Notes under the pieces: generated by a model
What the model saw: only the letters and a program-made list of their open reading frames with translations
Databases searched by the model: none
Told to the model about the DNA's origin: nothing
Position numbers and translations under genes: made by a program
Part shown: one piece after another, positions 1 to 64,000 of the stretch
How the letters are laid out: each line of letters opens with the position of its first letter
Numbering within the stretch: the first letter of the stretch is position 1
NCBI GenBank assembly: GCA_965214485.1
Contig: CBDCBW010000010.1
Coordinates: 130,594 to 194,593 of the forward strand
Direction of reading: 5' to 3'
DNA: 64,000 nucleotides
Source of the DNA: Rhodothermales bacterium
Lineage (GTDB): Bacteria > Bacteroidota > Rhodothermia > Rhodothermales > JANQRZ01

Positions 1-90
1 GTGCTCCGCCCTCGCCTCCCGCTCGACCGACCGACCGTGGACGTGCCGTCGTTTTTCCGCGCGGAGCACGCGGTGGAGGTTCCCGAGTGA
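1..90 (+). CDS. 3' end of an upstream gene (partial, product unknown)
   Basis: Frame 1 is open from the window edge to TGA at 88-90 (VLRPRLPLDRPTVDVPSFFRAEHAVEVPE*). The stop overlaps the GTG start of the next gene (GTGA junction), suggesting an operon. Too short to assign a product. Confidence 0.3.
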   Translation: MLRPRLPLDRPTVDVPSFFRAEHAVEVPE

Positions 91-1454
91 GCCCGCCTAC
101 GATCCCCGACCCCGTCCGCGCCGCTGCCTGCGCCCGGCCCGACGCGCCTGCACTCATCGCGCCGGAGAGAGTCGTGACGTACGCCGACCTCCACTGGCGC
201 GTGGCAGCAACCGCTCGCCGCCTGGCCGAATACGGCCTCGCACCCGGCGAGCGTTTTGCGGTCTACCGGCTTCCTGACGCCGACGCCCTCGTCGCGGTGC
301 TCGCGGCCCTCCGGGTGCGCGCCGTCGTTTGCCCGGTCAGTGCGCGGCTGCCGGTCGCTGCCGTGCCGGGGCTGCTCGACCCGCTCGGCATCAGCGTGAT
401 CGCCACGGCTTCTGACGGGATGGGGGACGAGGCGAGCGTGCTCCGCCTCGACACCTCCGCCGACGGCTCGGACGGGGAAGGCCCCGCGCCGTGGGGGCTC
501 ACGGATCCGGCTACGCTCGTTTTCACCTCCGGGAGCACGGGCGTGCCGAAGGCGGCGCTCCACAGCGTCGGCAGTCACGTTGCGAGCGCGCGCGGTTCCG
601 TCGCTTTCCTCGGACTGAGGCCCGGCGACCGCTGGCTCCTCACCCTTCCGCTCTACCACGTCGGCGGCCTCGCCGTTCTGTTTCGGTGTGTGCTCGCGGG
701 CGCGGCAGTTGTGCTCCCGGACGAGGGCGTGCCGATAGAACAGGCGGTCTCGGAGCACGGTGTCACCCACACGTCGCTCGTAGCGACGCAGCTTCTTCGC
801 GTGCTGCGAGGTGGCCGGCCGGAGGCCCTCGGCAGGATGCAAGCGGTTCTGCTCGGAGGAAGCGCGGTCCCGCCGGGCCTCGTCGCCGAAGCGCACGCGC
901 TTGGCCTCCCGATCCACACGTCGTACGGGCTCACCGAGATGGCCTCGACCGTCGCCGCCACCCCGCCCGGTGCCTCGCTCGACGCCCTCTCGACCTCGGG
1001 CGTTGTGCTGCCCGACCGCGCGGTGAGGCTGGCCGACGACGGCGAGATTCTCGTCCGGGGCGCGACGCTCTTCGAGGGGTACGTCGAAGGCGAAACGGTC
1101 GCGCTGCCGACCGGTGCCGGGGGCTGGTTTCCCACGGGCGACCTGGGCGCGTGGGCCGAGACCGACGGGGGCCGGATGCTGCGCGTGGTCGGGCGGAAGG
1201 ACCACCTGTTCATCTCCGGCGGCGAGAACGTGCAGCCCGAAGAGATCGAGGCCGCGCTCGGGCGGATCAACGGCGTCCGGCGGTCGGTCGTCGTGCCTGT
1301 CGGCGATGACGAGTTCGGGCAGCGGCCCCTCGCATTCGTGGACGCGGAAGAGTGGACCCCGGAGGCGTGGCGCGAGGCGCTCAGCGCCGTGCTGCCTCGG
1401 TTCAAAATCCCCGATGCGTTCCACCCCTGGCCGGACGATGCGCCGCCTGGATGA
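87..1454 (+). CDS. AMP-dependent synthetase/ligase, o-succinylbenzoate-CoA ligase (MenE)-like
   Basis: 455-aa ORF with adenylate-forming motifs TSGSTGVPKAA, LYHVGGL, SYGLTEM, GDLG and ISGGENVQPEEIE. Size and LYHVGG motif are typical of MenE-type ligases. Confidence 0.7.
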   Translation: MSPPTIPDPVRAAACARPDAPALIAPERVVTYADLHWRVAATARRLAEYGLAPGERFAVYRLPDADALVAVLAALRVRAVVCPVSARLPVAAVPGLLDPLGISVIATASDGMGDEASVLRLDTSADGSDGEGPAPWGLTDPATLVFTSGSTGVPKAALHSVGSHVASARGSVAFLGLRPGDRWLLTLPLYHVGGLAVLFRCVLAGAAVVLPDEGVPIEQAVSEHGVTHTSLVATQLLRVLRGGRPEALGRMQAVLLGGSAVPPGLVAEAHALGLPIHTSYGLTEMASTVAATPPGASLDALSTSGVVLPDRAVRLADDGEILVRGATLFEGYVEGETVALPTGAGGWFPTGDLGAWAETDGGRMLRVVGRKDHLFISGGENVQPEEIEAALGRINGVRRSVVVPVGDDEFGQRPLAFVDAEEWTPEAWREALSAVLPRFKIPDAFHPWPDDAPPG

Positions 1455-1508
1455 AGCCGGACCGGGTGTGGCTCCGGGACCGGGGACGCAGGGCTGGGTC
1501 GGGGCGCT

Positions 1509-1577
1509 ATACCCAATCCGTTTGATCCGCGCGTGATTGCTTAGGCGGCCCCTCCCCCCGGTCCCCTCCCCCCCTCC
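1509..1577. repeat. Dispersed intergenic element, copy A (first half only)
   Basis: atacccaatccgtttgatccgcgcgtgattgcttaggcggcccctccccccgg closely matches 13102-13150. It begins with a YPNPF-codon-like string (compare taccccaatccgtttgcc encoding YPNPFA at about 41200). Confidence 0.6.
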
Positions 1578-1578
1578 A

Positions 1579-1635
1579 GAAAATTATGCTAATTAATTTC
1601 AATATATAACTTTTTTTGACGTATGTTTCACATGG
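1579..1635 (+). promoter_or_regulatory. AT-rich island, probable promoter region for the 1885 gene
   Basis: gaaaattatgctaattaatttcaatatataactttttttgacgtatgtttc is a sharp AT-rich patch in high-GC DNA, about 250 nt upstream of the ATG at 1885. No exact consensus boxes could be assigned. Confidence 0.35.
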
Positions 1636-1884
1636 ATGCACCTGTGTTGAAAAGGAGAACGTGTGACGACGGAGGGACATCCACAGCGCTACGAGCCGGA
1701 GTGTGACCCTTTCTGCTCGCGGCGGTAGCGCCTCTCACCCCTTCTCACCTCAAGCCAGGGATGGTCTCACCTTTCAGGTATACGGGCTAGCGACCTAGCG
1801 CCCACGCGTTTTTTCGGTACTCGGCCTCTGTGCGGCCGTCGTGATGGAGGAGGGGATGCTGTTCACCCCAACCCCCAACCCATC

Positions 1885-4800
1885 ATGTCTCACCCCATTT
1901 CCTCTGCGAGCCTCTCCGGGCCGCGCTCCGTCCCGCTCGCGCCGGCCCTTCTCCGCGCGGCGCTGCTCCTGCTGCTTCTCGTCGGGAGCGGCCTGACCGC
2001 CACGGTCTCTGCCCAGGGAGCCGTCGTAGACTTCATCCTCGTCGACGCTGAGGTGGACCGTGACCTCTCGGACTTCGGGAGCGAGTCCACGCTCGATACG
2101 AAGACCCTTCCCCCGTTCACGATCCGGGCCGAGACCGACCCGGACCAGGTCGGGAGCGTGCGGTTCGTGCTCACGAACGACTCGACCGGCGGCACCGTTC
2201 AGCAGGAGAACGACAACGTGCCGCCCTACGCGCTCAACAACGACGACGCCGGGGACTTCACCGCGCTCGCGCTCGCGGACGGGTCGTACACCCTCACGGC
2301 CACCCCCTACTCGGGCAGCAACGCGGGCGGCATGGCCGGCGACTCGCTCGTGGTCACCTTCACGGTGGTCTCGGATTCCACCGGCTCAGAGATCGAGTCG
2401 GGCGTCGAGGCCGAGGCCGAGGCCGAGGCCGAGGCCGAGGTCGAGGCTGAAGTGGCAGACGGCGTGGGCGCAGCAGCGGCGGCCATCGGCGCGGCAGCGG
2501 CGGCCTCGGGCAGCAACGCCGTCGCCGAGGCTTCCTCCTCGGCGTCCGGCGTGATCTCGCACCGCACCCCGGCCCCGCGCGACCCGGGCGCGCAGGCCCA
2601 GGACCCGTTCGCCGGACGGGCCTCGGCCCCGCCGACCCAGGCGCGCACCTTACTCGAGAGCGCCGAGGCGGAGTCCGAGTCCGAGGTCGAGGCTGAAGCC
2701 GAAGCCGAAGTGACGAACGGCGCTGCGGTCGCGATCGGCGGCACCTCGGCCGCCGCCGCCGCCGTCGGCACGAGCGTCTACCTCTTCGACGACGGCTCCA
2801 TCGACCCCATCCCCGGCGACACCGACGTGCGGACCGAGATTGGAACCTCGACCATCACCGACGTATCGCGCCTCCTCATTCCCTACTACGTGGACGACCA
2901 GGGGGACGAAGGTAGCGGTTCGGCGTCGCGGTCGCAGGACCCGGTGCTCGAAATCGACACCGAGGCCGAAGTCGAGGCCGAAGTTGAAGTCGAGGCCGAG
3001 GTCGACGTCACGCCGGGGGCCGCCGCAGCGGTCTCGACGGGCGGGGCTGCCGTCTCCGCCGCCGGGGACTTCGCCCGCACCGACACCGACCTCTCCGTCG
3101 CCACGTCCGCCGTCACCTCGACTGTGCGCGAGCGCCGCCCGGCCCTCTTCCAGGACCGCGAGGACGGCCCGAACGAAAACGGGGGCGGCGCGTCGCGCGG
3201 CACCTTCGACGAGGACTTCGCCTCAGTTCGGCGCGGGATGACCGACGGCAAGGGGCTGTTCGAGGCTGAGGCCGAAGCCGAGGTCGAAGCCGAAGCCGAG
3301 GCCGAGGCCGACAACAACGCGGCCGCCGCCGCGGGCGTCGCCAGCGGCGGGGGCGGCTCGACCGGGCTCGGGGCGACCTCGCAGGTCGCGGCCTCCACCA
3401 CGGCCTCGACCTCGACGCGCCGGTGGGCGGGCTACCTCTACCGCCTCACTGACGGCTACGCCTACTACCTCAACCGCCGGCGGGCCGGCGTGATCGTGGA
3501 CGAGGCCGAAGCCACCGCCGAGGTCGATCCCGTCATAGCCACCGCCACGATCCCTGACGACGGCCCGCCCATGACGACGGCCTCTTCGACGGCGACGGCC
3601 GACGGCGACGCCACCGCCACCGCCACGTCCAACCTCGCGGGGAGCTACGGATCCAACGCCGCGCGGGACGGCGGCGAGCCGGTTCTCCTTTCGGGCGGCT
3701 CGCTCGGCGGCGCGCAGCGCGAGGCCGGGACCCACGCCGCGCGGCCCGAGCGCTCGCCCGTCCTCGCCTCGGCGCACCGGAGCGGCAACCTCGAGTCCGA
3801 GGTCGAGTCCGAGGCCGAGGCCGAAGCCGAAGCCGAGACGGACTTCGAGTCGGCCTCGGCGGCGGCGGCGGCGGTGGCGGTGCAGGCCGAGAACGGGCTG
3901 CTCCCGACGCCCGCCGACGCCGCGGCGGCGACCTCGACCTCGACGAGCGTCTTCAACCGGGGCCAGAACCGCAACGCCGAACGCGTCGAGCCCGGCCCCG
4001 CGCCGGAGGGCGACCGGGGCGGCCTGCCGCGCCCGATCATCGACCTGTCGCACTTCGCCTTCGAGGTCGAGGCCGAAGCCGAGGCCGAGGCCGAGGTCGG
4101 CTACGTCGCCGGGGCCGCTGCGGCCTCCGCCGCCGGGGCGGGCCGCGACGACCTCCAGGCCGACACCCGCGCGGCGACGTCGCCCTACGCCGCCGCTGCC
4201 GCCGCCGCCACCGGCCCCGTCATCACCCTCTCCGTCTCGATCCCGACGGGGAACAGCTCAGGGTCCGTCACCGCGACCGCCACCGCCGACGACCCCGACT
4301 GCAAGGCCGTCGCCGTCGCCGTCGCCGTTGCGGGCACGCCGCACCTCGACGGCTCGGACAACGAGTCGGAGTGGGAGGACGAGACCGAGCCCGGCGAGTG
4401 CCGCCCGCTGTCGGTCTCGGTGAGTGTGCAGACGGACCCGTCCTCGGTGGAGACGCCCCAGTTCGCGCTCGAGGACCCCGGCCCCGCCGACAGCACCAAC
4501 GGCGGAGGCAGCGGCCCGCCGCCGCAGTTCGTCGAAAACGGCTTCGGCATCGAGAGCGAGTCCGAGGCCGAAGCCGAGGCCGAAGCCGAAGCCGACTACG
4601 GCGTCGCCGCCGCCGCCGTCGGGTCCGCCGCGGCCGGCCGCCGGCCCGTCGTCTCGGCCCGGACCTCGACCTCGACGCGGACCTACCGGGGGGGCTACGA
4701 CTTCCCCGACAGCGGGAGCTTCGCCCGGATCTCGGACCTCACCGGGACCGCCGAGGGCGACCGGGCCACGCTCCGGTGGGAGGCCGCCGACGGCGTCTTC

Positions 4801-5295
4801 CTCGTCGAGCACCGGCAGGGCGAGGACTTCGCGCTCGTCGGGACCGTCGAGGGCATCAGCGAGGCCCCGGCGCGGCGCGGCTACCTGTTCCGCACCGAAG
4901 CGCTCGCGCCGGGCCGCCACCGGCTCCGCGTGCGCCTGGCCGAGGGTGCCCCGCCCTCGCGCGGGACCGCCGCCGGGCCGGACGCGCAGAGCCTCACCGG
5001 GATTGAGGTGGACGTGGACATCGAGCAGGTCGAGCCCGTGACCGTCGGCGTCTACCCCAACCCGTTCCGGGATCGGACGCAGCTCGTCCTTCGCCTCGCG
5101 CGGGACCAGGAGGCGACGGTCGAGGCGTTCGACGTGCTCGGCCGGCGCGTGGCGCTGCTGCACGAGGGCGACCTCGAGGCGGGCACGACGCACACGTTCA
5201 CGCTCGACGCGCGCAGCCTCGCCAGCGGGGTCTACGTCCTCCGCGTCCAGGCGGGCGACGTGGTCCAGAACCACCGCGTCACGCTCGTCCGCTAG
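1885..5295 (+). CDS. Large secreted T9SS-sorted protein with repeated (Glu-Ala/Val/Ser)n + poly-Ala/Gly modules
   Basis: 1136 aa. N-terminal signal-like hydrophobic stretch (LLRAALLLLLLVGSGLTATVSAQG). At least 7 tracts such as EAEAEAEAEVEAEV, each followed by an Ala/Gly-rich segment. The C-terminal about 80 aa (VYPNPFRDRTQLVL...SGVYVLRVQAG...VTLVR) match the T9SS C-terminal sorting domain pattern. Confidence 0.8.
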   Translation: MSHPISSASLSGPRSVPLAPALLRAALLLLLLVGSGLTATVSAQGAVVDFILVDAEVDRDLSDFGSESTLDTKTLPPFTIRAETDPDQVGSVRFVLTNDSTGGTVQQENDNVPPYALNNDDAGDFTALALADGSYTLTATPYSGSNAGGMAGDSLVVTFTVVSDSTGSEIESGVEAEAEAEAEAEVEAEVADGVGAAAAAIGAAAAASGSNAVAEASSSASGVISHRTPAPRDPGAQAQDPFAGRASAPPTQARTLLESAEAESESEVEAEAEAEVTNGAAVAIGGTSAAAAAVGTSVYLFDDGSIDPIPGDTDVRTEIGTSTITDVSRLLIPYYVDDQGDEGSGSASRSQDPVLEIDTEAEVEAEVEVEAEVDVTPGAAAAVSTGGAAVSAAGDFARTDTDLSVATSAVTSTVRERRPALFQDREDGPNENGGGASRGTFDEDFASVRRGMTDGKGLFEAEAEAEVEAEAEAEADNNAAAAAGVASGGGGSTGLGATSQVAASTTASTSTRRWAGYLYRLTDGYAYYLNRRRAGVIVDEAEATAEVDPVIATATIPDDGPPMTTASSTATADGDATATATSNLAGSYGSNAARDGGEPVLLSGGSLGGAQREAGTHAARPERSPVLASAHRSGNLESEVESEAEAEAEAETDFESASAAAAAVAVQAENGLLPTPADAAAATSTSTSVFNRGQNRNAERVEPGPAPEGDRGGLPRPIIDLSHFAFEVEAEAEAEAEVGYVAGAAAASAAGAGRDDLQADTRAATSPYAAAAAAATGPVITLSVSIPTGNSSGSVTATATADDPDCKAVAVAVAVAGTPHLDGSDNESEWEDETEPGECRPLSVSVSVQTDPSSVETPQFALEDPGPADSTNGGGSGPPPQFVENGFGIESESEAEAEAEAEADYGVAAAAVGSAAAGRRPVVSARTSTSTRTYRGGYDFPDSGSFARISDLTGTAEGDRATLRWEAADGVFLVEHRQGEDFALVGTVEGISEAPARRGYLFRTEALAPGRHRLRVRLAEGAPPSRGTAAGPDAQSLTGIEVDVDIEQVEPVTVGVYPNPFRDRTQLVLRLARDQEATVEAFDVLGRRVALLHEGDLEAGTTHTFTLDARSLASGVYVLRVQAGDVVQNHRVTLVR
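2407..4594 (+). repeat. In-frame GAG/GAA-GCC/GTC hexanucleotide tracts (coding EA/EV repeats)
   Basis: Tracts start near 2407, 2662, 2962, 3262, 3792, 4072 and 4552. The first four are spaced about 255-300 nt apart. They generate the many RP-, GL- and AS-rich shadow ORFs in the track. Confidence 0.8.
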
Positions 5296-5319
5296 GCGCT
5301 GCCTGGCCGACGCAGCATC

Positions 5320-5353
5320 GGGAGCCGCTGCCCCTCACCGGGCGGCGGCTCCC
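5320..5353. terminator. GC-rich hairpin between convergent genes (possible bidirectional terminator)
   Basis: gggagccgc (5320-5328) pairs with gcggctccc (5345-5353) around a 16-nt loop. It lies between the stops at 5295 (+) and 5366 (-). No clear U-tract. Confidence 0.4.
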
Positions 5354-5365
5354 AGCGCGTCGGCC

Positions 5366-6754
5366 CTAGGCTTCCTGCTGCGCGTAGGCGTCGAGGAAGC
5401 GGATCGAGGCCTCGATGCCCTGGTGGAAGCGGTCGAGGCCGAAGCGCTCGTTGGGGCTGTGGATGGCGTCGGAGTCCAGGCCGAAGCCCATCAGCACGGT
5501 GTCGAGCCCGAGCAGCCGCTTGAAGTCGGCGACGACGGGGATCGACCCGCCCTCGCGCGTGAAGTGCGGGCGCTGCCCGAAGACACCCTCGAGCGCCTGC
5601 GCCGCCGCCTGCATCGCCGGAGCCGAGGTGTCGACGATGGCCCCGTGGCCGCCGTGGAGGTCGCGGAAGTCGAGCGTCATCGTCTCCGGAAGGTGCGCCT
5701 CGAAGTGGCGGCGGAGCTTGGCGGTGATCTCGTCCGGGGTCTGGTCCGGGACGAGGCGGCACGAGATTTTGGCCGTCGCCTTCGACGGGAGCACGGTCTT
5801 CGCCCCCTTGCCGGTGTAGCCGCCCCAGAGGCCGTTCACGTCGAGTGTCGGGCGGCCGGAGGTGCCCTCGAGGACGGTGTACCCCTGCTCCGTCTTGGCG
5901 GCCTTGACGCCGGCCTCCTCGCGCCACCGGGCCTCGTCGAACGGGAGCCGGCGGTAGCCCTCGCGCTCCTCGTCGCTGAGGTCGCGGACGCGCTCGTAGA
6001 AGCCCTCGACGGTGACGCGGTGGCCCGCGTCGTGCAGGTCCGCGATCATCCTGCACAGGGCGTTGACCGGGTTCTCGACGCCGCCGCCGTAGACGCCCGA
6101 GTGGAGGTCGCGCGCCGGGCCGGTGAGCTCGACCTCGACGTAGGCCAGCCCGCGCAGGCCGTAGGCGATCGACGGGACGCCGGGCGCGAAGAGCGACGTG
6201 TCCGAGACGAGCACCACGTCGGCGGCGAGGAGGTCCCGGTGCTGCTCGATGAACGGCGCGAGGTGGACGCTGCCGCTCTCCTCCTCCCCCTCGACGAGCA
6301 TCTTGAGGTTCACCGGCAGCTCGGCCCCGCTCTGGAGGTACGCCTCGGCGGCCTTGACGTGCATGAAGGCCTGCCCCTTGTCGTCGGCGGCCCCGCGCGC
6401 GACGAGGTTGCCGCCCTTGACGACCGGCTCGAACGGCGGCGAGTCCCACAGCTCGAGCGGGTCGGGCGGCTGCACATCGTAGTGCCCGTAGACGAGCACC
6501 GTCGGGGCGTCGTCCGAGACGCGGTGCTCGGCGTAGACGATGGGGTGGCCCGGGCTCGTGGGCGAGCCCGTCTCCATGACCTCGACTTTCCGGACCCCGA
6601 TGCGCCGAAGGTCGGCGGCGAGCCAGTCCGCCGCGCGGCGGGTGTCGGCGTCGTAGTCGGAGTCGGTCGAGATCGAGGGGATGCGGAGCCAGTCGGTGAG
6701 CTGCTCGACGAAGGGGTCGGCGTGGGACCGGGCGTAGGCGAGGGCGTCTTGCAT
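5366..6754 (-). CDS. M20-family dipeptidase / metallopeptidase
   Basis: 462 aa with the M20/M25/M40 pattern: IPSIS near the N-terminus, YGHYDVQP, GRGAADDKG, EGEEESGS. Confidence 0.75.
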   Translation of the reverse strand: MQDALAYARSHADPFVEQLTDWLRIPSISTDSDYDADTRRAADWLAADLRRIGVRKVEVMETGSPTSPGHPIVYAEHRVSDDAPTVLVYGHYDVQPPDPLELWDSPPFEPVVKGGNLVARGAADDKGQAFMHVKAAEAYLQSGAELPVNLKMLVEGEEESGSVHLAPFIEQHRDLLAADVVLVSDTSLFAPGVPSIAYGLRGLAYVEVELTGPARDLHSGVYGGGVENPVNALCRMIADLHDAGHRVTVEGFYERVRDLSDEEREGYRRLPFDEARWREEAGVKAAKTEQGYTVLEGTSGRPTLDVNGLWGGYTGKGAKTVLPSKATAKISCRLVPDQTPDEITAKLRRHFEAHLPETMTLDFRDLHGGHGAIVDTSAPAMQAAAQALEGVFGQRPHFTREGGSIPVVADFKRLLGLDTVLMGFGLDSDAIHSPNERFGLDRFHQGIEASIRFLDAYAQQEA

Positions 6755-6782
6755 GAGGCTGTTAGCTGTTGACCGTTAGCTG

Positions 6783-7562
6783 TCAGGTGGAGAGCGAGGA
6801 GCTAATGGCTGAAGAGCCAACAGCTTTTCTCGCCACCAAAATAAGCCGGGGCGACCCGGCGGTGTGCGGTCCGCCGTCGTAGCCGCCGAAGGTGGACTCG
6901 AGGGCGAGGCCGGCGGCGGCGTACATCCGGCGGAAGTCTTCGCCCTCGAGGAGGCGGACGCTCTCGGCGAAGGCGTGCGTGTCGCCGTCGCGGTGCAGCG
7001 TGATCTGCTTCTCGACGCGGCGGCCGCCGGCCCCGTCCACGATCCGGCGGCGCTGCACGATGCGGACCCCGTCGACGCTGCGCTCGCTGCGGGGCACGAG
7101 GTGCTCGGCGAGGTACGGCGCGTTGAGGAAGTCCTGGACGAACCACCCGCCCGGGACGAGCGCCCGCGCCACGCCGTCGATCACGCGCTGGTGGTCGGCC
7201 TCGTCGTCGAAGTAGCCGAATGAGGTGAACAGGTTGACGGCCCCGTCGAACTCCGCGCGGAACGCGAGGGCGCGCATGTCGGCCTGCCGGAAGGTGACCG
7301 CCAGCCCTTCGCGCTCGGCGCGGCGGCGGGCGGACTGAAGCGCGTTCTCGGAGAGGTCCACGCCGGTCACGTCGTAGCCGCGCGCGGCGAGGATGCGCGA
7401 GTGCCGCCCGCGCCCGCACGCCACGTCGAGCACCCGGCCGCCCGGCCCAGGCCGCACCGTCCGCTCGATGAGGTCCGCGAGGCGGCGGGCCTCGGAGAGG
7501 TCGCGCTGATCGTAGACCAGCTCGTACGCATCGGAGTCGAACCAGTCTTCGTACCAAGCCAT
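6783..7562 (-). CDS. Class I SAM-dependent methyltransferase
   Basis: 259 aa with motif I VLDVACGRGRHS and acidic-loop GVDLS. Substrate unknown. Confidence 0.7.
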   Translation of the reverse strand: MAWYEDWFDSDAYELVYDQRDLSEARRLADLIERTVRPGPGGRVLDVACGRGRHSRILAARGYDVTGVDLSENALQSARRRAEREGLAVTFRQADMRALAFRAEFDGAVNLFTSFGYFDDEADHQRVIDGVARALVPGGWFVQDFLNAPYLAEHLVPRSERSVDGVRIVQRRRIVDGAGGRRVEKQITLHRDGDTHAFAESVRLLEGEDFRRMYAAAGLALESTFGGYDGGPHTAGSPRLILVARKAVGSSAISSSLST

Positions 7563-7610
7563 AGCGGAGGGCTGAGCTACGAGGGTCGAGGCACGAGTGG
7601 ACGCTTGGTA

Positions 7611-8876
7611 TCAATCATTCGGCACTCGCCACTCGGCATTCGTCACTTCGAAGAGGGCGTCTTCGACGGAGCGCGTCGCCGGGAACCAGCCGAGGACCCG
7701 GCGGACGACGCCGTCGAGGAGGGCGTCCGGGCACGAGGCCCCGGCGGTCAGGACGATGTCCACGGGGCGCTCGGCGGCGGTGGGCCACGGGAACCAGCCC
7801 TCGGTCTCGCGGACGCGGTGGGCGTGCAGGTCGAAGTGGCGGATCGCGCCGCGCCCGATGTCCTCGGCCCCGGAGACGAAGTAGGTCGGCATCCGGGTCT
7901 CGCACAGCTCGACGAGGTGGCTGGTGTTGGACGAGTTGTAGCCGCCGACGACGACGGCGAGATCGGCCCCGTCCTCGATCAGGGCGTAGGTCGCGTCCTG
8001 GTTCTCCTTCGTCGCGTAGCAGAGCGTGTCCGAGGTGTCGGCGAAGTGCTCGCTGAGCTCGCCGGGGTAGCGCGCGGCGACGGCCTCGCGGAGCAGGTCG
8101 GCGATGGCCTGCGTCTCGGTGGCGAGCATCGTGGTCTGGTTGACGACGCCGATGCGCCGGAGGTCGCGCTCGGGGTCGAAGCCGTCGGTGGCGCGGTCGG
8201 CGAAGCGCTCGAAGAAGAACGCCGCGCCCTCGTCGCCCCGGACGACGGCGGCGAGGGCCTCGGCCTCCTCGATGTCGCGGACGACGACGACCGGCGCGCC
8301 GGCCTTCGCGTGCGAGATCGTCGCGCGCGTCTCCTCGTGGTAGCGCTTGCCGTGGACGACGATCGTGTAGTCCTTGCGCCCGATCTGCTCGCTGCGCTTC
8401 CAGACCTTCTCGACGAACGGGCACGTCGTGTTGTACGCCTCGGTCGAGACGCCGCGCGCGCGCAGGTCCGCCTCGATCTCGCGCGTGGTCCCGAAGGCGG
8501 GGATGATGACGAGGTCGTCCGGGCCGAGAGCGTCGAACGGGATGAGCTGCTCGCCGGCGGTGGTCCGGAGGAACCGGATGCCGCGCGCCTCGAGGTCCGC
8601 GTTGACGTGCGGGTTGTGGATCATCTCGGAGAGCAGAAAGACGCGCCCGGCGGCGGCCTTGCCGGGGTGCTCGTCGAGGGCGCGGTAGGCGATCTCGATG
8701 GCGTTCTCGACGCCGTAGCAGAAGCCGAAGTGGCGGGCGATCTTGAAGCGCACCGGGCCGAAGTCGAGGATGCTCGGCGCGAGGTCGCGCTTGCGCGGAT
8801 CGGCCTCGCGGCGGGCGACCTTGACGGCCGAGATGATCGAGCTCTGGTAGAAGTCGGGGACGTCGAACTGGCGCAT
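7611..8876 (-). CDS. ispH: 4-hydroxy-3-methylbut-2-enyl diphosphate reductase (IspH/LytB)
   Basis: FGFCYGVENAIEIAY, NTTCPFVEKVW and SSNTSHLVELC correspond to the three Cys-containing IspH motifs. Start moved to the ATG at 8876 (MRQFDVPDFYQSS); the upstream 50 codons of the track ORF are R/S/P-rich. Confidence 0.85.
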   Translation of the reverse strand: MRQFDVPDFYQSSIISAVKVARREADPRKRDLAPSILDFGPVRFKIARHFGFCYGVENAIEIAYRALDEHPGKAAAGRVFLLSEMIHNPHVNADLEARGIRFLRTTAGEQLIPFDALGPDDLVIIPAFGTTREIEADLRARGVSTEAYNTTCPFVEKVWKRSEQIGRKDYTIVVHGKRYHEETRATISHAKAGAPVVVVRDIEEAEALAAVVRGDEGAAFFFERFADRATDGFDPERDLRRIGVVNQTTMLATETQAIADLLREAVAARYPGELSEHFADTSDTLCYATKENQDATYALIEDGADLAVVVGGYNSSNTSHLVELCETRMPTYFVSGAEDIGRGAIRHFDLHAHRVRETEGWFPWPTAAERPVDIVLTAGASCPDALLDGVVRRVLGWFPATRSVEDALFEVTNAEWRVPND

Positions 8877-9016
8877 GGACGAGAGCGGTGAGCGGCTCCG
8901 GTGAGGAAAGGCGGGGGTGATACGTGGGGGCAGAGACCCGGTTCGTGAAAGGCGCGTGACGGAGGCGACGGCTCCGGAACCACGCCTCGCAGCGCCGAGT
9001 CTGTGTCGCTCCCGGA

Positions 9017-9067
9017 CACTGTGCAAGCTATACCACTGTGCAAGCTATACCACTGTGCAAGCTATTC
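9017..9067. repeat. 17-bp tandem direct repeat x3 in a divergent promoter region
   Basis: cactgtgcaagctatac occurs at 9017-9033 and 9034-9050, and again at 9051-9067 with one mismatch. It lies between the ispH start (8876, -) and the secreted-protein start (9113, +). Confidence 0.9.
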
Positions 9068-9112
9068 CGGGCCGCTTGTGTTCGCCTCTCTCTCGCACGC
9101 CCTCTCCGAATC

Positions 9113-10684
9113 ATGTCTGTTGCACCCCGCCTCCTCGGCCTGCTCACCGCGCTCCTCGTGCTCACTGCTCCGGTCCGCGCGCAGTGGATCAACGAAGTCC
9201 ACTACGACAACACCGGCGGCGACGCGGGCGAGGCCGTCGAGGTCATCCTCCCCGAGAGCGCCGACCCCGCCGCCTTCGACCTCTACCTCTACAACGGCAA
9301 CGGCGGCGCGGTCTACACCGGCCCGCTCAACCTCGCAGGCTCCTTCACCGAGGGCGACACGGAGAATGGCTTCACGGTCTACTCGCGCGCCGTCGTGGTG
9401 CAGAACGGAGACCCGGACGGCCTCGCCCTGGCCGAGAACGGCGTGCTCGTCCCCGGCCAGTTCCTCTCCTACGAGGGCACCTTCACGGCCGTCGGCGGGC
9501 CGGCGGACGGCGCGACCTCGACCGACATCGGCGTGACCGAAGATGGGGACACACCCGTCGGGGCCTCGCTTCAACTTGGCGGGACAGGGTCGGCCTACGA
9601 GGACTTCTCGTGGCAGACCTCAGCAGACGACTCCTTCGGCAGCGTCAACGACGGGCAGACGCTGTCAATGCCCCTCCTGGCGCAGCTTCAAATCATCCAC
9701 AACGCGCCCGACCCGGCCTTCGCCGAGGTGGACGTCTATGTCAACGGCGACCTGCTCGAGGACGACCTCGCCTTCCGCAGCGCGACGCCGTTCCTCGGCG
9801 TCGCAGCGGACACCGAGCTGGAGGTCGCCGTTGCGCCCGGCACGTCGAGCAGCGCCGCCGACGCCATCTTCACCCAGACCTATGCCCTCGACGACGAGCT
9901 GAGCTACCAGCTCGTCGCCACCGGCGTCGGCGACGGCGACTTCGAGGCGAACCCCGACGGCAACGACATCGCCTTCACCCTCCTCGTCAACCCCGACGCC
10001 CGCCTCTTCTCGCCTACCCCCGACTCGACGCCGGACTTCAACTTCGTCCACGGCACGCCGGACGCCCCGGCCATCGACGTCCGCACCGGGGCGACGCAGG
10101 ACATCATCATCTACAACGATGTCGCCTTCGGCGAGCTCGCCCCCTACCAGCCCATCGCCGCTGAGCCGCAGACGATCGAGGTCACCACCGCCGACGGCAC
10201 CGCGAGCGTGGCGATGTTCGAGCTCGACCTCTCGGGCCGGCCCGAGGCTGCCGGGACGATCCTCGCCTCGGGCTTCCTCACGCCGGACAACGAGGACGAC
10301 GCCAACGGCACCCCGCCGGCCTTCGGCCTGCTCGTCGTCTTCGCCGACGGCTCCGAGACCTTCGCCGAGCCCCTCTCGGTTTCGAACGAGGGCGGCGCGG
10401 CGCTGCCGACGGCCTTTGCGCTGCGCGGCAGCTACCCCAACCCGTCGGCGACGCGGACGACGATCGCCTTCGACCTCCCCGCCGACGCCTCGGTCGGCCT
10501 CGACCTCTTCGATGTGCTCGGACGCCGGGTGCTGAGCCGCGCCCCGGAGCCGGTCGCAGCCGGCGCGGACCGGCGGCTGGCGGTCGAGGCGGCGCTGCCG
10601 AGCGGGGTCTACGTCTTCCGTCTGACGGCGGAGACGGCGGGCGGGCGGCTCGTCGAGAGCGGTCGGATGACGGTGGTGCGCTAG
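9113..10684 (+). CDS. Secreted T9SS-sorted protein, lamin-tail-like N-domain + DUF4397-like repeats
   Basis: Start at the ATG at 9113 gives a signal peptide MSVAPRLLGLLTALLVLTAPVRAQ. WINEVHYDNTGGDAGEAVEV resembles LTD domains. LQIIHNAPDPAFAEVDVYVNGD resembles DUF4397. The C-terminus has YPNPSATRTTIAFDL...GVYVFRL (T9SS CTD). Confidence 0.7.
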   Translation: MSVAPRLLGLLTALLVLTAPVRAQWINEVHYDNTGGDAGEAVEVILPESADPAAFDLYLYNGNGGAVYTGPLNLAGSFTEGDTENGFTVYSRAVVVQNGDPDGLALAENGVLVPGQFLSYEGTFTAVGGPADGATSTDIGVTEDGDTPVGASLQLGGTGSAYEDFSWQTSADDSFGSVNDGQTLSMPLLAQLQIIHNAPDPAFAEVDVYVNGDLLEDDLAFRSATPFLGVAADTELEVAVAPGTSSSAADAIFTQTYALDDELSYQLVATGVGDGDFEANPDGNDIAFTLLVNPDARLFSPTPDSTPDFNFVHGTPDAPAIDVRTGATQDIIIYNDVAFGELAPYQPIAAEPQTIEVTTADGTASVAMFELDLSGRPEAAGTILASGFLTPDNEDDANGTPPAFGLLVVFADGSETFAEPLSVSNEGGAALPTAFALRGSYPNPSATRTTIAFDLPADASVGLDLFDVLGRRVLSRAPEPVAAGADRRLAVEAALPSGVYVFRLTAETAGGRLVESGRMTVVR

Positions 10685-10709
10685 CTCCGACGGTGGTGCG
10701 CTAGCTCCG
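10670..10709 (+). repeat. 20-bp tandem duplication spanning the stop codon
   Basis: acggtggtgcgctagctccg is present twice in tandem (10670-10689 and 10690-10709). This duplicates the last four codons plus the TAG. Confidence 0.85.
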
Positions 10710-10726
10710 GAGGTCGGTCGGGACGA

Positions 10727-10758
10727 GCGCGGGCGGGGCCGATGTGCCCCGCCCGCGC
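10727..10758 (+). terminator. Strong GC hairpin, probable terminator
   Basis: gcgcgggcggggc / cgatgt loop / gccccgcccgcgc forms a 13-bp perfect stem, followed by ctgtgtttc. An almost identical copy lies at 13062-13093. Confidence 0.6.
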
Positions 10759-10859
10759 CTGTGTTTCGCCCGGCTCTACGCCTCCACATGTTTGCGAACC
10801 GGAGGCATTCCCTCTATCTTTGCCTCCTCTCCTGTTGTCTCTTTCTGAAACTCTATGTC

Positions 10860-12857
10860 ATGCGTATTCTTTTTTCGTTTAGCCTGCTTCTAGCCGTCAG
10901 CCCTGAGGTCCTCGGCCAAAGCGTCCGGATCAACGAGCTTCGCACCGGGCTGGTGGGGACCATCGGTGTCCAGGAGTACGTCGAGTTGGCGGGCCCGCCG
11001 GGCACCTCGCTCGACGGGCTGAGCTACCTCGTGATCGGGGACTCGCCCGAGGGCCGGAGCGGCGTCGTCGAGCATGTTACCACAGGGGGCGCGGGGACGA
11101 CTCTGCCGGACGACGGCCTCTTCGTGATCGGGGAGGGCCTGAGGCCCGGGCTGTCCGACGTGGAGGCACTGCTCAACTTCGAGGACCACGACAACGTCAC
11201 CCACCTCCTCGTGCGCGGCTTCACCGGCACCAACGGCGACGACCTCGACCTTGACGACGACGGCACGCTCGACGTGACACCGTGGGCCGAGGTGCTCGAT
11301 GCGGTCGGGCTCGAGGAGAGCACCACGATTGGCGACCCGGTCTATGCCGGGCAACTCGGCGGCCCGGTCGTCTCGCTGGTCACGCCCGGCCACGCGTGGC
11401 GCGACGGGGAGACGAGTGAGTGGCGAACCGGGTACGAGGGTCAGACCTTCGCCGAGGACACGCCGGGGGCGGCGAACAGCACGCTCGTCGGAGTTCCGCC
11501 CGTCTTCTCTCTGGCGAGCAGTCGCGCCTATGTGCTGGAGGGCGAGACGTTCGAGGTCCCCATCGTTCTCGACTACCCCGACGACCGACCTGACGGGCTT
11601 CCGGTCACCCTTCTCGTCGGCCCTTCGCACTTCCCCGACATTTACGCCGGTCTCTTCTTCGAGCGAACCACGCAGTACCTCACCTTCGACGGGACAGCGG
11701 ACGACGACACACTCGCTGTCCGCTACACGGTCGTGGAGGATGGGATACCGGGGACGAATGGATTGCAAATCTATTCGCTGGGCACCGGAGTTGCCGAAGG
11801 GGAGGCCACGCGGGCACCGGGGTTCGGGTTCGGGGTCTACATCGTCAACCGGGAAGCTCCCAGAAAACCTCGACTCCAACTCGTCCACAACGCCCCCGAC
11901 CCCGTCATGCACACGCTCGACGTGACGCTCACACCCACCGGTGGGAACGAGGCAACCGTCTTCGAGGACCTGGCCTTCCGCTCAGCCACCCGGTTTGCCG
12001 ACATCGACGGCGGGACCTACGAGGTCACGGTCTCCGACAGCGCAGACCCCAGCGTGGTCTACCTCTCGCAAACGGTGACGCTGGAGGCCGCCCGCAAGTA
12101 CCAGCTCACCGTCGCCGGCGTCGCCGACCCGAGCCGGTTCGCGCCGAACCCGGACGGGCAGGACATCTCGGCGCGCGTCCTGGTCAACCCGAACGTACTC
12201 GAACCCTGCTGCTTCGGAATCGAGACCACGTCTGCTGGGTTCACGCATGCCGCGCCCGACGCCCCGGCCATCGACCTTTACAACACCCGCATCGTGCCGG
12301 GCAACAATATCGTGTTTGGCTCCTTTAGCCCGGACTACGACGGCTCCTTTGGTTTCAACGCCGTCTCTGCCGAGACCTCAGAGGGCAGTGTAGACCTCGG
12401 CGGCGTCTCGCTCCCCTTCCAGCCGGACGGGGACTTTCCCTCGATGGTGCAGGCATCGGGCTTTCTCTCGCCCGAGGCTAACCAGAACGGCCCGGCCTTC
12501 GGGCTTATGATCGTCACACCGGGCGGCAGCACGTCGCTCTTCTCGGAGCAGCAGGATGCGGTGCAAACCGCTGCCAGCCTGAACGAGTTCGCCCTCCGTG
12601 GGGCCTATCCCAACCCCTTCGCCACCCGCGCCACGATCGTCTTCGACCTCCCCGCCGACGCCTCGGTCGGCCTCGACCTCTTCGACGTGCTCGGACGCCG
12701 GGTGCTGAGCCGCGCCCCGGAGCCGGTCACAGCCGGCGCGGACCGGCGGCTGGCGGTCGAGGCGGCGCTGCCGAGCGGGGTCTACGTCTTCCGTCTGACG
12801 GCGGAGACGGCGGGCGGGCGGCTCGTCGAGAGCGGTCGGATGACGGTGGTGCGCTAG
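10860..12857 (+). CDS. Secreted T9SS-sorted protein, paralog of 9113-10684 (LTD-like + DUF4397-like)
   Basis: Start at the ATG at 10860 gives the signal MRILFSFSLLLAVSPEVLGQ. INELRTG...YVELAGPPGTSL is LTD-like and LQLVHNAPDPVMHTLDV is DUF4397-like. The last 217 nt differ from the 3' end of 9113-10684 at only 2 positions. Confidence 0.7.
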   Translation: MRILFSFSLLLAVSPEVLGQSVRINELRTGLVGTIGVQEYVELAGPPGTSLDGLSYLVIGDSPEGRSGVVEHVTTGGAGTTLPDDGLFVIGEGLRPGLSDVEALLNFEDHDNVTHLLVRGFTGTNGDDLDLDDDGTLDVTPWAEVLDAVGLEESTTIGDPVYAGQLGGPVVSLVTPGHAWRDGETSEWRTGYEGQTFAEDTPGAANSTLVGVPPVFSLASSRAYVLEGETFEVPIVLDYPDDRPDGLPVTLLVGPSHFPDIYAGLFFERTTQYLTFDGTADDDTLAVRYTVVEDGIPGTNGLQIYSLGTGVAEGEATRAPGFGFGVYIVNREAPRKPRLQLVHNAPDPVMHTLDVTLTPTGGNEATVFEDLAFRSATRFADIDGGTYEVTVSDSADPSVVYLSQTVTLEAARKYQLTVAGVADPSRFAPNPDGQDISARVLVNPNVLEPCCFGIETTSAGFTHAAPDAPAIDLYNTRIVPGNNIVFGSFSPDYDGSFGFNAVSAETSEGSVDLGGVSLPFQPDGDFPSMVQASGFLSPEANQNGPAFGLMIVTPGGSTSLFSEQQDAVQTAASLNEFALRGAYPNPFATRATIVFDLPADASVGLDLFDVLGRRVLSRAPEPVTAGADRRLAVEAALPSGVYVFRLTAETAGGRLVESGRMTVVR

Positions 12858-13061
12858 GCCCCGTCCCGTTAATCCGGGTCCTGGCTCGGCGAGGCCCCTG
12901 AAGGGCCCTGCGGCGTTGTCCTCCTCGCCCGATGCTACGGCATCTGGCTTGTCGGACGCCTGGCCGGGTCCCTCCAGGCGGCCGGGTCCCTCCGGGGTCT
13001 CTCGCTCGCCGACGGACCGACCTACGCGACAGAGCCTAGCTCCGGAGGTCGGTCAGGACGA

Positions 13062-13093
13062 GCGCGGGCGGGGCCGATGCGCCCCGCCCGCGC
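13062..13093 (+). terminator. Second copy of the GC hairpin terminator
   Basis: gcgcgggcggggc cgatgc gccccgcccgcgc, preceded by the same ctagctccggaggtcggtc.ggacga context as at 10701-10726. Confidence 0.55.
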
Positions 13094-13101
13094 TGTGCTT
13101 C

Positions 13102-13195
13102 ATACCCAATCCGTTTGCTCCGCGCACTGCTTCGGCGGCCCCTCCCCCCGGCCCACTGCGTAGGGAGGGAGAGAGAAGTTGGGAGTGCCCGTTCG
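13102..13195. repeat. Dispersed intergenic element, copy B (full length)
   Basis: The first half matches 1509-1560. The second half (cggcccctcccc..gcgtagggag..gtt.ggagtgcccgtt) matches 23732-23781. It contains a CCCTCCC/GGGAGGG inverted repeat. Confidence 0.65.
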
Positions 13196-13349
13196 ACCTG
13201 ATCCATTTCAGCCGGACTTGGGATCAGCCGGTGTCCAGCGGCTCGTGGTCTACCAATTATTTAGCAGACCGCCGCTGCGTGAAATGAGTCGTATGCCATA
13301 TATTGTACTACTCTTCTCGTTTGCGTCCAAGACCTAGCATTACCTAGCC

Positions 13350-13874
13350 ATGCCGAGAGAAAAAGGCGTCATCCGCATCGACTCCGATTCGACGCACGGA
13401 TGGCAGGTCCGCGTATACCGACACGGAAAGACCTACTCCAAGCTTTTCAGTGACCGCAAGTGTGGGGGCAAAGAAGAAGCCTTCCAGGAGGCCGTCGCGT
13501 ACCGCGAGGAACTCCAACAGGACGTGGACGCCATGCCCGAGAGCGAGCCCAAGCGCCGCCCCATCCGCCACAACAAGAACAACGCGACCGGCGTCCTCGG
13601 CGTCTCGCGCACCTTCAAGCGGGACCGCCACGGCCACCGCCACGAGGTCTACGCCGTCTCGTGGAACCCCGCCCCCGGTCAGGCGCGCGGCACGTCCTTC
13701 TCGATCCGCAAATACGGCGAGGCGACGGCCTTCAAGATGGCCTGCAAGCTGCGCTATCAGAAGATGAAGGACATCTACGGCGACCGCTACCCGGTGACCT
13801 CGTACCAGGAGCTCTACGACCAGGGCAAGGGCCACCTCGGGCAGAGTGAACGCGCCGCCGACGAGAAACCCTAG
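13350..13874 (+). CDS. Tandem AP2-domain DNA-binding protein
   Basis: 174 aa with two AP2-like units: THGWQVRVYRHGKTYSKLFS...EEAFQEAVAYREEL and TGVLGVSR...YAVSWNPAPGQARGTSFSIRKYGEATAFKMACKLRY. An AT-richer promoter-like region lies upstream. Confidence 0.6.
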   Translation: MPREKGVIRIDSDSTHGWQVRVYRHGKTYSKLFSDRKCGGKEEAFQEAVAYREELQQDVDAMPESEPKRRPIRHNKNNATGVLGVSRTFKRDRHGHRHEVYAVSWNPAPGQARGTSFSIRKYGEATAFKMACKLRYQKMKDIYGDRYPVTSYQELYDQGKGHLGQSERAADEKP

Positions 13875-13903
13875 AAGAAGAGCACCCGGAAAAAGCAGCG
13901 CGC

Positions 13904-14428
13904 CTAACCGACGCCGGGCTCGCCCTCCAGCCTGAGCGCTTCGACCACCCCCTGGACGACGGCCTCCAGGCTCCCTTCGGCAGAGACCCGGGTGGCCTCC
14001 CCCGATGCCGGGGGCTCGAGCGCCCTCACCTGGCTCGCTAGCAGGTCCGGCTCGGCGAAGTGACCTCGGCGGGCTGCAAGCCGCTCGGCGATGACGGCGC
14101 GAGGGGCATCGAGCCAAACGACCGCGACGCGGGAATCGCCCCGGCCTAGCTGCGCGCGGTACGACGCCTTGAGGGCCGAGCACGCGAGCACGGCCGGAGC
14201 CTCTTCCGCGAGGCGCTTTTCGATGAGGGAGCGAATGGCCCGGAGCCACGGCTCCCGGTCGGCGTCGCTCAGCCCTTCGCCCCGGTGCATCTTCGCCACG
14301 TTCGCCGGCGGGTGGAGGTCGTCGGCGTCGAAAAATCGCCATCCGAGGTGCTCGGCCACACGCCGCCCGACGGCTGTCTTGCCGACGCCGGAGACGCCCA
14401 TCAGCACGAGGAGGGTAGGAGAGGGCAT
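13904..14428 (-). CDS. gntK: Gluconokinase (GntK/IdnK family)
   Basis: P-loop LMGVSGVGKTAVG, then FFDADDLHPPANVAKMHRGEGLSDADREPWL and CSALKASYR. Start set at the ATG at 14428 (MPSPTLLVLMG); the track ORF begins 34 codons earlier. Confidence 0.75.
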   Translation of the reverse strand: MPSPTLLVLMGVSGVGKTAVGRRVAEHLGWRFFDADDLHPPANVAKMHRGEGLSDADREPWLRAIRSLIEKRLAEEAPAVLACSALKASYRAQLGRGDSRVAVVWLDAPRAVIAERLAARRGHFAEPDLLASQVRALEPPASGEATRVSAEGSLEAVVQGVVEALRLEGEPGVG

Positions 14429-14552
14429 CGGGCCGAGGTCGACGTGGAGGTCGGCCAGAATACCACGTAACGCCCCCGCATAACCCCGAGCAGACCGAGC
14501 ATCGCTTATTATCTTCAGGGCGTGCCTCACCTCTCACCTTCCCCTCTGCATC

Positions 14553-15404
14553 ATGGCCTCCCCTAACCCCGCGTCTCACGGCCTGCAGGACGCCGCCGAG
14601 TCCGATACCGTCGAGAAAATCGCCCGGCTCGGGTACGCGGTCAAAGGCGTGCTCTACTTTGTGATCGGGGTGCTCGCGGTGATGGCGGCCTTCGGCGGGG
14701 GCGGCAAGACGGCGGGCTCGCGCGGCGCGATCAGAACGCTCTCCGAGGCGCCGTTCGGCCAGGTGCTGCTTTGGGTCGTCGCCGCCGGGCTGGCGGCCTA
14801 TGCGCTCTGGCGCTTCGTCCAGTGCTTCCTCGACCCCGACGACAAAGGCTCCGACGCGGGGGGCATCGTCAAGCGGATCGGGTACTTCGCCAGCGGCCTG
14901 CTCCACGCCGGGCTGACGGTCTGGCTCGTCCAGGCGCTCCTCAGCGGCGGCGGACCCAGCGGCGGCTCGGGCAGCGGCTCCGGCGGTGCCCAGGACTGGA
15001 CGGCGACGCTGATGCAGCAGCCGTTCGGGCGCTGGATCGTCGGGCTCGGCGGCCTCGCCGTGATCGGGTACGGGCTGTACCAGCTTTACAAGGCCGCCAC
15101 CGTAGACTTCTCCGACAAGTTCAAGACCGAGGAGATGAGCGAGGCGGAGCGGAAGGCGGCGCGGGTCGCCGGACAGACCGGGCTGGGCGCGCGCGGGGTC
15201 GTCTTCGGGCTGGTCGGCGGGTTCGTCCTCTACGCGGCGCTGAGCGCGGACCCGAGCGAGGCGCGCGGGCTGGGCGGCGCGCTCGACACGCTCGCCGCGC
15301 AGCCGTTCGGGCCGTGGCTCCTCGGGGCCGTCGCCCTCGGGCTGGCGGCCTACGGGGTCTACTGCTGGATCAACGCCCGCTACCGCGAGATTCCGAGCGC
15401 CTAG
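14553..15404 (+). CDS. DUF1206-like integral membrane protein
   Basis: 283 aa with three repeats of a paired-helix unit (ARLGYAVKGVLYFVIGVLAV...; RIGYFASGLLHAGLTVWL...; ARGVVFGLVGGFVLYAAL...), as in DUF1206 proteins. Confidence 0.55.
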   Translation: MASPNPASHGLQDAAESDTVEKIARLGYAVKGVLYFVIGVLAVMAAFGGGGKTAGSRGAIRTLSEAPFGQVLLWVVAAGLAAYALWRFVQCFLDPDDKGSDAGGIVKRIGYFASGLLHAGLTVWLVQALLSGGGPSGGSGSGSGGAQDWTATLMQQPFGRWIVGLGGLAVIGYGLYQLYKAATVDFSDKFKTEEMSEAERKAARVAGQTGLGARGVVFGLVGGFVLYAALSADPSEARGLGGALDTLAAQPFGPWLLGAVALGLAAYGVYCWINARYREIPSA

Positions 15405-15473
15405 GCGCACCGTTCAGTCGGGCCTTTCCACGGGGCATCGTTCGGGGCCCCCAATGCTGAGCCAACTCGTAAA

Positions 15474-16110
15474 GTGGCGGTCATGATGACTCCGAGTAGA
15501 AGGCGCGCGCTCAGCCTGACCGTCCTCGTCTTGGGTCTCGGCGCCTTCGGCCTGACGGGGCTGCGGAGCAGTTGGGAGACGGGCCACCGACGTGTCCCGG
15601 CGGGCGATTTTGCAACGTACTACTACGCGTTCGAGGCGGCGGCCAGTGGCGGGGACCCGTACGACACGGACGAGCTCCGCCGTTTGGCGCGTGAAGACGG
15701 GGTCCGGCGCGGGGTGCCAGGCTCGTGCTCCTCGGGCTGCTTGGGGCGCTGGCCGTGATGGCCGCCCCCAGGCGCGACGCGCTGGGGGGCGCTTGCCTGT
15801 GGGGACGTTCACGGCCGTGATGGTGCTCACGCCGGTCTAAGCCTACGAGCACCACCTCGTCAACTTCCTTCTGCCTATCGCCGGCGTTGCGACGGCGCTG
15901 TGCGCCCGACGCCTGCCGTGGTGGAGCGCCTCCCTCTTCCTCGTGGCCTACGCGGCGCTCGCCATGCCGCTCGACGCCCTGCGCGCGGCAGCGGAGGGCT
16001 TCCCCGGGGCTACCTGGTGGATCCAAGAGTCTAAGTTCTTCGGCGCCGTGCTGATGGGGGCCTTAGCCGCGTGGGCCTGCGCACGCAGTCCGGTCGAAGG
16101 CGAGGGGTGA
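15474..16110 (+). pseudogene. Degraded GT87/DUF2029-like membrane glycosyltransferase remnant
   Basis: The N-terminal piece (frame 0) has GDFATYYYAFEAAASGGDPYD, typical of GT87. Reading continues only after a frame change (LVLLGLLGALAVMAAP...). An in-frame TAA at 15838-15840 then precedes AYEHHLVNFLLPIAGV...stop at 16110. The total is about 210 codons, whereas such enzymes are usually over 400 aa. Confidence 0.4.
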
Positions 16111-16184
16111 GCGCAGCGGCCGGCCTCCGGGCCGGCTGAGGGGGGATACGCCTGGGAGAACGGCGACTCGGGGGCCGCGCCGCG

Positions 16185-17693
16185 CTAGGCATCGTCCGAC
16201 GATGCCTGCGACCGGGACGGCGCGCCGTCGCCGGACTTCGGCGGGACGAGGCGCGGCGGCTCGCCCTGCGTGCCGCCGCCGGTGAGGCGCTTGGCGAGGG
16301 CGTTGAGGTCCACGCCGGCGACGGTGCCGAGCATCTCGTTCGACGACGCCATGAGCTCGGTGACGTAGCCCGCGACGCGGCCCGCGCCCTGCCCTGAGCC
16401 GGTGTCGACGACCGAGATTTTGTCGATGCTCGCCAGCGGCGCGGCGACGCGGCCGGCGAACTCGGGAAGCATCGTCGCGATGATGTCGAGCACGGCGGCC
16501 TCGCCGTACTTCTCGAACGCCTCGGCGAGCTTCTCCTTGGCTTCGGCTTCGGCGAGGCCTTTGGCGCGGATCACGTCGGCTTCGGCGGAGCCCTCGGCGC
16601 GCGTGCCCTCGGCGCGGGCCTTGGCCTCGGCTTCGATGGCGAACTGCTGGGCCTCGGCCTCGCGGATGCGCTGGCTCTTGGCGGCCTCGGCGGCCTGCTC
16701 GACGCGGTAGCGCTCGGCGTCGGCCTTCTTCTTGACCTCGGCGTCGTACTCGCGCTCGCGGCGCTCGATCTCGAGCGTTTCGAGCTCGACCTCACGCTGC
16801 TTGCGGACGAGCTCGACCTGCATCTGCTCCTCGACGACCTGGCGCTGGCTCGAGGCCTCCTGCACGGCGTAGGCGAGGTCGGCCGAGGCGCTCGCCGTGT
16901 CCTGCTCCTGCTTGAAGGCGGCGATCTTGAGCTCCTTCGACTTCGTCGCCTCGGCGACGTTCGTGTCGCGGATGAGTTCGGCCTTCTGGGCGTTCTCGTC
17001 GGCCTCGGCCTTCTTGATCCGGGAGTCGCGCATCGCCTCGGCCTCGGCGATGTCGGCGTCGCGCTTGACGGCGGCGATGCGCGGGCGGCCGAGCGCCTCG
17101 AGGTAGCCGTTCTTGTCGCGGACGTCCTTGATCGTGAAGCTGACGATCTGGAGCCCCATCTTCTTCAAGTCGCGTGCGGCGACCTCCTGGACCTCCTGCG
17201 CGAACTTGTCGCGGTTGCGGTAGACCTCCTCGACGGTGAGCGTCCCGAGGATGGCGCGGAGGTGGCCTTCGAGGACCTCGCGGGCCTCGGCCTGGAGCAT
17301 CTCGTCGGGCTTGCCGAGGTACTGCTCCGCGGCGGTCGCCACGTCCTCGACCGAGGAGCCGACTTTGATGACCGCCACGCCGTCGGTCATCACCGGGACG
17401 CCCTGGACGGTGTAGACCTCGGGCGTCATCACGTCGAGCTTGTGCGAGAGCAGCGAGAGCCGCTCCTGCTGCTGGACGATGGGCATGATGAACGCCCCGC
17501 CGCCGCGGACGATTTTGACCTTGCGCCCGGACTCGTCGGTGAGGACGTTCTTGCCGCCCATCGCCGAGCCGGTGATGATCATGGCCTCGTCCGGGCTGAC
17601 GGTTTTGTAGCGCGACGCGAGGATCGTCACGAGCAGGACGAGGACGACGATCGGGATGATGATCGCAAGCAGGGTCGGGTCGAGGAGTTCCAT
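16185..17693 (-). CDS. Flotillin / SPFH (band 7) domain protein
   Basis: 502 aa with an N-terminal TM segment, an SPFH domain, and a long EA-rich coiled-coil (AEAEAMRDSRIKKAEADENAQKAE...) typical of flotillin FloT/YqiK. Confidence 0.8.
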   Translation of the reverse strand: MELLDPTLLAIIIPIVVLVLLVTILASRYKTVSPDEAMIITGSAMGGKNVLTDESGRKVKIVRGGGAFIMPIVQQQERLSLLSHKLDVMTPEVYTVQGVPVMTDGVAVIKVGSSVEDVATAAEQYLGKPDEMLQAEAREVLEGHLRAILGTLTVEEVYRNRDKFAQEVQEVAARDLKKMGLQIVSFTIKDVRDKNGYLEALGRPRIAAVKRDADIAEAEAMRDSRIKKAEADENAQKAELIRDTNVAEATKSKELKIAAFKQEQDTASASADLAYAVQEASSQRQVVEEQMQVELVRKQREVELETLEIERREREYDAEVKKKADAERYRVEQAAEAAKSQRIREAEAQQFAIEAEAKARAEGTRAEGSAEADVIRAKGLAEAEAKEKLAEAFEKYGEAAVLDIIATMLPEFAGRVAAPLASIDKISVVDTGSGQGAGRVAGYVTELMASSNEMLGTVAGVDLNALAKRLTGGGTQGEPPRLVPPKSGDGAPSRSQASSDDA

Positions 17694-17748
17694 AGCCGGT
17701 TCCGGTTAGGTGAGCAGGGTCAGGAAAAGCAGAATCGAAAGAGCAGAA

Positions 17749-18333
17749 TCAGGAAGGTAGGCGCGGCGGCATGTCTGGCGGCAGCGTGTCGGGCAGCGGC
17801 GTGCCGTCGATGGGGGTCAGCTCGTCGAAGGGCGTCACGAGGAGGTCGCCGTCGCGGACTTCGACGACGACGACGCGGGTGCCGCGCGGGATCGGCTCCC
17901 CGCCGAACGAGCCGGCGGTCTGGAAGGTGTTGCTCGCGCCCATCCTGACGAGGACCTCGCCGAAGCCCGTCGCGGGGATCGCGGTGATGACCTCGCCGAG
18001 CTTGCCGTGGTACTCCCGCATCGAGAAACCGGTCGAGTTCTCGCTCCGCTTCATCGGCTTGACGTAGACGAAGTGCATCGCTACGGCGAGCCCGAGGCCG
18101 ACGAGGGCCGCGAGGCCGGCGGTGGCCCCGGTGCCGAGGTCCGTCACCTCCTCGAGGAGCACCCCCGCGCCGCCGAAGACCGTCAGCCCGCCGACGAACG
18201 AGAGCGGATCGAGGAATTCGCCGAGCCCGTCGAACCCATCGAAGTCGAGGCTGTCGAGGAGATCGCCGAAGAGGAGCGTGAGGACGCTGAAGACGAGCCC
18301 TCCAAACAGACAGATCCAATACACGTCGGTCAT
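17749..18333 (-). CDS. NfeD/YqiJ-like membrane protein (flotillin partner)
   Basis: Start at the ATG at 18333 (MTDVYWICLFGGLVFSVLTLLFG). It has TM helices plus a C-terminal OB-fold-like segment (GKLGEVITAIPATGFGEVLV...GTRVVVVEV). It lies directly upstream of the flotillin gene, as in yqiJK/yuaF-floT. Confidence 0.6.
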   Translation of the reverse strand: MTDVYWICLFGGLVFSVLTLLFGDLLDSLDFDGFDGLGEFLDPLSFVGGLTVFGGAGVLLEEVTDLGTGATAGLAALVGLGLAVAMHFVYVKPMKRSENSTGFSMREYHGKLGEVITAIPATGFGEVLVRMGASNTFQTAGSFGGEPIPRGTRVVVVEVRDGDLLVTPFDELTPIDGTPLPDTLPPDMPPRLPS

Positions 18334-18629
18334 GGCGCGTCTCCCCGCAAATCGGTGGAAGATGATACAGCCGAGGCTACGGGAGCGCAAGGCGGGGGGT
18401 TACGCCGCGCGTTCGTAACGGCCTTCGCGGAGGCTTCACGACGGATCGCCGACGGGCTGCCAGGCCGTTGACATCCTGCGAGGACACTATGCCTCGTTCT
18501 GCGCCCGCCCACGGGATTCTACGAAGGACACACTTCTGTAGGAAAGAGCCCCGCCGATAACGTCACCGTCTGTGCTCCTCTGAGGAACGTATTCCTCTCG
18601 TTTTTGCCTCACCAACCCCATCCCACTCC

Positions 18630-18839
18630 ATGTACACCACCAAAGGCGTCGAAGCCATCGCGAGCATCACCGAGCTGCGCACCTACACCTCGGAGCTCGT
18701 GGAGCAGGCTAACAAGATCAAAAGCGGCGTGCTGATCCAAAAGAATAACGAACCCTACGCGGTGCTCCTCACCTACGATCTCTACAAGGAGCTGCTGGCG
18801 GCTCGCGACAAACTGAACGAGAAGGGCAAGGGCCGCTAG
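18630..18839 (+). CDS. Phd/YefM-family antitoxin-like protein (no adjacent toxin)
   Basis: 69 aa. IASITELRTYTSELVEQANKIKSGVLIQKNNEPYAVLLTYDLYKELL fits the Phd/YefM N-terminal fold pattern. Only 23 bp separate it from the convergent next gene. Confidence 0.55.
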   Translation: MYTTKGVEAIASITELRTYTSELVEQANKIKSGVLIQKNNEPYAVLLTYDLYKELLAARDKLNEKGKGR

Positions 18840-18862
18840 CCGGCCCCCGGCGGGGCGGCACC

Positions 18863-19420
18863 TCAAGGCCGGCCTCCTTCGCGCTCGTAGAACGGGTTCG
18901 TCTCCGGCGCGAGCTCGCCCCGGTACATCGCGCTCATGCGGACGTAGTGCGCCGCGTTGGCCCGGATCGTCTGGACCTCCTCCTCGGTGAGCGGGCGGAC
19001 GACCGTCGCCGGGCTGCCGAGCACGAGCGAGCGCGGCGGCACCACCGTGCGGCCCGTCACGAGCGCGCCGGCCCCGACGAGGCTGCCCGCGCCGACGACG
19101 GCCCCGTCGAGCACGACCGCCGCCATCCCGATCAGGCAGTCGGCCTCGACCGTGCAGCCGTGCACGACCGCGTTGTGCCCGACCGTCACGCCGGCCCCGA
19201 TCACGCAGGGGTGCGTCCCCCGGCTGACGTGGACGGTCGCGTTGTCCTGGACGTTCGAGCACGCGCCGATGCGGATGAAGTGCACGTCGCCGCGCAAGCT
19301 CGCGCCGTGCCACACGCTGGCCCCGAGCCCGAGCGTCACGTCGCCGATGACGGCAGCGGTGGGAGCGACGAAGTTGTCCCCTTCGAGCCGGGGGTGGGTG
19401 CCGAGGAAGGGTTCGGTCAT
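18863..19420 (-). CDS. Gamma-class carbonic anhydrase-like / hexapeptide-repeat protein (YrdA/PaaY family)
   Basis: 185 aa with left-handed beta-helix hexapeptide repeats and His ligand motifs (VWHGASLRGD, HV..G...IG..VTVGHNAVVHGC). Confidence 0.8.
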   Translation of the reverse strand: MTEPFLGTHPRLEGDNFVAPTAAVIGDVTLGLGASVWHGASLRGDVHFIRIGACSNVQDNATVHVSRGTHPCVIGAGVTVGHNAVVHGCTVEADCLIGMAAVVLDGAVVGAGSLVGAGALVTGRTVVPPRSLVLGSPATVVRPLTEEEVQTIRANAAHYVRMSAMYRGELAPETNPFYEREGGRP

Positions 19421-19479
19421 GGCCGGGCGGAATCACGGAGAGGGGCGGGGCGTTAGAACGAGACCTCGCCTCGTCCGTC

Positions 19480-19620
19480 ATGTCCGAAACCGTTCCCCCG
19501 CCCGAGCGCAAAGCTACGACGTGGCTCAGGCGTCTGGGCGCGGCCGGGTTTCTCTTCTTCCTCGTCAAGGGGCTGCTCTGGCTGAGCCTTCCGGCGCTCC
19601 TCGTCTGGCTCGGCTGCTGA
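19480..19620 (+). CDS. Small hydrophobic protein (46 aa), hypothetical
   Basis: ATG at 19480 to TGA at 19618-19620: MSETVPPPERKATTWLRRLGAAGFLFFLVKGLLWLSLPALLVWLGC. It has one clear TM helix. It is below the ORF-track size cutoff and was read directly from the sequence. Confidence 0.35.
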   Translation: MSETVPPPERKATTWLRRLGAAGFLFFLVKGLLWLSLPALLVWLGC

Positions 19621-19652
19621 CTCCTGCGCCCTCGTACGGCCCCTCTCCTCGC

Positions 19653-19931
19653 ATGGCCCACATCGACGTAGTCCGCGCTCACGCCCTCGGCCTCGCCGGA
19701 GCCCGCCGGGCCGCCGAGGAGGTTGCCGCCGAGCTTCGGGACGAGCTCCCGTTCCGCACGCACTGGGAGGGCGATACGCTCGTGGCCCGCGGCGCAGGCT
19801 TCGACGCGCAGTTCGTGGCCGACGACGAGGCGGTGCGCGTGCTGGTCAGGCTCGGCCTCGTGCTCCGCCCGATGCGCCGCAAGATTCACGGCGAGATCGA
19901 AGCCTACCTCGACCGCTACATTCCGGCCTGA
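19653..19931 (+). CDS. Polyhydroxyalkanoic-acid-system-like small protein (family assignment tentative)
   Basis: 92 aa from the ATG at 19653: MAHIDVVRAHALGLAGARRAAEEVAAELRDELPFRTHWEGDTLVARGAGFDAQFVADDEAVRVLVRLGLVLRPMRRKIHGEIEAYLDRYIP. This resembles the small 'PHA system protein' family recalled from memory. Confidence 0.45.
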   Translation: MAHIDVVRAHALGLAGARRAAEEVAAELRDELPFRTHWEGDTLVARGAGFDAQFVADDEAVRVLVRLGLVLRPMRRKIHGEIEAYLDRYIPA

Positions 19932-20014
19932 GTCCGCCCCATTCCGGTCTGAGTCTGCCCCGCGCTGCTCAGCCTCTCTTCTCTCCCTTCTCTCCTCCAT
20001 CCCCCACGTCTCCG

Positions 20015-20692
20015 ATGCGCTCTCACGTCCTCCGCTTTCTCTACAACCGCGCCGTCGGGGGCCTCCCGGTCCTCGGCACGCCTGCCGAAACGGCGGGCCG
20101 CTTTCTCTCCGGCCCCGGCACGCTCGCCGAGCGCGCCGAGGAGATGAGCAAAACCCACGTCATGCTCTGCGCGAGCACCGGCTTCGTGCTCGGGCTGCCG
20201 GGCTTCCTGATGCTGCCGATCACGCTGCCGACCAACCTCGCGGGCGTGGCCCTCGTTCAGCTCCACCTCGCCGCCGCCACGGCCTTCATGGGCGGCCACG
20301 ACCCGCACGACAAGGCGGTGCGCGAGCGCGCCGTGGCGTGCCTGCTCGGGCGGGGCACCGAGGAGCCGACCGAGGAGGACGAGGCCGTCGAGGTGATCGA
20401 CCGCTCGGCGGTGAAGCTGGCCGAGCGCGGGATCCGGTTCCTCGCCGAGGGCGCGGTCGGGCTGGCGACGCGGGCCGGGCGCTGGGGGGCGACGAAGGTG
20501 GTGACCCGGCAGCTTCCGCGCCGGAGCCTCCCGCTCGTCGGCGGCGTGCTCGGGGGGGCGTCGGACGCCTACAGCGCGGGCAAAGTCGCCGAGGCCGCGC
20601 GCCGGGCTTTTCTCGATGTCGAGCCGCCGCTCTCCCTCGTCGCCGAGATCGAGACGTCCGAGATCGAGGCGTCGGGCGACGGGGCCGGCTGA
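20015..20692 (+). CDS. EcsC-family protein
   Basis: 225 aa. The stretch THVMLCASTGFVLGLPGFLMLPITLPTNLAGVALVQLHLAAATAFMGGHD resembles the EcsC family core. Confidence 0.5.
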   Translation: MRSHVLRFLYNRAVGGLPVLGTPAETAGRFLSGPGTLAERAEEMSKTHVMLCASTGFVLGLPGFLMLPITLPTNLAGVALVQLHLAAATAFMGGHDPHDKAVRERAVACLLGRGTEEPTEEDEAVEVIDRSAVKLAERGIRFLAEGAVGLATRAGRWGATKVVTRQLPRRSLPLVGGVLGGASDAYSAGKVAEAARRAFLDVEPPLSLVAEIETSEIEASGDGAG

Positions 20693-20826
20693 GCGAGCGT
20701 CGGCGCTCTCTTTGGTGGGAGACCGGCGTATGTTCGCGGAGGGTGCTATTTTTAATCGGCAGTGGCAGCCCCGGGTTCAGTCCGCCGGGGAGTCTCCCGA
20801 TACCGCTGCCGACGCCCCGCCCCGCT

Positions 20827-22773
20827 ATGGCCGCATCCCCGCACCCCTTCGCGCAGCGCTCGGTGATCGAGCAGGCGCTCGTCAGCGTCTCGCACTTGCT
20901 GGTCTCCTCGAGCGAGGCCGACCTGCGCGAGGTGCTCCGCATTCTCGGCGAGGCGCTCGGCGCGGAGTGCGCTTACCTCGTCACCGTGCCCGACGAGAAC
21001 CACGCCCTGACCGAGGCCGCGACGCCGCTCGGCACGATGACTCGGTGGCACCGCGACGGGGCCTCGAGCGAGCAGTCCCTCTTCGACGGAGACCGCGACG
21101 CGAGCAGCCCGACGCTGCGGCTCCTCGCCAACGCGCAGCACCACCCGGGCCGAGACGTCCACGTCCAGACCGGCTCCGACGGGAGCGAGTCGGCGGGGGT
21201 TGCCATTCCGCTGCTCTCGAAGCAGGACCGGTTCGTCGGCTACCTCGGCATCGAGCACGCAGCGCTGCCGGACCAAGCCCTGCGCGAGCACGGCCGGGTG
21301 CTCTCCGTCTTCGGCGACCTCCTCTCGGGCTACCTCAGCCGCCGCGACGCCGAGCGGGCCCTCTCGGAGAGCGAGGAGCGCTGGCGCAAGTTCGTCGAGT
21401 TCAACCCCGAGCCGATCCTCATCACCACCGCCGACACGATCCTCTACGCCAACGAAGCCTGCATGCGCCTCCTCGGCATCGACGAGCCAGAGGCCCTCCA
21501 GGACTACGCGCTGCGCGACTTTCTCCCGGCCGACCAGGTCCACCTGATCGAGACGCAGCAGGCCATCGCCTCGGACCAGGCCCCCCTGGAGCACGACATC
21601 GTCCGGCTCGACGGCGAGGAGCGGGTCGTCGAGACCATCGCCGTGGCGGTGCGCTTCCAGGGCCTCGAGGCCGTGCAGATGGTGATGCGCGACCTCACCG
21701 ACCGCAAGCGCAGCCAGGAGCGCTACCGCACGTTCGTCCAGACGATCTCCGAGGGGGTCTGGCGCATCGACATCGCTAAGCCGGTCTCCGCCCTGGCCTT
21801 CCCCACGCTCCAGGCCGATCAGATGCTCGAGCACGGCTACCTCGCCGAGTGCAACACGATGATGACCCGGCTCCTCGGCGCTTCCCGCACCGAAGCCGTC
21901 GTCGGCAAGCCGCTCCGGACGCTGGTGCCGGCCCTCGGCAGGGGCATGGTCGAGACCTTCGTCGAGAACGGCTACCGGCTCCACAACCACGAGGTGTCGT
22001 TTCAAGGGGCAGGCCGGTCCCCGCGCCACTTCTCGCTCAACGCCGTCGGCCGGATCGAGCGGGGTGCGCTGGTCCGCATCTGGGGAAGCTGCGTCGAGGT
22101 CACCGAGCGCGTCGAGATGGAGCGCCGCATGGTGGCCGTGCTCGAGGAGCAGCAGGAGCGCATCGGGCGCGACCTGCACGACAGCGTGGGGCAGCTCCTG
22201 ACGGGGATCCGGATGCTGAGCGAGAACCTCGGGACGCGCCACTTCAGCCCTGGGGAGGAGGGCTACGCCGCCATGCAGAAGGTGACCACCTTCGCCGAGG
22301 ACGCCCTCCAGCGGGTGCGCGAAATCTGCCGGGGCCTGGTTCCGCCGCAGCTCTACCAGGAGGGCCTCGGGTCCGCGCTGCACGGGCTGTGCGCCACGCT
22401 CGATGTGCTCTCCGACGTCCGCTGCTCGTTCACCCAGCATGAAGAGACCGAGGTCGAGAGCTACGAGACGCAGCTCCAGCTCTACCGGATCGCGCAGGAG
22501 GCCGCCAACAACGCCCTCAAGCACGCCGAGCCGGAGCACATCTGGCTTCGCCTCACGCGCGAGAACGGGTTCGTCACCCTCGAAGTAGAGGACGACGGAC
22601 GAGGCTTCGAGGAGGAGCAGCACACCGGACGCTCCCTGGGGCTGTACAGCATGCGCCGCCGGGCGAGCAGCATCCGGGCTACGCTCGTCATCGACTCCGA
22701 GATCGAGGTTGGGACGCTGGTAAAGGTGGTGCTTCCGGCGAAGGAACCGGCGCAGGAGACGGCCGAGGTGTAG
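20827..22773 (+). CDS. Sensor histidine kinase (GAF-PAS-PAS-HisKA_3-HATPase), NarL-type partner
   Basis: Start at the ATG at 20827 (MAASPHPFAQRS). It has two PAS-like segments ending in MRDLTDRKRSQE, the H-box HDSVGQLLTGI, and the ATPase N-box IAQEAANNALKHA with DDGRGF. The 368 codons upstream in the track ORF overlap the EcsC gene out of frame. Confidence 0.8.
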   Translation: MAASPHPFAQRSVIEQALVSVSHLLVSSSEADLREVLRILGEALGAECAYLVTVPDENHALTEAATPLGTMTRWHRDGASSEQSLFDGDRDASSPTLRLLANAQHHPGRDVHVQTGSDGSESAGVAIPLLSKQDRFVGYLGIEHAALPDQALREHGRVLSVFGDLLSGYLSRRDAERALSESEERWRKFVEFNPEPILITTADTILYANEACMRLLGIDEPEALQDYALRDFLPADQVHLIETQQAIASDQAPLEHDIVRLDGEERVVETIAVAVRFQGLEAVQMVMRDLTDRKRSQERYRTFVQTISEGVWRIDIAKPVSALAFPTLQADQMLEHGYLAECNTMMTRLLGASRTEAVVGKPLRTLVPALGRGMVETFVENGYRLHNHEVSFQGAGRSPRHFSLNAVGRIERGALVRIWGSCVEVTERVEMERRMVAVLEEQQERIGRDLHDSVGQLLTGIRMLSENLGTRHFSPGEEGYAAMQKVTTFAEDALQRVREICRGLVPPQLYQEGLGSALHGLCATLDVLSDVRCSFTQHEETEVESYETQLQLYRIAQEAANNALKHAEPEHIWLRLTRENGFVTLEVEDDGRGFEEEQHTGRSLGLYSMRRRASSIRATLVIDSEIEVGTLVKVVLPAKEPAQETAEV

Positions 22774-22950
22774 TCCTATCCCGCTGTGCTCTATATTAAC
22801 GGCACGTTAGCGGCGCGCACCCGTGGTCTAGCGCTGTACGTCTCGCTTTGCTATAGCGGACGGGCACGGTTCTTGGCGGAGAGGCCCTCGAGCGGACTTC
22901 CTCCTTCCACCAACTAGGACCGTGCCCCGCCAGCGCCCCAAGATAACGGC

Positions 22951-23670
22951 ATGAACTCGAGCCCCTCTCCAGCCTCCCCGGACACTCCCGCCGCCTCGGC
23001 CCCGATCCGCGTCGTCGTCGTCGACGACCACCCGGCCATCCGCGAGGCCATCGCCGACACCATCCGCGCCCAGCCCGGACTCGAACTCTGCGGCGTCGCC
23101 GGCAGCGCCACCGACGCCTTCGACCTCGTGCGCGAGACCCAGCCCGACGTCGCCGTCATCGACATCTCGCTCGGCGACGCCCACGGCCTCGACCTGGTGC
23201 AGAACCTCCGCGCCCAGCACCGCTCGCTCGAGGTCGTCGTCTTCTCGATGTACGACGAGGAGGTCTACGCCGAGCGCGCCATCCGCGCCGGTGCCCGGGG
23301 CTACGTCATGAAGAGCGAGCCGACCCAGAGCGTCGCCGAGGCGATCCGGTGCGCGGCCTCGGGCGAGATCTACCTCAACCGCCGCGCCGCCAGCCGGATC
23401 CTGTCGAAGGTCGCCGCCGGGCACACCGGTGCCGGGCGCACCGGCGAGGCGGCGCCGGGGCTCGAGGACCTGACGGACCGGGAGATGGCGGTCTTCCAGA
23501 TGCTCGGGCAGGGTCGCCCGACCGAGGAGATCGCCGAGCGGCTGAACCTGAGCCGCAAGACGGTCGAGACCTACCGGCGGCGGGCGAAGGAGAAGCTGGG
23601 CTTCGAGACGGTGACCGAACTCCTCCAGTTCGCCATACGGTGGACCTACGCCCAGGGCAACGGCCCCTAG
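22951..23670 (+). CDS. NarL/LuxR-family response regulator, copy 1
   Basis: 239 aa with a REC domain (VVVVDDHPAIRE...DVAVIDISLGD...MKS) and a LuxR HTH (LTDREMAVFQMLGQGRPTEEIAERLNLSRKTVETYRRR). Confidence 0.85.
   Translation: MNSSPSPASPDTPAASAPIRVVVVDDHPAIREAIADTIRAQPGLELCGVAGSATDAFDLVRETQPDVAVIDISLGDAHGLDLVQNLRAQHRSLEVVVFSMYDEEVYAERAIRAGARGYVMKSEPTQSVAEAIRCAASGEIYLNRRAASRILSKVAAGHTGAGRTGEAAPGLEDLTDREMAVFQMLGQGRPTEEIAERLNLSRKTVETYRRRAKEKLGFETVTELLQFAIRWTYAQGNGP
23020..23643 (+). repeat. 624-bp block identical to 24370-24993
   Basis: Line-by-line comparison of the two regions shows no mismatch over the block (offset 1350 bp). It covers nearly the entire response-regulator coding sequence. Confidence 0.9.
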
Positions 23671-23731
23671 TGTCGCGGTCTCGCTCGTGCGCGGCCCCCC
23701 GGCCGTCAGCCCCTCGCTGTGCTCAACGGTC

Positions 23732-23781
23732 CGACGGCCCCTCCCCACAGCGTAGGGAGAAGTGTTTGGAGTGCCCGTTTG
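23732..23781. repeat. Dispersed intergenic element, copy C (second half only)
   Basis: cgacggcccctccccacagcgtagggagaagtgtttggagtgcccgtttg matches the second half of 13102-13195. It lies between the two response-regulator copies. Confidence 0.6.
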
Positions 23782-24303
23782 CTCGGAGCGGAGCGATGGC
23801 AGCGGAAGCGGGGGCCAGCCTGCGAGCAACGGTCTTCCGCTGTGGCAGTGCGGCGGGGCGGCTCTGCGGTCCTGGGCGTGAAGAACCCCTCGACTTCGGC
23901 CTACGGGACACGTCCTACGGCCCCCGCCCAGGATGACGGGACAAGGGGAGGCCATCGCGGCGCGCGGCTCCGTCTCCCGAGCCGGCACGCGGGCGAGGCG
24001 ACCGAGGCGCTTCCGACGCGATGACCGGTGAGTGTCCCGGAAAGGACCAGGGTGAGCTTGCCCCGGCACCGATCCCTCTTTTCGGCGCAGCGCGGGGGGT
24101 ACAGAAGCACTAGGCGGGATGCGCCCAAACTACCCCCTTGCATGTGCTAAAACTCAAGGGTTTCCTACCGCCCCAGCGGGTACTTTTAGATTGCCCTTCC
24201 TGCTGGTCCACGCCTCCGACCCTCTCCGCCTAACCGCCCCGGCTTCGTGTTCGCTTCCTTCTTCCCGGTCGCTGACCATGTGCCCCCCGAGGCCACCCGG
24301 ATC

Positions 24304-25029
24304 ATGCCCGTCCCTTCTCTCCATTCCGCCGCCACGGCCGCGAAGCGGGCCCCGATCCGCGTCATCGCCGTCGACGACCACCCGGCCATCCGCGAGGCCA
24401 TCGCCGACACCATCCGCGCCCAGCCCGGACTCGAACTCTGCGGCGTCGCCGGCAGCGCCACCGACGCCTTCGACCTCGTGCGCGAGACCCAGCCCGACGT
24501 CGCCGTCATCGACATCTCGCTCGGCGACGCCCACGGCCTCGACCTGGTGCAGAACCTCCGCGCCCAGCACCGCTCGCTCGAGGTCGTCGTCTTCTCGATG
24601 TACGACGAGGAGGTCTACGCCGAGCGCGCCATCCGCGCCGGTGCCCGGGGCTACGTCATGAAGAGCGAGCCGACCCAGAGCGTCGCCGAGGCGATCCGGT
24701 GCGCGGCCTCGGGCGAGATCTACCTCAACCGCCGCGCCGCCAGCCGGATCCTGTCGAAGGTCGCCGCCGGGCACACCGGTGCCGGGCGCACCGGCGAGGC
24801 GGCGCCGGGGCTCGAGGACCTGACGGACCGGGAGATGGCGGTCTTCCAGATGCTCGGGCAGGGTCGCCCGACCGAGGAGATCGCCGAGCGGCTGAACCTG
24901 AGCCGCAAGACGGTCGAGACCTACCGGCGGCGGGCGAAGGAGAAGCTGGGCTTCGAGACGGTGACCGAACTCCTCCAGTTCGCCATACGGTGGGAGCAGA
25001 GCCAGACCAGCCCGCGCTCGGACTCGTAG
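24304..25029 (+). CDS. NarL/LuxR-family response regulator, copy 2
   Basis: Identical to copy 1 except for the N-terminal about 25 aa and the last about 12 aa. Start chosen at the ATG at 24304 (MPVPSLHSAATAAKRAPIRVIAVDDH); the track ORF begins at the GTG at 24247. Confidence 0.8.
   Translation: MPVPSLHSAATAAKRAPIRVIAVDDHPAIREAIADTIRAQPGLELCGVAGSATDAFDLVRETQPDVAVIDISLGDAHGLDLVQNLRAQHRSLEVVVFSMYDEEVYAERAIRAGARGYVMKSEPTQSVAEAIRCAASGEIYLNRRAASRILSKVAAGHTGAGRTGEAAPGLEDLTDREMAVFQMLGQGRPTEEIAERLNLSRKTVETYRRRAKEKLGFETVTELLQFAIRWEQSQTSPRSDS
24370..24993 (+). repeat. Second copy of the 624-bp identical block
   Basis: See 23020-23643. Confidence 0.9.
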
Positions 25030-25103
25030 TCCGGCCAAGACTCGCCGTGCCGCAGAGCCGGCGCAGAGCCGGCGCGGAGCCTGTGCACCGCCGGGGCTCC
25101 GGG

Positions 25104-26231
25104 CTAGTCGGTCTCGGGGAGGTAGAGCTCTGCCGTCCGGCGCGCGGCGGAGTAGGCCCCGTACCGCAGCCCGCCTGCGACGCCGTCCTGCGCCAGCACG
25201 TTGAGCCGCACCCGGTCCCAGTACGGCTCGACCTTCATGTGAGCCTGTTTCGGAAGCCGCTCCAGCAGGTCGTGCCCCAGCGTTCTCACGCGGTGGTCGC
25301 GGCGGATGTCGTCCCGGACGTGCTTCGGCAGCGGAGCCGCCAGGAGGTCAGCGGCGAGCAACAGGCCGAGCCGGAGGATGCGGCGGCTGCGCATCGCGCC
25401 CATCCGGTCGTAGACGGCGTGCCAGTCCAGGCCGGGGTAGGCGCGGACGAGCTCGGCGACGTCGCAGATGTACTTGAACCGGTCCCACCGATTCTTCAGG
25501 CCGTGGTAGCACAGCACCTGGAGGAGGTCCTCCGTGCCCAGCGTGCGCACGTCGCGCCCGGCGATGGGCACCGTCACCGAGCGCGCGAGGAGGGCGTCGA
25601 AGCTCTCCGAGTACCGGTAGCCCGGCGGCATTATGGCCGTGTGCACGTCGATGAAAGCCTGCGCTTCGCCGAGGCTGTGGATGCGCCGCCAGAACGTGTA
25701 TTGGCCGTTGAGGTAGAGATAGCTCGCCTTCCGAAACGGGGTCAGCGGCTTGGACCCGTAGCCTTCGCGGGCCAGCATCCGGTCGAGCCGGTCGAAGTCC
25801 TCGCGCCGGACGACCAGGTCGATGTCGACGAACGGGCGGGCGGCGATGCCTCCGTAGACGCTCTGCGCAAGCACGGCCCCTTTGACGGCGAGCGTCGGGA
25901 AGGCCTCGCGCTCGAACACCTCGGACAGGCGCCCGAGCTCCTGCATCAGGATGAGGCTGTGGGCCGAGCGCGCCCCGACGACCCCGCGCAGCCACGTCAT
26001 GTGCGGCTCCGAGAGGAGGGCGTCGTCCATCTCGCGCAGGTGGCAGTAGAGGAGCGGCTGCACGCCGTGGTAGCCGGCCAGCGTGACGAGGTAGCCCCAC
26101 TGCAGATCGTCGTCGCGGAGGTGGTGCGCGACCTGTTCGGCATGGGACGGCTCGAGCTCCGTCCGGCAGCAGAGCCGCATGATGTTGTATTCGGGGCGGG
26201 AGCCGGCCTCGTCGGGGTGAATCGTAGCCAT
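25104..26231 (-). CDS. Uncharacterised nucleotidyltransferase family protein (NTP_transf_5-like)
   Basis: Start at the ATG at 26231 (MATIHPDEAGS...). The protein has PFVDIDLVVRREDFDRLDRMLAREGY and the overall helical N-domain typical of the PF14907-type family that often accompanies lasso-peptide/HPr-kinase-like clusters. Confidence 0.6.
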   Translation of the reverse strand: MATIHPDEAGSRPEYNIMRLCCRTELEPSHAEQVAHHLRDDDLQWGYLVTLAGYHGVQPLLYCHLREMDDALLSEPHMTWLRGVVGARSAHSLILMQELGRLSEVFEREAFPTLAVKGAVLAQSVYGGIAARPFVDIDLVVRREDFDRLDRMLAREGYGSKPLTPFRKASYLYLNGQYTFWRRIHSLGEAQAFIDVHTAIMPPGYRYSESFDALLARSVTVPIAGRDVRTLGTEDLLQVLCYHGLKNRWDRFKYICDVAELVRAYPGLDWHAVYDRMGAMRSRRILRLGLLLAADLLAAPLPKHVRDDIRRDHRVRTLGHDLLERLPKQAHMKVEPYWDRVRLNVLAQDGVAGGLRYGAYSAARRTAELYLPETD

Positions 26232-26240
26232 CAATCTCTC

Positions 26241-26292
26241 GTCATCAGAAGGGTGCCTCTTGTCCTCGGACCTCGTGTCATCAGAAGGGTGC
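26241..26292 (-). promoter_or_regulatory. Two 16-bp direct repeats in the promoter/5' region of the nucleotidyltransferase gene
   Basis: gtcatcagaagggtgc occurs at 26241-26256 and 26277-26292 (36-bp spacing). An AT-rich stretch follows, with TTGACG on the minus strand (attattgacgtgc) just upstream. Confidence 0.45.
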
Positions 26293-26461
26293 ACGTCAAT
26301 AATTCAGAACACACCGGTAGGCCTGACCGGGGCACAGCCGCCGCCGGAGGCATCGCGCGGCGAGCAGAGAGGCTGAGCGCGAGAAGGGGGTTCCGGCAGC
26401 GGGCGTCGGGGCAGTAAGATATCGCATGTTGTCCAACTTGCCTAAGGCTCCGCCAGCGCGC

Positions 26462-27598
26462 TCAGGGCTCGGACGGCCTCCGTGCAGCCTGAGCCGATGG
26501 CTTCAGCACCAGCTCGGCGATGACCGCCCGGTGGTCGGAAACCAGGTCGGGGTCCACGCGCGCGCGCCGGACCACCCAGTCGTCGCTGGCGAGCACGTAG
26601 TCGATGCGGACGAGGGGTAGGCCCGCCGGGAACGTCCCGCCCCAGCCCGTCCCGGCCTCGTCGAAGGCGTCCCGAAAGCCGTGCGCGAGGTGGGTGTAGG
26701 CCCAGTTCCGCGGCGTGCTGTTGAAGTCGCCGCACACGAGGAACGGGTGGGGCTCCGCGTCGAGCATCGCGCGTAGCTGGCGGGCCTGCTCGGCCCGGAC
26801 CTCGAAGTCGCGGCCGTAGGCGTGGAAGGCATCGAGCCAGGCGCGCGGCGAGAACCGCTGGTCCTCCCGCCGCCACGGGCGCTGGCTGCTGAACGAGTGG
26901 AGGTGCACGTTGTAGACCATGATGGTCCGGCCCTGCCACCGGTAGGCGCGGCGCGTGATGCCGCCGGAGCTCCACAGCCCCTCCGGGGGGTTGCCCCGCA
27001 CCAACTCGCTTCGCCCCACCGCCTCGATGCGCGAGAAGAGGGGCCGCGAGAACATGAAGTCCTTGCCGCCATCGGGCCGCGACATCTCGTAGGCTTTGTC
27101 CTTGAGCAGCGGGCCGAGCAGCGGCGCGCCCCAGGTCACGCCGGTGTCGCGGAGCAGGCGGATCGAGAACTCCTGGAGCGCGATGAGGTGGGGGCGGTCG
27201 CGCGCCAGCACGTTGGCGAGGACGTGCTGCTTGCCGCCGCCGTCCTTGCCTGCGTTGAACGTCATCACCGTGAGGCCGGGCGCGTCGGCGGCGGCGGTCG
27301 CGGGGTCAGCGCTGGCGTTCAGCTCCGGCATGAGCACGGTGGCGAGGCAGAGGAGGAGGTGAAGCGCAGCGAGAGCCCAGCGCCGCTTCACGATGAGACC
27401 GACGGCTACGAGCGCCGCCGCGACGAGAACAAGCGTGCCGAAGATGGCGACGACCTGGAGGCCCCAGAGCTGCTCCGGCGGCACGAAGGGGGCCGCGTTC
27501 GCCGCCGCGAGGAGGCCGACGAGCGCGGCGTCTGCCCCCCAGAGAAGCCATCGCCCCCTCCGGGACGGCGGGCGCTTCGGAACCGCTTCGGTCGTCAT
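26462..27598 (-). CDS. Membrane-anchored endonuclease/exonuclease/phosphatase (EEP) family protein
   Basis: 378 aa with about three N-terminal TM helices. The EEP motifs are VMTFN, IALQEF, VYNVHL, CGDFNSTP, RIDYVL and SDHRAV. The start overlaps the upstream stop (ATGA at 27595-27598). Confidence 0.75.
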   Translation of the reverse strand: MTTEAVPKRPPSRRGRWLLWGADAALVGLLAAANAAPFVPPEQLWGLQVVAIFGTLVLVAAALVAVGLIVKRRWALAALHLLLCLATVLMPELNASADPATAAADAPGLTVMTFNAGKDGGGKQHVLANVLARDRPHLIALQEFSIRLLRDTGVTWGAPLLGPLLKDKAYEMSRPDGGKDFMFSRPLFSRIEAVGRSELVRGNPPEGLWSSGGITRRAYRWQGRTIMVYNVHLHSFSSQRPWRREDQRFSPRAWLDAFHAYGRDFEVRAEQARQLRAMLDAEPHPFLVCGDFNSTPRNWAYTHLAHGFRDAFDEAGTGWGGTFPAGLPLVRIDYVLASDDWVVRRARVDPDLVSDHRAVIAELVLKPSAQAARRPSEP

Positions 27599-28503
27599 GC
27601 CGGAATGTAGAACCGCATCAGGACGAGGACGAAGGCGGCCACGTAGAGCGCCGGGGCGTACCGGAAGGTCTCACGCTCGCACTGCATGATCCCCATCGCC
27701 ACGATGAGCCACGCGAAGTACAGGATCGGCGCGACGACGTAGGTCGAGAAGACGAACGCCAGCAGCACCGCGTCGCGCCACTTCGCCAGCCAGAACCTCC
27801 TCGGGAGCAGAAAGGCCACGGCCACGGCTCCCTCGATGGCGAGCGTCCACCACGTCATCAGCGCGGCGAGCCAGCGCGCCTCCGCCGCCAACGGCACCGC
27901 GAGCGCCCCCGCCGGATCGCCGAAGGCGGTGTAGACCACCCGCTCAAGGCGCGCCCGCGCCAGCACCCCGGCGTCGAGCCCGACGAGGTGCTCGGCGAAC
28001 AGCCCGAAGCGCGTGTCCTGAAGCAGGAAGTAGTTGAAGAACGCGCCGCTCACGTAGTCCGGCGAGAGCACCTTCCACAGCGTGGCGAACAGGAAGCACA
28101 GCCCGATGAGCACGCGGGCGTTCACCCGCACCGCCTTCAACGGCTCCACCGCGAGGAGCGAGACGCCGAGGCCGAGGCACCAGTAGAGCTTGAGGAAGTC
28201 GTGGTTGTTCTGCTGGTGCCACGTCTGCCAATAGGCGAGCACGAGCACCCCCACGAGCCCGAGCCACAGCAGCGGGTTGCGCATGAGCGGCCGGAGCACG
28301 AGCGCCGTCACCGTGAGCGTGGTGAGGCCGAGCTGGATGTGCCACGCCGGCTCGTGCAGCGAGAGCACGATCATCACGAGCGTCATCGCCGCCCCGAGCT
28401 CGAACAGGTCGGCCCCGAGGAGCGCATCGACGGGCCGGCGGGCGAGCGTACGCAGCCGGCTCGGTGGTCGAGGGTGCACAGGGGAGAGGGGGGCGGAGTC
28501 CAT
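27595..28503 (-). CDS. Polytopic membrane protein, HTTM / vitamin-K-dependent gamma-carboxylase-like membrane domain
   Basis: 302 aa with about 8 hydrophobic helices. WHQQNNHDFLKLYW resembles the WNNHSYLYGLL motif of GGCX. LWKVLSPDYVSGAFF resembles GVKKLDADWVEGYSM around the catalytic Lys. MTWWTLAIEGAVAVAFLLP resembles VHWGGLLLDLSAGFLLF. The comparison is from a recalled human GGCX sequence, not a search. Confidence 0.45.
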   Translation of the reverse strand: MDSAPLSPVHPRPPSRLRTLARRPVDALLGADLFELGAAMTLVMIVLSLHEPAWHIQLGLTTLTVTALVLRPLMRNPLLWLGLVGVLVLAYWQTWHQQNNHDFLKLYWCLGLGVSLLAVEPLKAVRVNARVLIGLCFLFATLWKVLSPDYVSGAFFNYFLLQDTRFGLFAEHLVGLDAGVLARARLERVVYTAFGDPAGALAVPLAAEARWLAALMTWWTLAIEGAVAVAFLLPRRFWLAKWRDAVLLAFVFSTYVVAPILYFAWLIVAMGIMQCERETFRYAPALYVAAFVLVLMRFYIPA

Positions 28504-28509
28504 AGGGTG

Positions 28510-29118
28510 CTACTCGGCAGCGCTCGGTTGCACCGTCGCCTCGGCGATGCGCTCCCAGCGAAGCAGCTCGGCGTCGGGGTCGAAGACGGGCCTCCAGACC
28601 TCGACGCGCGCGCCCTCGACCTCGGCGTCGGTCGGGAGGCCGTTGTAGGGCGCGCGGCGCGGGTCGAAGGCCAGGTGGCTGGGGTAGAGACCGGAGGCAT
28701 CGACCGACGCCGAGTCCGCCCACGCCGCCTGCCACGCCTCGGAGGTGCGGAAGTAGTGCTGGAGGAAGTCCGGCAGCGACGGCCAGACCGTGCGGTACGT
28801 CGAGGCGTCGTAGACCCGCCAGTCCTGCGCGGCGACGGTGCGCGCCGCCGCCTCGAGGCGGGCCTGCGTCGGCTGCGTGTAGACCAGGCGCGTCTTGACC
28901 CCGAAGCGGGGCTCGACGACGAGCGCCTCGCCCCGGTCCGTCAGCACGTAGGCGCGGAGGGCGCGGGCCCCGGGCACGTCCACGGTCGAGAACATCCCGA
29001 AGCCGCCGCCGGCCCACTGTGTCTGGCCGTGGACCTCGACGTTGTAGCGCTGCAGCGCCACGCCGGCGATCAGCACGATGGGGGCGAGTCCGTAGGCGAG
29101 CCGCTGCGGGAGTCTCAT
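28510..29118 (-). CDS. Single-pass membrane/exported protein, resembles the start of the extracytoplasmic domain of HTTM/VKGC-family proteins
   Basis: Start at the ATG at 29118 (MRLPQRLAYGLAPIVLIAGVALQ), overlapping the ABC exporter stop (ATGA). GGGFGMFSTVDVPGARALRAYVLTDRGE resembles the GYSWDMMVHS...VKITYRDGRTGE segment that follows the membrane domain in GGCX. Otherwise there is no recognisable motif. Confidence 0.35.
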   Translation of the reverse strand: MRLPQRLAYGLAPIVLIAGVALQRYNVEVHGQTQWAGGGFGMFSTVDVPGARALRAYVLTDRGEALVVEPRFGVKTRLVYTQPTQARLEAAARTVAAQDWRVYDASTYRTVWPSLPDFLQHYFRTSEAWQAAWADSASVDASGLYPSHLAFDPRRAPYNGLPTDAEVEGARVEVWRPVFDPDAELLRWERIAEATVQPSAAE

Positions 29119-31025
29119 CGCGGTACGGCGGTGGGGTCCGGAGCAGGGGTCACCTCGGCGGTCTCGTCCCCGGCCTGCCCGTCGCCGACGATGGGCTCCG
29201 CCGTGCCGTCCTCCTGCCGCATCTGCGCCCGCCACGACGCCGCGTACCGCCCGCCGAGGGCAATCAGCTCGTCGTGCGTGCCGGTCTCGACGACCTGCCC
29301 GGCGTCCATGACGTGGATAATGTCGGCCTGCATCGCAGTCGTGAAGCGGTGGGTGATGAGGAGCGCCGTCCGGCCCTCGACCATCCGGCGGAACCGCGCC
29401 AGCCACTCGTTCTCGGCCCACGAGTCCATCGAGCTCGTCGGCTCGTCGAGCACGACGATCGGGGCTTGGCGGAAGAAGGCCCGCGCGAGCGCGACCCGCT
29501 GCCACTCGCCGCCGCTCAGCTCGCTCCCCGTCTCGAACCACCGCCCGAGGACCGAGTCGTACTTCCGGGGCAGCTTCTCGATGACCTCGTGCGCCCCCCC
29601 GCCGACGGCTGCCGCCTGCACGGCGTCGAGATCGACCTCGCGGCCGAGGTCGCCGAGGCGGATGTTGTCCTCGGCCGTCATCTGGTACTTCATCGGGACC
29701 TGGAACATCACCGAGACGTGGCGGCGCAGGTCGGTCTGCGCGAACTCCCGCAGGTCGATGCCGTCGACCGTGATGCGCCCGGCGGTCGGGTCATAGAACC
29801 GGCAGAGGAGCTTGATGAAGGTGCTCTTCCCCGCCCCGTTCTCGCCGACGATGGCGACGATCTTGCCCGACGGGATCGTGAGGTTGAAGCCTTCGAGCGC
29901 CTTCCGCTCGAAACCGGGATAGCTGAACGAGACGTCCTCGAACCGGACGCCCTCGTCGATCCGGTCGGGAAATGGGGTGGGCGTTGCCGGCTCGGCGAGG
30001 CCGTTCTCCTGGTCGAGGAAGTCGAAGAGGTGTTCGAGGAAGAGCGTGTTGGTGTAGACCTGTCCCATGTTCTGGAGCAGCCCGCCGACGAGCGCCTGCC
30101 CCTGGTTGAACGCCTGGTAGAAGAGCGCGAGGTCCCCCAGCGTGGCCGCGCCGCGCGTCGCCCGGAGCACGACCCACAGCATCGCCCCGCCGGTGGCAAT
30201 GAGGCCCATGAAGGTGGCGAAGATGCGCGCGACGACCTGGTTCTTGAGCAGCTTCAGGCGCTCCTCCCGAAGGGCCCGGCGCAGCGCGAGGTAGCGGCTG
30301 CGGAAGTACTCGCCGGTGTTGTTGATCCGCACCTCGGCCGCCGACGCATCGAAGGTCACCATCAGGTCGAAGTACTGCGCGAGGCGGCGGCGGGCCGTCG
30401 AGGCCTTCCACCACGCATGGTACTTCTTGTTGTGACGGACGACGACGAAGAACGCCGGCAGCGTGCTGACGATGAGCACGAGGGGCAGCCACAGGCTGTA
30501 GCTCAGCAGGATCGCCGAGATCGAGAGCAGCGTCACGGTCGCGCTGAGCAGCCCGCCGATGTTGCCGAGGAGCTGCAGCACCCGGCTGTTGGCCTGCGAG
30601 TTGACCTGCTCGAGCTTGTCGTGGTAGTCCGCCGACTCGTAGAAGCCGAAGTCCACCTCGGTCGCTTTCTCGTGGACGAGGGCCTTGACTCGGTCCCCGA
30701 CGAGCTCCGCCTGCGCGGTCGAGACCCACTCGTTGATCCCGCCGAGGACGCGCTGCAGAATCATGACCCCGCCCATCAGCGCCGCCGGAGCGATCACCAC
30801 CGCCAGCGCAGCCTCGCCCGCGACCGCCGCCGCGAGGCTATCGACGAGCCACTTCGTGAGGTAGACCACCGCCGCCGGCAGCGTCCCCTGCACGGCCAGG
30901 AGGAGGAACCACACCACGGTCCACCGGCTCGCCGCCGACCAGATCAGCCGGAGCGCCATCCCCACGTAGGACGCCCGCAGCCGGAGGTCGTCGGCCTTGT
31001 GCCGCCACGTCTGCGTTGCCGTCAT
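29115..31025 (-). CDS. ABC exporter, fused permease + ATPase (lasso-peptide D-type transporter)
   Basis: 636 aa with a six-helix TMD. The NBD has Walker A GENGAGKSTF, signature LSGGEWQRV and Walker B IVVLDEPTS. It sits inside the lasso operon. Confidence 0.85.
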   Translation of the reverse strand: MTATQTWRHKADDLRLRASYVGMALRLIWSAASRWTVVWFLLLAVQGTLPAAVVYLTKWLVDSLAAAVAGEAALAVVIAPAALMGGVMILQRVLGGINEWVSTAQAELVGDRVKALVHEKATEVDFGFYESADYHDKLEQVNSQANSRVLQLLGNIGGLLSATVTLLSISAILLSYSLWLPLVLIVSTLPAFFVVVRHNKKYHAWWKASTARRRLAQYFDLMVTFDASAAEVRINNTGEYFRSRYLALRRALREERLKLLKNQVVARIFATFMGLIATGGAMLWVVLRATRGAATLGDLALFYQAFNQGQALVGGLLQNMGQVYTNTLFLEHLFDFLDQENGLAEPATPTPFPDRIDEGVRFEDVSFSYPGFERKALEGFNLTIPSGKIVAIVGENGAGKSTFIKLLCRFYDPTAGRITVDGIDLREFAQTDLRRHVSVMFQVPMKYQMTAEDNIRLGDLGREVDLDAVQAAAVGGGAHEVIEKLPRKYDSVLGRWFETGSELSGGEWQRVALARAFFRQAPIVVLDEPTSSMDSWAENEWLARFRRMVEGRTALLITHRFTTAMQADIIHVMDAGQVVETGTHDELIALGGRYAASWRAQMRQEDGTAEPIVGDGQAGDETAEVTPAPDPTAVPR

Positions 31026-31053
31026 CGGATTGCATTCTCAGCCAACCCGGAGG

Positions 31054-31962
31054 CTAGCTGTGTGTGGGGACCGCATCGAGGTCTGCCTCGACCAGAGCGA
31101 AGATGTCGGGCAGGGCATCGAGAGACATGATACGCTCCAGAAGCGCCACCGGCGTGTGCTTGGCGAGCTGGGCGCACTGCTTGAAGTGCTCGGAGACGTA
31201 CTCGGGGGCGGTGATCCAGTTCGTCGAGTGCGTGTGGGCGACGAGGTGCATCGGCACCTCCTGCGTGCCGAGCTGCGTGACCCGGTTCGCCTCCGAGGTC
31301 TGCCGCCGCAGCACGTAGAGCTTCGACAGAGGTATCGACCGCACGTCCTCCCCCTTTAGAAGGCGCAGCCGCTTGGGCGAAATCTCGGTGACGAGCGGCA
31401 GGCTTTCGTGGTCCTCGACGAGCCGCTCGGCGGAGTTCGGGCGGAGGCGGACCTGTTTGATGCCCGGCGGGACGCGCGTCGGCTCGGTCTCCGTGCCGGG
31501 GAGCACCACCATCACGTCGTCCGTGATGAGCTCGTAGCCGTTCTGGCAGAAGTACTCGGCGAGGGTCGACTTGCCCCACCCGGAGTTGCCCAAAAACGCG
31601 ACCGCCCGCTCGCCGTCCGACACCGCCGAGCCGTGCAGCACGAGGAGGTGGCGCTGCCTGAGCGCCGCCGCGAGCAGCGCGCCCTGCACGAAGCTGCGGA
31701 GGAGGTCCTCCGAGATCGGCTTCAGCGTGTCGTAGGTGACGACCCTGCCCGCGTTGAGGTGGAAGAGGAGGTCGAGGTCCCACTCGTCTTCCTTGATGTG
31801 CCCGGAGACCACGTCCCCGTAGCGCGCGTCGGCAGCGCTCTTGCGCACGCGGAGGTTGCCTTTTTGGATCGTGACGTCGGGCGGACCGTCGTCGCCGGGT
31901 GCGAAGCCGGAGAGCTCGATGTCGGAGTGGATGGAGAGTCCGAAAGCCTTGTGGCGATGCAT
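31054..31962 (-). CDS. HPr-kinase-C-terminal-domain-like Ser/Thr kinase (lasso-peptide kinase type)
   Basis: Start at the ATG at 31962 (MHRHKAFGLSIHSDIEL). LHGSAVSDGERAVAFLGNSGWGKSTLA is the P-loop context seen in HprK-related kinases of paeninodin-type lasso clusters. Confidence 0.65.
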   Translation of the reverse strand: MHRHKAFGLSIHSDIELSGFAPGDDGPPDVTIQKGNLRVRKSAADARYGDVVSGHIKEDEWDLDLLFHLNAGRVVTYDTLKPISEDLLRSFVQGALLAAALRQRHLLVLHGSAVSDGERAVAFLGNSGWGKSTLAEYFCQNGYELITDDVMVVLPGTETEPTRVPPGIKQVRLRPNSAERLVEDHESLPLVTEISPKRLRLLKGEDVRSIPLSKLYVLRRQTSEANRVTQLGTQEVPMHLVAHTHSTNWITAPEYVSEHFKQCAQLAKHTPVALLERIMSLDALPDIFALVEADLDAVPTHS

Positions 31963-32021
31963 CGTGTGGTGGGCTGCAGGCGGCGGGACCTGGGTTGCAG
32001 AGATGAGAGCACCCCATTCTA

Positions 32022-32057
32022 GCGAAGGCTCCGAGGAATGATCCCCGAAGCCTTCGC
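32022..32057 (-). promoter_or_regulatory. Hairpin downstream of the precursor gene (possible attenuator/stabiliser)
   Basis: gcgaaggct (32022-32030) pairs with agccttcgc (32049-32057) in a 9-bp stem plus 2 further pairs. It lies about 45 nt after the precursor stop and about 60 nt before the kinase start. Confidence 0.4.
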
Positions 32058-32102
32058 CGAGTCGTGCTCCGGCCACCTGGGCCGGTCGTGTAGAGGCGAG
32101 CC

Positions 32103-32288
32103 CTACGGATCGATCATGCACGTTTCCTGGTTGACGGTCGGGCACTGGTCGACCGAGTTGAGTCCTTCCTCGATCACGTTGCCGTCCAGGTCGAACGACT
32201 GATCGCCCGTGAAGGGGTCGCCCAGCGTCGCCGTGATCTCCGCCACATCACCGTAAGCGGTGAGTTGAGGTGCGATATAGGTCTTCAT
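32103..32288 (-). CDS. Lasso-peptide precursor (A), 61 aa
   Basis: MKTYIAPQLTAYGDVAEITA|TLGDPFTGDQSFDLDGNVIEEGLNSVDQCPTVNQETCMIDP. The leader fits the lasso motif YxxPxLx3Gx5Tx exactly (Y4, P7, L9, G13, T19). Asp sits at core position 9. The gene lies between the cyclase and the kinase. The ATG at 32288 is internal to the 102-aa track ORF. Confidence 0.7.
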   Translation of the reverse strand: MKTYIAPQLTAYGDVAEITATLGDPFTGDQSFDLDGNVIEEGLNSVDQCPTVNQETCMIDP

Positions 32289-32361
32289 GGTGAAGTACCT
32301 CTTGGTTGTGTTGTTGTGAAGGTCTACGAGGCGTGTTCCCCGTAGGATGTGGCCGTCCGGG

Positions 32362-32373
32362 CGAACCGGTTCG
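32362..32373. promoter_or_regulatory. Perfect 12-bp palindrome upstream of the precursor gene
   Basis: CGAACCGGTTCG lies about 75 nt upstream of the precursor ATG, inside the 202-bp lower-GC gap between cyclase and precursor. It is a possible operator. Confidence 0.3.
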
Positions 32374-32490
32374 GCCAGGTGGTGCAGGCGGAGAGCAAAT
32401 GCTACTTCCAAGCCTGCCTAAGTCTACACCCTGAAAAGTCGTACGGAGTGTGCCGGATGGAGCCTTCTGTATGCGCCTAAGGCGACTCTG

Positions 32491-34587
32491 CTAGACCGGC
32501 ATCTCCCCACCTTCCGGTTTCGTGAGCGAGGGGGTACTCTCCGCCGTGTCCACGAATCTCTTCTTTAGCCAGAAAGACAGGGTAGCCACACGGGCGAGCT
32601 GGGCCTGTTCGATGTTGGAAACGTCTTTCCCCCCGCGGTAGAGGCTATCGACCTCGGCTTCGTCCACGTAGGGGCGGAGCGCCCCGAGGTCCGTGATGTG
32701 TTCGTCGAGGAGGCCGCGGTCTTGCTCGTAGAGGCCGCGCTCGAAGTTGGGAGCGAGCCACGCCTTGCCCACGCGCCACTGCACTTTCTTCGGCAGGACG
32801 CCCTCGAGCGCGCGGCGCAGGATGGACCGCGTCCACCCGTCTTTCAGGCTCTGCCCGGGCGGGAGCGCGAGGCAGAACTCGACGAGCCGTTTGTCGAAGA
32901 AGGGGTGACGGATTTCGATGCGGTGTGCTGCGCTGGCGTGGGTGGTGAGCTCGAGCGCCGTTTGGATGCGGGAGCCGTTGAGCAACTGGCGCTGCACGTC
33001 GCGCACCGTCGTTAGCCGAGGCTTCTGGACCTCGAAGGCCTGCAGGCGCTCGGCGACCCCGATGCGTTCGGCAAAGGCGGGGTTCAGCAGCGGCAGGAGC
33101 GGCTCGGGGCGGCGCTCGGCCTTGGGGCCGCTGCGCCAGGCGTCGCGGGCGCGCTGCAAAGCCAGCGGTTGCATCAGCCAGCGCCGGTAGCGCCGGAACA
33201 GCTCGGCGCGCTCAACGCCGAAGAGCCGGTGCGCCGCCGAGGCTTCGCGGACGAACTGCCAGCGCTTGCCCTGCTCGGCGAGACGCTGAAGCCGGGCCAG
33301 CCCGAACCGCTGGAACGCCGTGTTGAGGTTGGCGAAGCTGTCCTCGAAGTTGTGGCGCTGCTCGGTGCTCTGGAACTGCCGCGCCGCAGCCTTGCTCTCG
33401 TGGGCGAACGTCTCCCAGTCCCCAGCCTCCGCTAGCTCCTTGAGATAGAGCAGCCCGTGCCCGACGACGTTGTCCCCGTCGAGGCCATCGAGGAGCACGC
33501 GGACGCCCGCCTTGCGAGCGGCAGCCTTCGCGGCCCACACGAGATGCTGGTTGCCGCTGGCGAGGCCGTCGTCGAGGTAGGTGTACACCTCGTCCAAATT
33601 GGAGAGCGGCCCGAGCTGGTCCCCTCGCACGAAGTGCGGGATGAAATCGCCTTGCTCTAGCACCGCGTCGATGAACGGGCGCTCGTCGCACGTCGCGACG
33701 TCCTCGTAGACGAGCGAGACCGTGTGGAGCGGCTTCCCCTCTTTCTCCAAGAGCCGCGCTGCCACAGCCGTGATCGACGACGAGTCCATCCCCCCACTCA
33801 GTTCAGAGCCGACGGGGAACGCGCTGCGGAGGCGGGCGCGGACGGCCTCGGTGAACAGCTCCCGGAAGCGCGCCTCGTACTCGGCGTCGGAGGCGTCGGG
33901 TGGCACATCGGCCGCCGGGGCCAGCGTGTAGTAGCGCCAGCGCCGCAGCCCGTCCGGGGAGACGGTGAGCGCGTGCGAGGCCGGGAGGCGGAGGACCTCT
34001 TCGTAGATCGTGTTCTCCGGGTCCTCGCGCATGGTCGCGAGGAAATCGGCGAGGCGGACCTCGTTGAGCCGCTCCGGCACCTCGGGTACGGCGAGCAGGG
34101 CTTTGATCTCCGTCCCGCAGGCGAAGTGGCTCCCCTCCCGGTAGTGGTAGTAGAAGGGTCGGATGCCGAAGTGATCGCGCGCGCAGAACAGCCGCTGCGC
34201 CGGGCCGTCCCAAATGGCAAAGGCGAAATCCCCGATGAGATGATCGAGGCAGCCCTCGCCCCACGCCGCGTAGGCGGCCAGAATCAGGTTGCTGTCGGTG
34301 ACGGGCTCCGCCTGGTCGCCGAGCCGCAGCCGGGCGAGCAGCGCGTCCCGGTTGTCGATCCGGGCATCGGCGGTGATGGCGAGCCCCGCCTCGGTCGCCA
34401 ACGGCAGCGCTTCGTGCAGCGATTCCGGCGTGGTGTGGAGCATCCGGTGCCCCAGCCCGATCGGCCCCTCGGCCCACACGCCCGCGCCGTCAGGGCCGCA
34501 GTGCGCCACGGCGTCGCCCATGCGGCGCAGCGCGTCCCGGTCCACGCCGTGACCGTCGAGTCGGTATAGCCCGGTGAGTGCGCTCAC
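32491..34587 (-). CDS. Lasso-peptide cyclase (asparagine-synthetase-like, C protein)
   Basis: Start at the GTG at 34587 (VSALTGLYRLDGHGVD), overlapping the B2 stop (GTGA). There is no N-terminal Cys nucleophile. It has the PP-loop SELSGGMDSS and is 698 aa. The 121 upstream codons of the track ORF overlap B2 out of frame. Confidence 0.8.
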   Translation of the reverse strand: MSALTGLYRLDGHGVDRDALRRMGDAVAHCGPDGAGVWAEGPIGLGHRMLHTTPESLHEALPLATEAGLAITADARIDNRDALLARLRLGDQAEPVTDSNLILAAYAAWGEGCLDHLIGDFAFAIWDGPAQRLFCARDHFGIRPFYYHYREGSHFACGTEIKALLAVPEVPERLNEVRLADFLATMREDPENTIYEEVLRLPASHALTVSPDGLRRWRYYTLAPAADVPPDASDAEYEARFRELFTEAVRARLRSAFPVGSELSGGMDSSSITAVAARLLEKEGKPLHTVSLVYEDVATCDERPFIDAVLEQGDFIPHFVRGDQLGPLSNLDEVYTYLDDGLASGNQHLVWAAKAAARKAGVRVLLDGLDGDNVVGHGLLYLKELAEAGDWETFAHESKAAARQFQSTEQRHNFEDSFANLNTAFQRFGLARLQRLAEQGKRWQFVREASAAHRLFGVERAELFRRYRRWLMQPLALQRARDAWRSGPKAERRPEPLLPLLNPAFAERIGVAERLQAFEVQKPRLTTVRDVQRQLLNGSRIQTALELTTHASAAHRIEIRHPFFDKRLVEFCLALPPGQSLKDGWTRSILRRALEGVLPKKVQWRVGKAWLAPNFERGLYEQDRGLLDEHITDLGALRPYVDEAEVDSLYRGGKDVSNIEQAQLARVATLSFWLKKRFVDTAESTPSLTKPEGGEMPV

Positions 34588-35045
34588 GCGGCGTCCGGGT
34601 GGACCGGGCTCAGCGGCGTGTACCGGACCTGCGACAGCCCTCCCCCGATGACGACGTAGCCGTCGCGCTCGAGCCATGCATGCGCCAGGAGTTTGCGACC
34701 GTCCTTGCTGACGCCGAGGTGAAGCGAGGTTTCGTAGCCGCCCCGCCGCAGCATCCGCTGCGCGACGAGCGCCTGCGTCAGGCACGGCTTGTCGCCCAGC
34801 GTCCGTCGTCCCACCGCCTCCACGGCGGCGACGACGCGCTGCCGGAAGGCTGCCCCCTCTTGGATAGTGACAGGAGCTACCTCTCTTCGCCCTGAACTCG
34901 TTAGACCTGAGCCTGCCAGACGCTGCACCGTGCGATAGGGCAGCACCCACAACCCCACCCGCACCGCCGCTACCAGCGCAAGCGCGTGCAGCAGGAGCAT
35001 CTTGTCCTCCCCGGACCGGTCTAGGAATTTACGAAGGGCTCCCAT
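34584..35045 (-). CDS. Lasso-peptide leader peptidase (B2, transglutaminase-like Cys protease)
   Basis: 153 aa. N-terminal LRKFLDRSGEDKMLLLHALALVAAVRVGLWVLPYRTV, catalytic Cys context KPCLTQALVAQRMLRRGG and His context LLAHAWLERDG are all typical of lasso B2 proteins. Confidence 0.8.
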   Translation of the reverse strand: MGALRKFLDRSGEDKMLLLHALALVAAVRVGLWVLPYRTVQRLAGSGLTSSGRREVAPVTIQEGAAFRQRVVAAVEAVGRRTLGDKPCLTQALVAQRMLRRGGYETSLHLGVSKDGRKLLAHAWLERDGYVVIGGGLSQVRYTPLSPVHPDAA

Positions 35046-35319
35046 CCGTGATCTCGATGAGCTGACGCTGCTCCATCTCGTGCAAAAACGCGAGGAGGTC
35101 TTCCTTCAGCTTACTCTCCTTCACATCGTACTCCTGGAGCAAGGCGTCCATGATGCGTTCCACCGAACGCGGTTTCCGCACGAGGTCGAAGATGCGGGCT
35201 CCTAGCTCGTTCAGGCCGTAATAGCGCCCCGAGTTAGGGTCCAGCACGACGGCCTCTCCACCGAGATCAGCAGCCGTCAAGCCCGGCGTCACTACAACAG
35301 TCGATTGCTCTGTCATCAT
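35029..35319 (-). CDS. PqqD-family RiPP recognition element (lasso B1)
   Basis: GEAVVLDPNSGRYYGLNELGARIFDLV...ERIMDALLQEYDV is the PqqD/RRE pattern. ATG at 35319, with an alternative TTG at 35331. It overlaps the B2 start by 17 nt. Confidence 0.75.
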   Translation of the reverse strand: MMTEQSTVVVTPGLTAADLGGEAVVLDPNSGRYYGLNELGARIFDLVRKPRSVERIMDALLQEYDVKESKLKEDLLAFLHEMEQRQLIEITDGSPS

Positions 35320-35477
35320 GAGCAGGTTCAAGGTGAGTTACCTCCGAAGGGATTTAAGGGCACAGTATAGAGCGCGTCCGACTGAAGTGCCTACGCCCGC
35401 CCGAGATTCTACCGAGCAACGTGCCGTTTTGGTGCCAGCACATCCTGTGCCGTGAGCCTGCCAAGCACCGAGAGTTC

Positions 35478-36758
35478 TCAGGACGCTGCCCCCGACATAT
35501 TGAAGCCCGGTCTCGGACTGAGCCGCTGGCCTCCGTGCTCCTGAGCTTCCTGGATCCTTCCTGCAGCCACCGGCTCCGCAGGAGCATCCTGCTCCACGTC
35601 ATTCTCGAAAGCTGTGGCATACGACGCCAGCTCTACGTGCTCCCGAAGCCGGTCCTCAGTTCCGAGCGAAGGCACCCCGATCGGGTGAACGTCCGGTCCG
35701 ACGTAGCTACGCCGGAGATATTTCAGCCTGTTCAACCCGAGGCCAGCCAAAGCGAGCACGGCAACGACGATTCCGACGCTATAGGCAGCCGAGGTCACGC
35801 TCATCATCACAGCCGCGCCTCCGAACGAAACCGCCACCGCGTAGAGCACCAGCACAGCCTGGCGGTGCGACAGCGTCCGCGTGAGCCGGTGGTGAATGTG
35901 GTCCCGATCCGGCGCGAAGATCGCCTGCTGCCCGAGGAAACGCCGAGCGATGGAGAGCGCCGTGTCGATCAGCGGCAGGCCGAGCACGACGGCCGGGATG
36001 AGCACGGCCAGCCAGGGGTTGGGGTGGCCGGTGCCGGAGAGGCTGTACGTCGCCAGCAGATAGCCCAGGAACAGGCTCCCGGAATCGCCCATGAAGATAG
36101 ACGCCGGGTTGAAGTTGAACAGCAAGAACCCAGCGAGCGCCCCGGTGATGATGAGAGCGATCAGGACGAGGCCCAACTCGCCGTTGAGCCCGAAGATCAG
36201 TCCCAGCGACGCGAAGGCGATCAGCGACACCCCGGCGGCGAGGCCGTCGAGGCCGTCAAGCAGGTTGACGGCGTTGATCACGCCGACGACCCAGAGCAGC
36301 GTCAGCGGCATCGAGATGAGCGCGTGCGTGTAGGGGTCCTCGCCCAGGAACGGTATTCCCGCCAGGTCGATCCGGTACCCGGCGTGCAGCAGGGCGTACG
36401 CGACGAGGAGTTGGACGAGGAACTTGCCCTTGAAGCCGAGGCCCCGGATGTCGTCGTAGAAGCCGGCGGCCACAATCACGAGCGCGCCCACCCACAGAGC
36501 CGACGAGGGGAACTGAACATCGAAGTGCAGCAGGTCCCGGACCGCGTGCAGGTAGGCAAGCCCCACGGCGAACCCAATCGCGATGGCGACGCCGCCAACA
36601 GCCGGGACGATGGCCGCGTGTAGCTTCCGCTGTCCATCCGGGTGGTCAACCCAGTCCCGTTCAATTGCAAGACGCCGTACGACCGGCGTGAGCAGGCCCG
36701 TCGTCCCGAAAGCGACGAAGAAGCCTGTGATGAGGGTGATGAGTACCGAATACTCCAT
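35478..36758 (-). CDS. Polyprenyl-phosphate HexNAc-1-phosphate transferase (MraY/WecA/WbpL family, GT4 superfamily)
   Basis: 426 aa with about 10-11 TM helices and motifs YDDIRGL, NAVNLLDGLDGLA, NPASIFMGDSGSLFLGY and DRDHIHH. It also has an about 90-aa non-membrane C-terminal tail. Confidence 0.8.
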   Translation of the reverse strand: MEYSVLITLITGFFVAFGTTGLLTPVVRRLAIERDWVDHPDGQRKLHAAIVPAVGGVAIAIGFAVGLAYLHAVRDLLHFDVQFPSSALWVGALVIVAAGFYDDIRGLGFKGKFLVQLLVAYALLHAGYRIDLAGIPFLGEDPYTHALISMPLTLLWVVGVINAVNLLDGLDGLAAGVSLIAFASLGLIFGLNGELGLVLIALIITGALAGFLLFNFNPASIFMGDSGSLFLGYLLATYSLSGTGHPNPWLAVLIPAVVLGLPLIDTALSIARRFLGQQAIFAPDRDHIHHRLTRTLSHRQAVLVLYAVAVSFGGAAVMMSVTSAAYSVGIVVAVLALAGLGLNRLKYLRRSYVGPDVHPIGVPSLGTEDRLREHVELASYATAFENDVEQDAPAEPVAAGRIQEAQEHGGQRLSPRPGFNMSGAAS

Positions 36759-37156
36759 AGGACCGAGGGTGCGTGTCTCAGAGGGTGCTACCTACCGTAG
36801 GCAAGTAGTCCTTCCGCATTGGGCTGAAGGTAGTCGGTATGGAGTAGGTACCGGAATCGTGCCTTTTGCAGATGAGAGCGAGGACCTGTAAAGGGCTAGG
36901 CCCATATTCGCGCCCTGTTCAGAGTCTACAGCTTCAGAGAAGCTACGCCAAGCACCCTAGCTATCTTTGGAGAACAGAGGATGCGCCTTTGAGAGCTCGC
37001 GCCTAGCACCTCAGGCGTAGCAGCGGTGAGCTTAAAGCCAGACACGTCCTCCGCGCTAGGCAGAGGTCATTATCATCAGGTGAAATCTTGAAGGGGCTCT
37101 CCCCTCCCGAGACGGCTCTGAGGACGTGGAATGCCCGCCGGGCTAGTTGAACCGGG

Positions 37157-37651
37157 CTAATTGAACACTGAATAGAGGCGGAGGCCGAGCAGAGTCAGAC
37201 TCGCTAGTTCAGAGGCTAGCCTGAGCACCTGTCTGTAGTCGAAGGATCTCAAGGCCTGGGTCTCGATGGCGATGGCATCTCCGTCCTGCAGGGTAGGGTA
37301 GGCGTTAGCCTGAACGACCAGCTCTCCGGTCCTCGCCTCGTAGATCACGGTCCGCTCGCCGCCTTGCTCGCGCAGCACGCGCACGGTCTTTCTGACCTCC
37401 ACCTGGTCCGTCTCCCGCTCGAAGAACGAGACGCCGGCCAGGGCAAGAAACTTGTCTAGGGCGACGGATTCCCCAATCACGTAGACGCCGCTCCTCGTGT
37501 CCCCCATCAGTATCACTTCGTTCGTGGCCTCGCCGGGGAGGGCGAAGACGGTGCTGCCGGGATAGGGGACTTCCTGTGCCTTCACTTCTGCGGGGAAAAC
37601 GAGAAGCAGAGTCAGAGCACAGGCGGTGCAGAACGGTGCAAGACGTTTCAT
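37157..37651 (-). CDS. SLBB-domain periplasmic polysaccharide-export-like protein (short Wza-like)
   Basis: Start at the ATG at 37651 gives a signal peptide (MKRLAPFCTACALTLLLVFPAEVKAQ). The SLBB-like pattern is GVYVIGESVALDKFLALAGV ... LQDGDAIAIE. It is shorter than canonical Wza. Confidence 0.45.
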   Translation of the reverse strand: MKRLAPFCTACALTLLLVFPAEVKAQEVPYPGSTVFALPGEATNEVILMGDTRSGVYVIGESVALDKFLALAGVSFFERETDQVEVRKTVRVLREQGGERTVIYEARTGELVVQANAYPTLQDGDAIAIETQALRSFDYRQVLRLASELASLTLLGLRLYSVFN

Positions 37652-37767
37652 GGGCGTCGTAGAGGAGAGGGGGAACATAGCCGTGCGCCGTGTGCATCGG
37701 CCAGCAAGGCGTTACACACGGCGCACAGTGGAAGGGGGCCTAAGCCCTGGAACGGGAATATAACGCG

Positions 37768-40158
37768 CTAGGCCTTCTGGGACCAGCGCGACGGCTTCCA
37801 CCACGGCTCGACGGCCTGCTCGCCAGGGCCGTAGCTGTACTTCGAGTACGGTCCGTAGACCCCGTAGCTGTACTTGTAGCCGTAGGCCAGCGATAGGTCG
37901 AACCGGTTGAGCAGCGTCCCGACGACGTGGGCACCGACATCGGACAGGCGCTCGAGGCTGTGGTCGAGGTCGCCCTCTTTCGTCTTCCCTGCTGCCGCGA
38001 CGATAATCGTCGCGTCGGCCTGAGTCGAAAGAAGGACCGCCTCGGTGGCGGCGAGCACCGGCGGCGTGTCAATGATGATCATGTCGAACTGGCCGCGCAG
38101 CATCTCGAGCACGTCGCGCATCCGCTTCGAGCCGAGCAGCTCCGAGGGGCTTTCTATGAGCGTCGGATCGGGGTCGTCCGTCAGGTCCTGCTCGTCGAAG
38201 CCATTGTCGAGAAGGCCTCCGGCGGGCATGACGTAGAGGTTCTCGTCGAGCGAGCTCTGGAAGGCCTGCAGCGACTGCTCTCCGTCGAGGAGCACCTGCA
38301 CGAGGCCCGGCTCCAGACTGCGCCCGAGCAGCGAGTGCTGCTTCGGACGCCGAAGGTCGGCATCGATCAGCAGCGTCCGGCGCTTGGCCTGCGCCATCGT
38401 CAGCGCGAGGTTGGCCGCCGTCGTGGACTTCCCCTCGGAGGGGGCGGCACTCGTCACGAGAAGCGTCTGGACGATCACGCCGGGCCGGCTGAACTGGATG
38501 GCCGTCCGGAGGTGGCGGTAGGCCTCCGCCGCGGCCGAGAGCGGATCGAGCAGCGTGGTGAGACTCGTCGCCACGTTCATCCCTCGGAACTCGGTCACCT
38601 CGTCGCCGCCGTAGGCCTGTTTGATGTGAGGCTCCATGTTGGGAATCACCCCGATGACGTTCTGGTCCCGGTCGCGGAGCTGGTCCGGTTTGTAGATTCG
38701 GTTGTCGAGCTTGTCGCGCACGAAAGCCAGCGCGATGCCCAGAGCGAGGCCCAGCAGCAGGCCCATCGCTATGGTGTTCCAGCGGCTCGGACCCTCGGGC
38801 AGGCCCGGGACCTGCGCCGCGCGGAGGACGCGAGCGTATCCCGGCTCAGACTCCTGAGCGATCTCCGTTTCCTGAAGGCGCTCGACGACGAAGGAGTACA
38901 TCTGCTCGGCCTGCTGGCGCTGGCGCTCTAGACGAGCCAGGTCCGTGGACTGCCCTGGAATCTGGCTCAGTTCGCCCTGCATCTCTCCGATCCGGCGGTC
39001 CATCAGGTTGATGCGGGCGTCGATGCCGTTCATCGTGATGTCGTCCGATATCATCTGCCGGCTCAGCTCGGCGGCGTAGCTGACGGCGCTGGGGCCCTGA
39101 TCGATGCCGCCCGCTGCCAGCACGTCCTCGACGTAGGTTTCCGAGAGCCGCTGCCTCTCGGCTCGGGCAGCCGACAGCCGTCGGTCGATGACAGCAAGCT
39201 CCTCGGCGCGCTTCTGCTGAGCGGCTGTAGCGTCGGTGCCGATCCCGGCTTCAAAGCTCAGGATCGTCTGCTTCCGGTTCTCGAGGCTGGCGATCTCCTG
39301 CTCGAGGGAGACCAAACGCTGGTCCGTCTCCGAGGTCATGCGCTCGACGAGTTGGGGGCTGATCTGTGCCAGCGCCTCCTCGGTCGTCGCCATCTGTGCC
39401 CGGCGCATCTGCCGGTCGAGCTCTGCGCTCTCGCGCTGTGCCTCGAGGCTGGCGATCTGCGAGACCATGGCTTCACCGGACTGGGTGAGGCCGGCAGCCT
39501 GGTTGGTTTCCATAAAGCGCTGCACCTCGTCCTCGGCGGCGCGCAGCTCTTCCAGACGCTGCTCAGCCTGCTCCTCCAAAAACTCGTAGGTCTGGTCGAG
39601 GTACGTCCGGCTCACGTCCTGCGTCTGGCGGACGTATTCCTCGGCGTAGATGTTCGCCAAGCGCGCGGCCTCCTGCCGGTCCAGGCTCTCCGAGGTCACC
39701 TGAATCGCGTTATCCAGCGTCCGGCTCGCAGGGCCGAACTGGACGCGCCCCGTCGGGGGGTAGTTCACGTCCGGGTCCTCGTCGTTCATCTCCTCCAGCC
39801 GCTGGTAGACCCGGCGGTGGATATTCTGGTCGTTCTGGAGAATGAACAGCTCCGTCACCATGGAGCGGTCGCTGCGGACGAAGGGGGTGCCCGAGGCTTC
39901 CGGGGCACCGCTGCCGCCACTCGGTGCCCGCTGGAGCTCGAGCATGACCAGCGCTCGGGCTTGGTACTCGGGCTCCAGCGTCAGGCTGTAGATAAGCGCA
40001 CCGGTGGTGACGAGTACCAGCGCTACGATGATGATCAGCCGCCGCCGGTAGAGGGTGTCGAGAAGTTGCTCCAGCTGCTTGTTCTTCGTCTGCGAAGGGA
40101 TATACGAGTATCCTCCGGAAGAAGCACTACGCTCGCGGTCGGTCTCAGGAGTTTGCAT
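37768..40158 (-). CDS. wzc: Polysaccharide co-polymerase fused to BY-tyrosine kinase (Wzc/GumC-like)
   Basis: 796 aa with an N-terminal TM segment, a long coiled-coil periplasmic region and a second TM segment. The kinase has Walker A SAAPSEGKSTTAANLA, A' LLIDADLRRP and B IIIDTPPV. The C-terminal Tyr cluster is YGYKYSYGVYGPYSKYSYG. Confidence 0.85.
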   Translation of the reverse strand: MQTPETDRERSASSGGYSYIPSQTKNKQLEQLLDTLYRRRLIIIVALVLVTTGALIYSLTLEPEYQARALVMLELQRAPSGGSGAPEASGTPFVRSDRSMVTELFILQNDQNIHRRVYQRLEEMNDEDPDVNYPPTGRVQFGPASRTLDNAIQVTSESLDRQEAARLANIYAEEYVRQTQDVSRTYLDQTYEFLEEQAEQRLEELRAAEDEVQRFMETNQAAGLTQSGEAMVSQIASLEAQRESAELDRQMRRAQMATTEEALAQISPQLVERMTSETDQRLVSLEQEIASLENRKQTILSFEAGIGTDATAAQQKRAEELAVIDRRLSAARAERQRLSETYVEDVLAAGGIDQGPSAVSYAAELSRQMISDDITMNGIDARINLMDRRIGEMQGELSQIPGQSTDLARLERQRQQAEQMYSFVVERLQETEIAQESEPGYARVLRAAQVPGLPEGPSRWNTIAMGLLLGLALGIALAFVRDKLDNRIYKPDQLRDRDQNVIGVIPNMEPHIKQAYGGDEVTEFRGMNVATSLTTLLDPLSAAAEAYRHLRTAIQFSRPGVIVQTLLVTSAAPSEGKSTTAANLALTMAQAKRRTLLIDADLRRPKQHSLLGRSLEPGLVQVLLDGEQSLQAFQSSLDENLYVMPAGGLLDNGFDEQDLTDDPDPTLIESPSELLGSKRMRDVLEMLRGQFDMIIIDTPPVLAATEAVLLSTQADATIIVAAAGKTKEGDLDHSLERLSDVGAHVVGTLLNRFDLSLAYGYKYSYGVYGPYSKYSYGPGEQAVEPWWKPSRWSQKA

Positions 40159-40694
40159 GTCGTAAGGCCTGGTAGGCGTCTGTCGGCGTAAAATAAAAGG
40201 GTGTTAAGCGCGGAGACTTCCTCGCGCTCCACACGCGGCCTAGCACTAAGCCAGTACTAAGAACGTCAACTCTGCAGCCTAAAGGAAATGAAGAAGGTAC
40301 CACTTCCAGCAGGATCACGTCGGCGTCATCAGGCGCAGCGCCCATAGGCTTCTGGCGCAATGGGTGCTGGGCGATTCGCTCAAGGGTTATCGGCCCCCGC
40401 TACGAGCACTCCAGCATAGGCAAGAGCCATTCCGATTCTCGCCCGGCCGATTTCAAATTGTTCGAGCATTTCGAAATTCCCCCTCGGTACCTCTCTATCT
40501 ACTGCTCCTGCTACACACACCCTGCACCTTGCCGCTAAGAGAACCGCACGATTTGTAAGCGCGGCGTCACGCGGGGTGCATAGAGGTGTCAGTAACGGGC
40601 TGCTAAAGGAATCCAGGCCAAACCAGCGCCCCGCACGGTATGTCGCTTGTCAAACGTGGGAGTACGAAACGTGCCCACGACTACCGACAACCCC

Positions 40695-41444
40695 ATGCGA
40701 ACGCGTCTCTGCTTTATCCTCATCGCCCCTCTTTTGCTAAGCCTGGCGAGCGTTGTACGCGCCGATCCTCATTTTGATACGTGCAGCGCGCGCACGGGCA
40801 GCAATGCCACCATCGTAGTCCCCCTTTCTACCGCACGCATCAACGGGGCTCCCATGGAAGAGGGCGACGAGATGGCGATCTTTACCCCGGATGGGGTGTG
40901 CGCCGGCTACACGGTGTGGGAGGACGACCACGCCGTACTCGTCGCCTGGGAAAACAGCCCACTGACCACGGTGGCCGATGGCTTCGAACCGGGACAGCCG
41001 CTGGCGTATGCCATTTGGGATGCCTCCACAGCCGTTGAGTACGGGCGGGGTTTCGGTGGAGTGTACGTAGCCTACAACCTCGTGGTCGCCGAGAGCGAGC
41101 TGTTCGAGACCGATGCCATCTATGTGGTGTCAGACCTCGCTGCCTCGGACGCGGTATCGAACGAAGCATCGGCTCCGGCGACGTTTGCACTCGGCTCTAA
41201 CTACCCCAATCCGTTTGCCCAGCGGACGACCATCCGGTACGAGCTACCCGAGGGTACCCCTGTGACGCTCGAGGTCTTCGACATGATGGGACGCCGGGTG
41301 GCCGTTCTCGTCAACGAGACCATGCCTGCGGGCGAGCACGAGGTCAGCTTCGACGCGGAGAGCAGCTTGTCCAGCGGCGTCTATCTCTATTCGATCCGAG
41401 CAGGGGCATACGCGTCGAACCGAAAGATGACGATCCTCGGCTGA
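40695..41444 (+). CDS. Secreted T9SS-sorted protein of unknown function
   Basis: Start at the ATG at 40695 gives the signal peptide MRTRLCFILIAPLLLSLASVVRA. The C-terminus NYPNPFAQRTTIRYEL...SGVYLYSIRAG...MTILG is a T9SS CTD. Confidence 0.65.
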   Translation: MRTRLCFILIAPLLLSLASVVRADPHFDTCSARTGSNATIVVPLSTARINGAPMEEGDEMAIFTPDGVCAGYTVWEDDHAVLVAWENSPLTTVADGFEPGQPLAYAIWDASTAVEYGRGFGGVYVAYNLVVAESELFETDAIYVVSDLAASDAVSNEASAPATFALGSNYPNPFAQRTTIRYELPEGTPVTLEVFDMMGRRVAVLVNETMPAGEHEVSFDAESSLSSGVYLYSIRAGAYASNRKMTILG

Positions 41445-41679
41445 GCGGCCCTAGGCTTCGCGGGCACCGGCCCGGACTCCACCGACGAGTCCAGGCCAGC
41501 TTTCTTTGGCCGAGCCTTGAACGCAGGATTATGGTTCGGTGAGGTTCGGCAATTATTCGTTCTGGCTGCATTTTTGAGGTTTAGTTTTGGATACAGAAGC
41601 AGACTAGGTCGAAGGCTGAAGGGGAGAGCCCAGGACGCTGGGTGCCTCATGCGCTTCCAGCTATCGGAGAGGACACCTT

Positions 41680-43476
41680 ATGTGCGGGATTGCAGCAGCG
41701 TTTGCCTACGGCGGCTCGGGCGTGGACCCGGCCTGGCTCGGGCGAGCGTGCGACGCGATGGCCGCGCGCGGGCCGGACGGTTCGGGCCTCTGGATGACCC
41801 CGGACAGCCGCGCTGGGCTGGGACACCGCCGCCTCTCGATCATTGATCTGTCCGAGGCCGGCGCACAGCCGATGGCCTCCGGTGCCCACGTCCTCTGCTT
41901 CAACGGCGAGATCTACAACTACCGGGCGCTGCGCGATAACTTGGAGCGCCGAGGGCACCGCTTCGCCTCGCACTCGGACACCGAGGTGCTGCTTCGCCTC
42001 TGGGCCGAGCACGGCGAGGGCATGGTCGAGCACCTCCGGGGGATGTTCGCCTTCGCGCTCTGGGACGCCGAGCGCGGCGGGCTCTTCCTCGCCCGCGACC
42101 CCTACGGCGTCAAGCCGCTCTACCTCGCCGACGACGGCGCAACGTTCCGCGCGGCCTCTCAGGTGAAAGCCCTGCTCGCGGGCGGCGGCATCGACACGTC
42201 GCCGGAGCCGGCGGGCCACGTCGGGTTCTTTTTGTGGGGGCACGTGCCGGAGCCCTACACCTTGTATAAAGGTATCCGCGCGCTGCCCGCCGGGCATACG
42301 CTGTGGATCGACGGCTCGGGCGAGCGCCGCGAGCGCGCGTTCACGACCGTCGACGCCGTGCTGGCCGAGGCCACGCCGGAGCACGTCAACGGAGAGGCCC
42401 GGCACCGGCTCCGCGAGGCGCTGCTCGACAGCGTGCGGCACCACCTCGTGGCGGACGTGGACGTGGGCGTCTTCCTTTCGTCGGGCCGGGACTCGGCGAC
42501 GCTCGCGGCGCTCGCCGCCGAGGTCGGAGGGCGGCTCCGCACCGTCACGCTCGGCTTCGCCGAGTACCGGGGGAGCGAGCACGACGAAGTCCCCCTCGCC
42601 GAGCGCGTGGCGGCGCACTACGGGGCCGAGCACAACACCGTCTGGATCGGCCAGAGCGATTTCCGCGACGCCTTCGAGCGTTTCCTCGCCGCGATGGACC
42701 AGCCGACGACGGACGGCCTCAACAGCTATTTCGTCAGCCGGGCGGCGGCGCAGGCCGGCCTCAAGGTGGCCCTCTCCGGGCTGGGCGGCGACGAGCTCTT
42801 CGGCGGCTACCCGAGCTTTACCGAAATCCCCCGGCTCGTGGCTCTCACCCGGCGCATCCCTCTCGCGGCGCGGATCGGGCCGGGCGTGCGGGCGGTGTCG
42901 GCCCCCGTGCTGCGGCGCTTCACGTCGCCCAAGTACGCCGGGCTGCTCGAATACGGCACCGACTACGCCGGGGCGTACCTCCTGCGCCGGGGGATGTTCA
43001 TGCCGTGGGAGCTGCCCGAGGTTCTCGACCCGGACCTCGTGCGCGAGGGCTGGCGCGCGCTCGATACCCGCGCCCGGCTCAAGGCCACGGTCGCCGATAT
43101 CCGCGCGAGCCGGTTAAAAATCTCGGCGCTGGAGTCGATGTGGTATATGCGGAACCAGCTTCTTCGAGACACCGATTGGGCGAGCATGGCGCATTCGCTC
43201 GAAGTCCGGGTTCCGCTCGTCGATGTCGCGCTGCTGCGCGCCGTCGCCCCGCTCCTCGTTGCCCGGCCCGACCTCGGCAAGCACAGTCTCGCCGAGACGC
43301 CGGCCCGCCCGCTCCCCGACGCCATCTTGCACCGTCCCAAAACCGGTTTCACCACGCCCGTCCGCCAGTGGATGCTGGAGGACGGCACGGTCGCGCCGAG
43401 CGACCGCGGGCTGCGCGGTTGGGCGCGGCAGGTCTACGCGCGCACCTGGGACGCCGCCGCCGGGCCGGTCGCATGA
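41680..43476 (+). CDS. Asparagine synthase (glutamine-hydrolysing)-family amidotransferase
   Basis: 598 aa. The N-terminal MCGIAA provides the Cys2 nucleophile. It has GLGHRRLSIIDL and the PP-loop FLSSGRDSA. In glycan clusters this family commonly amidates uronic acids. Confidence 0.8.
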   Translation: MCGIAAAFAYGGSGVDPAWLGRACDAMAARGPDGSGLWMTPDSRAGLGHRRLSIIDLSEAGAQPMASGAHVLCFNGEIYNYRALRDNLERRGHRFASHSDTEVLLRLWAEHGEGMVEHLRGMFAFALWDAERGGLFLARDPYGVKPLYLADDGATFRAASQVKALLAGGGIDTSPEPAGHVGFFLWGHVPEPYTLYKGIRALPAGHTLWIDGSGERRERAFTTVDAVLAEATPEHVNGEARHRLREALLDSVRHHLVADVDVGVFLSSGRDSATLAALAAEVGGRLRTVTLGFAEYRGSEHDEVPLAERVAAHYGAEHNTVWIGQSDFRDAFERFLAAMDQPTTDGLNSYFVSRAAAQAGLKVALSGLGGDELFGGYPSFTEIPRLVALTRRIPLAARIGPGVRAVSAPVLRRFTSPKYAGLLEYGTDYAGAYLLRRGMFMPWELPEVLDPDLVREGWRALDTRARLKATVADIRASRLKISALESMWYMRNQLLRDTDWASMAHSLEVRVPLVDVALLRAVAPLLVARPDLGKHSLAETPARPLPDAILHRPKTGFTTPVRQWMLEDGTVAPSDRGLRGWARQVYARTWDAAAGPVA

Positions 43477-44609
43477 GAATCCTCGCGCTCATCACCGACG
43501 GCTTCGGCACCTCGGGCGGCATCGGCAAGTTCAACCGGGACTTGATGGAAGCGCTGTGCACGCACCCCGACGTGCGCGAGGTCGTGGCGCTGCCCCGGCT
43601 GATGGCCGACGGCACCGAGGCCCCGGCCAGCGGCCCGTTCGAGAAGCTGACCTACCTCACCGACGGCGTCAACGACAAGGCTCGCTACGTGCTCACGCTC
43701 GGGCGGCACCTCCTGCGCGATGCGGACTACGACCTCGTCCTCTGCGCCCACATCAACCTTTCGCCGCTCGGGTGGCTGTGCCGCCTGCGGACCGGGGCGA
43801 CGCTCGTCCAGGTCGTCCACGGCTCCGAGGCGTGGCACCCGACGGGCCGCGCGATCATCGACCGAGCCGTCCGCAGCATGGACGGTTTCATCACCGTGAG
43901 CGGGGTCACGAAGGGGCGCTTCTCACGCTGGACCGGCCTCGCCCCGGAGACGGGCTTCGTCCTCCCCAACTCCATCGACGCCGAGCGCTTCACGCCGGGG
44001 CCGAAGAGCCCCGCGCTGCTCAGCCGCTACGGGCTGCACGGCAAAACCGTCCTCCTGACGCTGGGTCGCCTCGACGCGGGGGAGCGGGCGAAGGGCTTCG
44101 ACGAGGTGATGGAGGTCCTCGGCGCGCTGGCCGAGGACACGCCCGACCTCGCGTACCTCATCGTCGGCGACGGCTCGGACCGGGCGCGGCTCGAAGCAAA
44201 AGCAGAGCGCCTCGGGCTGGGTGAGCGTGTGGTCTTCGCGGGGTTCATCCCGGAGGACGAAAAAGTCGACCACTACCGGCTGGCCGACGCCTACGTGATG
44301 CCGAGCAAGTGGGAAGGCTTCGGGATCGTGTACCTCGAGGCGATGGCGTGCGGCCTCCCGGTCGTCGGCAGCAGCATCGACGGGAGCCTGGAGGCCATCC
44401 CCGACGAGAGCTTCGGCCTCACCGTGGACCCGGCCAAGCCCGAGGAGCTCAAAGGCGCGGTGCGCGCGTCGCTCGCCCGAGGCCACGGCGTGCCGGAGCG
44501 CCTGAACCACTTCTCGTACGAGAACTTTTCACGCCGAGTGCACGGGATCATCGATGCCTTCGCCGGTACTACGTCGGAATCTGTAGACCGACCGAAGGAA
44601 GCCGCCTAA
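43473..44609 (+). CDS. Glycosyltransferase, GT4-like (GT-B fold)
   Basis: The ATG at 43473 overlaps the upstream stop (ATGA). MRILALITDGFGTSGGIGKFNRD is followed by the C-terminal E-x7-E region YVMPSKWEGFGIVYLEAMACGLPVV. Confidence 0.8.
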   Translation: MRILALITDGFGTSGGIGKFNRDLMEALCTHPDVREVVALPRLMADGTEAPASGPFEKLTYLTDGVNDKARYVLTLGRHLLRDADYDLVLCAHINLSPLGWLCRLRTGATLVQVVHGSEAWHPTGRAIIDRAVRSMDGFITVSGVTKGRFSRWTGLAPETGFVLPNSIDAERFTPGPKSPALLSRYGLHGKTVLLTLGRLDAGERAKGFDEVMEVLGALAEDTPDLAYLIVGDGSDRARLEAKAERLGLGERVVFAGFIPEDEKVDHYRLADAYVMPSKWEGFGIVYLEAMACGLPVVGSSIDGSLEAIPDESFGLTVDPAKPEELKGAVRASLARGHGVPERLNHFSYENFSRRVHGIIDAFAGTTSESVDRPKEAA

Positions 44610-44666
44610 GCGCGTGCACGGGAGACACGCGCCTACCCCCTTTTGAATTCCGCAAGCCGAAACCAG

Positions 44667-45599
44667 ATGAACGAGTCCGACATCACCGTGATCGAGAGAG
44701 AGCCCGAGCCGCTGACGGCAGCGGCCCTGCCCAGCGCGAACGGGCACCCCGCCGAGCCCGAGGAGTTCGTGCGCATCGAGCCGCCGAGCGGGTGGCAGTT
44801 CGTCAACTGGCGCGAGGTCCTCCAGTACCGCGACCTGCTCTGGACGCAGGTGCACCGGGGCGTGACGGTCGCCTACAAGCAGACCGTGCTCGGGTTCGGC
44901 TGGGCCATCATCCGCCCGATATCGAGCATGATCATCTTCACCGTCATCTTCGGCAACCTCGCCAAGGTGCCGTCGGACGGTATGCCGTACGCGCTGTTTT
45001 CGTACGCCGGCCTCCTGCCGTGGCAGTACTTCGGCGGCTCGCTCGGCGGGACGACGAGCAGCCTCGTCGGCAACAAGGGCCTCTTCACGAAGGTCTACTT
45101 TCCGCGCCTGTTGCTCCCGCTCATCCCGCTGGGCACCGGGCTGGTCAGCTTCGGCATTTCCTTCTGCATCTTCATCGCGCTGATGGTCTGGTACGGCGTC
45201 GCCCCGACGGCCTGGGCGGTGTTCGTGCCGGTGCTCCTGCTGATCCTGATGATGACGGCGCTCGGGGCGGGGCTGTGGCTGTCGTCGCTCGCGCTGCAGT
45301 ACCGCGACGTCGGCAAGATGGTCGGCTTCTCGTCGCAGCTGCTGATGTACGCGGCCCCGGTGGTGTGGCCGGTCTCGCTGATCGCGGAGAAGTTTCCCAA
45401 CAGCTACGAGACCGTCCGGCTGCTCTACGGCCTCTACCCGATGGCGGGCGTCATCGAGGGCTTCCGGGCCTCGCTCCTCGGGACCGTCCCGATGCCGTGG
45501 GACCTAATCGGGATGGGGGCGCTCACGGCCGTGACGCTCACCGTGACCGGCGCGTTCTACTTCCGGCGCACCGAGCACCTTTTCGCCGACGTGGCTTGA
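44667..45599 (+). CDS. wzm: ABC-2-type polysaccharide transporter permease (Wzm/KpsM/TagG-like)
   Basis: Six-helix ABC-2 permease pattern (YKQTVLGFGWAIIRP..., LFTKVYFPRLLLPL). ATG at 44667, with an alternative TTG at 44643. Confidence 0.8.
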   Translation: MNESDITVIEREPEPLTAAALPSANGHPAEPEEFVRIEPPSGWQFVNWREVLQYRDLLWTQVHRGVTVAYKQTVLGFGWAIIRPISSMIIFTVIFGNLAKVPSDGMPYALFSYAGLLPWQYFGGSLGGTTSSLVGNKGLFTKVYFPRLLLPLIPLGTGLVSFGISFCIFIALMVWYGVAPTAWAVFVPVLLLILMMTALGAGLWLSSLALQYRDVGKMVGFSSQLLMYAAPVVWPVSLIAEKFPNSYETVRLLYGLYPMAGVIEGFRASLLGTVPMPWDLIGMGALTAVTLTVTGAFYFRRTEHLFADVA

Positions 45600-45629
45600 G
45601 GCCGCCTCGGCTCGCTGCTGCGGGGAGCT

Positions 45630-46544
45630 ATGGAGCGCATCATCGTCGGCGGGATGCCCCGGACGGGCACGAGTTGGACGGGCCGGGTGCTCGGCTTCGC
45701 TCCCGGCTACACCTACTACCGCGAGCCGGACAACTTTGACAACGTCGAGGGCATCGAGCGCTACGTGCCGTACCTCTACCTGCCGAGCGGCGGGGACCAC
45801 GCGCCGTACCGACGCCACATGGACCGGGCGCTCAGCGGCAAGATCGCCACGCCGTTCACCATGCGCGATGCCGGCGGCCCCCTCCTCAGCCGTCTGCCGC
45901 CGCGGTGGCGGGGCCTCGGCCGCCGCCTCCCGGCGCTCTACCTTCGCCGGCCGAACACGATCGTCAAGCTCGTCCACTCCAGCTTCGCGCTCGACTGGCT
46001 CCAGGCCCGGTACCCGGCGGCCCGCGTCGTCTACCTGCTCCGCCACCCGTGCGGGCAGTTCGCCAGCGTGCGGCGCCTCGGCTGGCAGCCGAAGCCGCAC
46101 CGCCTGCTGTGGAGCGACGCCCTCGTGGGGGACTACCTCCGGCCATTTGAGGACCTGCTCCGGTCCGCCGAAACTTTCTGGGAGCGAGCCGGTGCGCTGT
46201 GGGGGGCCACGAACTACGTCGTGCACCGGCAGTACGCGCGCGGCACCCCGCGGGCGCTGCTCCCCTTCGAGTGGCTCTGCCAGGACCCCGCCGCCCGGTT
46301 CCGCCTGCTCTTCGAGCGCCTCGGCCTCCGGTGGACCGCCGACGCCGAAGCGTTCGTCGCCGACCGGCCCGCCGAGACCTCCGACCGTCCCTTTTCCCTG
46401 AACCGAAAGTCCGAAGAGCAAATCGACAAGTGGCGGACGGAGGTCTCGGCGGAAGACGCCGAGACGTGCCGCCGCTTCGCCGAGCCCTTCGGGCTGCCGT
46501 TCTACGCAGACTTCGACCCGTGGGCGGCTGAGGCCCTCTGGTAG
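45630..46544 (+). CDS. Sulfotransferase (PAPS-dependent, cytosolic type), paralog of 48891-49853
   Basis: 304 aa with the 5'-PSB loop GGMPRTGTSW and the 3'-PB-like YLLRHPCGQFAS. Its C-terminal half aligns with the 48891 gene (DKWRTE...FA.PFGLP). It lies between wzm and wzt. Confidence 0.7.
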   Translation: MERIIVGGMPRTGTSWTGRVLGFAPGYTYYREPDNFDNVEGIERYVPYLYLPSGGDHAPYRRHMDRALSGKIATPFTMRDAGGPLLSRLPPRWRGLGRRLPALYLRRPNTIVKLVHSSFALDWLQARYPAARVVYLLRHPCGQFASVRRLGWQPKPHRLLWSDALVGDYLRPFEDLLRSAETFWERAGALWGATNYVVHRQYARGTPRALLPFEWLCQDPAARFRLLFERLGLRWTADAEAFVADRPAETSDRPFSLNRKSEEQIDKWRTEVSAEDAETCRRFAEPFGLPFYADFDPWAAEALW

Positions 46545-46577
46545 GCCCCCTCCCCTCTCGCGCACTCCCTCCCTGTT

Positions 46578-47900
46578 ATGCCCCGTCCCGCAATACGAGT
46601 CGAGAACCTCGGCAAACGCTACCGCATCGGCGTCGAAGAAGAGCAGCACGAGACGCTCCTCGGCGCGATGGGGTCGTGGGTCACGGCCCCGCTCTCCAAC
46701 TACCGCCGGCTCCGAGAGCTCAGCCACTTCGGCGACCCCGACGAGGAGCGCGCCGACGTGATCTGGGCGCTGCGCGACGTGTCGTTCGATATCCAACCCG
46801 GCGAGGTCGTCGGGTTCATCGGACGCAACGGGGCCGGCAAGTCGACCCTGCTCAAGCTCCTCTCGCGCATCGCCTACCCCACGCTGGGCTCGATCGAGCT
46901 GGTGGGCCGCGTCTCGGCCCTGCTCGAGGTCGGGACCGGGTTCAACGGCGAGCTGACGGGGCGCGAGAACGTCTTTCTCAACGGGACCATCCTCGGGATG
47001 CCGAAGAGCGAGATCACCCGGAAGTTCGACGAGATCATCGAGTTCTCCGGCGTCGGGCAGTTCATCGACACCCCGGTCAAGCGCTACTCGTCAGGGATGA
47101 AGGTCCGCCTCGGGTTCGCGGTCGCGGCCCACCTCGAGCCGGACATCCTGGTCGTCGACGAGGTGCTCGCCGTGGGCGACGTCGCCTTCAAGAAGAAGTG
47201 CCTCGGCAAGATGGACGAGGTCTCGCAGTCCGGCCGGACGGTGCTCTACGTCAGCCACGAGATGAGCACCGTGACCAACCTGTGCCAGCGCGCCTACGTC
47301 CTCGACGCGGGCCGGATCGTCTACGAAGGGCCCGTGGACGAGGCCGTCGAGTGGTACCTCGACGACATGGAGGTGATCGACCGGAACAACCTCCGCCTCG
47401 ACGAGATCGACGCCGAGGACCGGGGCGGCGACGGCCGGCTGCGCTTCACAGCGGCCTACCTCGTCAACGAGAAGGGGCGGCAGACGCGCGCGCCGATGTC
47501 GGGCGAGCCGGTGGACCTGGTGCTCGAGTACGAGGCCGAGGAGGACCTGCCCCGCGTGACGGTCTGGTTCAACATCGAGAACCACCTCGGCGTCCCGGTG
47601 TCGATCTGCCACATGCGCTCCCACGAGGAGACCTACCACATCCGCAAGGGCCGGGGGCGCATTCGGTGCCGCCTCTCGAAGCTCCCGCTCCCGGTCGGTA
47701 CGTACCAGATCAAGCCGCACGCGAAGGACTACCTGATGCGCCAGAAGCTCGACGACGTGGACGCGGCGCTCGAGTTCGAGGTCGGGGCCAGCACGTTTTT
47801 CAAGTCGGGCTACATCCCCGACATCCGCTACTCGACCGTACTGCTCGACCACGAGTGGGCCCACGAGGAGACCGTCGACGAGCCGGTCGCTCAGCCCTAG
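46578..47900 (+). CDS. wzt: ABC polysaccharide transporter ATPase with C-terminal glycan-binding-type domain (Wzt/TagH-like)
   Basis: 440 aa. The NBD has Walker A GRNGAGKST, signature YSSGMKVRL and Walker B ILVVDE. An about 190-aa C-terminal extension has Wzt_C-like beta-sandwich character (RLRFTAAYLVNEKG...VDLVLEYEA...). Confidence 0.8.
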   Translation: MPRPAIRVENLGKRYRIGVEEEQHETLLGAMGSWVTAPLSNYRRLRELSHFGDPDEERADVIWALRDVSFDIQPGEVVGFIGRNGAGKSTLLKLLSRIAYPTLGSIELVGRVSALLEVGTGFNGELTGRENVFLNGTILGMPKSEITRKFDEIIEFSGVGQFIDTPVKRYSSGMKVRLGFAVAAHLEPDILVVDEVLAVGDVAFKKKCLGKMDEVSQSGRTVLYVSHEMSTVTNLCQRAYVLDAGRIVYEGPVDEAVEWYLDDMEVIDRNNLRLDEIDAEDRGGDGRLRFTAAYLVNEKGRQTRAPMSGEPVDLVLEYEAEEDLPRVTVWFNIENHLGVPVSICHMRSHEETYHIRKGRGRIRCRLSKLPLPVGTYQIKPHAKDYLMRQKLDDVDAALEFEVGASTFFKSGYIPDIRYSTVLLDHEWAHEETVDEPVAQP

Positions 47901-47925
47901 CCCCCACCGGAAGCCCGACAGCATC

Positions 47926-48861
47926 ATGGACCTCTCCCTGAGCACGGCGGACCTGTGGGCCGAGGCCGAGGCCTGCACCGGGCGCGCCACCGTCTTCATC
48001 GTCGGCAGCCCGCGCAGCGGGACGACGTGGCTCCAGCGGCTGCTGGCGAGCCACTCGCGCGTCAAGACCGGGCAGGAGTCGCACCTCTTCAGCCAGTACC
48101 TCGCGCCGCAGCTCCGGCAGTGGCGCAGGTCGCTCGCCCGCACGGCCGACCCCGAGTTCCAGGGCCGGAGCGGCCTCGGCCTCGGCGGCTACCTGAGCGA
48201 AGACGAGTTTCTGAGGGTCCTCCGGGTCTACGTCGTGGCGATGCAGCGAGCGGCGGGGGTGGAGCGCGGGGACCTGTTTCTGGAGAAGAGCCCGTCGCAC
48301 GCCCGCGTGATGCCGGAGATCAGGGCGGTCCTGCCCGAGAGCCGGTTCGTGCATCTCGTCCGCGACCCGCGCGACGTCGTGGCCTCGCTCGTGGCGGCGT
48401 CCCAGGGCTGGGGCAGCAAGTGGGCACCCAGCGACGTGACCGAGGCCGCCCGCGTGTGGGTCAGCCACGTCGAAGCCGTGCGCGAAGCCGCCGCCGACCT
48501 GCCCCCGGGCGCGTTCACGCAGGTGCGCTACGAAGACCTCGCCGCCGACACGCCGGGGGCCCTGCAGACGCTCTGCGGTTTCCTCGGGCTGGAGTGGGAC
48601 GCGGAGCAGATCGCCCGCGCCGTAGACGCCAACCGGCGGGACAAGGCGAGGCAGGGCGGCGGCACGCCGATCCCGCTCTACGGCCACCACCGAAAGCACG
48701 AGGGCGACGTGGCGGTCGAGCCCGAGGGGTTCGTCCGCAGAGCCGGGGAGAGCGGCGGCAAAGACGCCCTGTCGCTCAAGGAGAAAAAGCAGGTCTGGAC
48801 CGAGGTGCACCCCACGATGAAGGCCCTCGGCTATTCCTGGAAACTCACCGACTGGCTCTGA
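47926..48861 (+). CDS. Sulfotransferase (PAPS-dependent)
   Basis: 311 aa with the 5'-PSB loop VGSPRSGTTWLQRLL and the 3'-PB HLVRDPRDVVASL. Confidence 0.75.
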   Translation: MDLSLSTADLWAEAEACTGRATVFIVGSPRSGTTWLQRLLASHSRVKTGQESHLFSQYLAPQLRQWRRSLARTADPEFQGRSGLGLGGYLSEDEFLRVLRVYVVAMQRAAGVERGDLFLEKSPSHARVMPEIRAVLPESRFVHLVRDPRDVVASLVAASQGWGSKWAPSDVTEAARVWVSHVEAVREAAADLPPGAFTQVRYEDLAADTPGALQTLCGFLGLEWDAEQIARAVDANRRDKARQGGGTPIPLYGHHRKHEGDVAVEPEGFVRRAGESGGKDALSLKEKKQVWTEVHPTMKALGYSWKLTDWL

Positions 48862-48890
48862 ACACGCTGCCTGCAGGCCCGCCGATCCCC

Positions 48891-49853
48891 ATGCCCACTC
48901 TCTCGCCCCTCGCCGGAGCCGGCCGCGTCGCGGCCCTCGTTCGCAGCGCCCGTGCGCTGCCGAGCGATCTCCGCGCGGCCCGCCGCCCGCCGGTCTTCGT
49001 GATCGGGCTGCCGCGCTCGGGGACGACGTGGGTGGCCTCGACGCTGGCCCGGGCCGAAGGCGTCCGCTACCTCCACGAGCCGTTCAACGCGACGCACATC
49101 CCGGCGGCCCGACCGTTCTACATGCGCTACCTCCGCGCCGCCGACCCGGCCCCGGCCTTCGAGCGCTACAGCCGCGCCGCCTTCGCCGGGCGCGCCGACT
49201 ACAACGGGCACCACGGCGCGAAGGCCGACCACGCGCTTCAGCGGCGCTGGTGGTGGCCGAGCCGCGCGCTCGTCAAAGACGTCCACGCCTGCCTCGCGCT
49301 GGACTGGATCAGCCACCACATCGGGCCGCAGATCGTGATCGTGCTCCGGCACCCGTGCGCCACCGCGGCCTCGTGGGCGCGGCTGCGCGAGCGCGCGCCG
49401 ACCGACTGGAACTGGCGGAGCATGGACCCGCACCTCGGCACGCTCCTCTCGCAGCCGGCCCTCCTGGACGACCACCTCGCTCCGTTCCAGGAGGTGCTGG
49501 AGTCCGCAGAGACCTATTTCGAGAAGCTCGGCGCGTTCTGGGGCGCGTCCAACTACGTCATGCTCCGGCAGCAGGAGCAGCACCCGGAGTGGCTCGTCGT
49601 GCAGCACGAGGCGCTGTGCCTGGAGCCGGAGGAGGCGTTCCGCGAGCTCTTCGGCATCCTCGGGCTGGAGTGGTCCCGCGAGGCGCAGCAGCGGCTCGAG
49701 CACGACACCACCGCGACGAGCAACCGCCCCTACGTCCTCAAGCGCGTCTCGAAGGAGGAGCCCGACAAGTGGCGGACCGAGCTGAACCAGGCCGAGGCCG
49801 ACGAGGTCCTCCGCTTCGCCCGCCCCTTCGGCCTCCCCGTGTCGATCGACTGA
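48891..49853 (+). CDS. Sulfotransferase (PAPS-dependent), paralog of 45630-46544
   Basis: Start at the ATG at 48891, in frame with the 47955 track ORF. It has IGLPRSGTTWVASTL and VLRHPCATAASW. Confidence 0.7.
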   Translation: MPTLSPLAGAGRVAALVRSARALPSDLRAARRPPVFVIGLPRSGTTWVASTLARAEGVRYLHEPFNATHIPAARPFYMRYLRAADPAPAFERYSRAAFAGRADYNGHHGAKADHALQRRWWWPSRALVKDVHACLALDWISHHIGPQIVIVLRHPCATAASWARLRERAPTDWNWRSMDPHLGTLLSQPALLDDHLAPFQEVLESAETYFEKLGAFWGASNYVMLRQQEQHPEWLVVQHEALCLEPEEAFRELFGILGLEWSREAQQRLEHDTTATSNRPYVLKRVSKEEPDKWRTELNQAEADEVLRFARPFGLPVSID

Positions 49854-49866
49854 CGAGAGATCCCCT

Positions 49867-50937
49867 ATGCCCGTCCCCTCTTCGGACCAGCGCTCGCCCG
49901 CCGTCAGCGTCGTGATGTCGGTCTACAACGGCGCGCGGTACCTGCGCGAGGCGCTGGACAGCGTCCTCGCCCAGACCTTTACCGACTTCGAGGCGGTGTG
50001 CATCGACGACGGCTCGACGGACGAGACGCCGGCGATTCTCGCCGAGGCTGCGGAGCGCGACGGTCGGGTGCGGGTAATCTCGCAGGAGAACCAGGGGCTG
50101 ATCGCGGCGCTGAACCGGGGGTGCCGCGAGGCGCGCGCCCCGCTCATCGCCCGGATGGACGACGACGACGTGTGCCACCCCGAGCGCTTCGAGCGCCAGC
50201 TCGCGTTCCTCGACGCCCACCCCGAGGTCGGCGTCCTCGGCACGGTGGCGGCGTACATCGACGCCGGCGGGGAGCTCACCGGTGGGCGGTGGCCACGCTG
50301 GTCACCCGCGGGGGCCAACGGCTGGAAGACGCTTTTCCGCACCAACGTCTGCCACCCGACCGTCGTCATGCGACGCGCGGTGCTGGAGACCCTCAGCGAC
50401 GACGCCGGCCCCTACCGTGCCGGGGCGCTCCACGGCGAGGACTACGAGCTGTGGACGCGGGCGCTCTTCGCGACGCGCATCGCCAACCTGCCCGAGGCGC
50501 TCCTGACGCGGCGCAAGCACGACGGCACGATCGGCGCGCAGCACGCCGAGCGCCAGGAGCAGACCGTCGTCGAGGCGATGCAGCAGGCCCACGCGCGGCT
50601 GCTCGGGCGCGAAATCCGGCTCGGCACCGTGGCGCTCGTGCGGCACCTCGTCCTCCGCAACGCCGCGCCCGAGGCACCGCCGGAGCGCCTCGAAGCGGCA
50701 GCCGTCCTCATCCGCGACCTGTACGATGCCTACACGGCGCAGTTCACGCTCGACGCCGACGAGGCGGCGTGGGTCCGGCGCGACGCCGCCCGGAAGCTGC
50801 TCCGGCTCGCCCAACGGGTCCGCCCACGGTCCGCCGGCACCTACCTCACGGTCATGAACCTGCTGATGCGCGTCGAGCCGCGCGCGATGCTACGCGAGGT
50901 CGGCGCGCGGCTCCGGCGCAAGGTAGCCCGGACCTAA
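49867..50937 (+). CDS. Glycosyltransferase family 2
   Basis: VSVVMSVYNGARYLREALDSVLAQTF..FEAVCIDDGSTDET...MDDDD is the GT-A DxD pattern. Confidence 0.8.
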   Translation: MPVPSSDQRSPAVSVVMSVYNGARYLREALDSVLAQTFTDFEAVCIDDGSTDETPAILAEAAERDGRVRVISQENQGLIAALNRGCREARAPLIARMDDDDVCHPERFERQLAFLDAHPEVGVLGTVAAYIDAGGELTGGRWPRWSPAGANGWKTLFRTNVCHPTVVMRRAVLETLSDDAGPYRAGALHGEDYELWTRALFATRIANLPEALLTRRKHDGTIGAQHAERQEQTVVEAMQQAHARLLGREIRLGTVALVRHLVLRNAAPEAPPERLEAAAVLIRDLYDAYTAQFTLDADEAAWVRRDAARKLLRLAQRVRPRSAGTYLTVMNLLMRVEPRAMLREVGARLRRKVART

Positions 50938-50975
50938 GCCCGGCACGCCCCCTCCCTCTTCCATCCGGTCTCCCC

Positions 50976-52055
50976 ATGTCCCTCCGCGTGTTCAGCGTCC
51001 CGCCCAAGAGTAAGAACCCCTACATCCAACTGTTCTACCAAGCCCTCGAGCCCTACGGCGTCGAGCACGCCGACGAGTTCCACCTGTCGCCGAAGTGGGT
51101 GGAGGAGGAGCTCGGTCCGGGGGATGTGCTCCACTTCCACTGGCCGGAGATGCTCTGGGCCGGGGAGCGCTCCACGGTGAAGGTGCTCGCCAAGCTCTGG
51201 CGGATGCTGCGGGCCGCCGGGCGGCGAGGCGTCAAGCGCATCTGGACCGTCCACAACTTCGACCTCTTCGAGGAGGACACGTGGCTCGACCGGCTCGGCC
51301 TCCACCTCCTCGCCCGCCACAGCGACCTCCTCATCGTCCACCGCCCGACGATGGTCGAGTGGGTCCAGGACCGCTTCAAGCCGAGCGCGCCCGTCATCGT
51401 GATGCCACACGGGAACTACGAGGGGTACTACCCGCCGCCGCGGCCCCGCGCCGAGATCATGCGCGACCTCGGCATCGACGAGGGCCAGACGCTGCTCTGC
51501 TGCCTCGGGCGGATCCGCGACTACAAGGCGCTCGAGGTGGCCTGCGAAGCCTTCTCCCAACTCGGTGACGGGGTGTCCCTCATCATCGCCGGGAAGGTGC
51601 ATCAAGGCTATGACATCACGGTCATCGAGGACTACGCGGCGAAGCTGCCGGGGCTGACCCTCATGCCGACCCACATCTCGGACCAGGAGCTCGTCGACAT
51701 CCTCGCCGCGAGCGAGGCGACGCTCCTGCCCTACCGCCAGATCACCGGCAGCGGGACCCTCATTCTGGCCTGGAGCCACGGCTGCGGCGTCGTCGCCTCG
51801 GACCTCGAGTTCTTCCGCGAGATCATCCCCGCCGACTCCGCCGCCGGGCTGCACTTCCCCGTGGACGACGCCGGGGCGCTCGCCCGAGCCATCGGCGCGT
51901 ACCTTGACGTGCCCCGCGCCGAGCGGAAGGAGGCTGCCCTCGCCGAGGCCGCAAAATACGACTGGGACAAGTGCGTCGCCCCGCTCGGTGCCATCCTCCA
52001 GAGCTGGCAGGAGACCCATCCATCCTCTGACCTCGCCACCCAGCCCGCCTCCTGA
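50976..52055 (+). CDS. Glycosyltransferase, GT-B fold (GT1/GT4-like)
   Basis: Start at the ATG at 50976 (MSLRVFSVPPKSKNPYIQLF). The C-terminal half has LLCCLGRIRDYKALE...LLPYRQITGSGTLILAWSHGCGVV. Confidence 0.6.
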   Translation: MSLRVFSVPPKSKNPYIQLFYQALEPYGVEHADEFHLSPKWVEEELGPGDVLHFHWPEMLWAGERSTVKVLAKLWRMLRAAGRRGVKRIWTVHNFDLFEEDTWLDRLGLHLLARHSDLLIVHRPTMVEWVQDRFKPSAPVIVMPHGNYEGYYPPPRPRAEIMRDLGIDEGQTLLCCLGRIRDYKALEVACEAFSQLGDGVSLIIAGKVHQGYDITVIEDYAAKLPGLTLMPTHISDQELVDILAASEATLLPYRQITGSGTLILAWSHGCGVVASDLEFFREIIPADSAAGLHFPVDDAGALARAIGAYLDVPRAERKEAALAEAAKYDWDKCVAPLGAILQSWQETHPSSDLATQPAS

Positions 52056-52876
52056 TGCCGACCGCTACGTCCCTCCTTCGGCGCGCCTACCGCAAAGTCC
52101 GCCCCCACGGTGCGTCGCGGGCGGTGGAGCTGGAGAGGCTCTTCTTCCTCCACATCCCCAAGTGCGGGGGCACCTCGATCGACGCCGCCCTGCTCGATGC
52201 CTACCGCGCCGCCGGGGCTCTCTCCACCCACCTCGATCCCCGCGCCTCGGCGCGCGCAGCCGAGGCAGCCGGAGAGAACATCCACGACTTCCGGCACCAC
52301 CTGCTGCTCTACTACATGGCTAGCCGAGCCCGTCACCTCTCGGGACACTTCCGGTTCAGCGAGACCGCGCGCGGGGCGTTTGAGGAGTGGCGCTACGTGA
52401 CGGTCCTGCGCGACCCCGTCAAGCGCTGGCTCTCGAACTTCTTCTTCAACAAGTACAAGGACGACGGGCACTTTCAAATCGACGAGCCCATCGAGCGCTT
52501 CATCGAGTCGGAACGGGCCGAGTTCTACGGGTGGAACTACGTCTCGTGCCTCACCGACCGGGCCCTTTCGGCCTCCCCCGGCACCGAGGAGGCCATCGAG
52601 CGGGCTGTTGCCAACGTCGAGGCATTCGCCGTGGTCGGGGTGCTGGAGCGGCTCGACGTGTTCACGGCCGACTGCGAGCGCTACTTCGGCGTGAGCCTCA
52701 ACGTCGAGCACCGGAACAGGAGCCCGCACCCGGCGGGGCAGCAGCGCGAAGAGCTGAGCGACGAGATGCACGAGCGCATCCGCGCGCTCTGCGAGCCCAA
52801 CCGCCGGGTCTACGACGCCGCCCGCGCCCGCATCGACCGCCATGGCTCCTGGCTCACCGCACCGCCCTCGCCCTGA
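52055..52876 (+). CDS. Sulfotransferase family 2-type enzyme, module copy 1
   Basis: 273 aa with FLHIPKCGGTSID (5'-PSB of the membrane-type carbohydrate sulfotransferase family) and LRDPVKRWLS (3'-PB). Confidence 0.7.
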   Translation: MPTATSLLRRAYRKVRPHGASRAVELERLFFLHIPKCGGTSIDAALLDAYRAAGALSTHLDPRASARAAEAAGENIHDFRHHLLLYYMASRARHLSGHFRFSETARGAFEEWRYVTVLRDPVKRWLSNFFFNKYKDDGHFQIDEPIERFIESERAEFYGWNYVSCLTDRALSASPGTEEAIERAVANVEAFAVVGVLERLDVFTADCERYFGVSLNVEHRNRSPHPAGQQREELSDEMHERIRALCEPNRRVYDAARARIDRHGSWLTAPPSP

Positions 52877-53250
52877 CTGTGACCCCTCCCGCGACCCCCA
52901 TCCCCCTGAGCGCCGTCATCCCGACCTACGGGCGCGCGGCGCTCCTGGCGCGCACGCTCGACTCGCTCGCCGCCTGCGCCCGCCCGCCGGGCTACGCCGG
53001 CACGCTCGTCGTCGAGAACGGACCGAAGGGCGCGGCCGAGGCCCTCGTCGCCGAGGCCGCGGGGCGGCACCCGGGGCTGGGCCTGCGGTATCTGCACGCC
53101 GAGCGCGCCAACAAGAGCGCCGCGCTCAACGCCGCGCTCGCCGACGAGTCGCTGCGGGGCTTGCTGGTCTTCTTCGACGACGACGTGCGCATGGCCCCGG
53201 GGCTGCTGGAGGCCTACGCCGCCGCTGCCGCGGCGCACCCCGAGGGCGGC
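52774..53250 (+). repeat. 477-bp block identical to 54582-55058
   Basis: By-eye comparison shows no mismatch at offset 1808 bp. The block spans the 3' end of the sulfotransferase, the junction, and the first about 124 codons of the downstream GT2. Confidence 0.9.
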
Positions 53251-53862
53251 GCGTTCTTCGGTGGGCCGTTCAGCGTGGACTACGAGGAGGCCCCGCCGGG
53301 GTGGCTCCTGCGCCACCTCCCGTGGTCGGCGCGGGGCATGGAGTTCTCCGGCCCGGACGCCGAGAAGCGCCCCGACTACTACCTCGGATTCAACTGGGCC
53401 GCCTTCGCCGGCGACATTCGGGCGGCGGGCGGCTTCGACCCGAACTTCGGCCCCGGCTCGCCGACGGGTGCCCGAGGGCAGGAGACGTACATGCAGAAGG
53501 CCCTCCGGCAGTGCGGGGCCGAGGCCGTAGACGTACCCGAGGCGCGGGTCTGGCACTATGTCCCCCGCGAGCGCTGCTCGCCGCAGTGGGTGGTCCGCCG
53601 GCTCCACAGCTCGGGCCGGAGCCGGGGCAGCGAGGAGCGGCGGGCGCACGAGCGCCGCCGGACGAAGCGCGCCGTGCGGTCCGTCGCCAAGCTCCTGCCT
53701 CGCGCGGCCCGGCTGCTGCACCGGCGCGGCACCCGCGAGTGGTACCACGTCGCCATCCCGCTCTCGTGGTCGCTGGGCGTGCTGCGCGGCTACCTGATCC
53801 CTGCCTCCCCGCCGCAGGCGCGCCGCGACGCCGGGCGCACCTCCGCCACCTCGCACCCCTAA
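52879..53862 (+). CDS. Glycosyltransferase family 2, module copy 1
   Basis: GTG at 52879 (VTPPATPIPLSAVIPTYGRAALLARTLDSL), 3 nt after the upstream stop. The DxD-like motif is FFDDDV. Confidence 0.7.
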   Translation: MTPPATPIPLSAVIPTYGRAALLARTLDSLAACARPPGYAGTLVVENGPKGAAEALVAEAAGRHPGLGLRYLHAERANKSAALNAALADESLRGLLVFFDDDVRMAPGLLEAYAAAAAAHPEGGAFFGGPFSVDYEEAPPGWLLRHLPWSARGMEFSGPDAEKRPDYYLGFNWAAFAGDIRAAGGFDPNFGPGSPTGARGQETYMQKALRQCGAEAVDVPEARVWHYVPRERCSPQWVVRRLHSSGRSRGSEERRAHERRRTKRAVRSVAKLLPRAARLLHRRGTREWYHVAIPLSWSLGVLRGYLIPASPPQARRDAGRTSATSHP

Positions 53863-53868
53863 GCTCCG

Positions 53869-54684
53869 ATGCCCCCCTCGTTACTCCGAAGAGCGTACCG
53901 CCGCGTCCGCCGAGGCAGCCGGCCGGCCCCGGGCCCGCTGGAGAACGTGTATTTCCTGCACATCCCCAAGTGCGGCGGGACGTCGGTGGACGTGGCGTTC
54001 CAGGAAAGCTACCGCGCCGCCGGGCACGCCACGGCGCAGCTCGACGTGCACGCCTCGGAGCAAGCCGCGAAGGTGGCCGGCATGTGGGTCGAGCCGTACC
54101 GGCGTCGCATCCTCCTCTACCACCTGGCGTCGGAGAGGACGCGCTACCTCTCGGGCCACTTCAACTACAGCGGCTCCGCTCAGCGCGCCTTCCCCGACTG
54201 GCACTACGTCACGATCCTGCGCGACCCTGTCAAACGGTGGCTTTCGCATTATTTCTACAACCGGTACCAGAGTAAGGAGTACCGCATCGCCGAATCGCTC
54301 GACGCCTTCCTCGACTCGAAGCGGGCGCGGCGCTACGGGCTGAACTACGTGTGGAGCCTGGCCGAGGGCTTCAAGATGAAGCAGGCCGATTCCCCCGAGG
54401 CGATCGCGGCGGCGGTAGCCAACCTCGAACGCTTCGCCGTCGTTGGCCTGCTCGAACGCCTCGACGTTTTTGCCAGCGACTGCGAGCGGGCCTTCGGCCT
54501 CGACCCCGCCATCGGCCACCACCGCCGCAGCACGCGCGCCGCGCAGCAGCAGCAGGAGGACGTCAGCGACGAGGCGCTCGGGCGCATCCGCGCGCTCTGC
54601 GAGCCCAACCGCCGGGTCTACGACGCCGCCCGCGCCCGCATCGACCGCCATGGCTCCTGGCTCACCGCACCGCCCTCGCCCTGA
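53869..54684 (+). CDS. Sulfotransferase family 2-type enzyme, module copy 2
   Basis: 271 aa with FLHIPKCGGTSVD and LRDPVKRWLS. It is diverged from copy 1 except for an identical C-terminal 32 aa. Confidence 0.7.
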   Translation: MPPSLLRRAYRRVRRGSRPAPGPLENVYFLHIPKCGGTSVDVAFQESYRAAGHATAQLDVHASEQAAKVAGMWVEPYRRRILLYHLASERTRYLSGHFNYSGSAQRAFPDWHYVTILRDPVKRWLSHYFYNRYQSKEYRIAESLDAFLDSKRARRYGLNYVWSLAEGFKMKQADSPEAIAAAVANLERFAVVGLLERLDVFASDCERAFGLDPAIGHHRRSTRAAQQQQEDVSDEALGRIRALCEPNRRVYDAARARIDRHGSWLTAPPSP

Positions 54685-55058
54685 CTGTGACCCCTCCCGC
54701 GACCCCCATCCCCCTGAGCGCCGTCATCCCGACCTACGGGCGCGCGGCGCTCCTGGCGCGCACGCTCGACTCGCTCGCCGCCTGCGCCCGCCCGCCGGGC
54801 TACGCCGGCACGCTCGTCGTCGAGAACGGACCGAAGGGCGCGGCCGAGGCCCTCGTCGCCGAGGCCGCGGGGCGGCACCCGGGGCTGGGCCTGCGGTATC
54901 TGCACGCCGAGCGCGCCAACAAGAGCGCCGCGCTCAACGCCGCGCTCGCCGACGAGTCGCTGCGGGGCTTGCTGGTCTTCTTCGACGACGACGTGCGCAT
55001 GGCCCCGGGGCTGCTGGAGGCCTACGCCGCCGCTGCCGCGGCGCACCCCGAGGGCGGC
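54582..55058 (+). repeat. Second copy of the 477-bp identical block
   Basis: See 52774-53250. Confidence 0.9.
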
Positions 55059-55610
55059 ACGTTCTTCGGCGGCCCGATGAGCGTGGACTACGAGGAGGCC
55101 CCGCCGGGGTGGCTCCTGCGCCACCTCCCCTTCTCGGCGCGAGGCGTCGAGTTCGACCAGGGGCCTCGGCCCGACCACTTCATGGGGTGCAACTGGGCCG
55201 CCTTCGCCGGCGACGCGCGGGCGGCGGGCGGGTTCGCAGAAGACTTCGGCCCCGGCTCTGCGACCGGAGCGACGGGCCAGGAGTCCGAGATGCAGCGCCG
55301 GATGAGTCGGGCGGGGGTCAAGCGGGTGTACGTGCCCGGAGCCCGCGTGTGGCACTACGTCCCGCGCGAGCGCTGCTCGCCGCAGTGGACGCTCGGGCGC
55401 AAGTACCAAGCCGGGATCGAGAAGGGCACCTTCGTCCACGCCCGCCACGGTCGGCAGCCTCGGCGGCTTTGGAAACAGGCGGGGATGGGCCTCCGTGCCC
55501 TCGCGCACTGGGCCAGGGCCAGGCTCCAGGGCGACCCCGCCGAGGCCTTCACCGCCCACGCCGCTCTCCGGAAGAGCACCGGCTTCATCGTCGGCTATTT
55601 GTTCCGCTAA
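54687..55610 (+). CDS. Glycosyltransferase family 2, module copy 2
   Basis: The GTG at 54687 is in the same junction context as 52879. The N-terminal about 124 aa are identical to copy 1 and the rest is diverged. Confidence 0.7.
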   Translation: MTPPATPIPLSAVIPTYGRAALLARTLDSLAACARPPGYAGTLVVENGPKGAAEALVAEAAGRHPGLGLRYLHAERANKSAALNAALADESLRGLLVFFDDDVRMAPGLLEAYAAAAAAHPEGGTFFGGPMSVDYEEAPPGWLLRHLPFSARGVEFDQGPRPDHFMGCNWAAFAGDARAAGGFAEDFGPGSATGATGQESEMQRRMSRAGVKRVYVPGARVWHYVPRERCSPQWTLGRKYQAGIEKGTFVHARHGRQPRRLWKQAGMGLRALAHWARARLQGDPAEAFTAHAALRKSTGFIVGYLFR

Positions 55611-55673
55611 CTTGACGCAGCCCACGCGGCGCGCCCTCGCTGGGCCCCGCGTGCCTCCCCCTCCCCACCGGCC

Positions 55674-57590
55674 ATGCCTGCTCCAGCCTCCTCTTCGGTT
55701 TCCGTCGTCATTCCGTGCTACAACGTCGAGACCTGCGTCGCCGACGCGGTGGCCTCGGCGCTGGCCCAGACGCACGCCCCGCTCGAGGTCATCTGCGTCG
55801 ACGACGGCTCGACCGACGGGACGACGGCGGTGCTGGCCGGCCTCGCGGCGGAGCACCCGGAGGTCGTCCGGGTCGTCGAGGGGGCGCACCGGGGGGCACC
55901 GGCGGCGCGCAACGCGGGGCTCGCGGCGGCCGGCGGCACTTTCGTCCAGTTCCTCGACGCCGACGACCTCCTCTCCCCGCCGAAGCTCGCCCACCAGGTC
56001 AAGCTCGCCGAAGCGCAGCAGGCCGACATCGTCGCGGCGAGCTACTGGCGGCACCTGATCGGGAAGGACCCGTGGCTGCGGCCGGTCGAGCCGGGCGAGG
56101 TGTGGCTGAGCCTCATCAAGGGGCGGCTCGGGATCACCTCGGCCAACCTGTGGCGGCGCGCGGCGGTCAACGCTGCCGGGGGGTGGAACGAGGCGTGGAA
56201 GAGCAGCCAGGAGTACGAGATGATGTTCCGGATGCTCAAGGGCGGTGCGCGCCTCGCCTTCGACGAGGAGCCGCTGACGACGCTGCGCGAGTGGCCCGGC
56301 TCCGTCAGCAGCTGGCACAAGCCGGACGTGCGCGAGCGCCACGTGCGGCTGCGCGTCGAGGTGCTCGAATACCTGCTCGCGCACGAGGGGGTGTCGGAGA
56401 GCCTGCGCCGCGAGGCCCTCGACGCGGTGTTCTTCCGGCTCCGCCGCCTCTACTCGCTCAGCCCGGAGGCGGCCCGGAGGTTCCACCGCCAAGTCATCCC
56501 CCGGGGCTACGTGCCGCCCCGCGAGCTCTACAGCTCGCCGGCCTACGGGCTCGCCTACCGCCTCTTCGGCTTCCACGCCGTCGAGCAGCTCCGGGCGCGG
56601 CTCAGGCGTCCCCCCATCGTCGTCCTGAAGGAGCAGAGCGAGGCCGAGCCCTCTCCCCCTCCGCCGGAGGCCCACCCGCTCGTCTCGGTCGTCATTCCGT
56701 GCTACAACGTCGAGACCTGCGTCGCCGACGCGGTGGCCTCGGCGCTGGCCCAGACGCACGCCCCGCTCGAGGTCATCTGCGTCGACGACGGCTCGACCGA
56801 CGGGACGACGGCGGTGCTGGCCGGCCTCGCGGCGGAGCACCCGGAGGTCGTCCGGGTCGTCGAGGGGGCGCACCGGGGGGCACCGGCGGCGCGCAACGCG
56901 GGGCTCGCGGCGGCCGGCGGCACTTTCGTCCAGTTCCTCGACGCCGACGACGTCATCCTGCCGGAGAAGATCGAGCGGCAGGTCGCGCTTGCGCAGGGGG
57001 CGCGGGCGGACATCGTCGCGGGGGCGTTTCTCCGCTGCTACGACGACGGGCGCGAGGTGCTCCGCGAGGTCGGCGAGGACCCGTGGGTGTCGCTCGTCTG
57101 GAGCCAGCTCGGCGTGACGAGCGCGAACCTGTTCCGCCGGTCCGCCGTCGAGGCCGTCGGCGGCTGGCGCGAGGGGCAGCACAGCAGCCAGGAGTACGAG
57201 CTCATGTTCCGCATGATGAAGGACGGCTCGCGCGTCATCTTCGACCGGACGGTCCACATGCGCAAAGGCATCCGCGACGACTCGATCAGCGGCCCCTACG
57301 ACGCACCCGTCCGCGAGAGCTATCTCGCCTTGTGCACCGACGTGCTGGAGCACCTCCGCGCCGAGGGCTCGCTCACGCCGGAGCAGGAGCAGCGCGTCCT
57401 CGACAGCATCTTCGTCAAGGTCCGCAACCTCTACCCGCTCGACGCCGAGGCCGCGCTCCGCCACCACCGCCGCGCCGTCCCGTGGCGCTACCTCCCGGGC
57501 GACGGCACCGGGACCGGCCTGCCGTTTACGCTGACCTACAAGCTCTTCGGGCTGCGCGCCGCCGAGCGCCTCCGCACCCTCGCCCCGTAG
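55674..57590 (+). CDS. Tandem double GT2 glycosyltransferase (two GT-A domains in one polypeptide)
   Basis: 638 aa. Both halves begin VSVVIPCYNVETCVADAVASALAQTHAPLEVICVDDGSTDGT...FLDADD. The halves then diverge. Confidence 0.8.
   Translation: MPAPASSSVSVVIPCYNVETCVADAVASALAQTHAPLEVICVDDGSTDGTTAVLAGLAAEHPEVVRVVEGAHRGAPAARNAGLAAAGGTFVQFLDADDLLSPPKLAHQVKLAEAQQADIVAASYWRHLIGKDPWLRPVEPGEVWLSLIKGRLGITSANLWRRAAVNAAGGWNEAWKSSQEYEMMFRMLKGGARLAFDEEPLTTLREWPGSVSSWHKPDVRERHVRLRVEVLEYLLAHEGVSESLRREALDAVFFRLRRLYSLSPEAARRFHRQVIPRGYVPPRELYSSPAYGLAYRLFGFHAVEQLRARLRRPPIVVLKEQSEAEPSPPPPEAHPLVSVVIPCYNVETCVADAVASALAQTHAPLEVICVDDGSTDGTTAVLAGLAAEHPEVVRVVEGAHRGAPAARNAGLAAAGGTFVQFLDADDVILPEKIERQVALAQGARADIVAGAFLRCYDDGREVLREVGEDPWVSLVWSQLGVTSANLFRRSAVEAVGGWREGQHSSQEYELMFRMMKDGSRVIFDRTVHMRKGIRDDSISGPYDAPVRESYLALCTDVLEHLRAEGSLTPEQEQRVLDSIFVKVRNLYPLDAEAALRHHRRAVPWRYLPGDGTGTGLPFTLTYKLFGLRAAERLRTLAP
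55704..55967 (+). repeat. 264-bp intragenic block identical to 56688-56951
   Basis: By-eye comparison shows no mismatch at offset 984 bp. The block covers the first about 88 codons of each GT2 domain. Confidence 0.9.
56688..56951 (+). repeat. Second copy of the 264-bp intragenic block
   Basis: See 55704-55967. Confidence 0.9.
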
Positions 57591-57613
57591 TCCCTCCCCG
57601 ACTCCAGCCTCGC

Positions 57614-58627
57614 ATGAACTTCCGCAGCATCGCCCAACTCAGCGACCAACTCGTCAACTGGTCGAAGGAGCTCCCGCACGAGTTCGACCTCATCGTGGGC
57701 ATCCCGCGCAGCGGCCTGCTCGCGGCCAACATGCTCGCGCTCTACCGCAACCTCCCGCTCGCCGACCTCGACGGCTTCCTCGCCGGGCGGTGCATCGGGA
57801 CGGGGAGGACGCGCAAGACGGCCCTCGACGCGAGCGGCGGCTCGGGCGGCTTTCTGGACCAGCCGCGCGACGTGCTCGTGCTCGACGACAGCATCTGGTC
57901 CGGCGAGGCGCTGCACGAGGCGATGGCGAAGGTCGAGGCCGCCGGGCTGCCGCACCGCGTCCGCTACGCGGCGGTCTACGTCACCCCCGACACCGCCGAC
58001 CTGCCGGACTTCTACTGCGAGGTCCTCCGCTATCCCCGCTGCTTCGAGTGGAACGTGCTCCACCACCACGTCCTCCACTGGTCCTACCTCGACATGGACG
58101 GCGTGCTCTGCGCCGACCCGCTCGACCACGAGAACGACGACGGCGAGCGCTACCGGCAGTTCCTCCGCGAGGCCCGCCCGCTCCACCTCCCGAGCGACCG
58201 CCTCAAGGGCATCGTCACGAACCGCCTCGAGAAGTACCGCCCCGAGACCGAGGCGTGGCTCCGCGACCACGGCGTCGAGTACGGCGAGCTCATCATGATG
58301 GACTACCCCGACGGCGCGACGCGGCGGCGGATGAACGCCTACAGCGCGCACAAGGCCCAGGCCTACCGCGACGACGACGAGTCCCGGCTCTTCATCGAGA
58401 GCAGCATCAAGCAGTCCGTCGAGATCGCCGCGCTCTCGAACAAGCCGGTGCTCTGCATCGACACGATGCAGCTCGTCCAGCCGGGCGGCCTCCCCACGGC
58501 CCGGCCGGGGTGGCCGCTCACCGACGCCTACGAGCCGACGCTCTCGCGCCGCGTCGCGCGCCGCGTGCTCCCGGACCCGGTGCGCGAGCGGCTCTACGCC
58601 GTCCGCCGCGCATTCAACGGTAGCTAA
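57614..58627 (+). CDS. Phosphoribosyltransferase-domain / HAD-like phosphatase-domain fusion protein
   Basis: Start at the ATG at 57614. The N-half has DLIVGIPRSGLLAANMLA and the PRPP-binding loop VLVLDDSIWSGEAL. The C-half begins YLDMDGVLCADP (HAD motif I, DxDGV). Confidence 0.6.
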   Translation: MNFRSIAQLSDQLVNWSKELPHEFDLIVGIPRSGLLAANMLALYRNLPLADLDGFLAGRCIGTGRTRKTALDASGGSGGFLDQPRDVLVLDDSIWSGEALHEAMAKVEAAGLPHRVRYAAVYVTPDTADLPDFYCEVLRYPRCFEWNVLHHHVLHWSYLDMDGVLCADPLDHENDDGERYRQFLREARPLHLPSDRLKGIVTNRLEKYRPETEAWLRDHGVEYGELIMMDYPDGATRRRMNAYSAHKAQAYRDDDESRLFIESSIKQSVEIAALSNKPVLCIDTMQLVQPGGLPTARPGWPLTDAYEPTLSRRVARRVLPDPVRERLYAVRRAFNGS

Positions 58628-58643
58628 CCGATCTAGCTGACCG

Positions 58644-59609
58644 ATGCAGCCGCTCGTCTCCGTCCTCATCGCCGCCTACAACGCCGAGCCGTGGCTCGCC
58701 GAGACGCTCGACTCGGCCCTCGGGCAGACGTGGCCGCGCACCGAGGTCATCGTCGTGGACGACGGCTCGACCGACGGCACGCTCGCCGTGGCGCGGCGCT
58801 ACCGGGGGCGGGTGCGCGTCGTCGCGCAGGAGAACGCCGGGGCGTGCGCCGCCCGCAACGCCGCCCTCGCCCTCGCCCAGGGCGACTTCGTCCAGTACCT
58901 TGACGCCGACGACCTCCTCGACCCGGAGAAGATCGAGGTCCAGGTGCGCCGCCTCGCCGGCGAGCCGCCCGGCACCGTCGCCTCGTCGGCGTGGTCGCGC
59001 TTCTACGGCGACGACCTGGGCACGGCGGACCTCACGCCGCAGCCGGGCTGGCGGGACTTCGACCCGGCGCACACGTGGCTCATCGAGGCGTGGAAAGGGT
59101 GCGGGATGATGCCGCTGTTCGGCTGGCTCATCCCGCGCGCCGTCGCCGAGGCGGCGGGGCCGTGGGACGAGACGCTCCGGCGGAACCAGGACGGGGAGTA
59201 CAACGCCCGGGTGCTCACACGCGCGGCGAAGATCGCCTTCTGCCCCGAGGCGTGGGGGTACTACCGCAGTGGGATGGCCGGCAGCATCAGCCGCCGCCGC
59301 GACGACGGCGCGCTGCGCTCGCTCTTCGACTCCTACGCTTTGTGCCAGGCGCACCTCCTCGGCGTGGACGACTCCGCCGAGGCGCGGCACGCCGTGGCGT
59401 GCTCGTGGCAGACCTTCCTGTTCACCGTCTACCCCCGCGTGCCGGACCTCGTGCGCGAGGCCGAAGCCCGCGTCAGAGCGCTCGGCGGCGGCAGCCGGAC
59501 ACCCGGCGTCAGCCGCCCGTTCCGCCCGGTGCGCGACCTCATCGGGTGGAAGCCCGCCCTGCGCTTGCAGCGGCTGTGGTACCGGCTCCGCTACCCCGAA
59601 TACCTCTGA
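58644..59609 (+). CDS. Glycosyltransferase family 2
   Basis: VSVLIAAYNAEPWLAETLDSALGQTWPRTEVIVVDDGSTDGT...YLDADD. Confidence 0.8.
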   Translation: MQPLVSVLIAAYNAEPWLAETLDSALGQTWPRTEVIVVDDGSTDGTLAVARRYRGRVRVVAQENAGACAARNAALALAQGDFVQYLDADDLLDPEKIEVQVRRLAGEPPGTVASSAWSRFYGDDLGTADLTPQPGWRDFDPAHTWLIEAWKGCGMMPLFGWLIPRAVAEAAGPWDETLRRNQDGEYNARVLTRAAKIAFCPEAWGYYRSGMAGSISRRRDDGALRSLFDSYALCQAHLLGVDDSAEARHAVACSWQTFLFTVYPRVPDLVREAEARVRALGGGSRTPGVSRPFRPVRDLIGWKPALRLQRLWYRLRYPEYL

Positions 59610-59614
59610 GCCCG

Positions 59615-60862
59615 ATGGCACGAATCGCAATCGCGACCGGCGCTCACCTCTGCCGCAACCCGCGCGTGGTGAAAGAGGCCACGGCGCTCCGCGACGCCGG
59701 GCACGACGCCGTAGTCCTCGGGCCGGCGCTGGACGAAGCCCTAGTCGAGGAGGACGCCCGGCTGGCGCGCGAAGGGGGGTTCGAGCACCGCTTCGTCGTC
59801 GACGTGCGGCGCGGGGCCCGGGGCCGGGAGCGCCACCGCCTCGTCCGCCGCGCCGCCACCGAGGCCGTCGCGCGGCTCGGATGGGAGCGCCCCGAGGCCC
59901 TCGGCTACGGCGTGCGCCGCACCCTCGACGCCGCCCGCGCCGAGCGGGCCGACCTCACGATCGGACATCAGGAAATCGGCGTCTACGTCGCGGCCCAGCT
60001 CGGGCGCGAGGGCCGGCGGGTCGGGGCCGACATCGAGGACTGGCACTCCGAGGACCAGCTTCAGAGCGCGGCGACGCGCCCGCGCCGCCTGCTGCGCGCC
60101 AGCGAAACGGCCCTTGTCCGCGAGGCCGCCCACGTCACGACGACCTCGCAGGCGCTCGCCGACGCCCTCGCCAAGGCGGCCGGGGCCCGCACCCCGGCGG
60201 TGCTTTACAACGCCTTTCCTTGGGCGGACCGGGCCGCCCTCGACGGGCGCGCCGTGGACCGACCGGCGGGCGGCGAGCGCGCGTCGCTCCACTGGGTCTC
60301 GCAGACGGTAGGCCAGGGCCGGGGACTGTCGACGCTCTGCGAAGCCCTCGCTGCCGTCGCCCGGCCCGTCGACCTGCACCTGCGCGGGCGCACGAGCGCC
60401 GAGGACGAAGCGTGGCTCCGCGCCCGCTTCCCGGCGGCCCCCGGCCACCGGCTCTTGCTGCACGGCCTCGTCCCGCCGGGCAAGCTCCTCAGCCGCATCG
60501 CCGAGCACGACGTCGGGCTCGCGCTCGAGGAGTACGAGCCGCCGAGCCGAAACCTGACGGTGACCAACAAAATCCTGCACTACCTTCTGGCCGGCCTCGC
60601 CGTCGTCGCGACCGACACGGCGGGGCAGCGCGAGGTGGCGGCCCAGGCTCCGGGGGCCGTCGCCCTCTGCCGGGGCGGCGACGCCGACAGCCTGGCCGCC
60701 GCCCTCAACACCCTGCTGGCTGCGCCCGAAGCCCTCGGCACCGCCCGAGCCGCCGCCCTCGACGCTGCCGAGGCGACGTTCTCGTGGGAGCGCCAGGTGC
60801 CCGTGCTGCTCGAAAGCATCGAGCGCGCCCTGTCCCCTGTCCGCACCACCTCAGCGCCGTAG
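59615..60862 (+). CDS. Glycosyltransferase, GT-B fold (GT4-like)
   Basis: Start at the ATG at 59615 (MARIAIATGAHLCRNPRVVKEA). The C-terminal half has VGLALEEYEPPSRNLTVTNKILHYLLAGLAVV. Confidence 0.6.
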   Translation: MARIAIATGAHLCRNPRVVKEATALRDAGHDAVVLGPALDEALVEEDARLAREGGFEHRFVVDVRRGARGRERHRLVRRAATEAVARLGWERPEALGYGVRRTLDAARAERADLTIGHQEIGVYVAAQLGREGRRVGADIEDWHSEDQLQSAATRPRRLLRASETALVREAAHVTTTSQALADALAKAAGARTPAVLYNAFPWADRAALDGRAVDRPAGGERASLHWVSQTVGQGRGLSTLCEALAAVARPVDLHLRGRTSAEDEAWLRARFPAAPGHRLLLHGLVPPGKLLSRIAEHDVGLALEEYEPPSRNLTVTNKILHYLLAGLAVVATDTAGQREVAAQAPGAVALCRGGDADSLAAALNTLLAAPEALGTARAAALDAAEATFSWERQVPVLLESIERALSPVRTTSAP

Positions 60863-61174
60863 CTCTCCCGTCCCCGGTCTCCTTTGCCTTTCTCTCTGCC
60901 CTGGAAGCCGAGCCTGCTCAGGCGTCCCTCTGAAAAAGGCACTCCCGAAACACGTTCACGCCGCGCTTAGGGGTACCTTGCACACGGTAAACGAAACGAC
61001 TAACACGAAGCTCTGCCCTCCGCTGTCCCCTGCCGTCCGGTCTTCTGCCGCCCTCGAGCTCGTGGACCGGTCCTGCTCGCGGGACGAAGACCGACAGGAG
61101 AGGCACTTCGGCCGCGGCCCGGAGCGTGCTCGGTTCACCCTCTCGCCGCGCCCAGGGCTGAGCACCCGCACCCC

Positions 61175-62479
61175 ATGAAACGAGTCCTCATCGTAGCGCC
61201 ACACTTCCCACCGTCCAACCTCGCGGCGGTGCACCGGAGTCGGCTCTTCGCCAGGCACCTTCCGGCGTTCGGGTGGGAACCGGTCATCCTCACCGTCCAC
61301 CACAAGTACTACGAGGAGCGGCTCGACTGGAACCTGCAGGGGCTCGTCTCGGACGATCTCTGGGTGGAGCAAGTAAAGGCCCTCCCGACGCGGCCCCTGC
61401 GCGTCGTCGGCAACATCGGCGTGCGCGGCTTCCTGCCGATGCTCCAGCGGGCGCTCCAGATCATCGACCGCGAGGGCATCGACTTCCTCTACATCCCGAT
61501 TCCGTCGTTTTTCGCGGCCCCGCTGGGCCGCATCATTCACCGCCTCCGAGGCGTCCCCTACGGGCTGGACTACATCGACCCGTGGATCCACGAGTGGCCC
61601 GGCTCCGAGCAGGTGTTCACGAAGCACTGGGCGAGCCGCCGGCTCGCCGACGTCCTCGAGCCGTTCTCCGTCAAGGAAGCCTCGCTGATCACGGGCGTCG
61701 CCGAGGGCTATTACCGCGCCGTGCTCGAGCGCAACCCGCACCTCGAGGCCCGCGCGATCACCGCAGCGATGCCCTACGGCGGCGAGGCCGAAGACCACCG
61801 CCGCGTGAGCGAGCTGGGTGTGCAGCCGTACCTCTTCGGGAGGGAGCCGGGCGTCTTCCAGCTCCTCTACGCCGGGGCGCTCCTGCCGCGCGCCTTCAAG
61901 CCGCTCGACCGGGTGTGCCGCGCGATGGCCGAGCACCGCAGCCTGTTCGAGAACGTCCGCTTCCACTTCGTCGGGACCGGCACCTCGCCCAACGACGCCG
62001 AGGGCTACAACGTCCGCCCGATCGCCGAGAAGTACGGCCTGTGGCAGACCGTCATCACCGAGCACCCGGCGCGCATCCCCTACCTCGACGTGCTCGCCCA
62101 CCTCGACGTGGCCGACGCCGTGTTCATCCTGGGCAGCACCGAGCCGCACTACACCCCCTCGAAGGTGTACCAGGGCGTGCTCTCGGAGAAGCCGATCCTC
62201 GCCCTGCTCCACGAAGCCAGCACGGCCTGCGCGGTGCTCCGCGAGACCGGAGCCGGGCACGTCCTCAGCATCGCCGGCGAGGAGGACCTGGGCCGGATCG
62301 AGCGCGAGTTCGCGCCGGCCTTCGAGGACTTCCGCCGGTTCGCCGCCACGTTCGACCCCGCCCAGGTGGACCGGGCCCAGTTTGACAAGTACTCGGCGCG
62401 GAGCGTGACCCACATCCTCGCCGAGGCCATGGACCGCGTGCTCCAGCGTGACAGGGAGACGATGAGGCAACTGACCTGA
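61175..62479 (+). CDS. Glycosyltransferase, GT-B fold (family uncertain)
   Basis: 434 aa. MKRVLIVAPHFPPSNLAAVHRSRLFARHLPAFGWEPVILT is a typical GT-B N-terminal beta-alpha-beta unit. The gene lies in glycan-cluster context. Confidence 0.5.
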   Translation: MKRVLIVAPHFPPSNLAAVHRSRLFARHLPAFGWEPVILTVHHKYYEERLDWNLQGLVSDDLWVEQVKALPTRPLRVVGNIGVRGFLPMLQRALQIIDREGIDFLYIPIPSFFAAPLGRIIHRLRGVPYGLDYIDPWIHEWPGSEQVFTKHWASRRLADVLEPFSVKEASLITGVAEGYYRAVLERNPHLEARAITAAMPYGGEAEDHRRVSELGVQPYLFGREPGVFQLLYAGALLPRAFKPLDRVCRAMAEHRSLFENVRFHFVGTGTSPNDAEGYNVRPIAEKYGLWQTVITEHPARIPYLDVLAHLDVADAVFILGSTEPHYTPSKVYQGVLSEKPILALLHEASTACAVLRETGAGHVLSIAGEEDLGRIEREFAPAFEDFRRFAATFDPAQVDRAQFDKYSARSVTHILAEAMDRVLQRDRETMRQLT

Positions 62480-62481
62480 CG

Positions 62482-64000: not shown

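Follow-up and report, generated by a model that had tools for sequence, protein, structure and literature searches.

The lasso-peptide clusters closest to the one described here are those of paeninodin (pade) and pseudomycoidin (psm), which share with it split B1/B2 genes, C, A, an HprK-related kinase (K), an ABC exporter (D) and an NTP_transf_5-type protein (N). Characterised lasso kinases phosphorylate the C-terminal Ser of the precursor (PMC8498205), and the pade and psm precursors both end in Ser. In pseudomycoidin, PsmN-dependent addition of a hexose to the phosphate gives resistance to the monoesterase CIAP (PMC6993621), which indicates a diester, so that removal would need a phosphodiesterase. 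Paeninodin and pseudomycoidin, as characterised products, keep phosphate or hexose (PMC8498205, PMC6993621), and dephosphorylation is thus not intrinsic to the K/N logic. Neither cluster has a gene of the endonuclease/exonuclease/phosphatase (EEP) superfamily or one for any other phosphoesterase. The word "phosphatase" does not occur in the main text of a lasso-peptide review (PMC8498205), and in the pseudomycoidin paper it refers only to a reagent, calf intestinal alkaline phosphatase (PMC6993621). Our full-text literature searches found no paper linking an EEP enzyme or a phosphatase to lasso clusters, and those on Rhodothermales lasso peptides and on the streptomycin-6-phosphate/StrK precedent returned nothing usable. 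The final chemistry of a lasso peptide is set by its accessory enzymes, which also serve to find new scaffolds.

Here we describe a Rhodothermales cluster, contained in a 64,000-nucleotide stretch of one contig (the window), in which the K/N gene set is joined by a gene for a membrane-anchored EEP protein. All genes are on the (-) strand, in the order B1-B2-C-A-K-D-X-Y-EEP, with N past a 230-bp gap. Pfam and NCBIfam searches identify a PqqD-type leader-recognition protein (B1, 35029..35331), a transglutaminase-like leader peptidase (B2, 34584..35045) and the permease/ATPase of an ABC exporter (D, 29115..31025). The lasso cyclase (C, 32491..34587; NF033535, 760 bits) starts with GTG and overlaps the B2 stop (GTGA). 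The precursor (A, 32103..32288) is a 61-amino-acid peptide, MKTYIAPQLTAYGDVAEITATLGDPFTGD...QCPTVNQETCMIDP, recognized by leader matches to NF033528 and NF033521 and by orthologous precursors. Together with NF033536 and NF033537 for B1 and B2, these lasso profile matches fall on adjacent, tightly spaced genes, and the cluster is a lasso-peptide biosynthetic cluster of the K/N (kinase/nucleotidyltransferase) subtype. K (31054..31962) is an HprK-related peptide kinase; its matches to TIGR04352 and PF07475 are weak, but its conserved P-loop, GNSGWGKST, is intact, and the original prediction was right to place a kinase in the same cluster as the EEP gene. N (25104..26231) has a nucleotidyltransferase fold (NTP_transf_5, PF14907, E = 4e-52) and belongs to the class of PsmN, the hexose-adding enzyme of pseudomycoidin (PMC6993621).

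The precursor departs from those of pade and psm. Its core of approximately 41 amino acids contains a C-x8-C pair, and the last residue is Pro rather than the C-terminal Ser used by the characterised lasso kinases. The related precursors end in Pro, Cys or Leu, with Arg in one of the three copies at locus L009 and Ser only at L025. A conserved [ST]-x-[ND]-x-C position is a candidate phosphorylation site.

A second difference from pade and psm is the insertion of two additional membrane genes, X and Y. The product of X (28510..29118), whose ATG overlaps the D stop (ATGA), has 202 amino acids, one N-terminal transmembrane (TM) segment and the motif W-x-GGGF-x-MFST-x-D. Its partner Y (27595..28503) encodes a polytopic membrane protein of 302 amino acids whose family is uncharacterised; its 80 homologues are all unannotated. 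Y had been called "HTTM-like," but we found no support for this label: Y has no match in Pfam or NCBIfam, the HTTM profile included, and none in the PDB by sequence or by Foldseek. An assignment of Y as HTTM or vitamin-K carboxylase-like is thus not supported.

The EEP gene (26462..27598) follows Y, and its ATG start overlaps the Y stop in the four letters of an ATGA (27595..27598; "...ccg gcATGAcgacc"), an overlap that had been predicted and can be read directly in the sequence. It had also been described as the terminal gene of the operon. This is so for the tight run from B1 to EEP, but N follows on the same strand after the gap. Within the gap lies GCGATATCTTAC (26414..26425, (-) strand), with the motif (A/T)TATCTT(A/G)C, which is conserved between EEP and N in related loci and, judged by sequence, might serve N as a -7 promoter element of the Bacteroidota type. 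We found no further EEP gene in the 64-kb window.

The 378-amino-acid EEP protein consists of three N-terminal TM helices and a C-terminal EEP domain, as indicated by PF03372, an AF2 model and Foldseek. The match to Pfam Exo_endo_phos (PF03372) covers residues 112-356 (E = 2e-20; 73.9 bits against a cut-off of 24.5). Each of the catalytic motifs listed in the original prediction was located: TFN (113-115), LQEF (141-144), GDFN (290-293), RIDYVL (331-336) and SDHRAV (354-359). Eight catalytic residues (N115, E143, H232, D291, N293, D333, D355, H356) are invariant among 42 homologues and likewise among all 15 lasso-linked copies. The AF2 model (mean pLDDT 91.8, pTM 0.90) has the four-layer alpha/beta-sandwich of the EEP superfamily. 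Searched against the PDB with Foldseek, it has 249 matches at E <= 0.001, and the best 50 of the 249 are all EEP structures. Among the matches listed, the nearest solved structures are neutral and bacterial sphingomyelinases, Tdp2 and nocturnin (E approximately 1e-11 to 1e-13), and uncharacterised Bacteroides EEPs are also among the best neighbours; DNase I and APE1 are not. As far as the model is a guide, the nearest structures are thus phosphodiesterases or phosphatases whose substrates are peptide-linked or are not nucleic acids. We predict that the gene product is an EEP-superfamily phosphoesterase, metal-dependent and anchored in the inner membrane.

The TM region (27323..27550, (-) strand; residues 17-92) comprises TM1 (17-37), TM2 (48-70) and TM3 (75-92). 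These segments, expected at about three, are recovered both by hydropathy and as helices of the AF2 model (13-38, 41-70, 74-93). We assigned the topology from hydropathy and charge counts and by the positive-inside rule applied across 42 homologues. The net charges (N-terminus +2.7, loop 2 +1.9, loop 1 -0.3, linker after TM3 -1.1) predict an N-in, C-out arrangement, and the catalytic domain (26501..27274, (-) strand; residues 109-366) probably faces the periplasm. The cytoplasmic location that would have spoken against the original prediction is therefore not the one predicted. No TM segment was found in K or N.

How widespread is the EEP gene among lasso clusters? We found 15 related clusters, all on Rhodothermales-type contigs (ten by EEP search, two by Y, and three by a genome scan with a 26-sequence EEP alignment as query), and each of the 15 carries the EEP gene; the count does not extend to four contigs of 27,559, 11,211, 19,755 and 73,216 bp on which K has homologues (43-61% identity). 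The absence from orthologous lasso loci that would have spoken against the original prediction is therefore not what we see. K and N are likewise present in all 15. In four clusters the EEP gene is coupled to the preceding gene by an ATGA. In L008, L009 and L020, where X-Y is absent, it sits directly after D; it is kept in L025 despite an inserted ATP-grasp gene and in L051 despite a rearranged gene order, both without X-Y, and it has also persisted despite an IS insertion. EEP has diverged in step with C, K, D and N (r = 0.92-0.96). The EEP-bearing clusters all belong to a single bacterial order and have common flanks (Glycos_transf_4 upstream, GerE-type regulators downstream), and part of the conservation of EEP must thus reflect simple descent. 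Among 80 K-anchored lasso loci of other taxa, of which no fewer than 12 have the full gene set, we found no EEP gene. We regard the EEP protein as a candidate for a new class of accessory enzyme in lasso clusters.

Where did this enzyme come from? A stand-alone EEP paralogue occurs in about 47 Rhodothermales loci, usually in the arrangement rhomboid-EEP-ispG; in 40 of the 47 it is directly downstream of rhomboid genes. The stand-alone proteins have the same architecture and catalytic residues as the cluster EEP (29-39% identity), but have no lasso genes nearby and differ at positions beside the catalytic motifs. Two metagenome-assembled genomes (MAGs) contain both forms (L011/L027 and L025/L024), and the cluster EEP is therefore an extra copy: a cluster-dedicated paralogue derived from the stand-alone Rhodothermales membrane EEP family, the substrates of which are likely to be envelope components. 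The clade-specific substitutions beside the catalytic motifs (R234H, T235S, Y323F, H324P) suggest, at the level of sequence, a changed specificity. In a neighbor-joining (NJ) tree with 200 bootstraps, the cluster-linked EEPs were monophyletic as a whole in 0/200 replicates; a core clade was recovered in 178/200 and L050 with L051 in 196/200. We do not conclude from this that EEP was recruited more than once, because deep NJ resolution is poor at 30-38% identity and because EEP diverges in parallel with C, K, D and N.

Domain identity, an intact active site, a TM anchor and a conserved linkage to K, D and N are established for the EEP protein. Given its conserved place beside the genes of an exporter and a peptide kinase, the enzyme may act on the exported peptide and remove a phosphate-based group. 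In such a scheme the precursor would receive a phosphate or a phospho-hexose in the cytoplasm from K, probably with N, the exporter D would carry the lasso peptide across the inner membrane, and the periplasmic EEP would then hydrolyse the phosphomono- or phosphodiester, unmasking or trimming the peptide after export. We favor hydrolysis by EEP of a phospho(glycosyl) group installed by K/N, after ABC export and on a substrate that is itself hypothetical, as a tentative reading whose truth we consider possible but doubtful. The complete phospho-prodrug cycle, in which K (with N) masks the peptide, D exports it and a dedicated periplasmic EEP unmasks it, strikes us as rather unlikely. With the catalytic domain predicted outside the cytoplasm and the gene present in the related clusters, the phosphorylate-export-dephosphorylate idea of the original prediction survives as a working hypothesis. 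It is weakened by three observations: the absence of EEP from K/N-type clusters outside the Rhodothermales (0 of 80 K-anchored loci), the precursors that do not end in Ser, and the descent of EEP from a stand-alone membrane paralogue family.

This descent brings forward another reading, which we regard as unlikely, though a serious competitor: that EEP acts on a phosphoester of the envelope and shields the producer from its own peptide. The substrate might be, for example, a polyprenyl-phosphate-linked or a phospholipid/sphingolipid head group, and the protection would resemble that which the membrane EEP VanJ may give. Duplicates of housekeeping genes embedded in biosynthetic clusters are often resistance genes, and here EEP duplicates a membrane paralogue that these genomes retain at another site. 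In both groups, cluster-linked and stand-alone, a W45 loop motif and the three-helix TM domain are conserved, sphingomyelinases are among the best structural matches listed, and at L050 the EEP gene is the first of an operon that also encodes a GT2 and a PMT_2-like membrane glycosyltransferase. In addition, the EEP gene lies next to D, the usual lasso immunity factor. There is also a weak match to the NCBIfam vanJ profile (NF000373, E = 0.003), but its score of 16.9 bits is set against an equivalog cut-off of 700. The TM helices, moreover, are less conserved (0.45-0.56) than the catalytic domain (0.56-0.73), as expected of an anchor, the substitutions beside the catalytic motifs suggest a changed specificity, and an immunity role would not require strict co-occurrence with K and N.

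EEP might instead be a passenger, a paralogue with a housekeeping-like envelope role that stays in the cluster by descent and contributes neither to the peptide nor to resistance. The shared Rhodothermales-type setting and flanks of the EEP-bearing clusters would fit, as would the K/N clusters elsewhere that do without it. Nevertheless, the catalytic residues are intact down to 32-38% identity, the gene has outlasted X-Y loss, the ATP-grasp and IS insertions and gene reordering, it is translationally coupled in four clusters, and a stand-alone copy is present in the same MAGs. We consider this reading improbable.

Still less probable, in our estimate very much so, is that X, Y and EEP are the three subunits of one membrane module, with the translational coupling to Y reflecting a joint task such as maturing the peptide at the membrane. 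The order X-Y-EEP is found in 10/15 clusters and the EEP and Y genes overlap, but five clusters (L008, L009, L020, L025, L051) have EEP without X-Y, and other bacteria (L171, L172) have X-Y without EEP or lasso genes. A single module is thus largely refuted, as each part occurs without the other, and X-Y is an independent, uncharacterised two-gene module. Finally, that the enzyme is a nuclease cleaving DNA or RNA in the periplasm or outside the cell is barely credible: DNase I and AP endonucleases do belong to the EEP superfamily and there is a weak match to Exo_endo_phos_2 (Pfam), but the structural neighbours point elsewhere, and neither a polytopic membrane anchor nor a location in a peptide cluster would be expected of such an enzyme.

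If our preferred reading, hydrolysis of the K/N-installed group after export, is true, phosphorylation in such clusters would be a transient mask rather than the final decoration, a peptide-directed phosphodiesterase would be at hand, and both product prediction and heterologous expression of such clusters would have to change. The complete phospho-prodrug cycle, if real, would give lasso peptides their first described case of unmasking after export, and would provide a bacterial EEP enzyme with a phospho-peptide as its natural substrate. If EEP instead protects the producer through envelope lipids, it would be a pointer to the target of the peptide and a handle on the function of VanJ-like membrane EEPs.

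It is instructive to set the enzyme beside three known systems. VanJ raises teicoplanin resistance. VanJ/StaP and the YafD-type (COG3021) membrane EEPs share with our protein the succession of N-terminal TM segments and EEP domain, and distant EEP matches bear the source-assigned names "VanJ" or "YafD." Like the VanJ profile, the YafD-type profile (NF003842) stays under its equivalog cut-off (17.1 bits against 144). VanJ belongs to an actinomycete glycopeptide-resistance cluster, whereas here the EEP gene is part of a RiPP biosynthetic cluster and the lineage is Gram-negative. Reviews place VanJ in an antibiotic-resistance cluster and describe its biochemical function as not established.

Sphingomyelinase C, neutral sphingomyelinase and Tdp2 have the same fold and the same catalytic residues as EEP, at 13-20% identity and TM-scores of 0.43-0.48 (normalised to query length). 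Sphingomyelinases cleave phosphodiesters with a lipid side and Tdp2 those with a protein side chain (tyrosyl-DNA), so that the proposed chemistry would lie within the scope of the superfamily.

In its logic the scheme resembles that of ClbP, the enzyme that unmasks colibactin in the periplasm after export and is held in the inner membrane by a three-TM anchor (PMC9889268). In ClbP, a serine peptidase, the TM helices are C-terminal and the group removed is an N-acyl-D-Asn, whereas the protein described here is an EEP with N-terminal TM helices. Common to both would be cytoplasmic masking (here hypothetical), dedicated export, for which our cluster has the ABC permease/ATPase D, and a three-TM hydrolase in the periplasm (here its predicted location), all encoded in the cluster (PMC9889268).

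The gene at 26462-27598 of the window (minus strand, ATG start) encodes a 378 amino acid protein that is an ordinary member of the endonuclease/exonuclease/phosphatase (EEP) superfamily. Residues 112-356 match the Pfam domain Exo_endo_phos (E-value 2E-20; 73.9 bits against a cut-off of 24.5 bits), and all five catalytic motifs quoted in the original prediction are found. Eight residues (N115, E143, H232, D291, N293, D333, D355, H356) are invariant in an alignment of 42 homologues. Precomputed annotations of some homologues (P0002, P0008, P0009, P0011, P0018, P0025 and others) carry a newer Pfam family, PF28535 (DUF8431). The proposed N-terminal transmembrane helices, about three in number, are also borne out: there are three hydrophobic stretches (approximately residues 17-37, 48-70 and 75-92), and an AlphaFold2 model built from the 42-homologue alignment (mean pLDDT 91.8, pTM 0.90) has helices 13-38, 41-70 and 74-93 preceding an alpha/beta sandwich. 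The top Foldseek matches in the PDB are uncharacterised Bacteroides EEPs (3mpr, 3g6s), human neutral sphingomyelinase (8j2f), Tdp2, bacterial sphingomyelinase C and nocturnin. The best have E-values of 1E-11 to 1E-13 and 13-20% identity; they confirm the modelled fold and do not identify the substrate.

The proposed function turns on which side of the membrane the catalytic domain lies. In the window protein, the N-terminus has five Lys/Arg residues and the TM2-TM3 loop reads KRR, while Lys and Arg are absent from the TM1-TM2 loop and from the post-TM3 linker. Over the 42 homologues, the mean net charge is +2.7 for the N-terminus, -0.3 for loop 1, +1.9 for loop 2 and -1.1 for the linker. By the positive-inside rule, this pattern predicts a cytoplasmic N-terminus, three transmembrane helices and an extracytoplasmic catalytic domain, which in this diderm lineage would be periplasmic.

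The surrounding lasso cluster lies entirely on the minus strand. It runs from B1 (35029-35331, PqqD-type leader-recognition protein) and B2 (34584-35045, leader peptidase) through the cyclase C (32491-34587; NF033535, 760 bits), the precursor A (32103-32288), the HprK-related kinase K (31054-31962) and the ABC exporter D (29115-31025) to X (28510-29118) and Y (27595-28503), both uncharacterised, and then EEP. B1 and B2 overlap by 17 nt, B2 and C by GTGA, and D and X by ATGA; X and Y are 6 bp apart. The predicted ATGA overlap between the EEP start and the upstream stop is present. EEP closes this tightly packed run, as proposed, but the cluster does not end there: N (25104-26231; NTP_transf_5, PF14907, E-value 4E-52) follows after a gap of 230 bp. 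Neither K nor N has a hydrophobic segment of membrane-spanning length.

The EEP-N gap contains a weak hairpin and the sequence GCGATATCTTAC (26414-26425, minus strand), with the consensus (A/T)TATCTT(A/G)C, found at the same position in nine related loci. It resembles a Bacteroidota -7 promoter element, which suggests that N has a promoter of its own and may be transcribed separately. Shortly before the start codon of N lies a perfect 15-nt direct repeat, CACCCTTCTGATGAC (26241-26255 and 26277-26291, minus strand; 0.1 matches expected by chance), which could provide upstream ATGs or a regulator site. A related repeat, TCTGATGG, occupies this position in the related cluster L001. Downstream of the cluster, two GerE-type response-regulator genes stand in tandem (22962-23261 and 24312-24611, plus strand), with a common 300-nt stretch of 94% identity; in related loci a PAS/HisKA_3 kinase lies beside such genes.

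What might a phosphoesterase do here? Lasso kinases phosphorylate the C-terminal Ser of the precursor before folding (PMC8498205). Addition of one or two hexoses to the Ser phosphate of pseudomycoidin requires a nucleotidyltransferase-fold protein, and the hexosylated product resists alkaline phosphatase, indicating a diester (PMC6993621). The window cluster combines K and N with an exporter and with a phosphoesterase whose predicted location is outside the cytoplasm. The simplest reading, which we hold tentatively, is that K and N would install a group on the peptide, D would export it and EEP would then hydrolyse the group. The precursors of the window and 11 comparison loci (L001, L002, L008, L009, L011-L013, L020, L025, L051 and L100) are unusually long (57-70 amino acids, core approximately 41) and share a TLGDPFTGD ring region, an [ST]-x-[ND]-x-C motif and a C-x8-C pair. 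They end mostly in Pro, in contrast to the Ser of known lasso kinases. Related loci carry one to four tandem precursor copies.

The main rival, which we consider rather unlikely, is that EEP is an envelope-lipid phosphoesterase for self-protection, like the poorly understood VanJ. The sphingomyelinase-like structural neighbours favour it; matches to NCBIfam vanJ and YafD fall far below the family cut-offs. It is also favoured by the pattern of a duplicated housekeeping gene. Approximately 47 Rhodothermales loci without lasso genes have a stand-alone gene of this architecture (29-39% identity). In 40 of the 47 it is immediately preceded by one or two rhomboid genes in the same orientation; ispG comes directly after it in 26, and a class A PBP gene lies upstream on the opposite strand in 32. 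The rhomboid(-rhomboid)-EEP-ispG arrangement is exemplified by L006:7983-12310 and recurs in about 40 other Rhodothermales loci. Two MAGs have both forms (L027/L011, L024/L025). In a neighbour-joining tree, the core cluster-linked clade has 178/200 bootstraps and L050 with L051 has 196/200, while monophyly of all cluster-linked EEPs is not recovered in any bootstrap. With saturation at this depth and co-divergence with the cluster genes, the data are compatible with either one recruitment or several. Beside the catalytic motifs, R234, T235, K240, Y257, A264, E271, V286, Y323 and H324 of the stand-alone proteins are replaced in the core cluster-linked ones by H, S, R, A, D, Q, F, F and P, respectively. 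In both groups the catalytic domain is more conserved than the helices.

EEP could also be a passenger, which seems improbable to us. All EEP-bearing clusters have flanking genes in common, so descent contributes to its conservation. Orthologous lasso loci do carry the gene: we found 15 EEP-bearing clusters on Rhodothermales-type contigs, the only contigs with homologues of 42-70% identity. None of the 15 copies has lost any of the eight catalytic residues, and each has approximately three N-terminal hydrophobic segments. Among contigs that have a kinase homologue of at least 40% identity and are long enough to judge, EEP is present on 8/8 of those checked, a count that leaves out four others. 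Across clusters, the identity of EEP to its window counterpart rises and falls with that of C, K, D and N (r = 0.92-0.96), which fits co-inheritance with the cluster. Beyond this lineage, where cyanobacterial kinases are the nearest, a kinase-anchored scan of JGI metagenomes gave 80 loci from other taxa, at least 12 of them with a full lasso gene set that includes K and N (e.g., L093, L096, L100, L138, L145, L146). An EEP family HMM (E-value ≤ 1E-3) matched an ORF in none of the 80, suggesting a lineage-specific accessory rather than a general part of such clusters. One of them, L100 (2186-12007), is a low-GC (42%) cluster with two identical precursor genes; it lacks EEP and has 407 and 214 amino acid ORFs between D and N, so this slot is filled by different genes in different lineages.

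That X, Y and EEP form an obligatory module is very doubtful and largely refuted. The three occur together in L001/L014, L002 and L010-L013. In L008, L009 and L020, X-Y is absent and EEP directly follows D; in L025 an ATP-grasp gene (sugar-transfer-associated; 8598-9959) lies between D and EEP. The order in L051 is N-B1-C-A-K-[IS]-D-B1'-B2-EEP, the ORF at 6235-7125 being read from its sequence as an IS transposase. In L050 it is EEP-GT2-amine oxidase-PMT_2-like-N-...-C, with a GT2, an amine-oxidase-like flavoprotein and a weakly PMT_2-like membrane protein at 1353-5312. Two further EEP-bearing clusters (L173, L174) were reached through Y, not EEP. X (approximately 200 amino acids, one TM segment, W-x-GGGF-x-MFST-x-D motif) and polytopic Y (approximately 300 amino acids) are a conserved pair (27595-29118, minus strand) that has neither a Pfam family nor a match among solved structures and is also found alone in unrelated bacteria: in L171 (7439-8897) and L172 (379-1870), X precedes Y with no lasso genes or EEP nearby. 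X-Y is thus a two-gene module in its own right that, in part of the clade, has been inserted between D and EEP; the Y/EEP coupling is secondary. The description of Y as HTTM-like is not supported: HTTM matches none of 36 family members (three match DoxX_3 and two weakly match MauE), and Y has no Pfam or NCBIfam match even at E-value ≤ 10. A profile search of PDB sequences finds nothing, a confident AlphaFold2 model (pLDDT 92.1) has a best Foldseek PDB match of only E = 0.13, and 80/80 homologues are unannotated. A nuclease role for EEP is the least credible; its structural neighbours act as phosphodiesterases or phosphatases on lipids, on a protein-DNA adduct and on a nucleotide cofactor.

Post-export hydrolysis by EEP calls for caution, because K/N clusters elsewhere lack the enzyme, known products retain the modification, precursors of the window type are not Ser-ended and EEP derives from a stand-alone membrane family. 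Full-text literature searches returned no paper linking EEP/PF03372 to lasso clusters or describing Rhodothermales lasso peptides, and phosphatases go unmentioned in a review of lasso tailoring (PMC8498205). As judged from its genes, the cluster differs from the known K/N lasso type in having an accessory enzyme that is conserved and belongs to a class undescribed for lasso peptides. A precedent for the proposed role is ClbP, a periplasmic enzyme with a three-TM anchor that unmasks precolibactin after export (PMC9889268), much as EEP would act on its peptide.

Follow-up and report, generated by a model that had tools for sequence, protein, structure and literature searches.

A new two-subunit variant of the HTTM/GGCX superfamily encoded within a lasso peptide operon of a Rhodothermales bacterium

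The window analyzed in this work, i.e., a stretch of 64,000 nucleotides of contig CBDCBW010000010.1 from a Rhodothermales bacterium, carries a lasso peptide operon, the genes of which (all given below) lie on the minus strand. It begins with genes for the B1 protein (RRE, PqqD; 35029..35331), the leader peptidase B2 (Transglut_core3; 34584..35045), and the cyclase C (32491..34590; NF033535 with 759.8 bits over ORF residues 123-796, and Asn_synthase), followed by genes encoding a 61-aa precursor (32103..32288), an HPr-kinase-like protein (31054..31959), and an ABC exporter comprising a membrane domain and an ATPase (29115..31025; ABC_tran, 9.7e-33, and ABC_membrane). The HPr-kinase-like protein is presumed to be a homologue of lasso tailoring kinases; its match to Hpr_kinase_C is weak (E 7.7e-4, below the cut-off), and its orthologues give faint or weak ScmC matches. 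As regards gene boundaries, the 819-aa cyclase ORF is over-extended, with its true start near the stop of the B2 gene, and the frame 31022-32017 was rejected as that of the kinase-like gene. Two minus-strand ORFs further along (24154-25038 and 22828-24069) are spurious; the real genes there encode response regulators on the plus strand. The operon adjoins polysaccharide genes (Wzz/GNVR and Glycos_transf_4).

Downstream of the exporter, and within the same operon, are localized the two genes on which this work is focused, encoding a 202-aa single-pass protein (P0049; 28510..29118) and a 302-aa polytopic membrane protein (P0001; 27595..28503). Both ORFs and the strings quoted from them had been given in a preliminary description of this DNA and were confirmed, as was their membership of a lasso operon, with the PqqD, B2, cyclase, precursor, and exporter genes all upstream. 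The pair is followed by a gene for a protein of the endonuclease/exonuclease/phosphatase (EEP) family (26462..27598; Pfam Exo_endo_phos, 2e-20), whose hydrophobic N-terminal region (about residues 17-90, by eye) would anchor it in the membrane, and by a gene for an NTP_transf_5 nucleotidyltransferase-like protein (25104..26294; Pfam, 4.4e-52), the last one of the conserved block. A nucleotidyltransferase homologue, PsmN, is also known from the lasso cluster of pseudomycoidin (PMC9266682). The coding regions around the pair overlap by 4 nt on each outer side (the exporter stop with the start of the 202-aa gene, as ATGA, and the stop of the 302-aa gene with the EEP start), and 6 nt separate the two pair genes. 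The whole operon is found in the same order, NTP_transf_5 gene included, in three other loci (L031, L032, and L046), and even at 56% identity the pair still lies between the exporter gene and the EEP/NTP-transferase genes.

Neither protein of the pair was matched by any Pfam model, even at E ≤ 10, or by any NCBIfam model, even at E ≤ 1. The HTTM profile (PF05090), against which the preliminary description had proposed to check the pair, did not match the 302-aa protein at E ≤ 10, and in a Pfam scan of 94 family members at E ≤ 1 it matched none of the 94, the only hits being weak ones to MauE (three members) and DoxX_3 (one member). Within the whole genome, the sole PF05090 match was a copy on contig 9. 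GGCX was not found, either, when PDB sequences were searched with the profile HMMs of the family.

Structural comparison, on the other hand, bore out the likeness to human gamma-glutamyl carboxylase (GGCX) that the preliminary description had suggested. The AlphaFold model of the 302-aa protein (pLDDT 90.9) retrieved GGCX at rank 1 (Z 7.9) in a fold search of 48,161 representatives, and in a structural second look GGCX occupied ranks 1-11 (all 11 entries listed; Z 11.7-12.8), followed by an unrelated bundle (Z 9.2) and NACHO (Z 7.0), which is a lead of 3.6 Z over the next fold. Ten of these entries aligned with 200-211 residues of the model at an rmsd of about 4.0 Å, and the eleventh (9l21) with 219 residues at 9.8 Å; the aligned span covers about residues 30-283 of the model and 60-319 of GGCX, i.e., its membrane domain TM1-8. 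Foldseek gave a probability of 0.97 and a TM-score of 0.47 for GGCX and at most 0.22 for all other rows; GGCX was singled out there by TM-score and probability only, the E-values being uninformative (best 0.06, to ABC transporter domains). The 302-aa chain stops after the membrane domain, so the GGCX 374-418 segment and the lumenal domain are absent from it; the relatives listed are 227-341 aa long.

Profile-profile comparison (hhalign) of the family with 30 PF05090-positive ORFs gave P 6e-7 (92%), and variants run against mixed or divergent HTTM sets gave 1.2e-4, 2e-4, and 1.1e-3; reversed controls gave P 0.17-0.73, and the comparison with the canonical subgroup of about 457 aa alone was weak (P 0.012-0.21). 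In the ESM Atlas, an HTTM cluster was the only Pfam-bearing neighbor of the 302-aa protein (score 0.84), which is treated as a lead only. The likeness of this protein to GGCX exceeds chance.

The register between the family and GGCX was set transitively, via a canonical bacterial HTTM protein aligned to GGCX (E 8.6e-50), and the human GGCX strings given in the preliminary description turned out to be correct in that alignment. The three motifs proposed there, QNNHDFLKLY (residues 98-107), LWKVLSPDYVSGAFF (residues 142-156), and TWWTLAIEGAVAVAFLLP (residues 217-234), are in register on GGCX N159/H160, K218, and D263: N100/H101 correspond to N159/H160 (start of TM4), K144 aligns to the HTTM Lys, which aligns to K218 (outer end of TM5), and E224 aligns to the HTTM D/E and to D263 (TM6). 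In addition, T254, which is conserved in the family, occupies the position of N290. In GGCX, K218, D263, and N290 serve in the deprotonation and binding of vitamin K hydroquinone, N159/H160 line the substrate pocket (PMC12589487, PMC13486548), and the D263E variant is still active (PMC13486548). As to the conservation of the NNH and Lys motifs, N100 and H101 are invariant in 94 diverse family members, whereas K144, invariant in 39 members, is at least 90% conserved in the 94, as is E224; of 30 true HTTM ORFs, 29 have an NH motif. The positive-inside rule puts these active-site residues where TM4, TM5, and TM7 end on the periplasmic side. The evidence supports the 302-aa protein as a remote member of the HTTM/GGCX fold in which the catalytic residues are kept.

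The 202-aa protein consists of an N-in signal-anchor helix, a loop with the invariant pattern W-x-GGGFGMFST-D, and a small periplasmic alpha/beta domain terminated by an invariant E-V-W strand; its periplasmic part has only about 150 residues. Two of its strings, GGGFGMFSTVD (37-47) and LRAYVLTDRGE (54-64), had been thought reminiscent of the start of the GGCX lumenal part, which found no statistical support: hhalign of the small-protein family against this counterpart gave P 0.34-0.46, the collinear short motifs being seen by eye only, and comparisons with whole, C-terminal-canonical, and divergent HTTM proteins gave nothing significant (P 0.23-0.46). Fold searches yielded nothing at Z ≥ 3 (the best matches, T-fold proteins, reached 2.9, and GGCX was not among the matches), nor was a propeptide-binding lumenal domain detectable by them. 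Only unnamed clusters were found in the ESM Atlas, and looking for relatives in which the small protein is part of a longer fusion gave no example, which counts as weak evidence.

The genomic arrangement is, in turn, highly regular. A gene of the small-protein family (A2) is localized directly upstream of the large-subunit gene in all eight HMM-scanned loci and, counting the small upstream ORFs of two further short contigs, in 10/10 loci, among them distant relatives and a second pair of the Rhodothermales genome, which supports the 202-aa protein as an obligate partner of the 302-aa one. Physical binding of the two is predicted: the heterodimer model, also proposed in the preliminary description, reached an ipSAE of 0.91 in three runs (best of three controls, 0.00), a mark that 58 of 80 solved complexes attained, as did 2 of 110 mismatched pairs; solved GGCX structures may have contributed to this outcome, because the halves of split proteins tend to pass. 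The runs share at least 96% of contacts, with a partner pLDDT of at least 86. On the large subunit, the predicted interface includes residues 95-100 and 143-144; on the small one, it includes residues 1-20, 36-47, 173, and 175, with the GGGFGMFS loop placed against N100 and K144. Since the conserved loop would thus lie at the active site, in the place of the GGCX TM9-linker (about 374-404), the earlier idea of two halves split and encoded in swapped order is reasonable as far as the predicted complex and the obligate upstream partner are concerned, whereas homology of the small protein to the GGCX lumenal domain is not supported by sequence or fold. On the predicted complex, the small subunit may be regarded as equivalent to GGCX TM9 plus linker.

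The pair is therefore described here as a new two-subunit variant of the HTTM/GGCX superfamily, with a predicted partner complex. We give a probability of about 0.5 to its being a two-subunit inner-membrane enzyme that uses menaquinol and O2 and most likely modifies the exported lasso peptide. In such an enzyme, the 302-aa subunit would reproduce GGCX TM1-TM8 with the quinol-site residues and the substrate-pocket residues N100/H101. The 202-aa subunit would put one N-in/C-out helix beside TM4/TM5, and its GGGFGMFS loop, lying on N100 and K144, would take the place of GGCX TM9 and the membrane-embedded linker (Y379, Y395, S398, M401/M402), its small domain staying in the periplasm. As for cofactor, chemistry, and substrate, we infer that the complex would use the cell's menaquinol (MenA is encoded in the genome, E 7.6e-66) and O2 to form, on the outer side of the membrane, a strong base or oxidant derived from the quinone, which would then modify a periplasmic substrate. 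In the lasso clade this would most likely be the exported lasso peptide. GDPFTGD, SFDxDG, and QCPTxNxxxC are conserved elements of the precursor core, and the modification would be expected at a conserved site of this kind, with candidates in the Asp-rich segment SFDxDG and in the tail QCPTxNxxxC, rather than at a non-conserved Glu. A narrower form, in which a two-subunit menaquinol/O2 counterpart of GGCX would carry out a vitamin-K-type, base-driven modification of the exported peptide on the outer side of the inner membrane (a conserved Asp or a position in the tail might, e.g., be carboxylated, epimerised, or hydroxylated), is put forward only tentatively, as distinctly unlikely in that particular shape.

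The strongest rival is a general envelope- or quinone-linked module that is co-transcribed with the lasso genes and leaves the peptide unmodified, acting instead, e.g., in lipid, glycan, or quinone modification, or in protection of the producer's membrane; we consider it possible, if on balance somewhat unlikely. The family numbers at least 1,565 clusters at 50% identity, yet of 401 genomes from the phylum only 3 have the module, and its surroundings are diverse. The second pair of the Rhodothermales genome, on contig 9 (42% and 39% identity), is preceded by GT2, carbamoyltransferase, and GT4 genes, the L033 copy lies downstream of a two-component system and the L035 copy downstream of an NrfD-type oxidoreductase, and the L044 and L045 copies are found amid housekeeping genes. 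With most members devoid of adjoining RiPP genes and neighbored by, among others, glycosyltransferases, a two-component system, a molybdopterin oxidoreductase, and housekeeping genes, the module serves a general function, in which a peptide need not take part. The polysaccharide genes beside the lasso operon itself and the role in lipid modification proposed for GGCX-like epoxidases of giant viruses (PMC13486548) point the same way. Against this, the pair of the lasso clade is flanked by lasso-associated genes (the exporter upstream and NTP_transf_5 downstream) with the overlaps and conserved arrangement described above, and a separate generic copy is already present in the genome. The lasso-linked sequences form one monophyletic clade with 100% SH-aLRT support, most members of the family lying outside RiPP clusters. 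As a module, the pair is autonomous and widespread, and its recruitment into a lasso operon occurred once, in one clade.

A quinone-linked thiol oxidase forming a disulfide in the QCPTxNxxxC tail, after the DoxX/MauE relatives of HTTM, would fit the tail Cys pair, conserved in all ten precursors, as well as the weak MauE/DoxX_3 matches of 4/94 members and the presence of the DoxX-like NACHO among the fold neighbors (Z 7.0). However, the large subunit has no invariant Cys and the small subunit of the window has none at all, and because the pair lacks a conserved Cys, disulfide formation is ranked low; moreover, conservation falls on the residues of the GGCX epoxidase site, and the two VKOR homologues encoded elsewhere in the genome could serve this purpose. 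We regard this explanation as improbable.

More doubtful still is the menaquinol-dependent gamma-carboxylation of the EE and QET Glu residues of the exported lasso peptide, as envisaged in the preliminary description. The GGCX catalytic constellation is kept, including the N/H of the Glu pocket, and the precursor of the window has an acidic tail. Nevertheless, none of the Glu residues is strictly conserved among the ten precursor copies from four loci: most of them have T, R, S, or V in place of the QET Glu, and two L032 copies have a core devoid of Glu. The lack of a conserved Glu in the lasso-clade precursors makes this reaction unlikely and leaves the conserved Asp residues and the Cys pair as alternative sites; the lack of a detectable propeptide-binding lumenal domain also speaks against it. 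A Leptospira HTTM orthologue reportedly has epoxidase activity without carboxylase activity, which is counted on the same side. Finally, a purely fold-level resemblance, the pair being a non-catalytic membrane scaffold or transporter accessory, has very little to recommend it, since, although helical membrane bundles reach middling Z by chance and no curated model matches the family, four functionally defined GGCX positions are kept in register at a mean identity of about 32% within the family, GGCX stands 3.6 Z above the next fold, and the reversed-profile controls fail.

Returning to the two-subunit enzyme, its importance lies in the size of a family that is unannotated and keeps the GGCX catalytic residues. 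The obligate small partner suggests that a GGCX segment needed for carboxylation can be supplied in trans. The lasso clade encodes a small, exported, mass-spectrometry-friendly candidate substrate next door, which opens the chemistry of the whole family to direct testing. Should the pair act on the peptide, RiPP tailoring would gain an extracytoplasmic, quinone-dependent step. We know of no bacterial HTTM protein with a defined substrate; if the vitamin-K-type modification is true, it would provide the first one for a bacterial HTTM-type enzyme and a new class of lasso tailoring, and would mean that GGCX residues 374-418 can work as a separate subunit.

Compared with GGCX, the pair has the same TM1-TM8 fold (Z up to 12.8), the NH motif, the catalytic Lys, its acidic partner, and the TM7 polar residue in register, an active site on the non-cytoplasmic face, and a conserved loop after a TM helix that is predicted to close the site as the TM9-linker does. 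It differs in being made of two polypeptides, with the linker-equivalent part encoded first, in having a partner without detectable homology to propeptide-binding domains, in the replacement of D263 by E and N290 by T, in the lack of a conserved Glu substrate, and in not being recognized by PF05090. Canonical bacterial HTTM proteins (PF05090), which have about 450-470 aa in Bacteroidota (the divergent copy on contig 9 has 426 aa), belong to the same superfamily by profile-profile comparison, and share the NH and A/W-K motifs, the acidic TM6 residue, and the TM7 Thr. In contrast to the family described here, which ends after the membrane domain and is always paired with a small protein, they are single chains that keep a W-TEEG-Y-R-F-S-W linker and whose C-terminal domain can be aligned to GGCX as far as about residue 505.

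SdpB and YitO of B. subtilis are presumably HTTM proteins as well, and PF05090 does have a match in the control genome of B. subtilis. They are linked, along with the small proteins SdpA and YitP, to the secreted peptide toxins SDP and YIT, the small protein being encoded, as here, directly upstream of the HTTM-type protein in a peptide-toxin operon (PMC6818787). The statement that any RiPP link would be new was thus too broad; the lasso link is new, lasso peptides and HTTM not having been found together in the literature searched. Differently from SdpA/SdpB, the pair matches no NCBIfam model, a set that should include the SdpA/SdpB families, TIGR04034 (SdpA) had no match in the Rhodothermales genome or in 201 genomes of the phylum, and the substrate class would be a lasso peptide, which is of cytoplasmic origin and leaves the cell through an ABC transporter.

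The GGCX-like 'vitamin K epoxidase' domains of giant viruses are likewise truncated membrane domains that keep K218 and a Glu at D263 and lack the 374-418 segment (PMC13486548). In viruses, these domains are fused to, or located next to, desaturases and VKOR, and a small partner ORF is absent (PMC13486548), whereas here a dedicated partner appears to supply the segment that they are missing.

The 202-aa single-pass protein P0049 (28510-29118, minus strand) and the 302-aa polytopic protein P0001 (27595-28503, minus strand) are encoded within a minus-strand operon spanning positions 35331 down to about 25104 of the window (G+C content about 70%). In operon order, it comprises genes for a PqqD/B1 protein (35029-35331), a transglutaminase-like B2 protein (34584-35045), a lasso cyclase (NF033535, 759.8 bits), a 61-aa lasso precursor (32103-32288), an HPr-kinase-like protein (31054-31959; weak match, E 7.7e-4), an ABC exporter (29115-31025), P0049, P0001, a membrane-anchored EEP-family protein (26462-27598) and, as the last, an NTP_transf_5 protein (25104-26294). 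The RiPP operon context claimed in the preliminary description was thus borne out by the B1, B2, cyclase, precursor and exporter genes. The exporter and P0049 genes overlap by 4 nt, as do the P0001 and EEP genes, and 6 nt separate the P0049 and P0001 genes. The longest cyclase ORF (32491-34950, minus strand; 819 aa) reaches about 120 codons too far, into the B2 gene; the family model matches from residue 123, and the true start is probably the GTG adjoining the B2 stop (approximately 34587). The operon is flanked by polysaccharide genes (35478-40158, minus strand; a Wzz/GNVR tyrosine-kinase-type co-polymerase, a 173-aa protein and Glycos_transf_4) and, on the other side, by two convergent GerE-type response regulators (22951-25029, plus strand); both flanks recur in the relatives' loci L031 and L032.

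[quoted passage not shown] A profile search of 1.84 billion representatives placed P0001 in a family of at least 1,565 proteins (E≤1e-3), with sizes of 252-341 aa in all 150 matches listed; one close relative derives, by its NCBI name, from a Bacteroidota MAG. Among 94 diverse members, N100, H101, W80 and F250 are invariant, while D99, K144, R165 and E224 are at least 90% conserved, so that the Asn-His and Lys motifs pointed out previously are indeed kept across the family.

Three structural comparisons concur. The AlphaFold model of P0001 (pLDDT 90.9) had as its top match among 48,161 PDB representatives, in an alignment without Foldseek, GGCX (9bum_A, Z 7.9). With Foldseek, E-values were weak, and GGCX alone reached a probability of 0.97/0.92 (TM 0.47/0.46). 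On a second look at the Foldseek candidates, ranks 1-11 were occupied by 11 GGCX entries (Z 11.7-12.8; model residues of about 30-283 on GGCX 60-319), ten of them with 200-211 residues aligned at an rmsd of about 4.0 A and the eleventh, 9l21, with 219 at 9.8 A, followed by an unrelated soluble bundle (Z 9.2), the DoxX-like NACHO (7.0) and all others at 6 or less. Profiles were also compared by hhalign with 30 ORFs from same-phylum genomes scoring above the cut-off of HTTM (PF05090), the bacterial relatives of GGCX. The close relatives of P0001 aligned with all 30 over 190 columns (probability 92%, P 6e-7) and with a divergent HTTM subgroup at P 1.2e-4, and the broad P0001 family alignment gave P 2e-4 and 1.1e-3, whereas the canonical subgroup of about 457 aa, taken by itself, yielded no better than P 0.012-0.21. 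With reversed targets P was 0.17-0.73, and block-shuffled ones retained the Lys-motif block alone (P 0.0025-0.07). Among its ESM Atlas neighbours, all otherwise unnamed, is a single cluster with PF05090 in 33% of its members (score 0.84), a link that we treat as a lead only. P0001 is therefore a remote member of the HTTM/GGCX superfamily lying outside the Pfam family boundary, with GGCX as its closest structural relative and divergent bacterial HTTM proteins, e.g., a 426-aa copy on contig 9, as its closest relatives in sequence; we hold its fold and active-site conservation to be genuine with high confidence.

In the hhalign register, D-N-H of the family falls on the HTTM N-H motif, W-K on A-K, I-E-G on the TM6 Asp/Glu and S-T-Y on the TM7 Thr. 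All strings quoted in the preliminary description are present in the two proteins, and the GGCX strings given there were confirmed by aligning a canonical HTTM ORF with human GGCX (E 8.6e-50), which sets N100/H101 on N159/H160, K144 on K218, E224 on D263 and T254 on N290. In GGCX, hydroquinone is deprotonated by K218 as the base, with D263 as the partner of K218 (D263E keeps activity); N290 binds quinol, and N159/H160 with Y395 coordinate the Glu substrate (PMC12589487; PMC13486548). The topology deduced from the model together with the positive-inside rule would put the Arg-rich N-terminus of P0001 and its loops 71-75, 123-130, 235-242 and 277-281 in the cytoplasm. TM4, TM5 and TM7 would then carry N100/H101, K144 and T254, respectively, at their periplasmic ends, and a periplasmic helical cap would span 147-205.

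The pairing of the two genes is solid. In 8/8 loci scanned with both family HMMs, the 300-aa gene is immediately preceded, in the same orientation, by an ORF of the P0049 family, and two further short contigs likewise carry a small ORF at that place; the loci take in remote relatives (35-40% identity) and this genome's second pair. In P0049, a positively charged N-terminus leads into a single hydrophobic helix (model residues 5-30); the protein also has an invariant loop W35-x-G37-G38-G39-F-G-M42-F43-S-T-x-D47, further invariant R52 and P83, and a C-terminal strand E173-V-W175. The heterodimer suggested earlier was predicted with an ipSAE of 0.91 in three runs that shared at least 96% of contacts (partner pLDDT at least 86), against 0.00 for the best of three controls. 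In calibration, 58 of 80 solved complexes attained this mark, as did 2 of 110 mismatched pairs; with custom alignments in use the calibration is only approximate, and, as GGCX structures have been solved, a pass for what may be halves of a single fold might in part echo those structures. We regard the prediction as solid, and the two proteins very likely form a complex.

In the predicted interface, the P0049 helix (1-20) packs against TM4/TM5 (107-139), the invariant loop (36-47) touches 95-100 and 143-159, and E173 and W175 touch the cap (186-204). The loop contacts in the model resemble those of GGCX, where K217/K218 and N159/H160 are contacted by TM9 (Y379) and a membrane-embedded linker (S398, Y395, M401/M402) (PMC12589487). 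GGCX 374-418 is reported to be essential for carboxylation and is missing in virus-encoded epoxidase-only forms (PMC13486548); P0049 may plausibly supply its equivalent in trans. Homology of P0049 itself to GGCX is unproven, unlike that of P0001: fold searches gave a best Z of 2.9, to T-fold proteins, with no GGCX match, and its family did not align significantly with whole HTTM proteins or their C-terminal parts (hhalign, P 0.23-0.46). By eye, P0049, canonical HTTM and GGCX share a collinear series (a Q-bearing helix, W-x2-G-x-[YF]-G, a strand ending D-x-x-G, [ST]-Q-P-[DT]...L..A..L and a V-E-V-W-like strand), which, as it does not reach significance, is treated as a lead only.

The proposal of a split GGCX-like enzyme is thus largely supported as an interpretation, and we put the probability that the complex is an active quinol-dependent oxygenase at about 0.55. 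With MenA (E 7.6e-66) and two VKOR homologues encoded in the genome, a naphthoquinol cofactor and possibly epoxide or quinone recycling are available; the MenA gene (contig 10, 128762-129610) lies about 1 kb before the window start and about 29 kb from the pair, probably by coincidence. A DsbB-like thiol relay is unlikely, as the pair has no invariant Cys and P0049 no Cys at all.

That the putative oxygenase acts on the lasso peptide is a tentative assignment, less probable than not. Relatives at least 56% identical (L031, L032 and L046) retain the entire lasso operon, in which the number of precursor genes ranges from one to four (one at 32103-32288 in the window; L032:5346-6289; L046:4878-6451). 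More distant relatives lack it: one pair follows a two-component system, one follows molybdopterin/NrfD oxidoreductase and DUF2092 genes, one lies beside a convergent TonB_C gene and two among housekeeping genes. The second pair of this genome (contig 9, 714495-716350; L043:9475-11152, minus strand), 42% and 39% identical to that of the window, comes immediately after GT2, carbamoyltransferase and GT4 genes and has no RiPP genes in its vicinity. At two distant non-lasso loci, a small same-strand ORF lacking a Pfam match precedes the pair (L033:7067-7378, 103 aa; L035:7095-7544, 149 aa) and could encode a third component or substrate. The family is rare in the phylum (3/401 genomes searched, this one with two copies); the commonest phyla of neighbouring ESM Atlas clusters are Acidobacteriota, Myxococcota, Verrucomicrobiota and Pseudomonadota. 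In a tree of 131 members, rooted at the midpoint only, the four verified lasso-linked sequences fall into one 26-member clade (100% SH-aLRT) and all six verified non-lasso sequences outside it, context having been verified for these ten rows. Together with the non-RiPP contexts, this shows the pair to be a generic module, taken up a single time into a lasso cluster.

The specific chemistry proposed before, gamma-carboxylation of precursor Glu residues, is very improbable, since these sites vary among the precursors. Common to ten precursor copies, drawn from four loci, is the core G-D-P-F-T-G-D-x-S-F-D-x-D-G...G-x-N-S-x-x-Q-C-P-T-x-N-x-x-x-C, in which four Asp residues and a Cys pair are strictly conserved. 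The "EE" position varies among EE, ET, DT, TE, QE and ED, most copies replace the "QET" Glu by T, R, S or V, and in two copies from L032 the core lacks Glu altogether. The lasso ring would close on G1-D7 if the leader Thr is at position -2, and SFDxDG resembles calcium-binding DxDG motifs. Known lasso kinases phosphorylate a C-terminal Ser; the precursors end in Pro or Val, so the target of the kinase-like protein, if any, must differ. Orthologues of its gene show faint ScmC matches. The EEP (endonuclease/exonuclease/phosphatase) protein, present in every lasso-linked locus and with a hydrophobic N-terminal stretch seen by eye, could serve as a phosphatase outside the cytoplasm, with an exported phosphorylated peptide as its substrate.

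The membrane proteins of the Bacillus subtilis SdpA/SdpB and YitP/YitO systems are of the HTTM type. Neither protein of the pair matches any NCBIfam model, a collection that presumably includes the SdpA/SdpB families. In the literature searched, no paper contains both "lasso peptide" and "HTTM". A 2022 review of lasso tailoring names phosphorylation, glycosylation via a nucleotidyltransferase homologue, methylation, acetylation and hydroxylation; a term search of it turned up neither a membrane protein nor carboxylation as a tailoring step (PMC9266682). SdpA/SdpB and YitP/YitO offer the nearest functional precedent, in which a small protein is likewise encoded just upstream of a membrane protein, and YitP/YitO, like SdpA/SdpB, have been proposed to process a secreted toxin precursor (PMC6818787).

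Follow-up and report, generated by a model that had tools for sequence, protein, structure and literature searches.

Two adjacent membrane protein genes situated within a lasso peptide operon of a Rhodothermales bacterium raise the question of whether a relative of the vitamin-K-dependent carboxylase GGCX could be divided over two polypeptides and act upon an exported peptide. By oxidizing vitamin K, GGCX generates a base sufficiently strong to remove a proton from an unactivated C-H bond; to our knowledge, animals and a single bacterial natural-product enzyme, MloH, are the cases for which this chemistry has been demonstrated. The window, which is the entire 64,000-nucleotide stretch of DNA analyzed here, had received a preliminary description proposing that a polytopic and a single-pass protein correspond to the two halves of such an enzyme, encoded in swapped order. 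The most likely interpretation of our results is that these genes do encode a two-subunit relative of vitamin-K-dependent carboxylase. To the complete explanation, in which a split GGCX-like pair was inserted into the lasso operon, is putatively menaquinol-dependent, and acts upon an acidic residue of the exported peptide, we assign a probability of roughly 55%.

The lasso operon and its two additional membrane genes

Translation reproduced both of the proposed open reading frames, and the lasso operon context is borne out by Pfam and NCBIfam matches together with the junction sequences (Table 1). A cyclase, a B1 (PqqD) protein, a transglutaminase-like B2 protein, and a precursor with a lasso leader were all recovered by model matches, while the orthologues of the HPr-kinase-related protein bear ScmC/Hpr_kinase_C marks. 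The stop codon of the ABC exporter gene overlaps the start codon of the partner gene as ATGA, a gap of 6 nt separates the partner gene from the 302-aa gene, and the stop codon of the latter again overlaps the EEP start codon as ATGA. As read from these junctions, translation of the pair is coupled to that of the ABC exporter on one side and of the EEP phosphoesterase on the other. The real start of the NTP_transf_5 gene may lie slightly downstream of position 26294. Two other readings of the region were rejected: an Arg-rich ORF at 31022-32017 is an off-frame artefact of high G+C content, and a 343-aa version of the partner beginning at GTG 29541 overlaps the ABC gene in another frame, with every homologue beginning at Met 29118. 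The alignment likewise has the homologues of the pair starting at the same Met.

Table 1. Genes of the lasso block in the window and the evidence for their assignment
Feature	Coordinates	Strand	Evidence
NTP_transf_5 nucleotidyltransferase, last gene of the conserved block	25104..26294	-	PF14907, E 4.4e-52
Membrane-anchored endonuclease/exonuclease/phosphatase (EEP) family protein	26462..27598	-	PF03372, E 2e-20
302-aa polytopic inner-membrane protein (P0001)	27595..28503	-	GGCX/HTTM-like TM fold
Partner subunit, 202 aa (P0009)	28510..29118	-	Translation, alignment, AF2 model, adjacency, predicted complex
ABC exporter (lasso D-type, fused TMD-NBD)	29115..31025	-	Pfam and NCBIfam
HPr-kinase-related protein, like lasso 'K' tailoring kinase	31054..31962	-	TIGR04352 E 4.7e-8 and PF07475 E 0.001, both under their cut-offs
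Lasso precursor peptide, 61 aa	32103..32288	-	NF033521 20.5 bits (cut-off 19); NF033528 32.7 (cut-off 33)
Lasso cyclase (C protein, Asn-synthetase-like)	32491..34590	-	NF033535 E 2.6e-228, 759.8 bits (cut-off 525)
Lasso leader peptidase B2 (transglutaminase-like)	34584..35045	-	PF13471, E 1.4e-21
Lasso B1 / PqqD-like leader-recognition element	35029..35331	-	PF05402, E 3.3e-19

An identical 10-gene order was found in all nine lasso-linked loci, down to 53% identity, and the EEP gene is present in every one of them. The pair keeps its position over this same range, even in locus L111, where the flanks differ; Glycos_transf_4 and Wzz genes border the lasso block. In a phylogenetic tree, the lasso-linked copies form a monophyletic clade (support 1.0), separate from a paralogue in the same genome. 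The general arrangement resembles the kinase/nucleotidyltransferase-type lasso clusters of paeninodin and pseudomycoidin, which similarly combine B1, B2, C, HPr-kinase-like, and NTP-transferase-like proteins with an ABC exporter (PMC8498205). In contrast to those clusters, the window-type clusters add the GGCX-like pair and the membrane EEP protein, and their cores are unusually long (38-41 aa), with two Cys and without a C-terminal Ser.

Fold and conserved residues of the polytopic protein

The preliminary description had matched three motifs of the 302-aa protein to human GGCX sequences. All three are present, as QNNHDFLKLY at residues 98-107, LWKVLSPDYVSGAFF at 142-156, and TWWTLAIEGAVAVAFLLP at 217-234, and the quoted human strings (WNNHSYLYGL, GVKKLDADWVEGYSM, HWGGLLLDLSAGFLLF, and GYSWDMM...VKITYRDGRTGE) are correct, as seen when a true bacterial HTTM protein is aligned with GGCX chains. 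Conservation of the NNH and Lys motifs, upon which the proposal depended, was also found. Across 149 distant representatives, W80, N100, and H101 never vary, and D99, K144, D163, R165, and E224 are found in 90% or more. An alignment of 36 sequences likewise shows no exception at N100 and H101, and the upper band of the census retains both in 114/114 carriers and K144 in 57/60, with K144 kept in 135 of 144 census carriers overall. The Asn-His pair lies at the start of TM4, and the Lys sits where TM5 (H121-146) reaches the periplasm; both D99-N100-H101 and W143-K144 are predicted to face the periplasm.

In its relation to GGCX and HTTM proteins, the transmembrane fold and the N-H/Lys motifs hold up, but Pfam HTTM membership failed in every HMM test. 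Neither protein of the pair matches Pfam HTTM or VKGC_lumenal_dom. For PF05090 (HTTM), there was no match to P0001 at E up to 1, nor to any of its relatives in sets of 36 (E up to 10) or 149 (E up to 1), and when all six frames of the genome were scanned at E up to 10, the window gene was passed over and only another gene, a true HTTM on contig 9, was recovered. Members of the family yielded weak matches to MauE (best E 0.0023), DoxX_3 (0.0047), and LMF1 (0.016), and profile searches of PDB sequences with two family alignments recovered no GGCX chain. In an Atlas search, the sole annotated neighbour was an HTTM cluster (score 0.84).

In a Foldseek search with the model of the 302-aa protein, GGCX had the best TM-score, with no E-value reaching 0.001 or below. 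A structure comparison placed GGCX approximately 5 Z units over the next chain, with about 210 of the 302 residues aligned and the whole TM domain covered, as expected of a protein having the GGCX transmembrane-domain fold. The invariant residues of the family sit on the helices that carry catalytic residues in GGCX, in which N159/H160 form the Glu pocket and K218 is the vitamin-K base (bioRxiv 10.1101/2025.02.09.637231). A global profile alignment pairs NNH with HTTM LNH, WK with AK, and WWTLAIEGAVAVAFLLP with FSWAGALYDLTIVFFLLWK. By this route, N100/H101 pair with HTTM N109/H110 and, through the HTTM-GGCX alignment, with GGCX N159/H160, an equivalence based upon a weak alignment together with helix order. 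K144 aligns with an invariant HTTM Lys and thereby with K218, although the significance of the alignment is not robust. The profile-profile signal to HTTM came from the narrow clade alignment only and is weakened by hhalign comparisons with the broad profile (149 or 193 sequences), which stayed at control level. Taken together, the data support a GGCX/HTTM transmembrane fold with conserved NH and Lys motifs in the 302-aa protein.

The partner subunit and the predicted complex

The motifs quoted for the 202-aa protein are likewise present (GGGFGMFSTVD at 37-47 and LRAYVLTDRGE at 54-64). It possesses (AF2 model pLDDT 87.8) an N-terminal TM helix (approximately residues 5-30) and an invariant loop W35-x-G37G38G39-F-G-M42F43-S-T-x-D47; an invariant E173-V-W175 strand closes its alpha/beta domain in the periplasm. 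The suggestion that this protein resembles the lumenal half of GGCX is sustained for the shared arrangement of a TM helix plus loop, but its globular domain has no lumenal-domain relation detectable by HMM or hhalign: PF22777 (VKGC_lumenal_dom) matched neither P0009 nor 37 relatives, and hhalign of the family against the C-terminal/lumenal part of true HTTM proteins gave control-level scores. Fold searches returned no GGCX match. Alignment of the partner motif to a fused HTTM protein yielded E 0.015.

The association of the two genes supports the single-pass protein as an obligate partner of the polytopic protein. In the 40-59% likeness band, 111/114 carriers have a partner gene no more than 2 kb away, as do 48/69 and 6/30 carriers of the other two bands, compared with none at random places. 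In 83 of 86 loci the partner gene sits immediately upstream in the same orientation; the remaining three are cut by a contig end. The predicted complex scored 0.91, the best of three controls 0.00; of the solved complexes 58 of 80 attain this mark, and of the mismatched pairs 2 of 110. Separate runs agree in at least 94% of contacts, with partner pLDDT of at least 85. In these models, the partner TM helix is placed on TM4/TM5, partner residues 1-20 contact 107-115 and 124-144 of the 302-aa protein, and the loop at 34-53 contacts 95-100, 143-144, and 147-159. The partner is thus predicted to dock where GGCX carries TM9 and the T391-H404 linker, a likeness that could partly stem from GGCX structures which the predictor may have seen.

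Given the TM fold, the motifs, and an obligate partner with predicted docking, the pair behaves like a GGCX split in two with its 'C-terminal half' encoded first. This portion of the split-enzyme proposal stands, whereas the lumenal-domain relation of the globular part of the partner does not. In the predicted complex, the product of the adjacent gene, single-pass with an extracytoplasmic domain, completes an assembly like that of GGCX, much as in the split DUF5819+HTTM pairs already described, whose predicted complex also resembles whole GGCX, with the partner helix replacing a GGCX TM helix (bioRxiv 10.64898/2026.08.19.745780). Unlike those, the window pair lacks DUF5819 and HTTM model matches, carries its own W-x-GGGFGMFS signature, and occupies another genomic context; it is a separate, unannotated family pair. 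It also departs from GGCX itself in being two polypeptides with the 'C-terminal' part first, in escaping the HTTM and lumenal-domain HMMs, in lacking a propeptide-binding domain, in having a small periplasmic domain of no recognizable fold, and in its additional invariant residues D163, R165, and E224, which have no assignable GGCX counterpart.

Distribution, candidate substrate, and competing explanations

At 50% identity the two-gene family, which no Pfam or NCBIfam model covers, forms approximately 1,500 clusters; it was found in 219 of 36,145 sampled genera and is an autonomous module present in at least 25 phyla. The module is ancient, and a duplicated copy entered the lasso operon in one Rhodothermales lineage only. 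When co-occurrence with lasso genes was surveyed, as the preliminary description had advised, a cyclase lay within 10 kb in fewer than 3 of the 219 carrier genera, hence the pair is no lasso-specific module. The genes usually found beside it, in 41 loci each, encode DUF2092 (LolA-like) and a secreted protein rich in Gly/Arg and in Gln/Asp/Glu/Arg; this secreted protein has two Cys, and its gene sits immediately upstream in the common operon. In the genome studied here, the paralogous pair comes after GT4, carbamoyltransferase, and GT2 genes.

Within the lasso operon, the candidate substrate is the precursor, whose leader ends in ...TATL and whose predicted 39-aa core is GDPFTGDQSFDLDGNVIEEGLNSVDQCPTVNQETCMIDP. 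Orthologous precursors were found, and among 17 that co-occur with the pair there are no conserved Glu positions and two cores are devoid of Glu, so the gamma-carboxylation of a specific Glu suggested earlier is unlikely. D7 and D11 are the only invariant acidic sites, and two Cys are kept in every precursor. As for the cofactor, the presence of menB (430 bits) and menA (223 bits) immediately before the window supports a host that makes menaquinone. Two VKOR-domain genes also occur in the genome, and all of these are prerequisites for the putative quinol- and O2-dependent epoxidase/carboxylase activity.

The mechanism we propose is as follows. The 302-aa subunit provides the GGCX-type TM bundle. 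From the 202-aa subunit come a single TM helix and a W-x-GGGFGMFS loop, rich in Gly and predicted to be embedded in the membrane, to pack on TM4/TM5, and to reach both motifs; a small periplasmic cap follows. The complex may employ menaquinol and the conserved Lys to create a strong base at the periplasmic face and could then modify an acidic residue, presumably Asp rather than Glu, of the exported, Asp-rich, disulfide-bearing lasso peptide by carboxylation or another carbanion-type reaction. Precedent for Asp comes from MloH, a fused, VKDC-related bacterial Asp carboxylase of malonomycin biosynthesis, which demonstrates that such enzymes can act upon Asp in natural products (PMC12186529). That the pair truly is an active menaquinol-dependent, carbanion-generating enzyme of the carboxylase type, modifying Asp or Glu of the lasso peptide in the periplasm after export, is a tentative proposition that we would judge unlikely at present.

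In Bacillus subtilis, sdpA directly precedes sdpB, whose product is a membrane protein of the HTTM type. An unlikely alternative is that the window pair similarly serves as an accessory for maturation or export, which processes, folds (via disulfide formation), or releases the peptide or else protects the producer, with no vitamin-K-type carboxylation. As with SdpA/SdpB (and YitP/YitO) of Bacillus subtilis, the small partner gene precedes the membrane protein gene. Both Sdp proteins are required to process the exported SdpC into the mature SDP toxin (PMC6818787). Translational coupling to the exporter and the two retained Cys of the precursors are compatible with such a role. However, DUF5819, TIGR04034 (SdpA), and TIGR04033 (SdpB) matched none of 37 partner and 36 polytopic sequences at E up to 10; the candidate substrate is instead a lasso peptide made by B1/B2/C, in a Gram-negative host; and the near-invariant N-H and Lys constellation favours catalysis over scaffolding. 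A thiol-disulfide oxidoreductase role was rejected, since CxxC is absent from both proteins and the partner has zero Cys. Such precedents also correct the earlier expectation that any RiPP link would be new, as SdpA/SdpB (PMC6818787), the HTTM-domain genes of linaridin clusters (PMC9927463), MloH (PMC12186529), and the DUF5819+HTTM pairs (bioRxiv 10.64898/2026.08.19.745780) are all on record; our literature search found no report of HTTM together with a lasso peptide.

Owing to the rarity of lasso linkage and the paralogue beside glycosyltransferase genes, the function may concern the envelope rather than the peptide. The pair would then act upon a secreted or periplasmic protein, a lipid carrier, or a polysaccharide, and its place in the lasso block would be synteny inherited by one clade. 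This scenario, which we consider improbable, draws further support from the DUF2092 and secreted-protein neighbours and from the Glycos_transf_4 and Wzz genes bordering the block, but it accords poorly with a pair lodged inside the block, stop and start codons overlapping, between the exporter and the tailoring-type EEP/NTP_transf_5 genes. Nor would it readily account for lasso-linked copies that form their own clade and hold their position despite divergent flanks in L111. That the likeness to GGCX arose by convergence, or by chance from a common helical-bundle arrangement, in a mechanistically unrelated family is quite improbable, as judged from the Z-score margin and coverage of the structural match, the location of the invariant residues on those helices that hold the catalytic residues in GGCX, and the predicted docking of the partner in the manner of TM9 and the linker.

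With the two-subunit carboxylase relative favoured here, a large two-gene family comes into view in which the GGCX fold and catalytic-type residues are kept while the enzyme is divided over two polypeptides. Its lasso-cluster copy offers a tractable handle, as the gene four places upstream encodes a candidate substrate that is small, exportable, and amenable to mass spectrometry, which makes the function of the whole family directly testable. If the pair modifies the peptide, it would represent a new class of lasso tailoring acting outside the cytoplasm; if it spares the peptide, the typical DUF2092 and secreted-protein context would point to an envelope modification system. Should the carbanion-enzyme interpretation prove true, RiPP tailoring driven by a quinone after export would be seen for the first time, and an unannotated family pair found in at least 25 bacterial phyla would gain its first function.

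Identity and predicted architecture of the pair

Both open reading frames of the preliminary description and every motif quoted from them are present as stated, and the human gamma-glutamyl carboxylase (GGCX) strings given there are accurate, as seen when a true bacterial HTTM protein of the same order is aligned to GGCX chains (E 1e-45). The reading of the 302-aa and 202-aa proteins as a split GGCX-like enzyme finds no backing among family models: neither protein matches HTTM (PF05090) or VKGC_lumenal_dom (PF22777), and together with the DUF5819, SdpA and SdpB models these gave no matches in the two window proteins or in 36, 149 and 37 relatives. A whole-genome PF05090 scan likewise did not recover the window gene, its sole find being another gene on contig 9. 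The product of that gene is a divergent HTTM protein of 388 aa (48.5 bits) without the lumenal-domain region; other members of the phylum have ~457-aa proteins with HTTM and PF22777, or fused forms of ~700 aa.

Among relatives of the 302-aa protein, the recurring weak matches are to MauE, DoxX_3 and LMF1, which we take to belong to the same Pfam clan as HTTM, and the only annotated neighbor in an ESM Atlas search was an HTTM cluster (score 0.84). When the narrow clade alignment was compared, profile against profile, with eight true HTTM proteins, P was 0.002 (local) and 2.7e-5 (global), with reversed controls at 0.5-0.9. In the global alignment, NNH falls on LNH, WK on AK and WWTLAIEGAVAVAFLLP on FSWAGALYDLTIVFFLLWK, which recovers the three motif matches proposed initially in unchanged order; with the broad-family profile, the score drops to the control level. 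The predicted model of the 302-aa protein shows a GGCX-type fold. Judging from the positive-inside rule as read off the sequence, N100 and H101 at the start of TM4 and K144 at the end of TM5 face the periplasm, the topological equivalent of the ER lumen. In the GGCX structure, K218 hydrogen-bonds vitamin K hydroquinone, the substrate Glu is held by N159, H160 and Y395, and the T391-H404 linker following TM9 is membrane-embedded between TM4 and TM9 (bioRxiv 10.1101/2025.02.09.637231).

An exhaustive profile search with the 302-aa family returned 1,529 clusters at E <=1e-3, all of ~300 aa. W80, N100 and H101 do not vary among 149 distant representatives, at least 90% of which retain each of D99, K144, D163, R165 and E224; the N-H and Lys motifs are conserved. 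A census of 36,145 genera identified 219 carriers in 25 phyla, and N100 and H101 are kept in all 114 carriers of its upper band. Pairing of the two families is obligate: by likeness band, 111/114, 48/69 and 6/30 carriers have a partner gene no more than 2 kb away (0 at random places), and in 83 of 86 loci this gene sits immediately upstream in the same orientation, the other three loci being cut off by a contig edge.

In the 202-aa protein, an N-terminal TM helix is followed by the invariant W-x-GGG-F-G-M-F-S-T-x-D loop and then by a periplasmic alpha/beta domain closed by an invariant E-V-W strand; a ~70-residue helical insert is absent from short-form relatives. Its predicted complex with the 302-aa protein scored 0.91, versus 0.00 for the best of three controls; 58 of 80 solved complexes and 2 of 110 mismatched pairs attain this mark. 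Contacts agree between runs to at least 94%, and partner pLDDT is at least 85. In the predicted heterodimer, the partner helix lies against residues 107-115 and 124-144 (TM4/TM5) and the Gly-rich loop contacts 95-100 and 143-144, i.e. the N-H and Lys motifs, so that helix and loop mirror TM9 and the linker of GGCX. This geometry is a prediction, and the GGCX-like docking could partly be model memory, because the GGCX structure has already been solved. Split HTTM systems have been reported before: a DUF5819+HTTM pair is predicted to resemble whole GGCX, with a partner helix in place of a GGCX helix (bioRxiv 10.64898/2026.08.19.745780).

The lasso operon and its surroundings

The window has a G+C content of ~70%, and its nearest relatives point to a Rhodothermales bacterium as its source. 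The lasso genes and the pair form a compact minus-strand block in the order tabulated.

Features of the lasso block and of the other loci discussed (window positions unless a contig or locus is named)
Feature	Location	Strand	Remark
B1/PqqD	35029-35331	-
B2 protease	34584-35045	-
Lasso cyclase	32491-34590	-	NF033535, 759.8 bits
Lasso precursor, 61 aa	32103-32288	-
Inverted repeat CCGGCC...GGCCGG	~32060-32105	-	G+C-rich
HPr-kinase-like gene	31054-31962	-
ABC exporter	29115-31025	-
202-aa partner gene	28510-29118	-
302-aa gene	27595-28503	-
Membrane EEP-family gene	26462-27598	-
NTP_transf_5 gene	25104-26294	-
GerE-type regulators	22951-23670; 24247-25029	+
PAS/HisKA_3 kinase	within 19723-22773
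Type IX-like sorting domain ORF	40647-41444	+
menB and menA	contig 10, 127830-129610		430 and 223 bits
Paralogous pair	contig 9, 714507-715385 and gene just upstream (L110:8975-9940 and 9933-10652)	-
Only PF05090-positive gene of the genome	contig 9, 213735-214505 (L001:1159-2325)	-
Acidic 103-aa protein	L013:9067-9378
Non-lasso loci with DUF2092/secreted-protein context	L014-L016, L024-L096		e.g. L048:6791-7510, L085:6749-7315, L096:5883-6722

The ABC stop and 202-aa start share an ATGA overlap, as do the 302-aa stop and EEP start, and 6 nt separate the 202-aa and 302-aa genes; we therefore read these four genes as one translationally coupled unit. The inverted repeat directly 3' of the precursor stop codon could form an attenuating hairpin tuning the precursor-to-enzyme transcript ratio. 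The PAS/HisKA_3 kinase gene precedes both GerE-type regulators, whose proteins are nearly identical over ~220 residues, suggesting a recent tandem duplication; two regulators adjoin the lasso block in related loci too. By eye, the C-terminus of a further ORF resembles a type IX secretion sorting domain, which would fit the Bacteroidota/Rhodothermia placement.

SDP toxin production requires SdpA and SdpB (PMC6818787), HTTM-domain genes are present in linaridin clusters (PMC9927463), and kinase and nucleotidyltransferase genes are already known from lasso clusters (PMC8498205). The novelty of the present case lies in a family pair that lacks annotation and has signature motifs of its own, and in the placement of this pair inside a lasso operon; our literature search for HTTM together with lasso peptides found no paper linking the two.

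Lasso linkage, substrate and origin

Lasso linkage of the pair is restricted to one clade, of Rhodothermales: of the 219 carriers, fewer than 3 have a lasso cyclase in the surrounding 10 kb. Among 86 loci, lasso, ABC, EEP or NTP_transf_5 genes neighbor the pair only in Rhodothermales; the 31 sequences of this subfamily form a single clade (support 1.0), and a ten-gene order is common to all nine of its loci with enough flank, even where the 302-aa proteins are only 53% identical. Overall, the original observation is partly confirmed and its interpretation partly supported.

The suggested gamma-carboxylation of Glu at the EE and QET sites fares less well. The 17 precursors of pair-bearing clusters (predicted cores of 38-41 aa) share G1, F4, G6, D7, D11, G14 and two Cys, whereas Glu is conserved at none of their positions and is entirely absent from two cores, which argues against this modification. 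If the peptide is a target at all, Asp would be more plausible than Glu; MloH, a VKDC-related bacterial enzyme, carboxylates an aspartyl residue (PMC12186529). The precursors of the window and of three related loci (L012, L111, L112) have unusually long cores, an apparent 7-residue G1-D7 ring and two invariant Cys, and lack a C-terminal Ser despite the HPr-kinase-like gene; related lasso clusters carry 2-4 tandem precursor genes. As for a possible cofactor, menB and menA lie on the same contig, 1-3 kb before the window begins, and two VKOR-domain genes are encoded on contigs 17 and 9. The pair may act on an acidic peptide after its export, by a chemistry that depends on quinol.

Outside the lasso clade, two genes that precede the pair are its commonest neighbors (41 loci each): one for a DUF2092 (LolA-like) protein and, directly upstream, one for a secreted protein. 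The latter protein combines a signal peptide with a Gly/Arg tract, a tract rich in Gln/Asp/Glu/Arg and a two-Cys domain conserved at the C-terminus; it gave no Pfam match and is a candidate native substrate of the pair family. At L013, a single metagenome contig with Ilumatobacteraceae as its nearest titled relatives, a gene for a 103-aa protein comes before the pair. The N-terminus of this protein is hydrophobic, and its tail is very acidic and includes Cys and Glu (EIDEECAEGCDQEE...); genes for a HisKA_3/GerE two-component system are adjacent, as in lasso-linked loci.

A paralogous copy of the pair is encoded on contig 9 of the same genome, where it immediately follows GT4-like, carbamoyltransferase-like and GT2-like genes (named by reading ORF translations), with no lasso genes within the 15 kb examined, and two copies of the pair are likewise found in two genomes of the same genus. 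The most economical history is that of an autonomous envelope-facing enzyme pair, with a single recruitment of a duplicate into a lasso operon.
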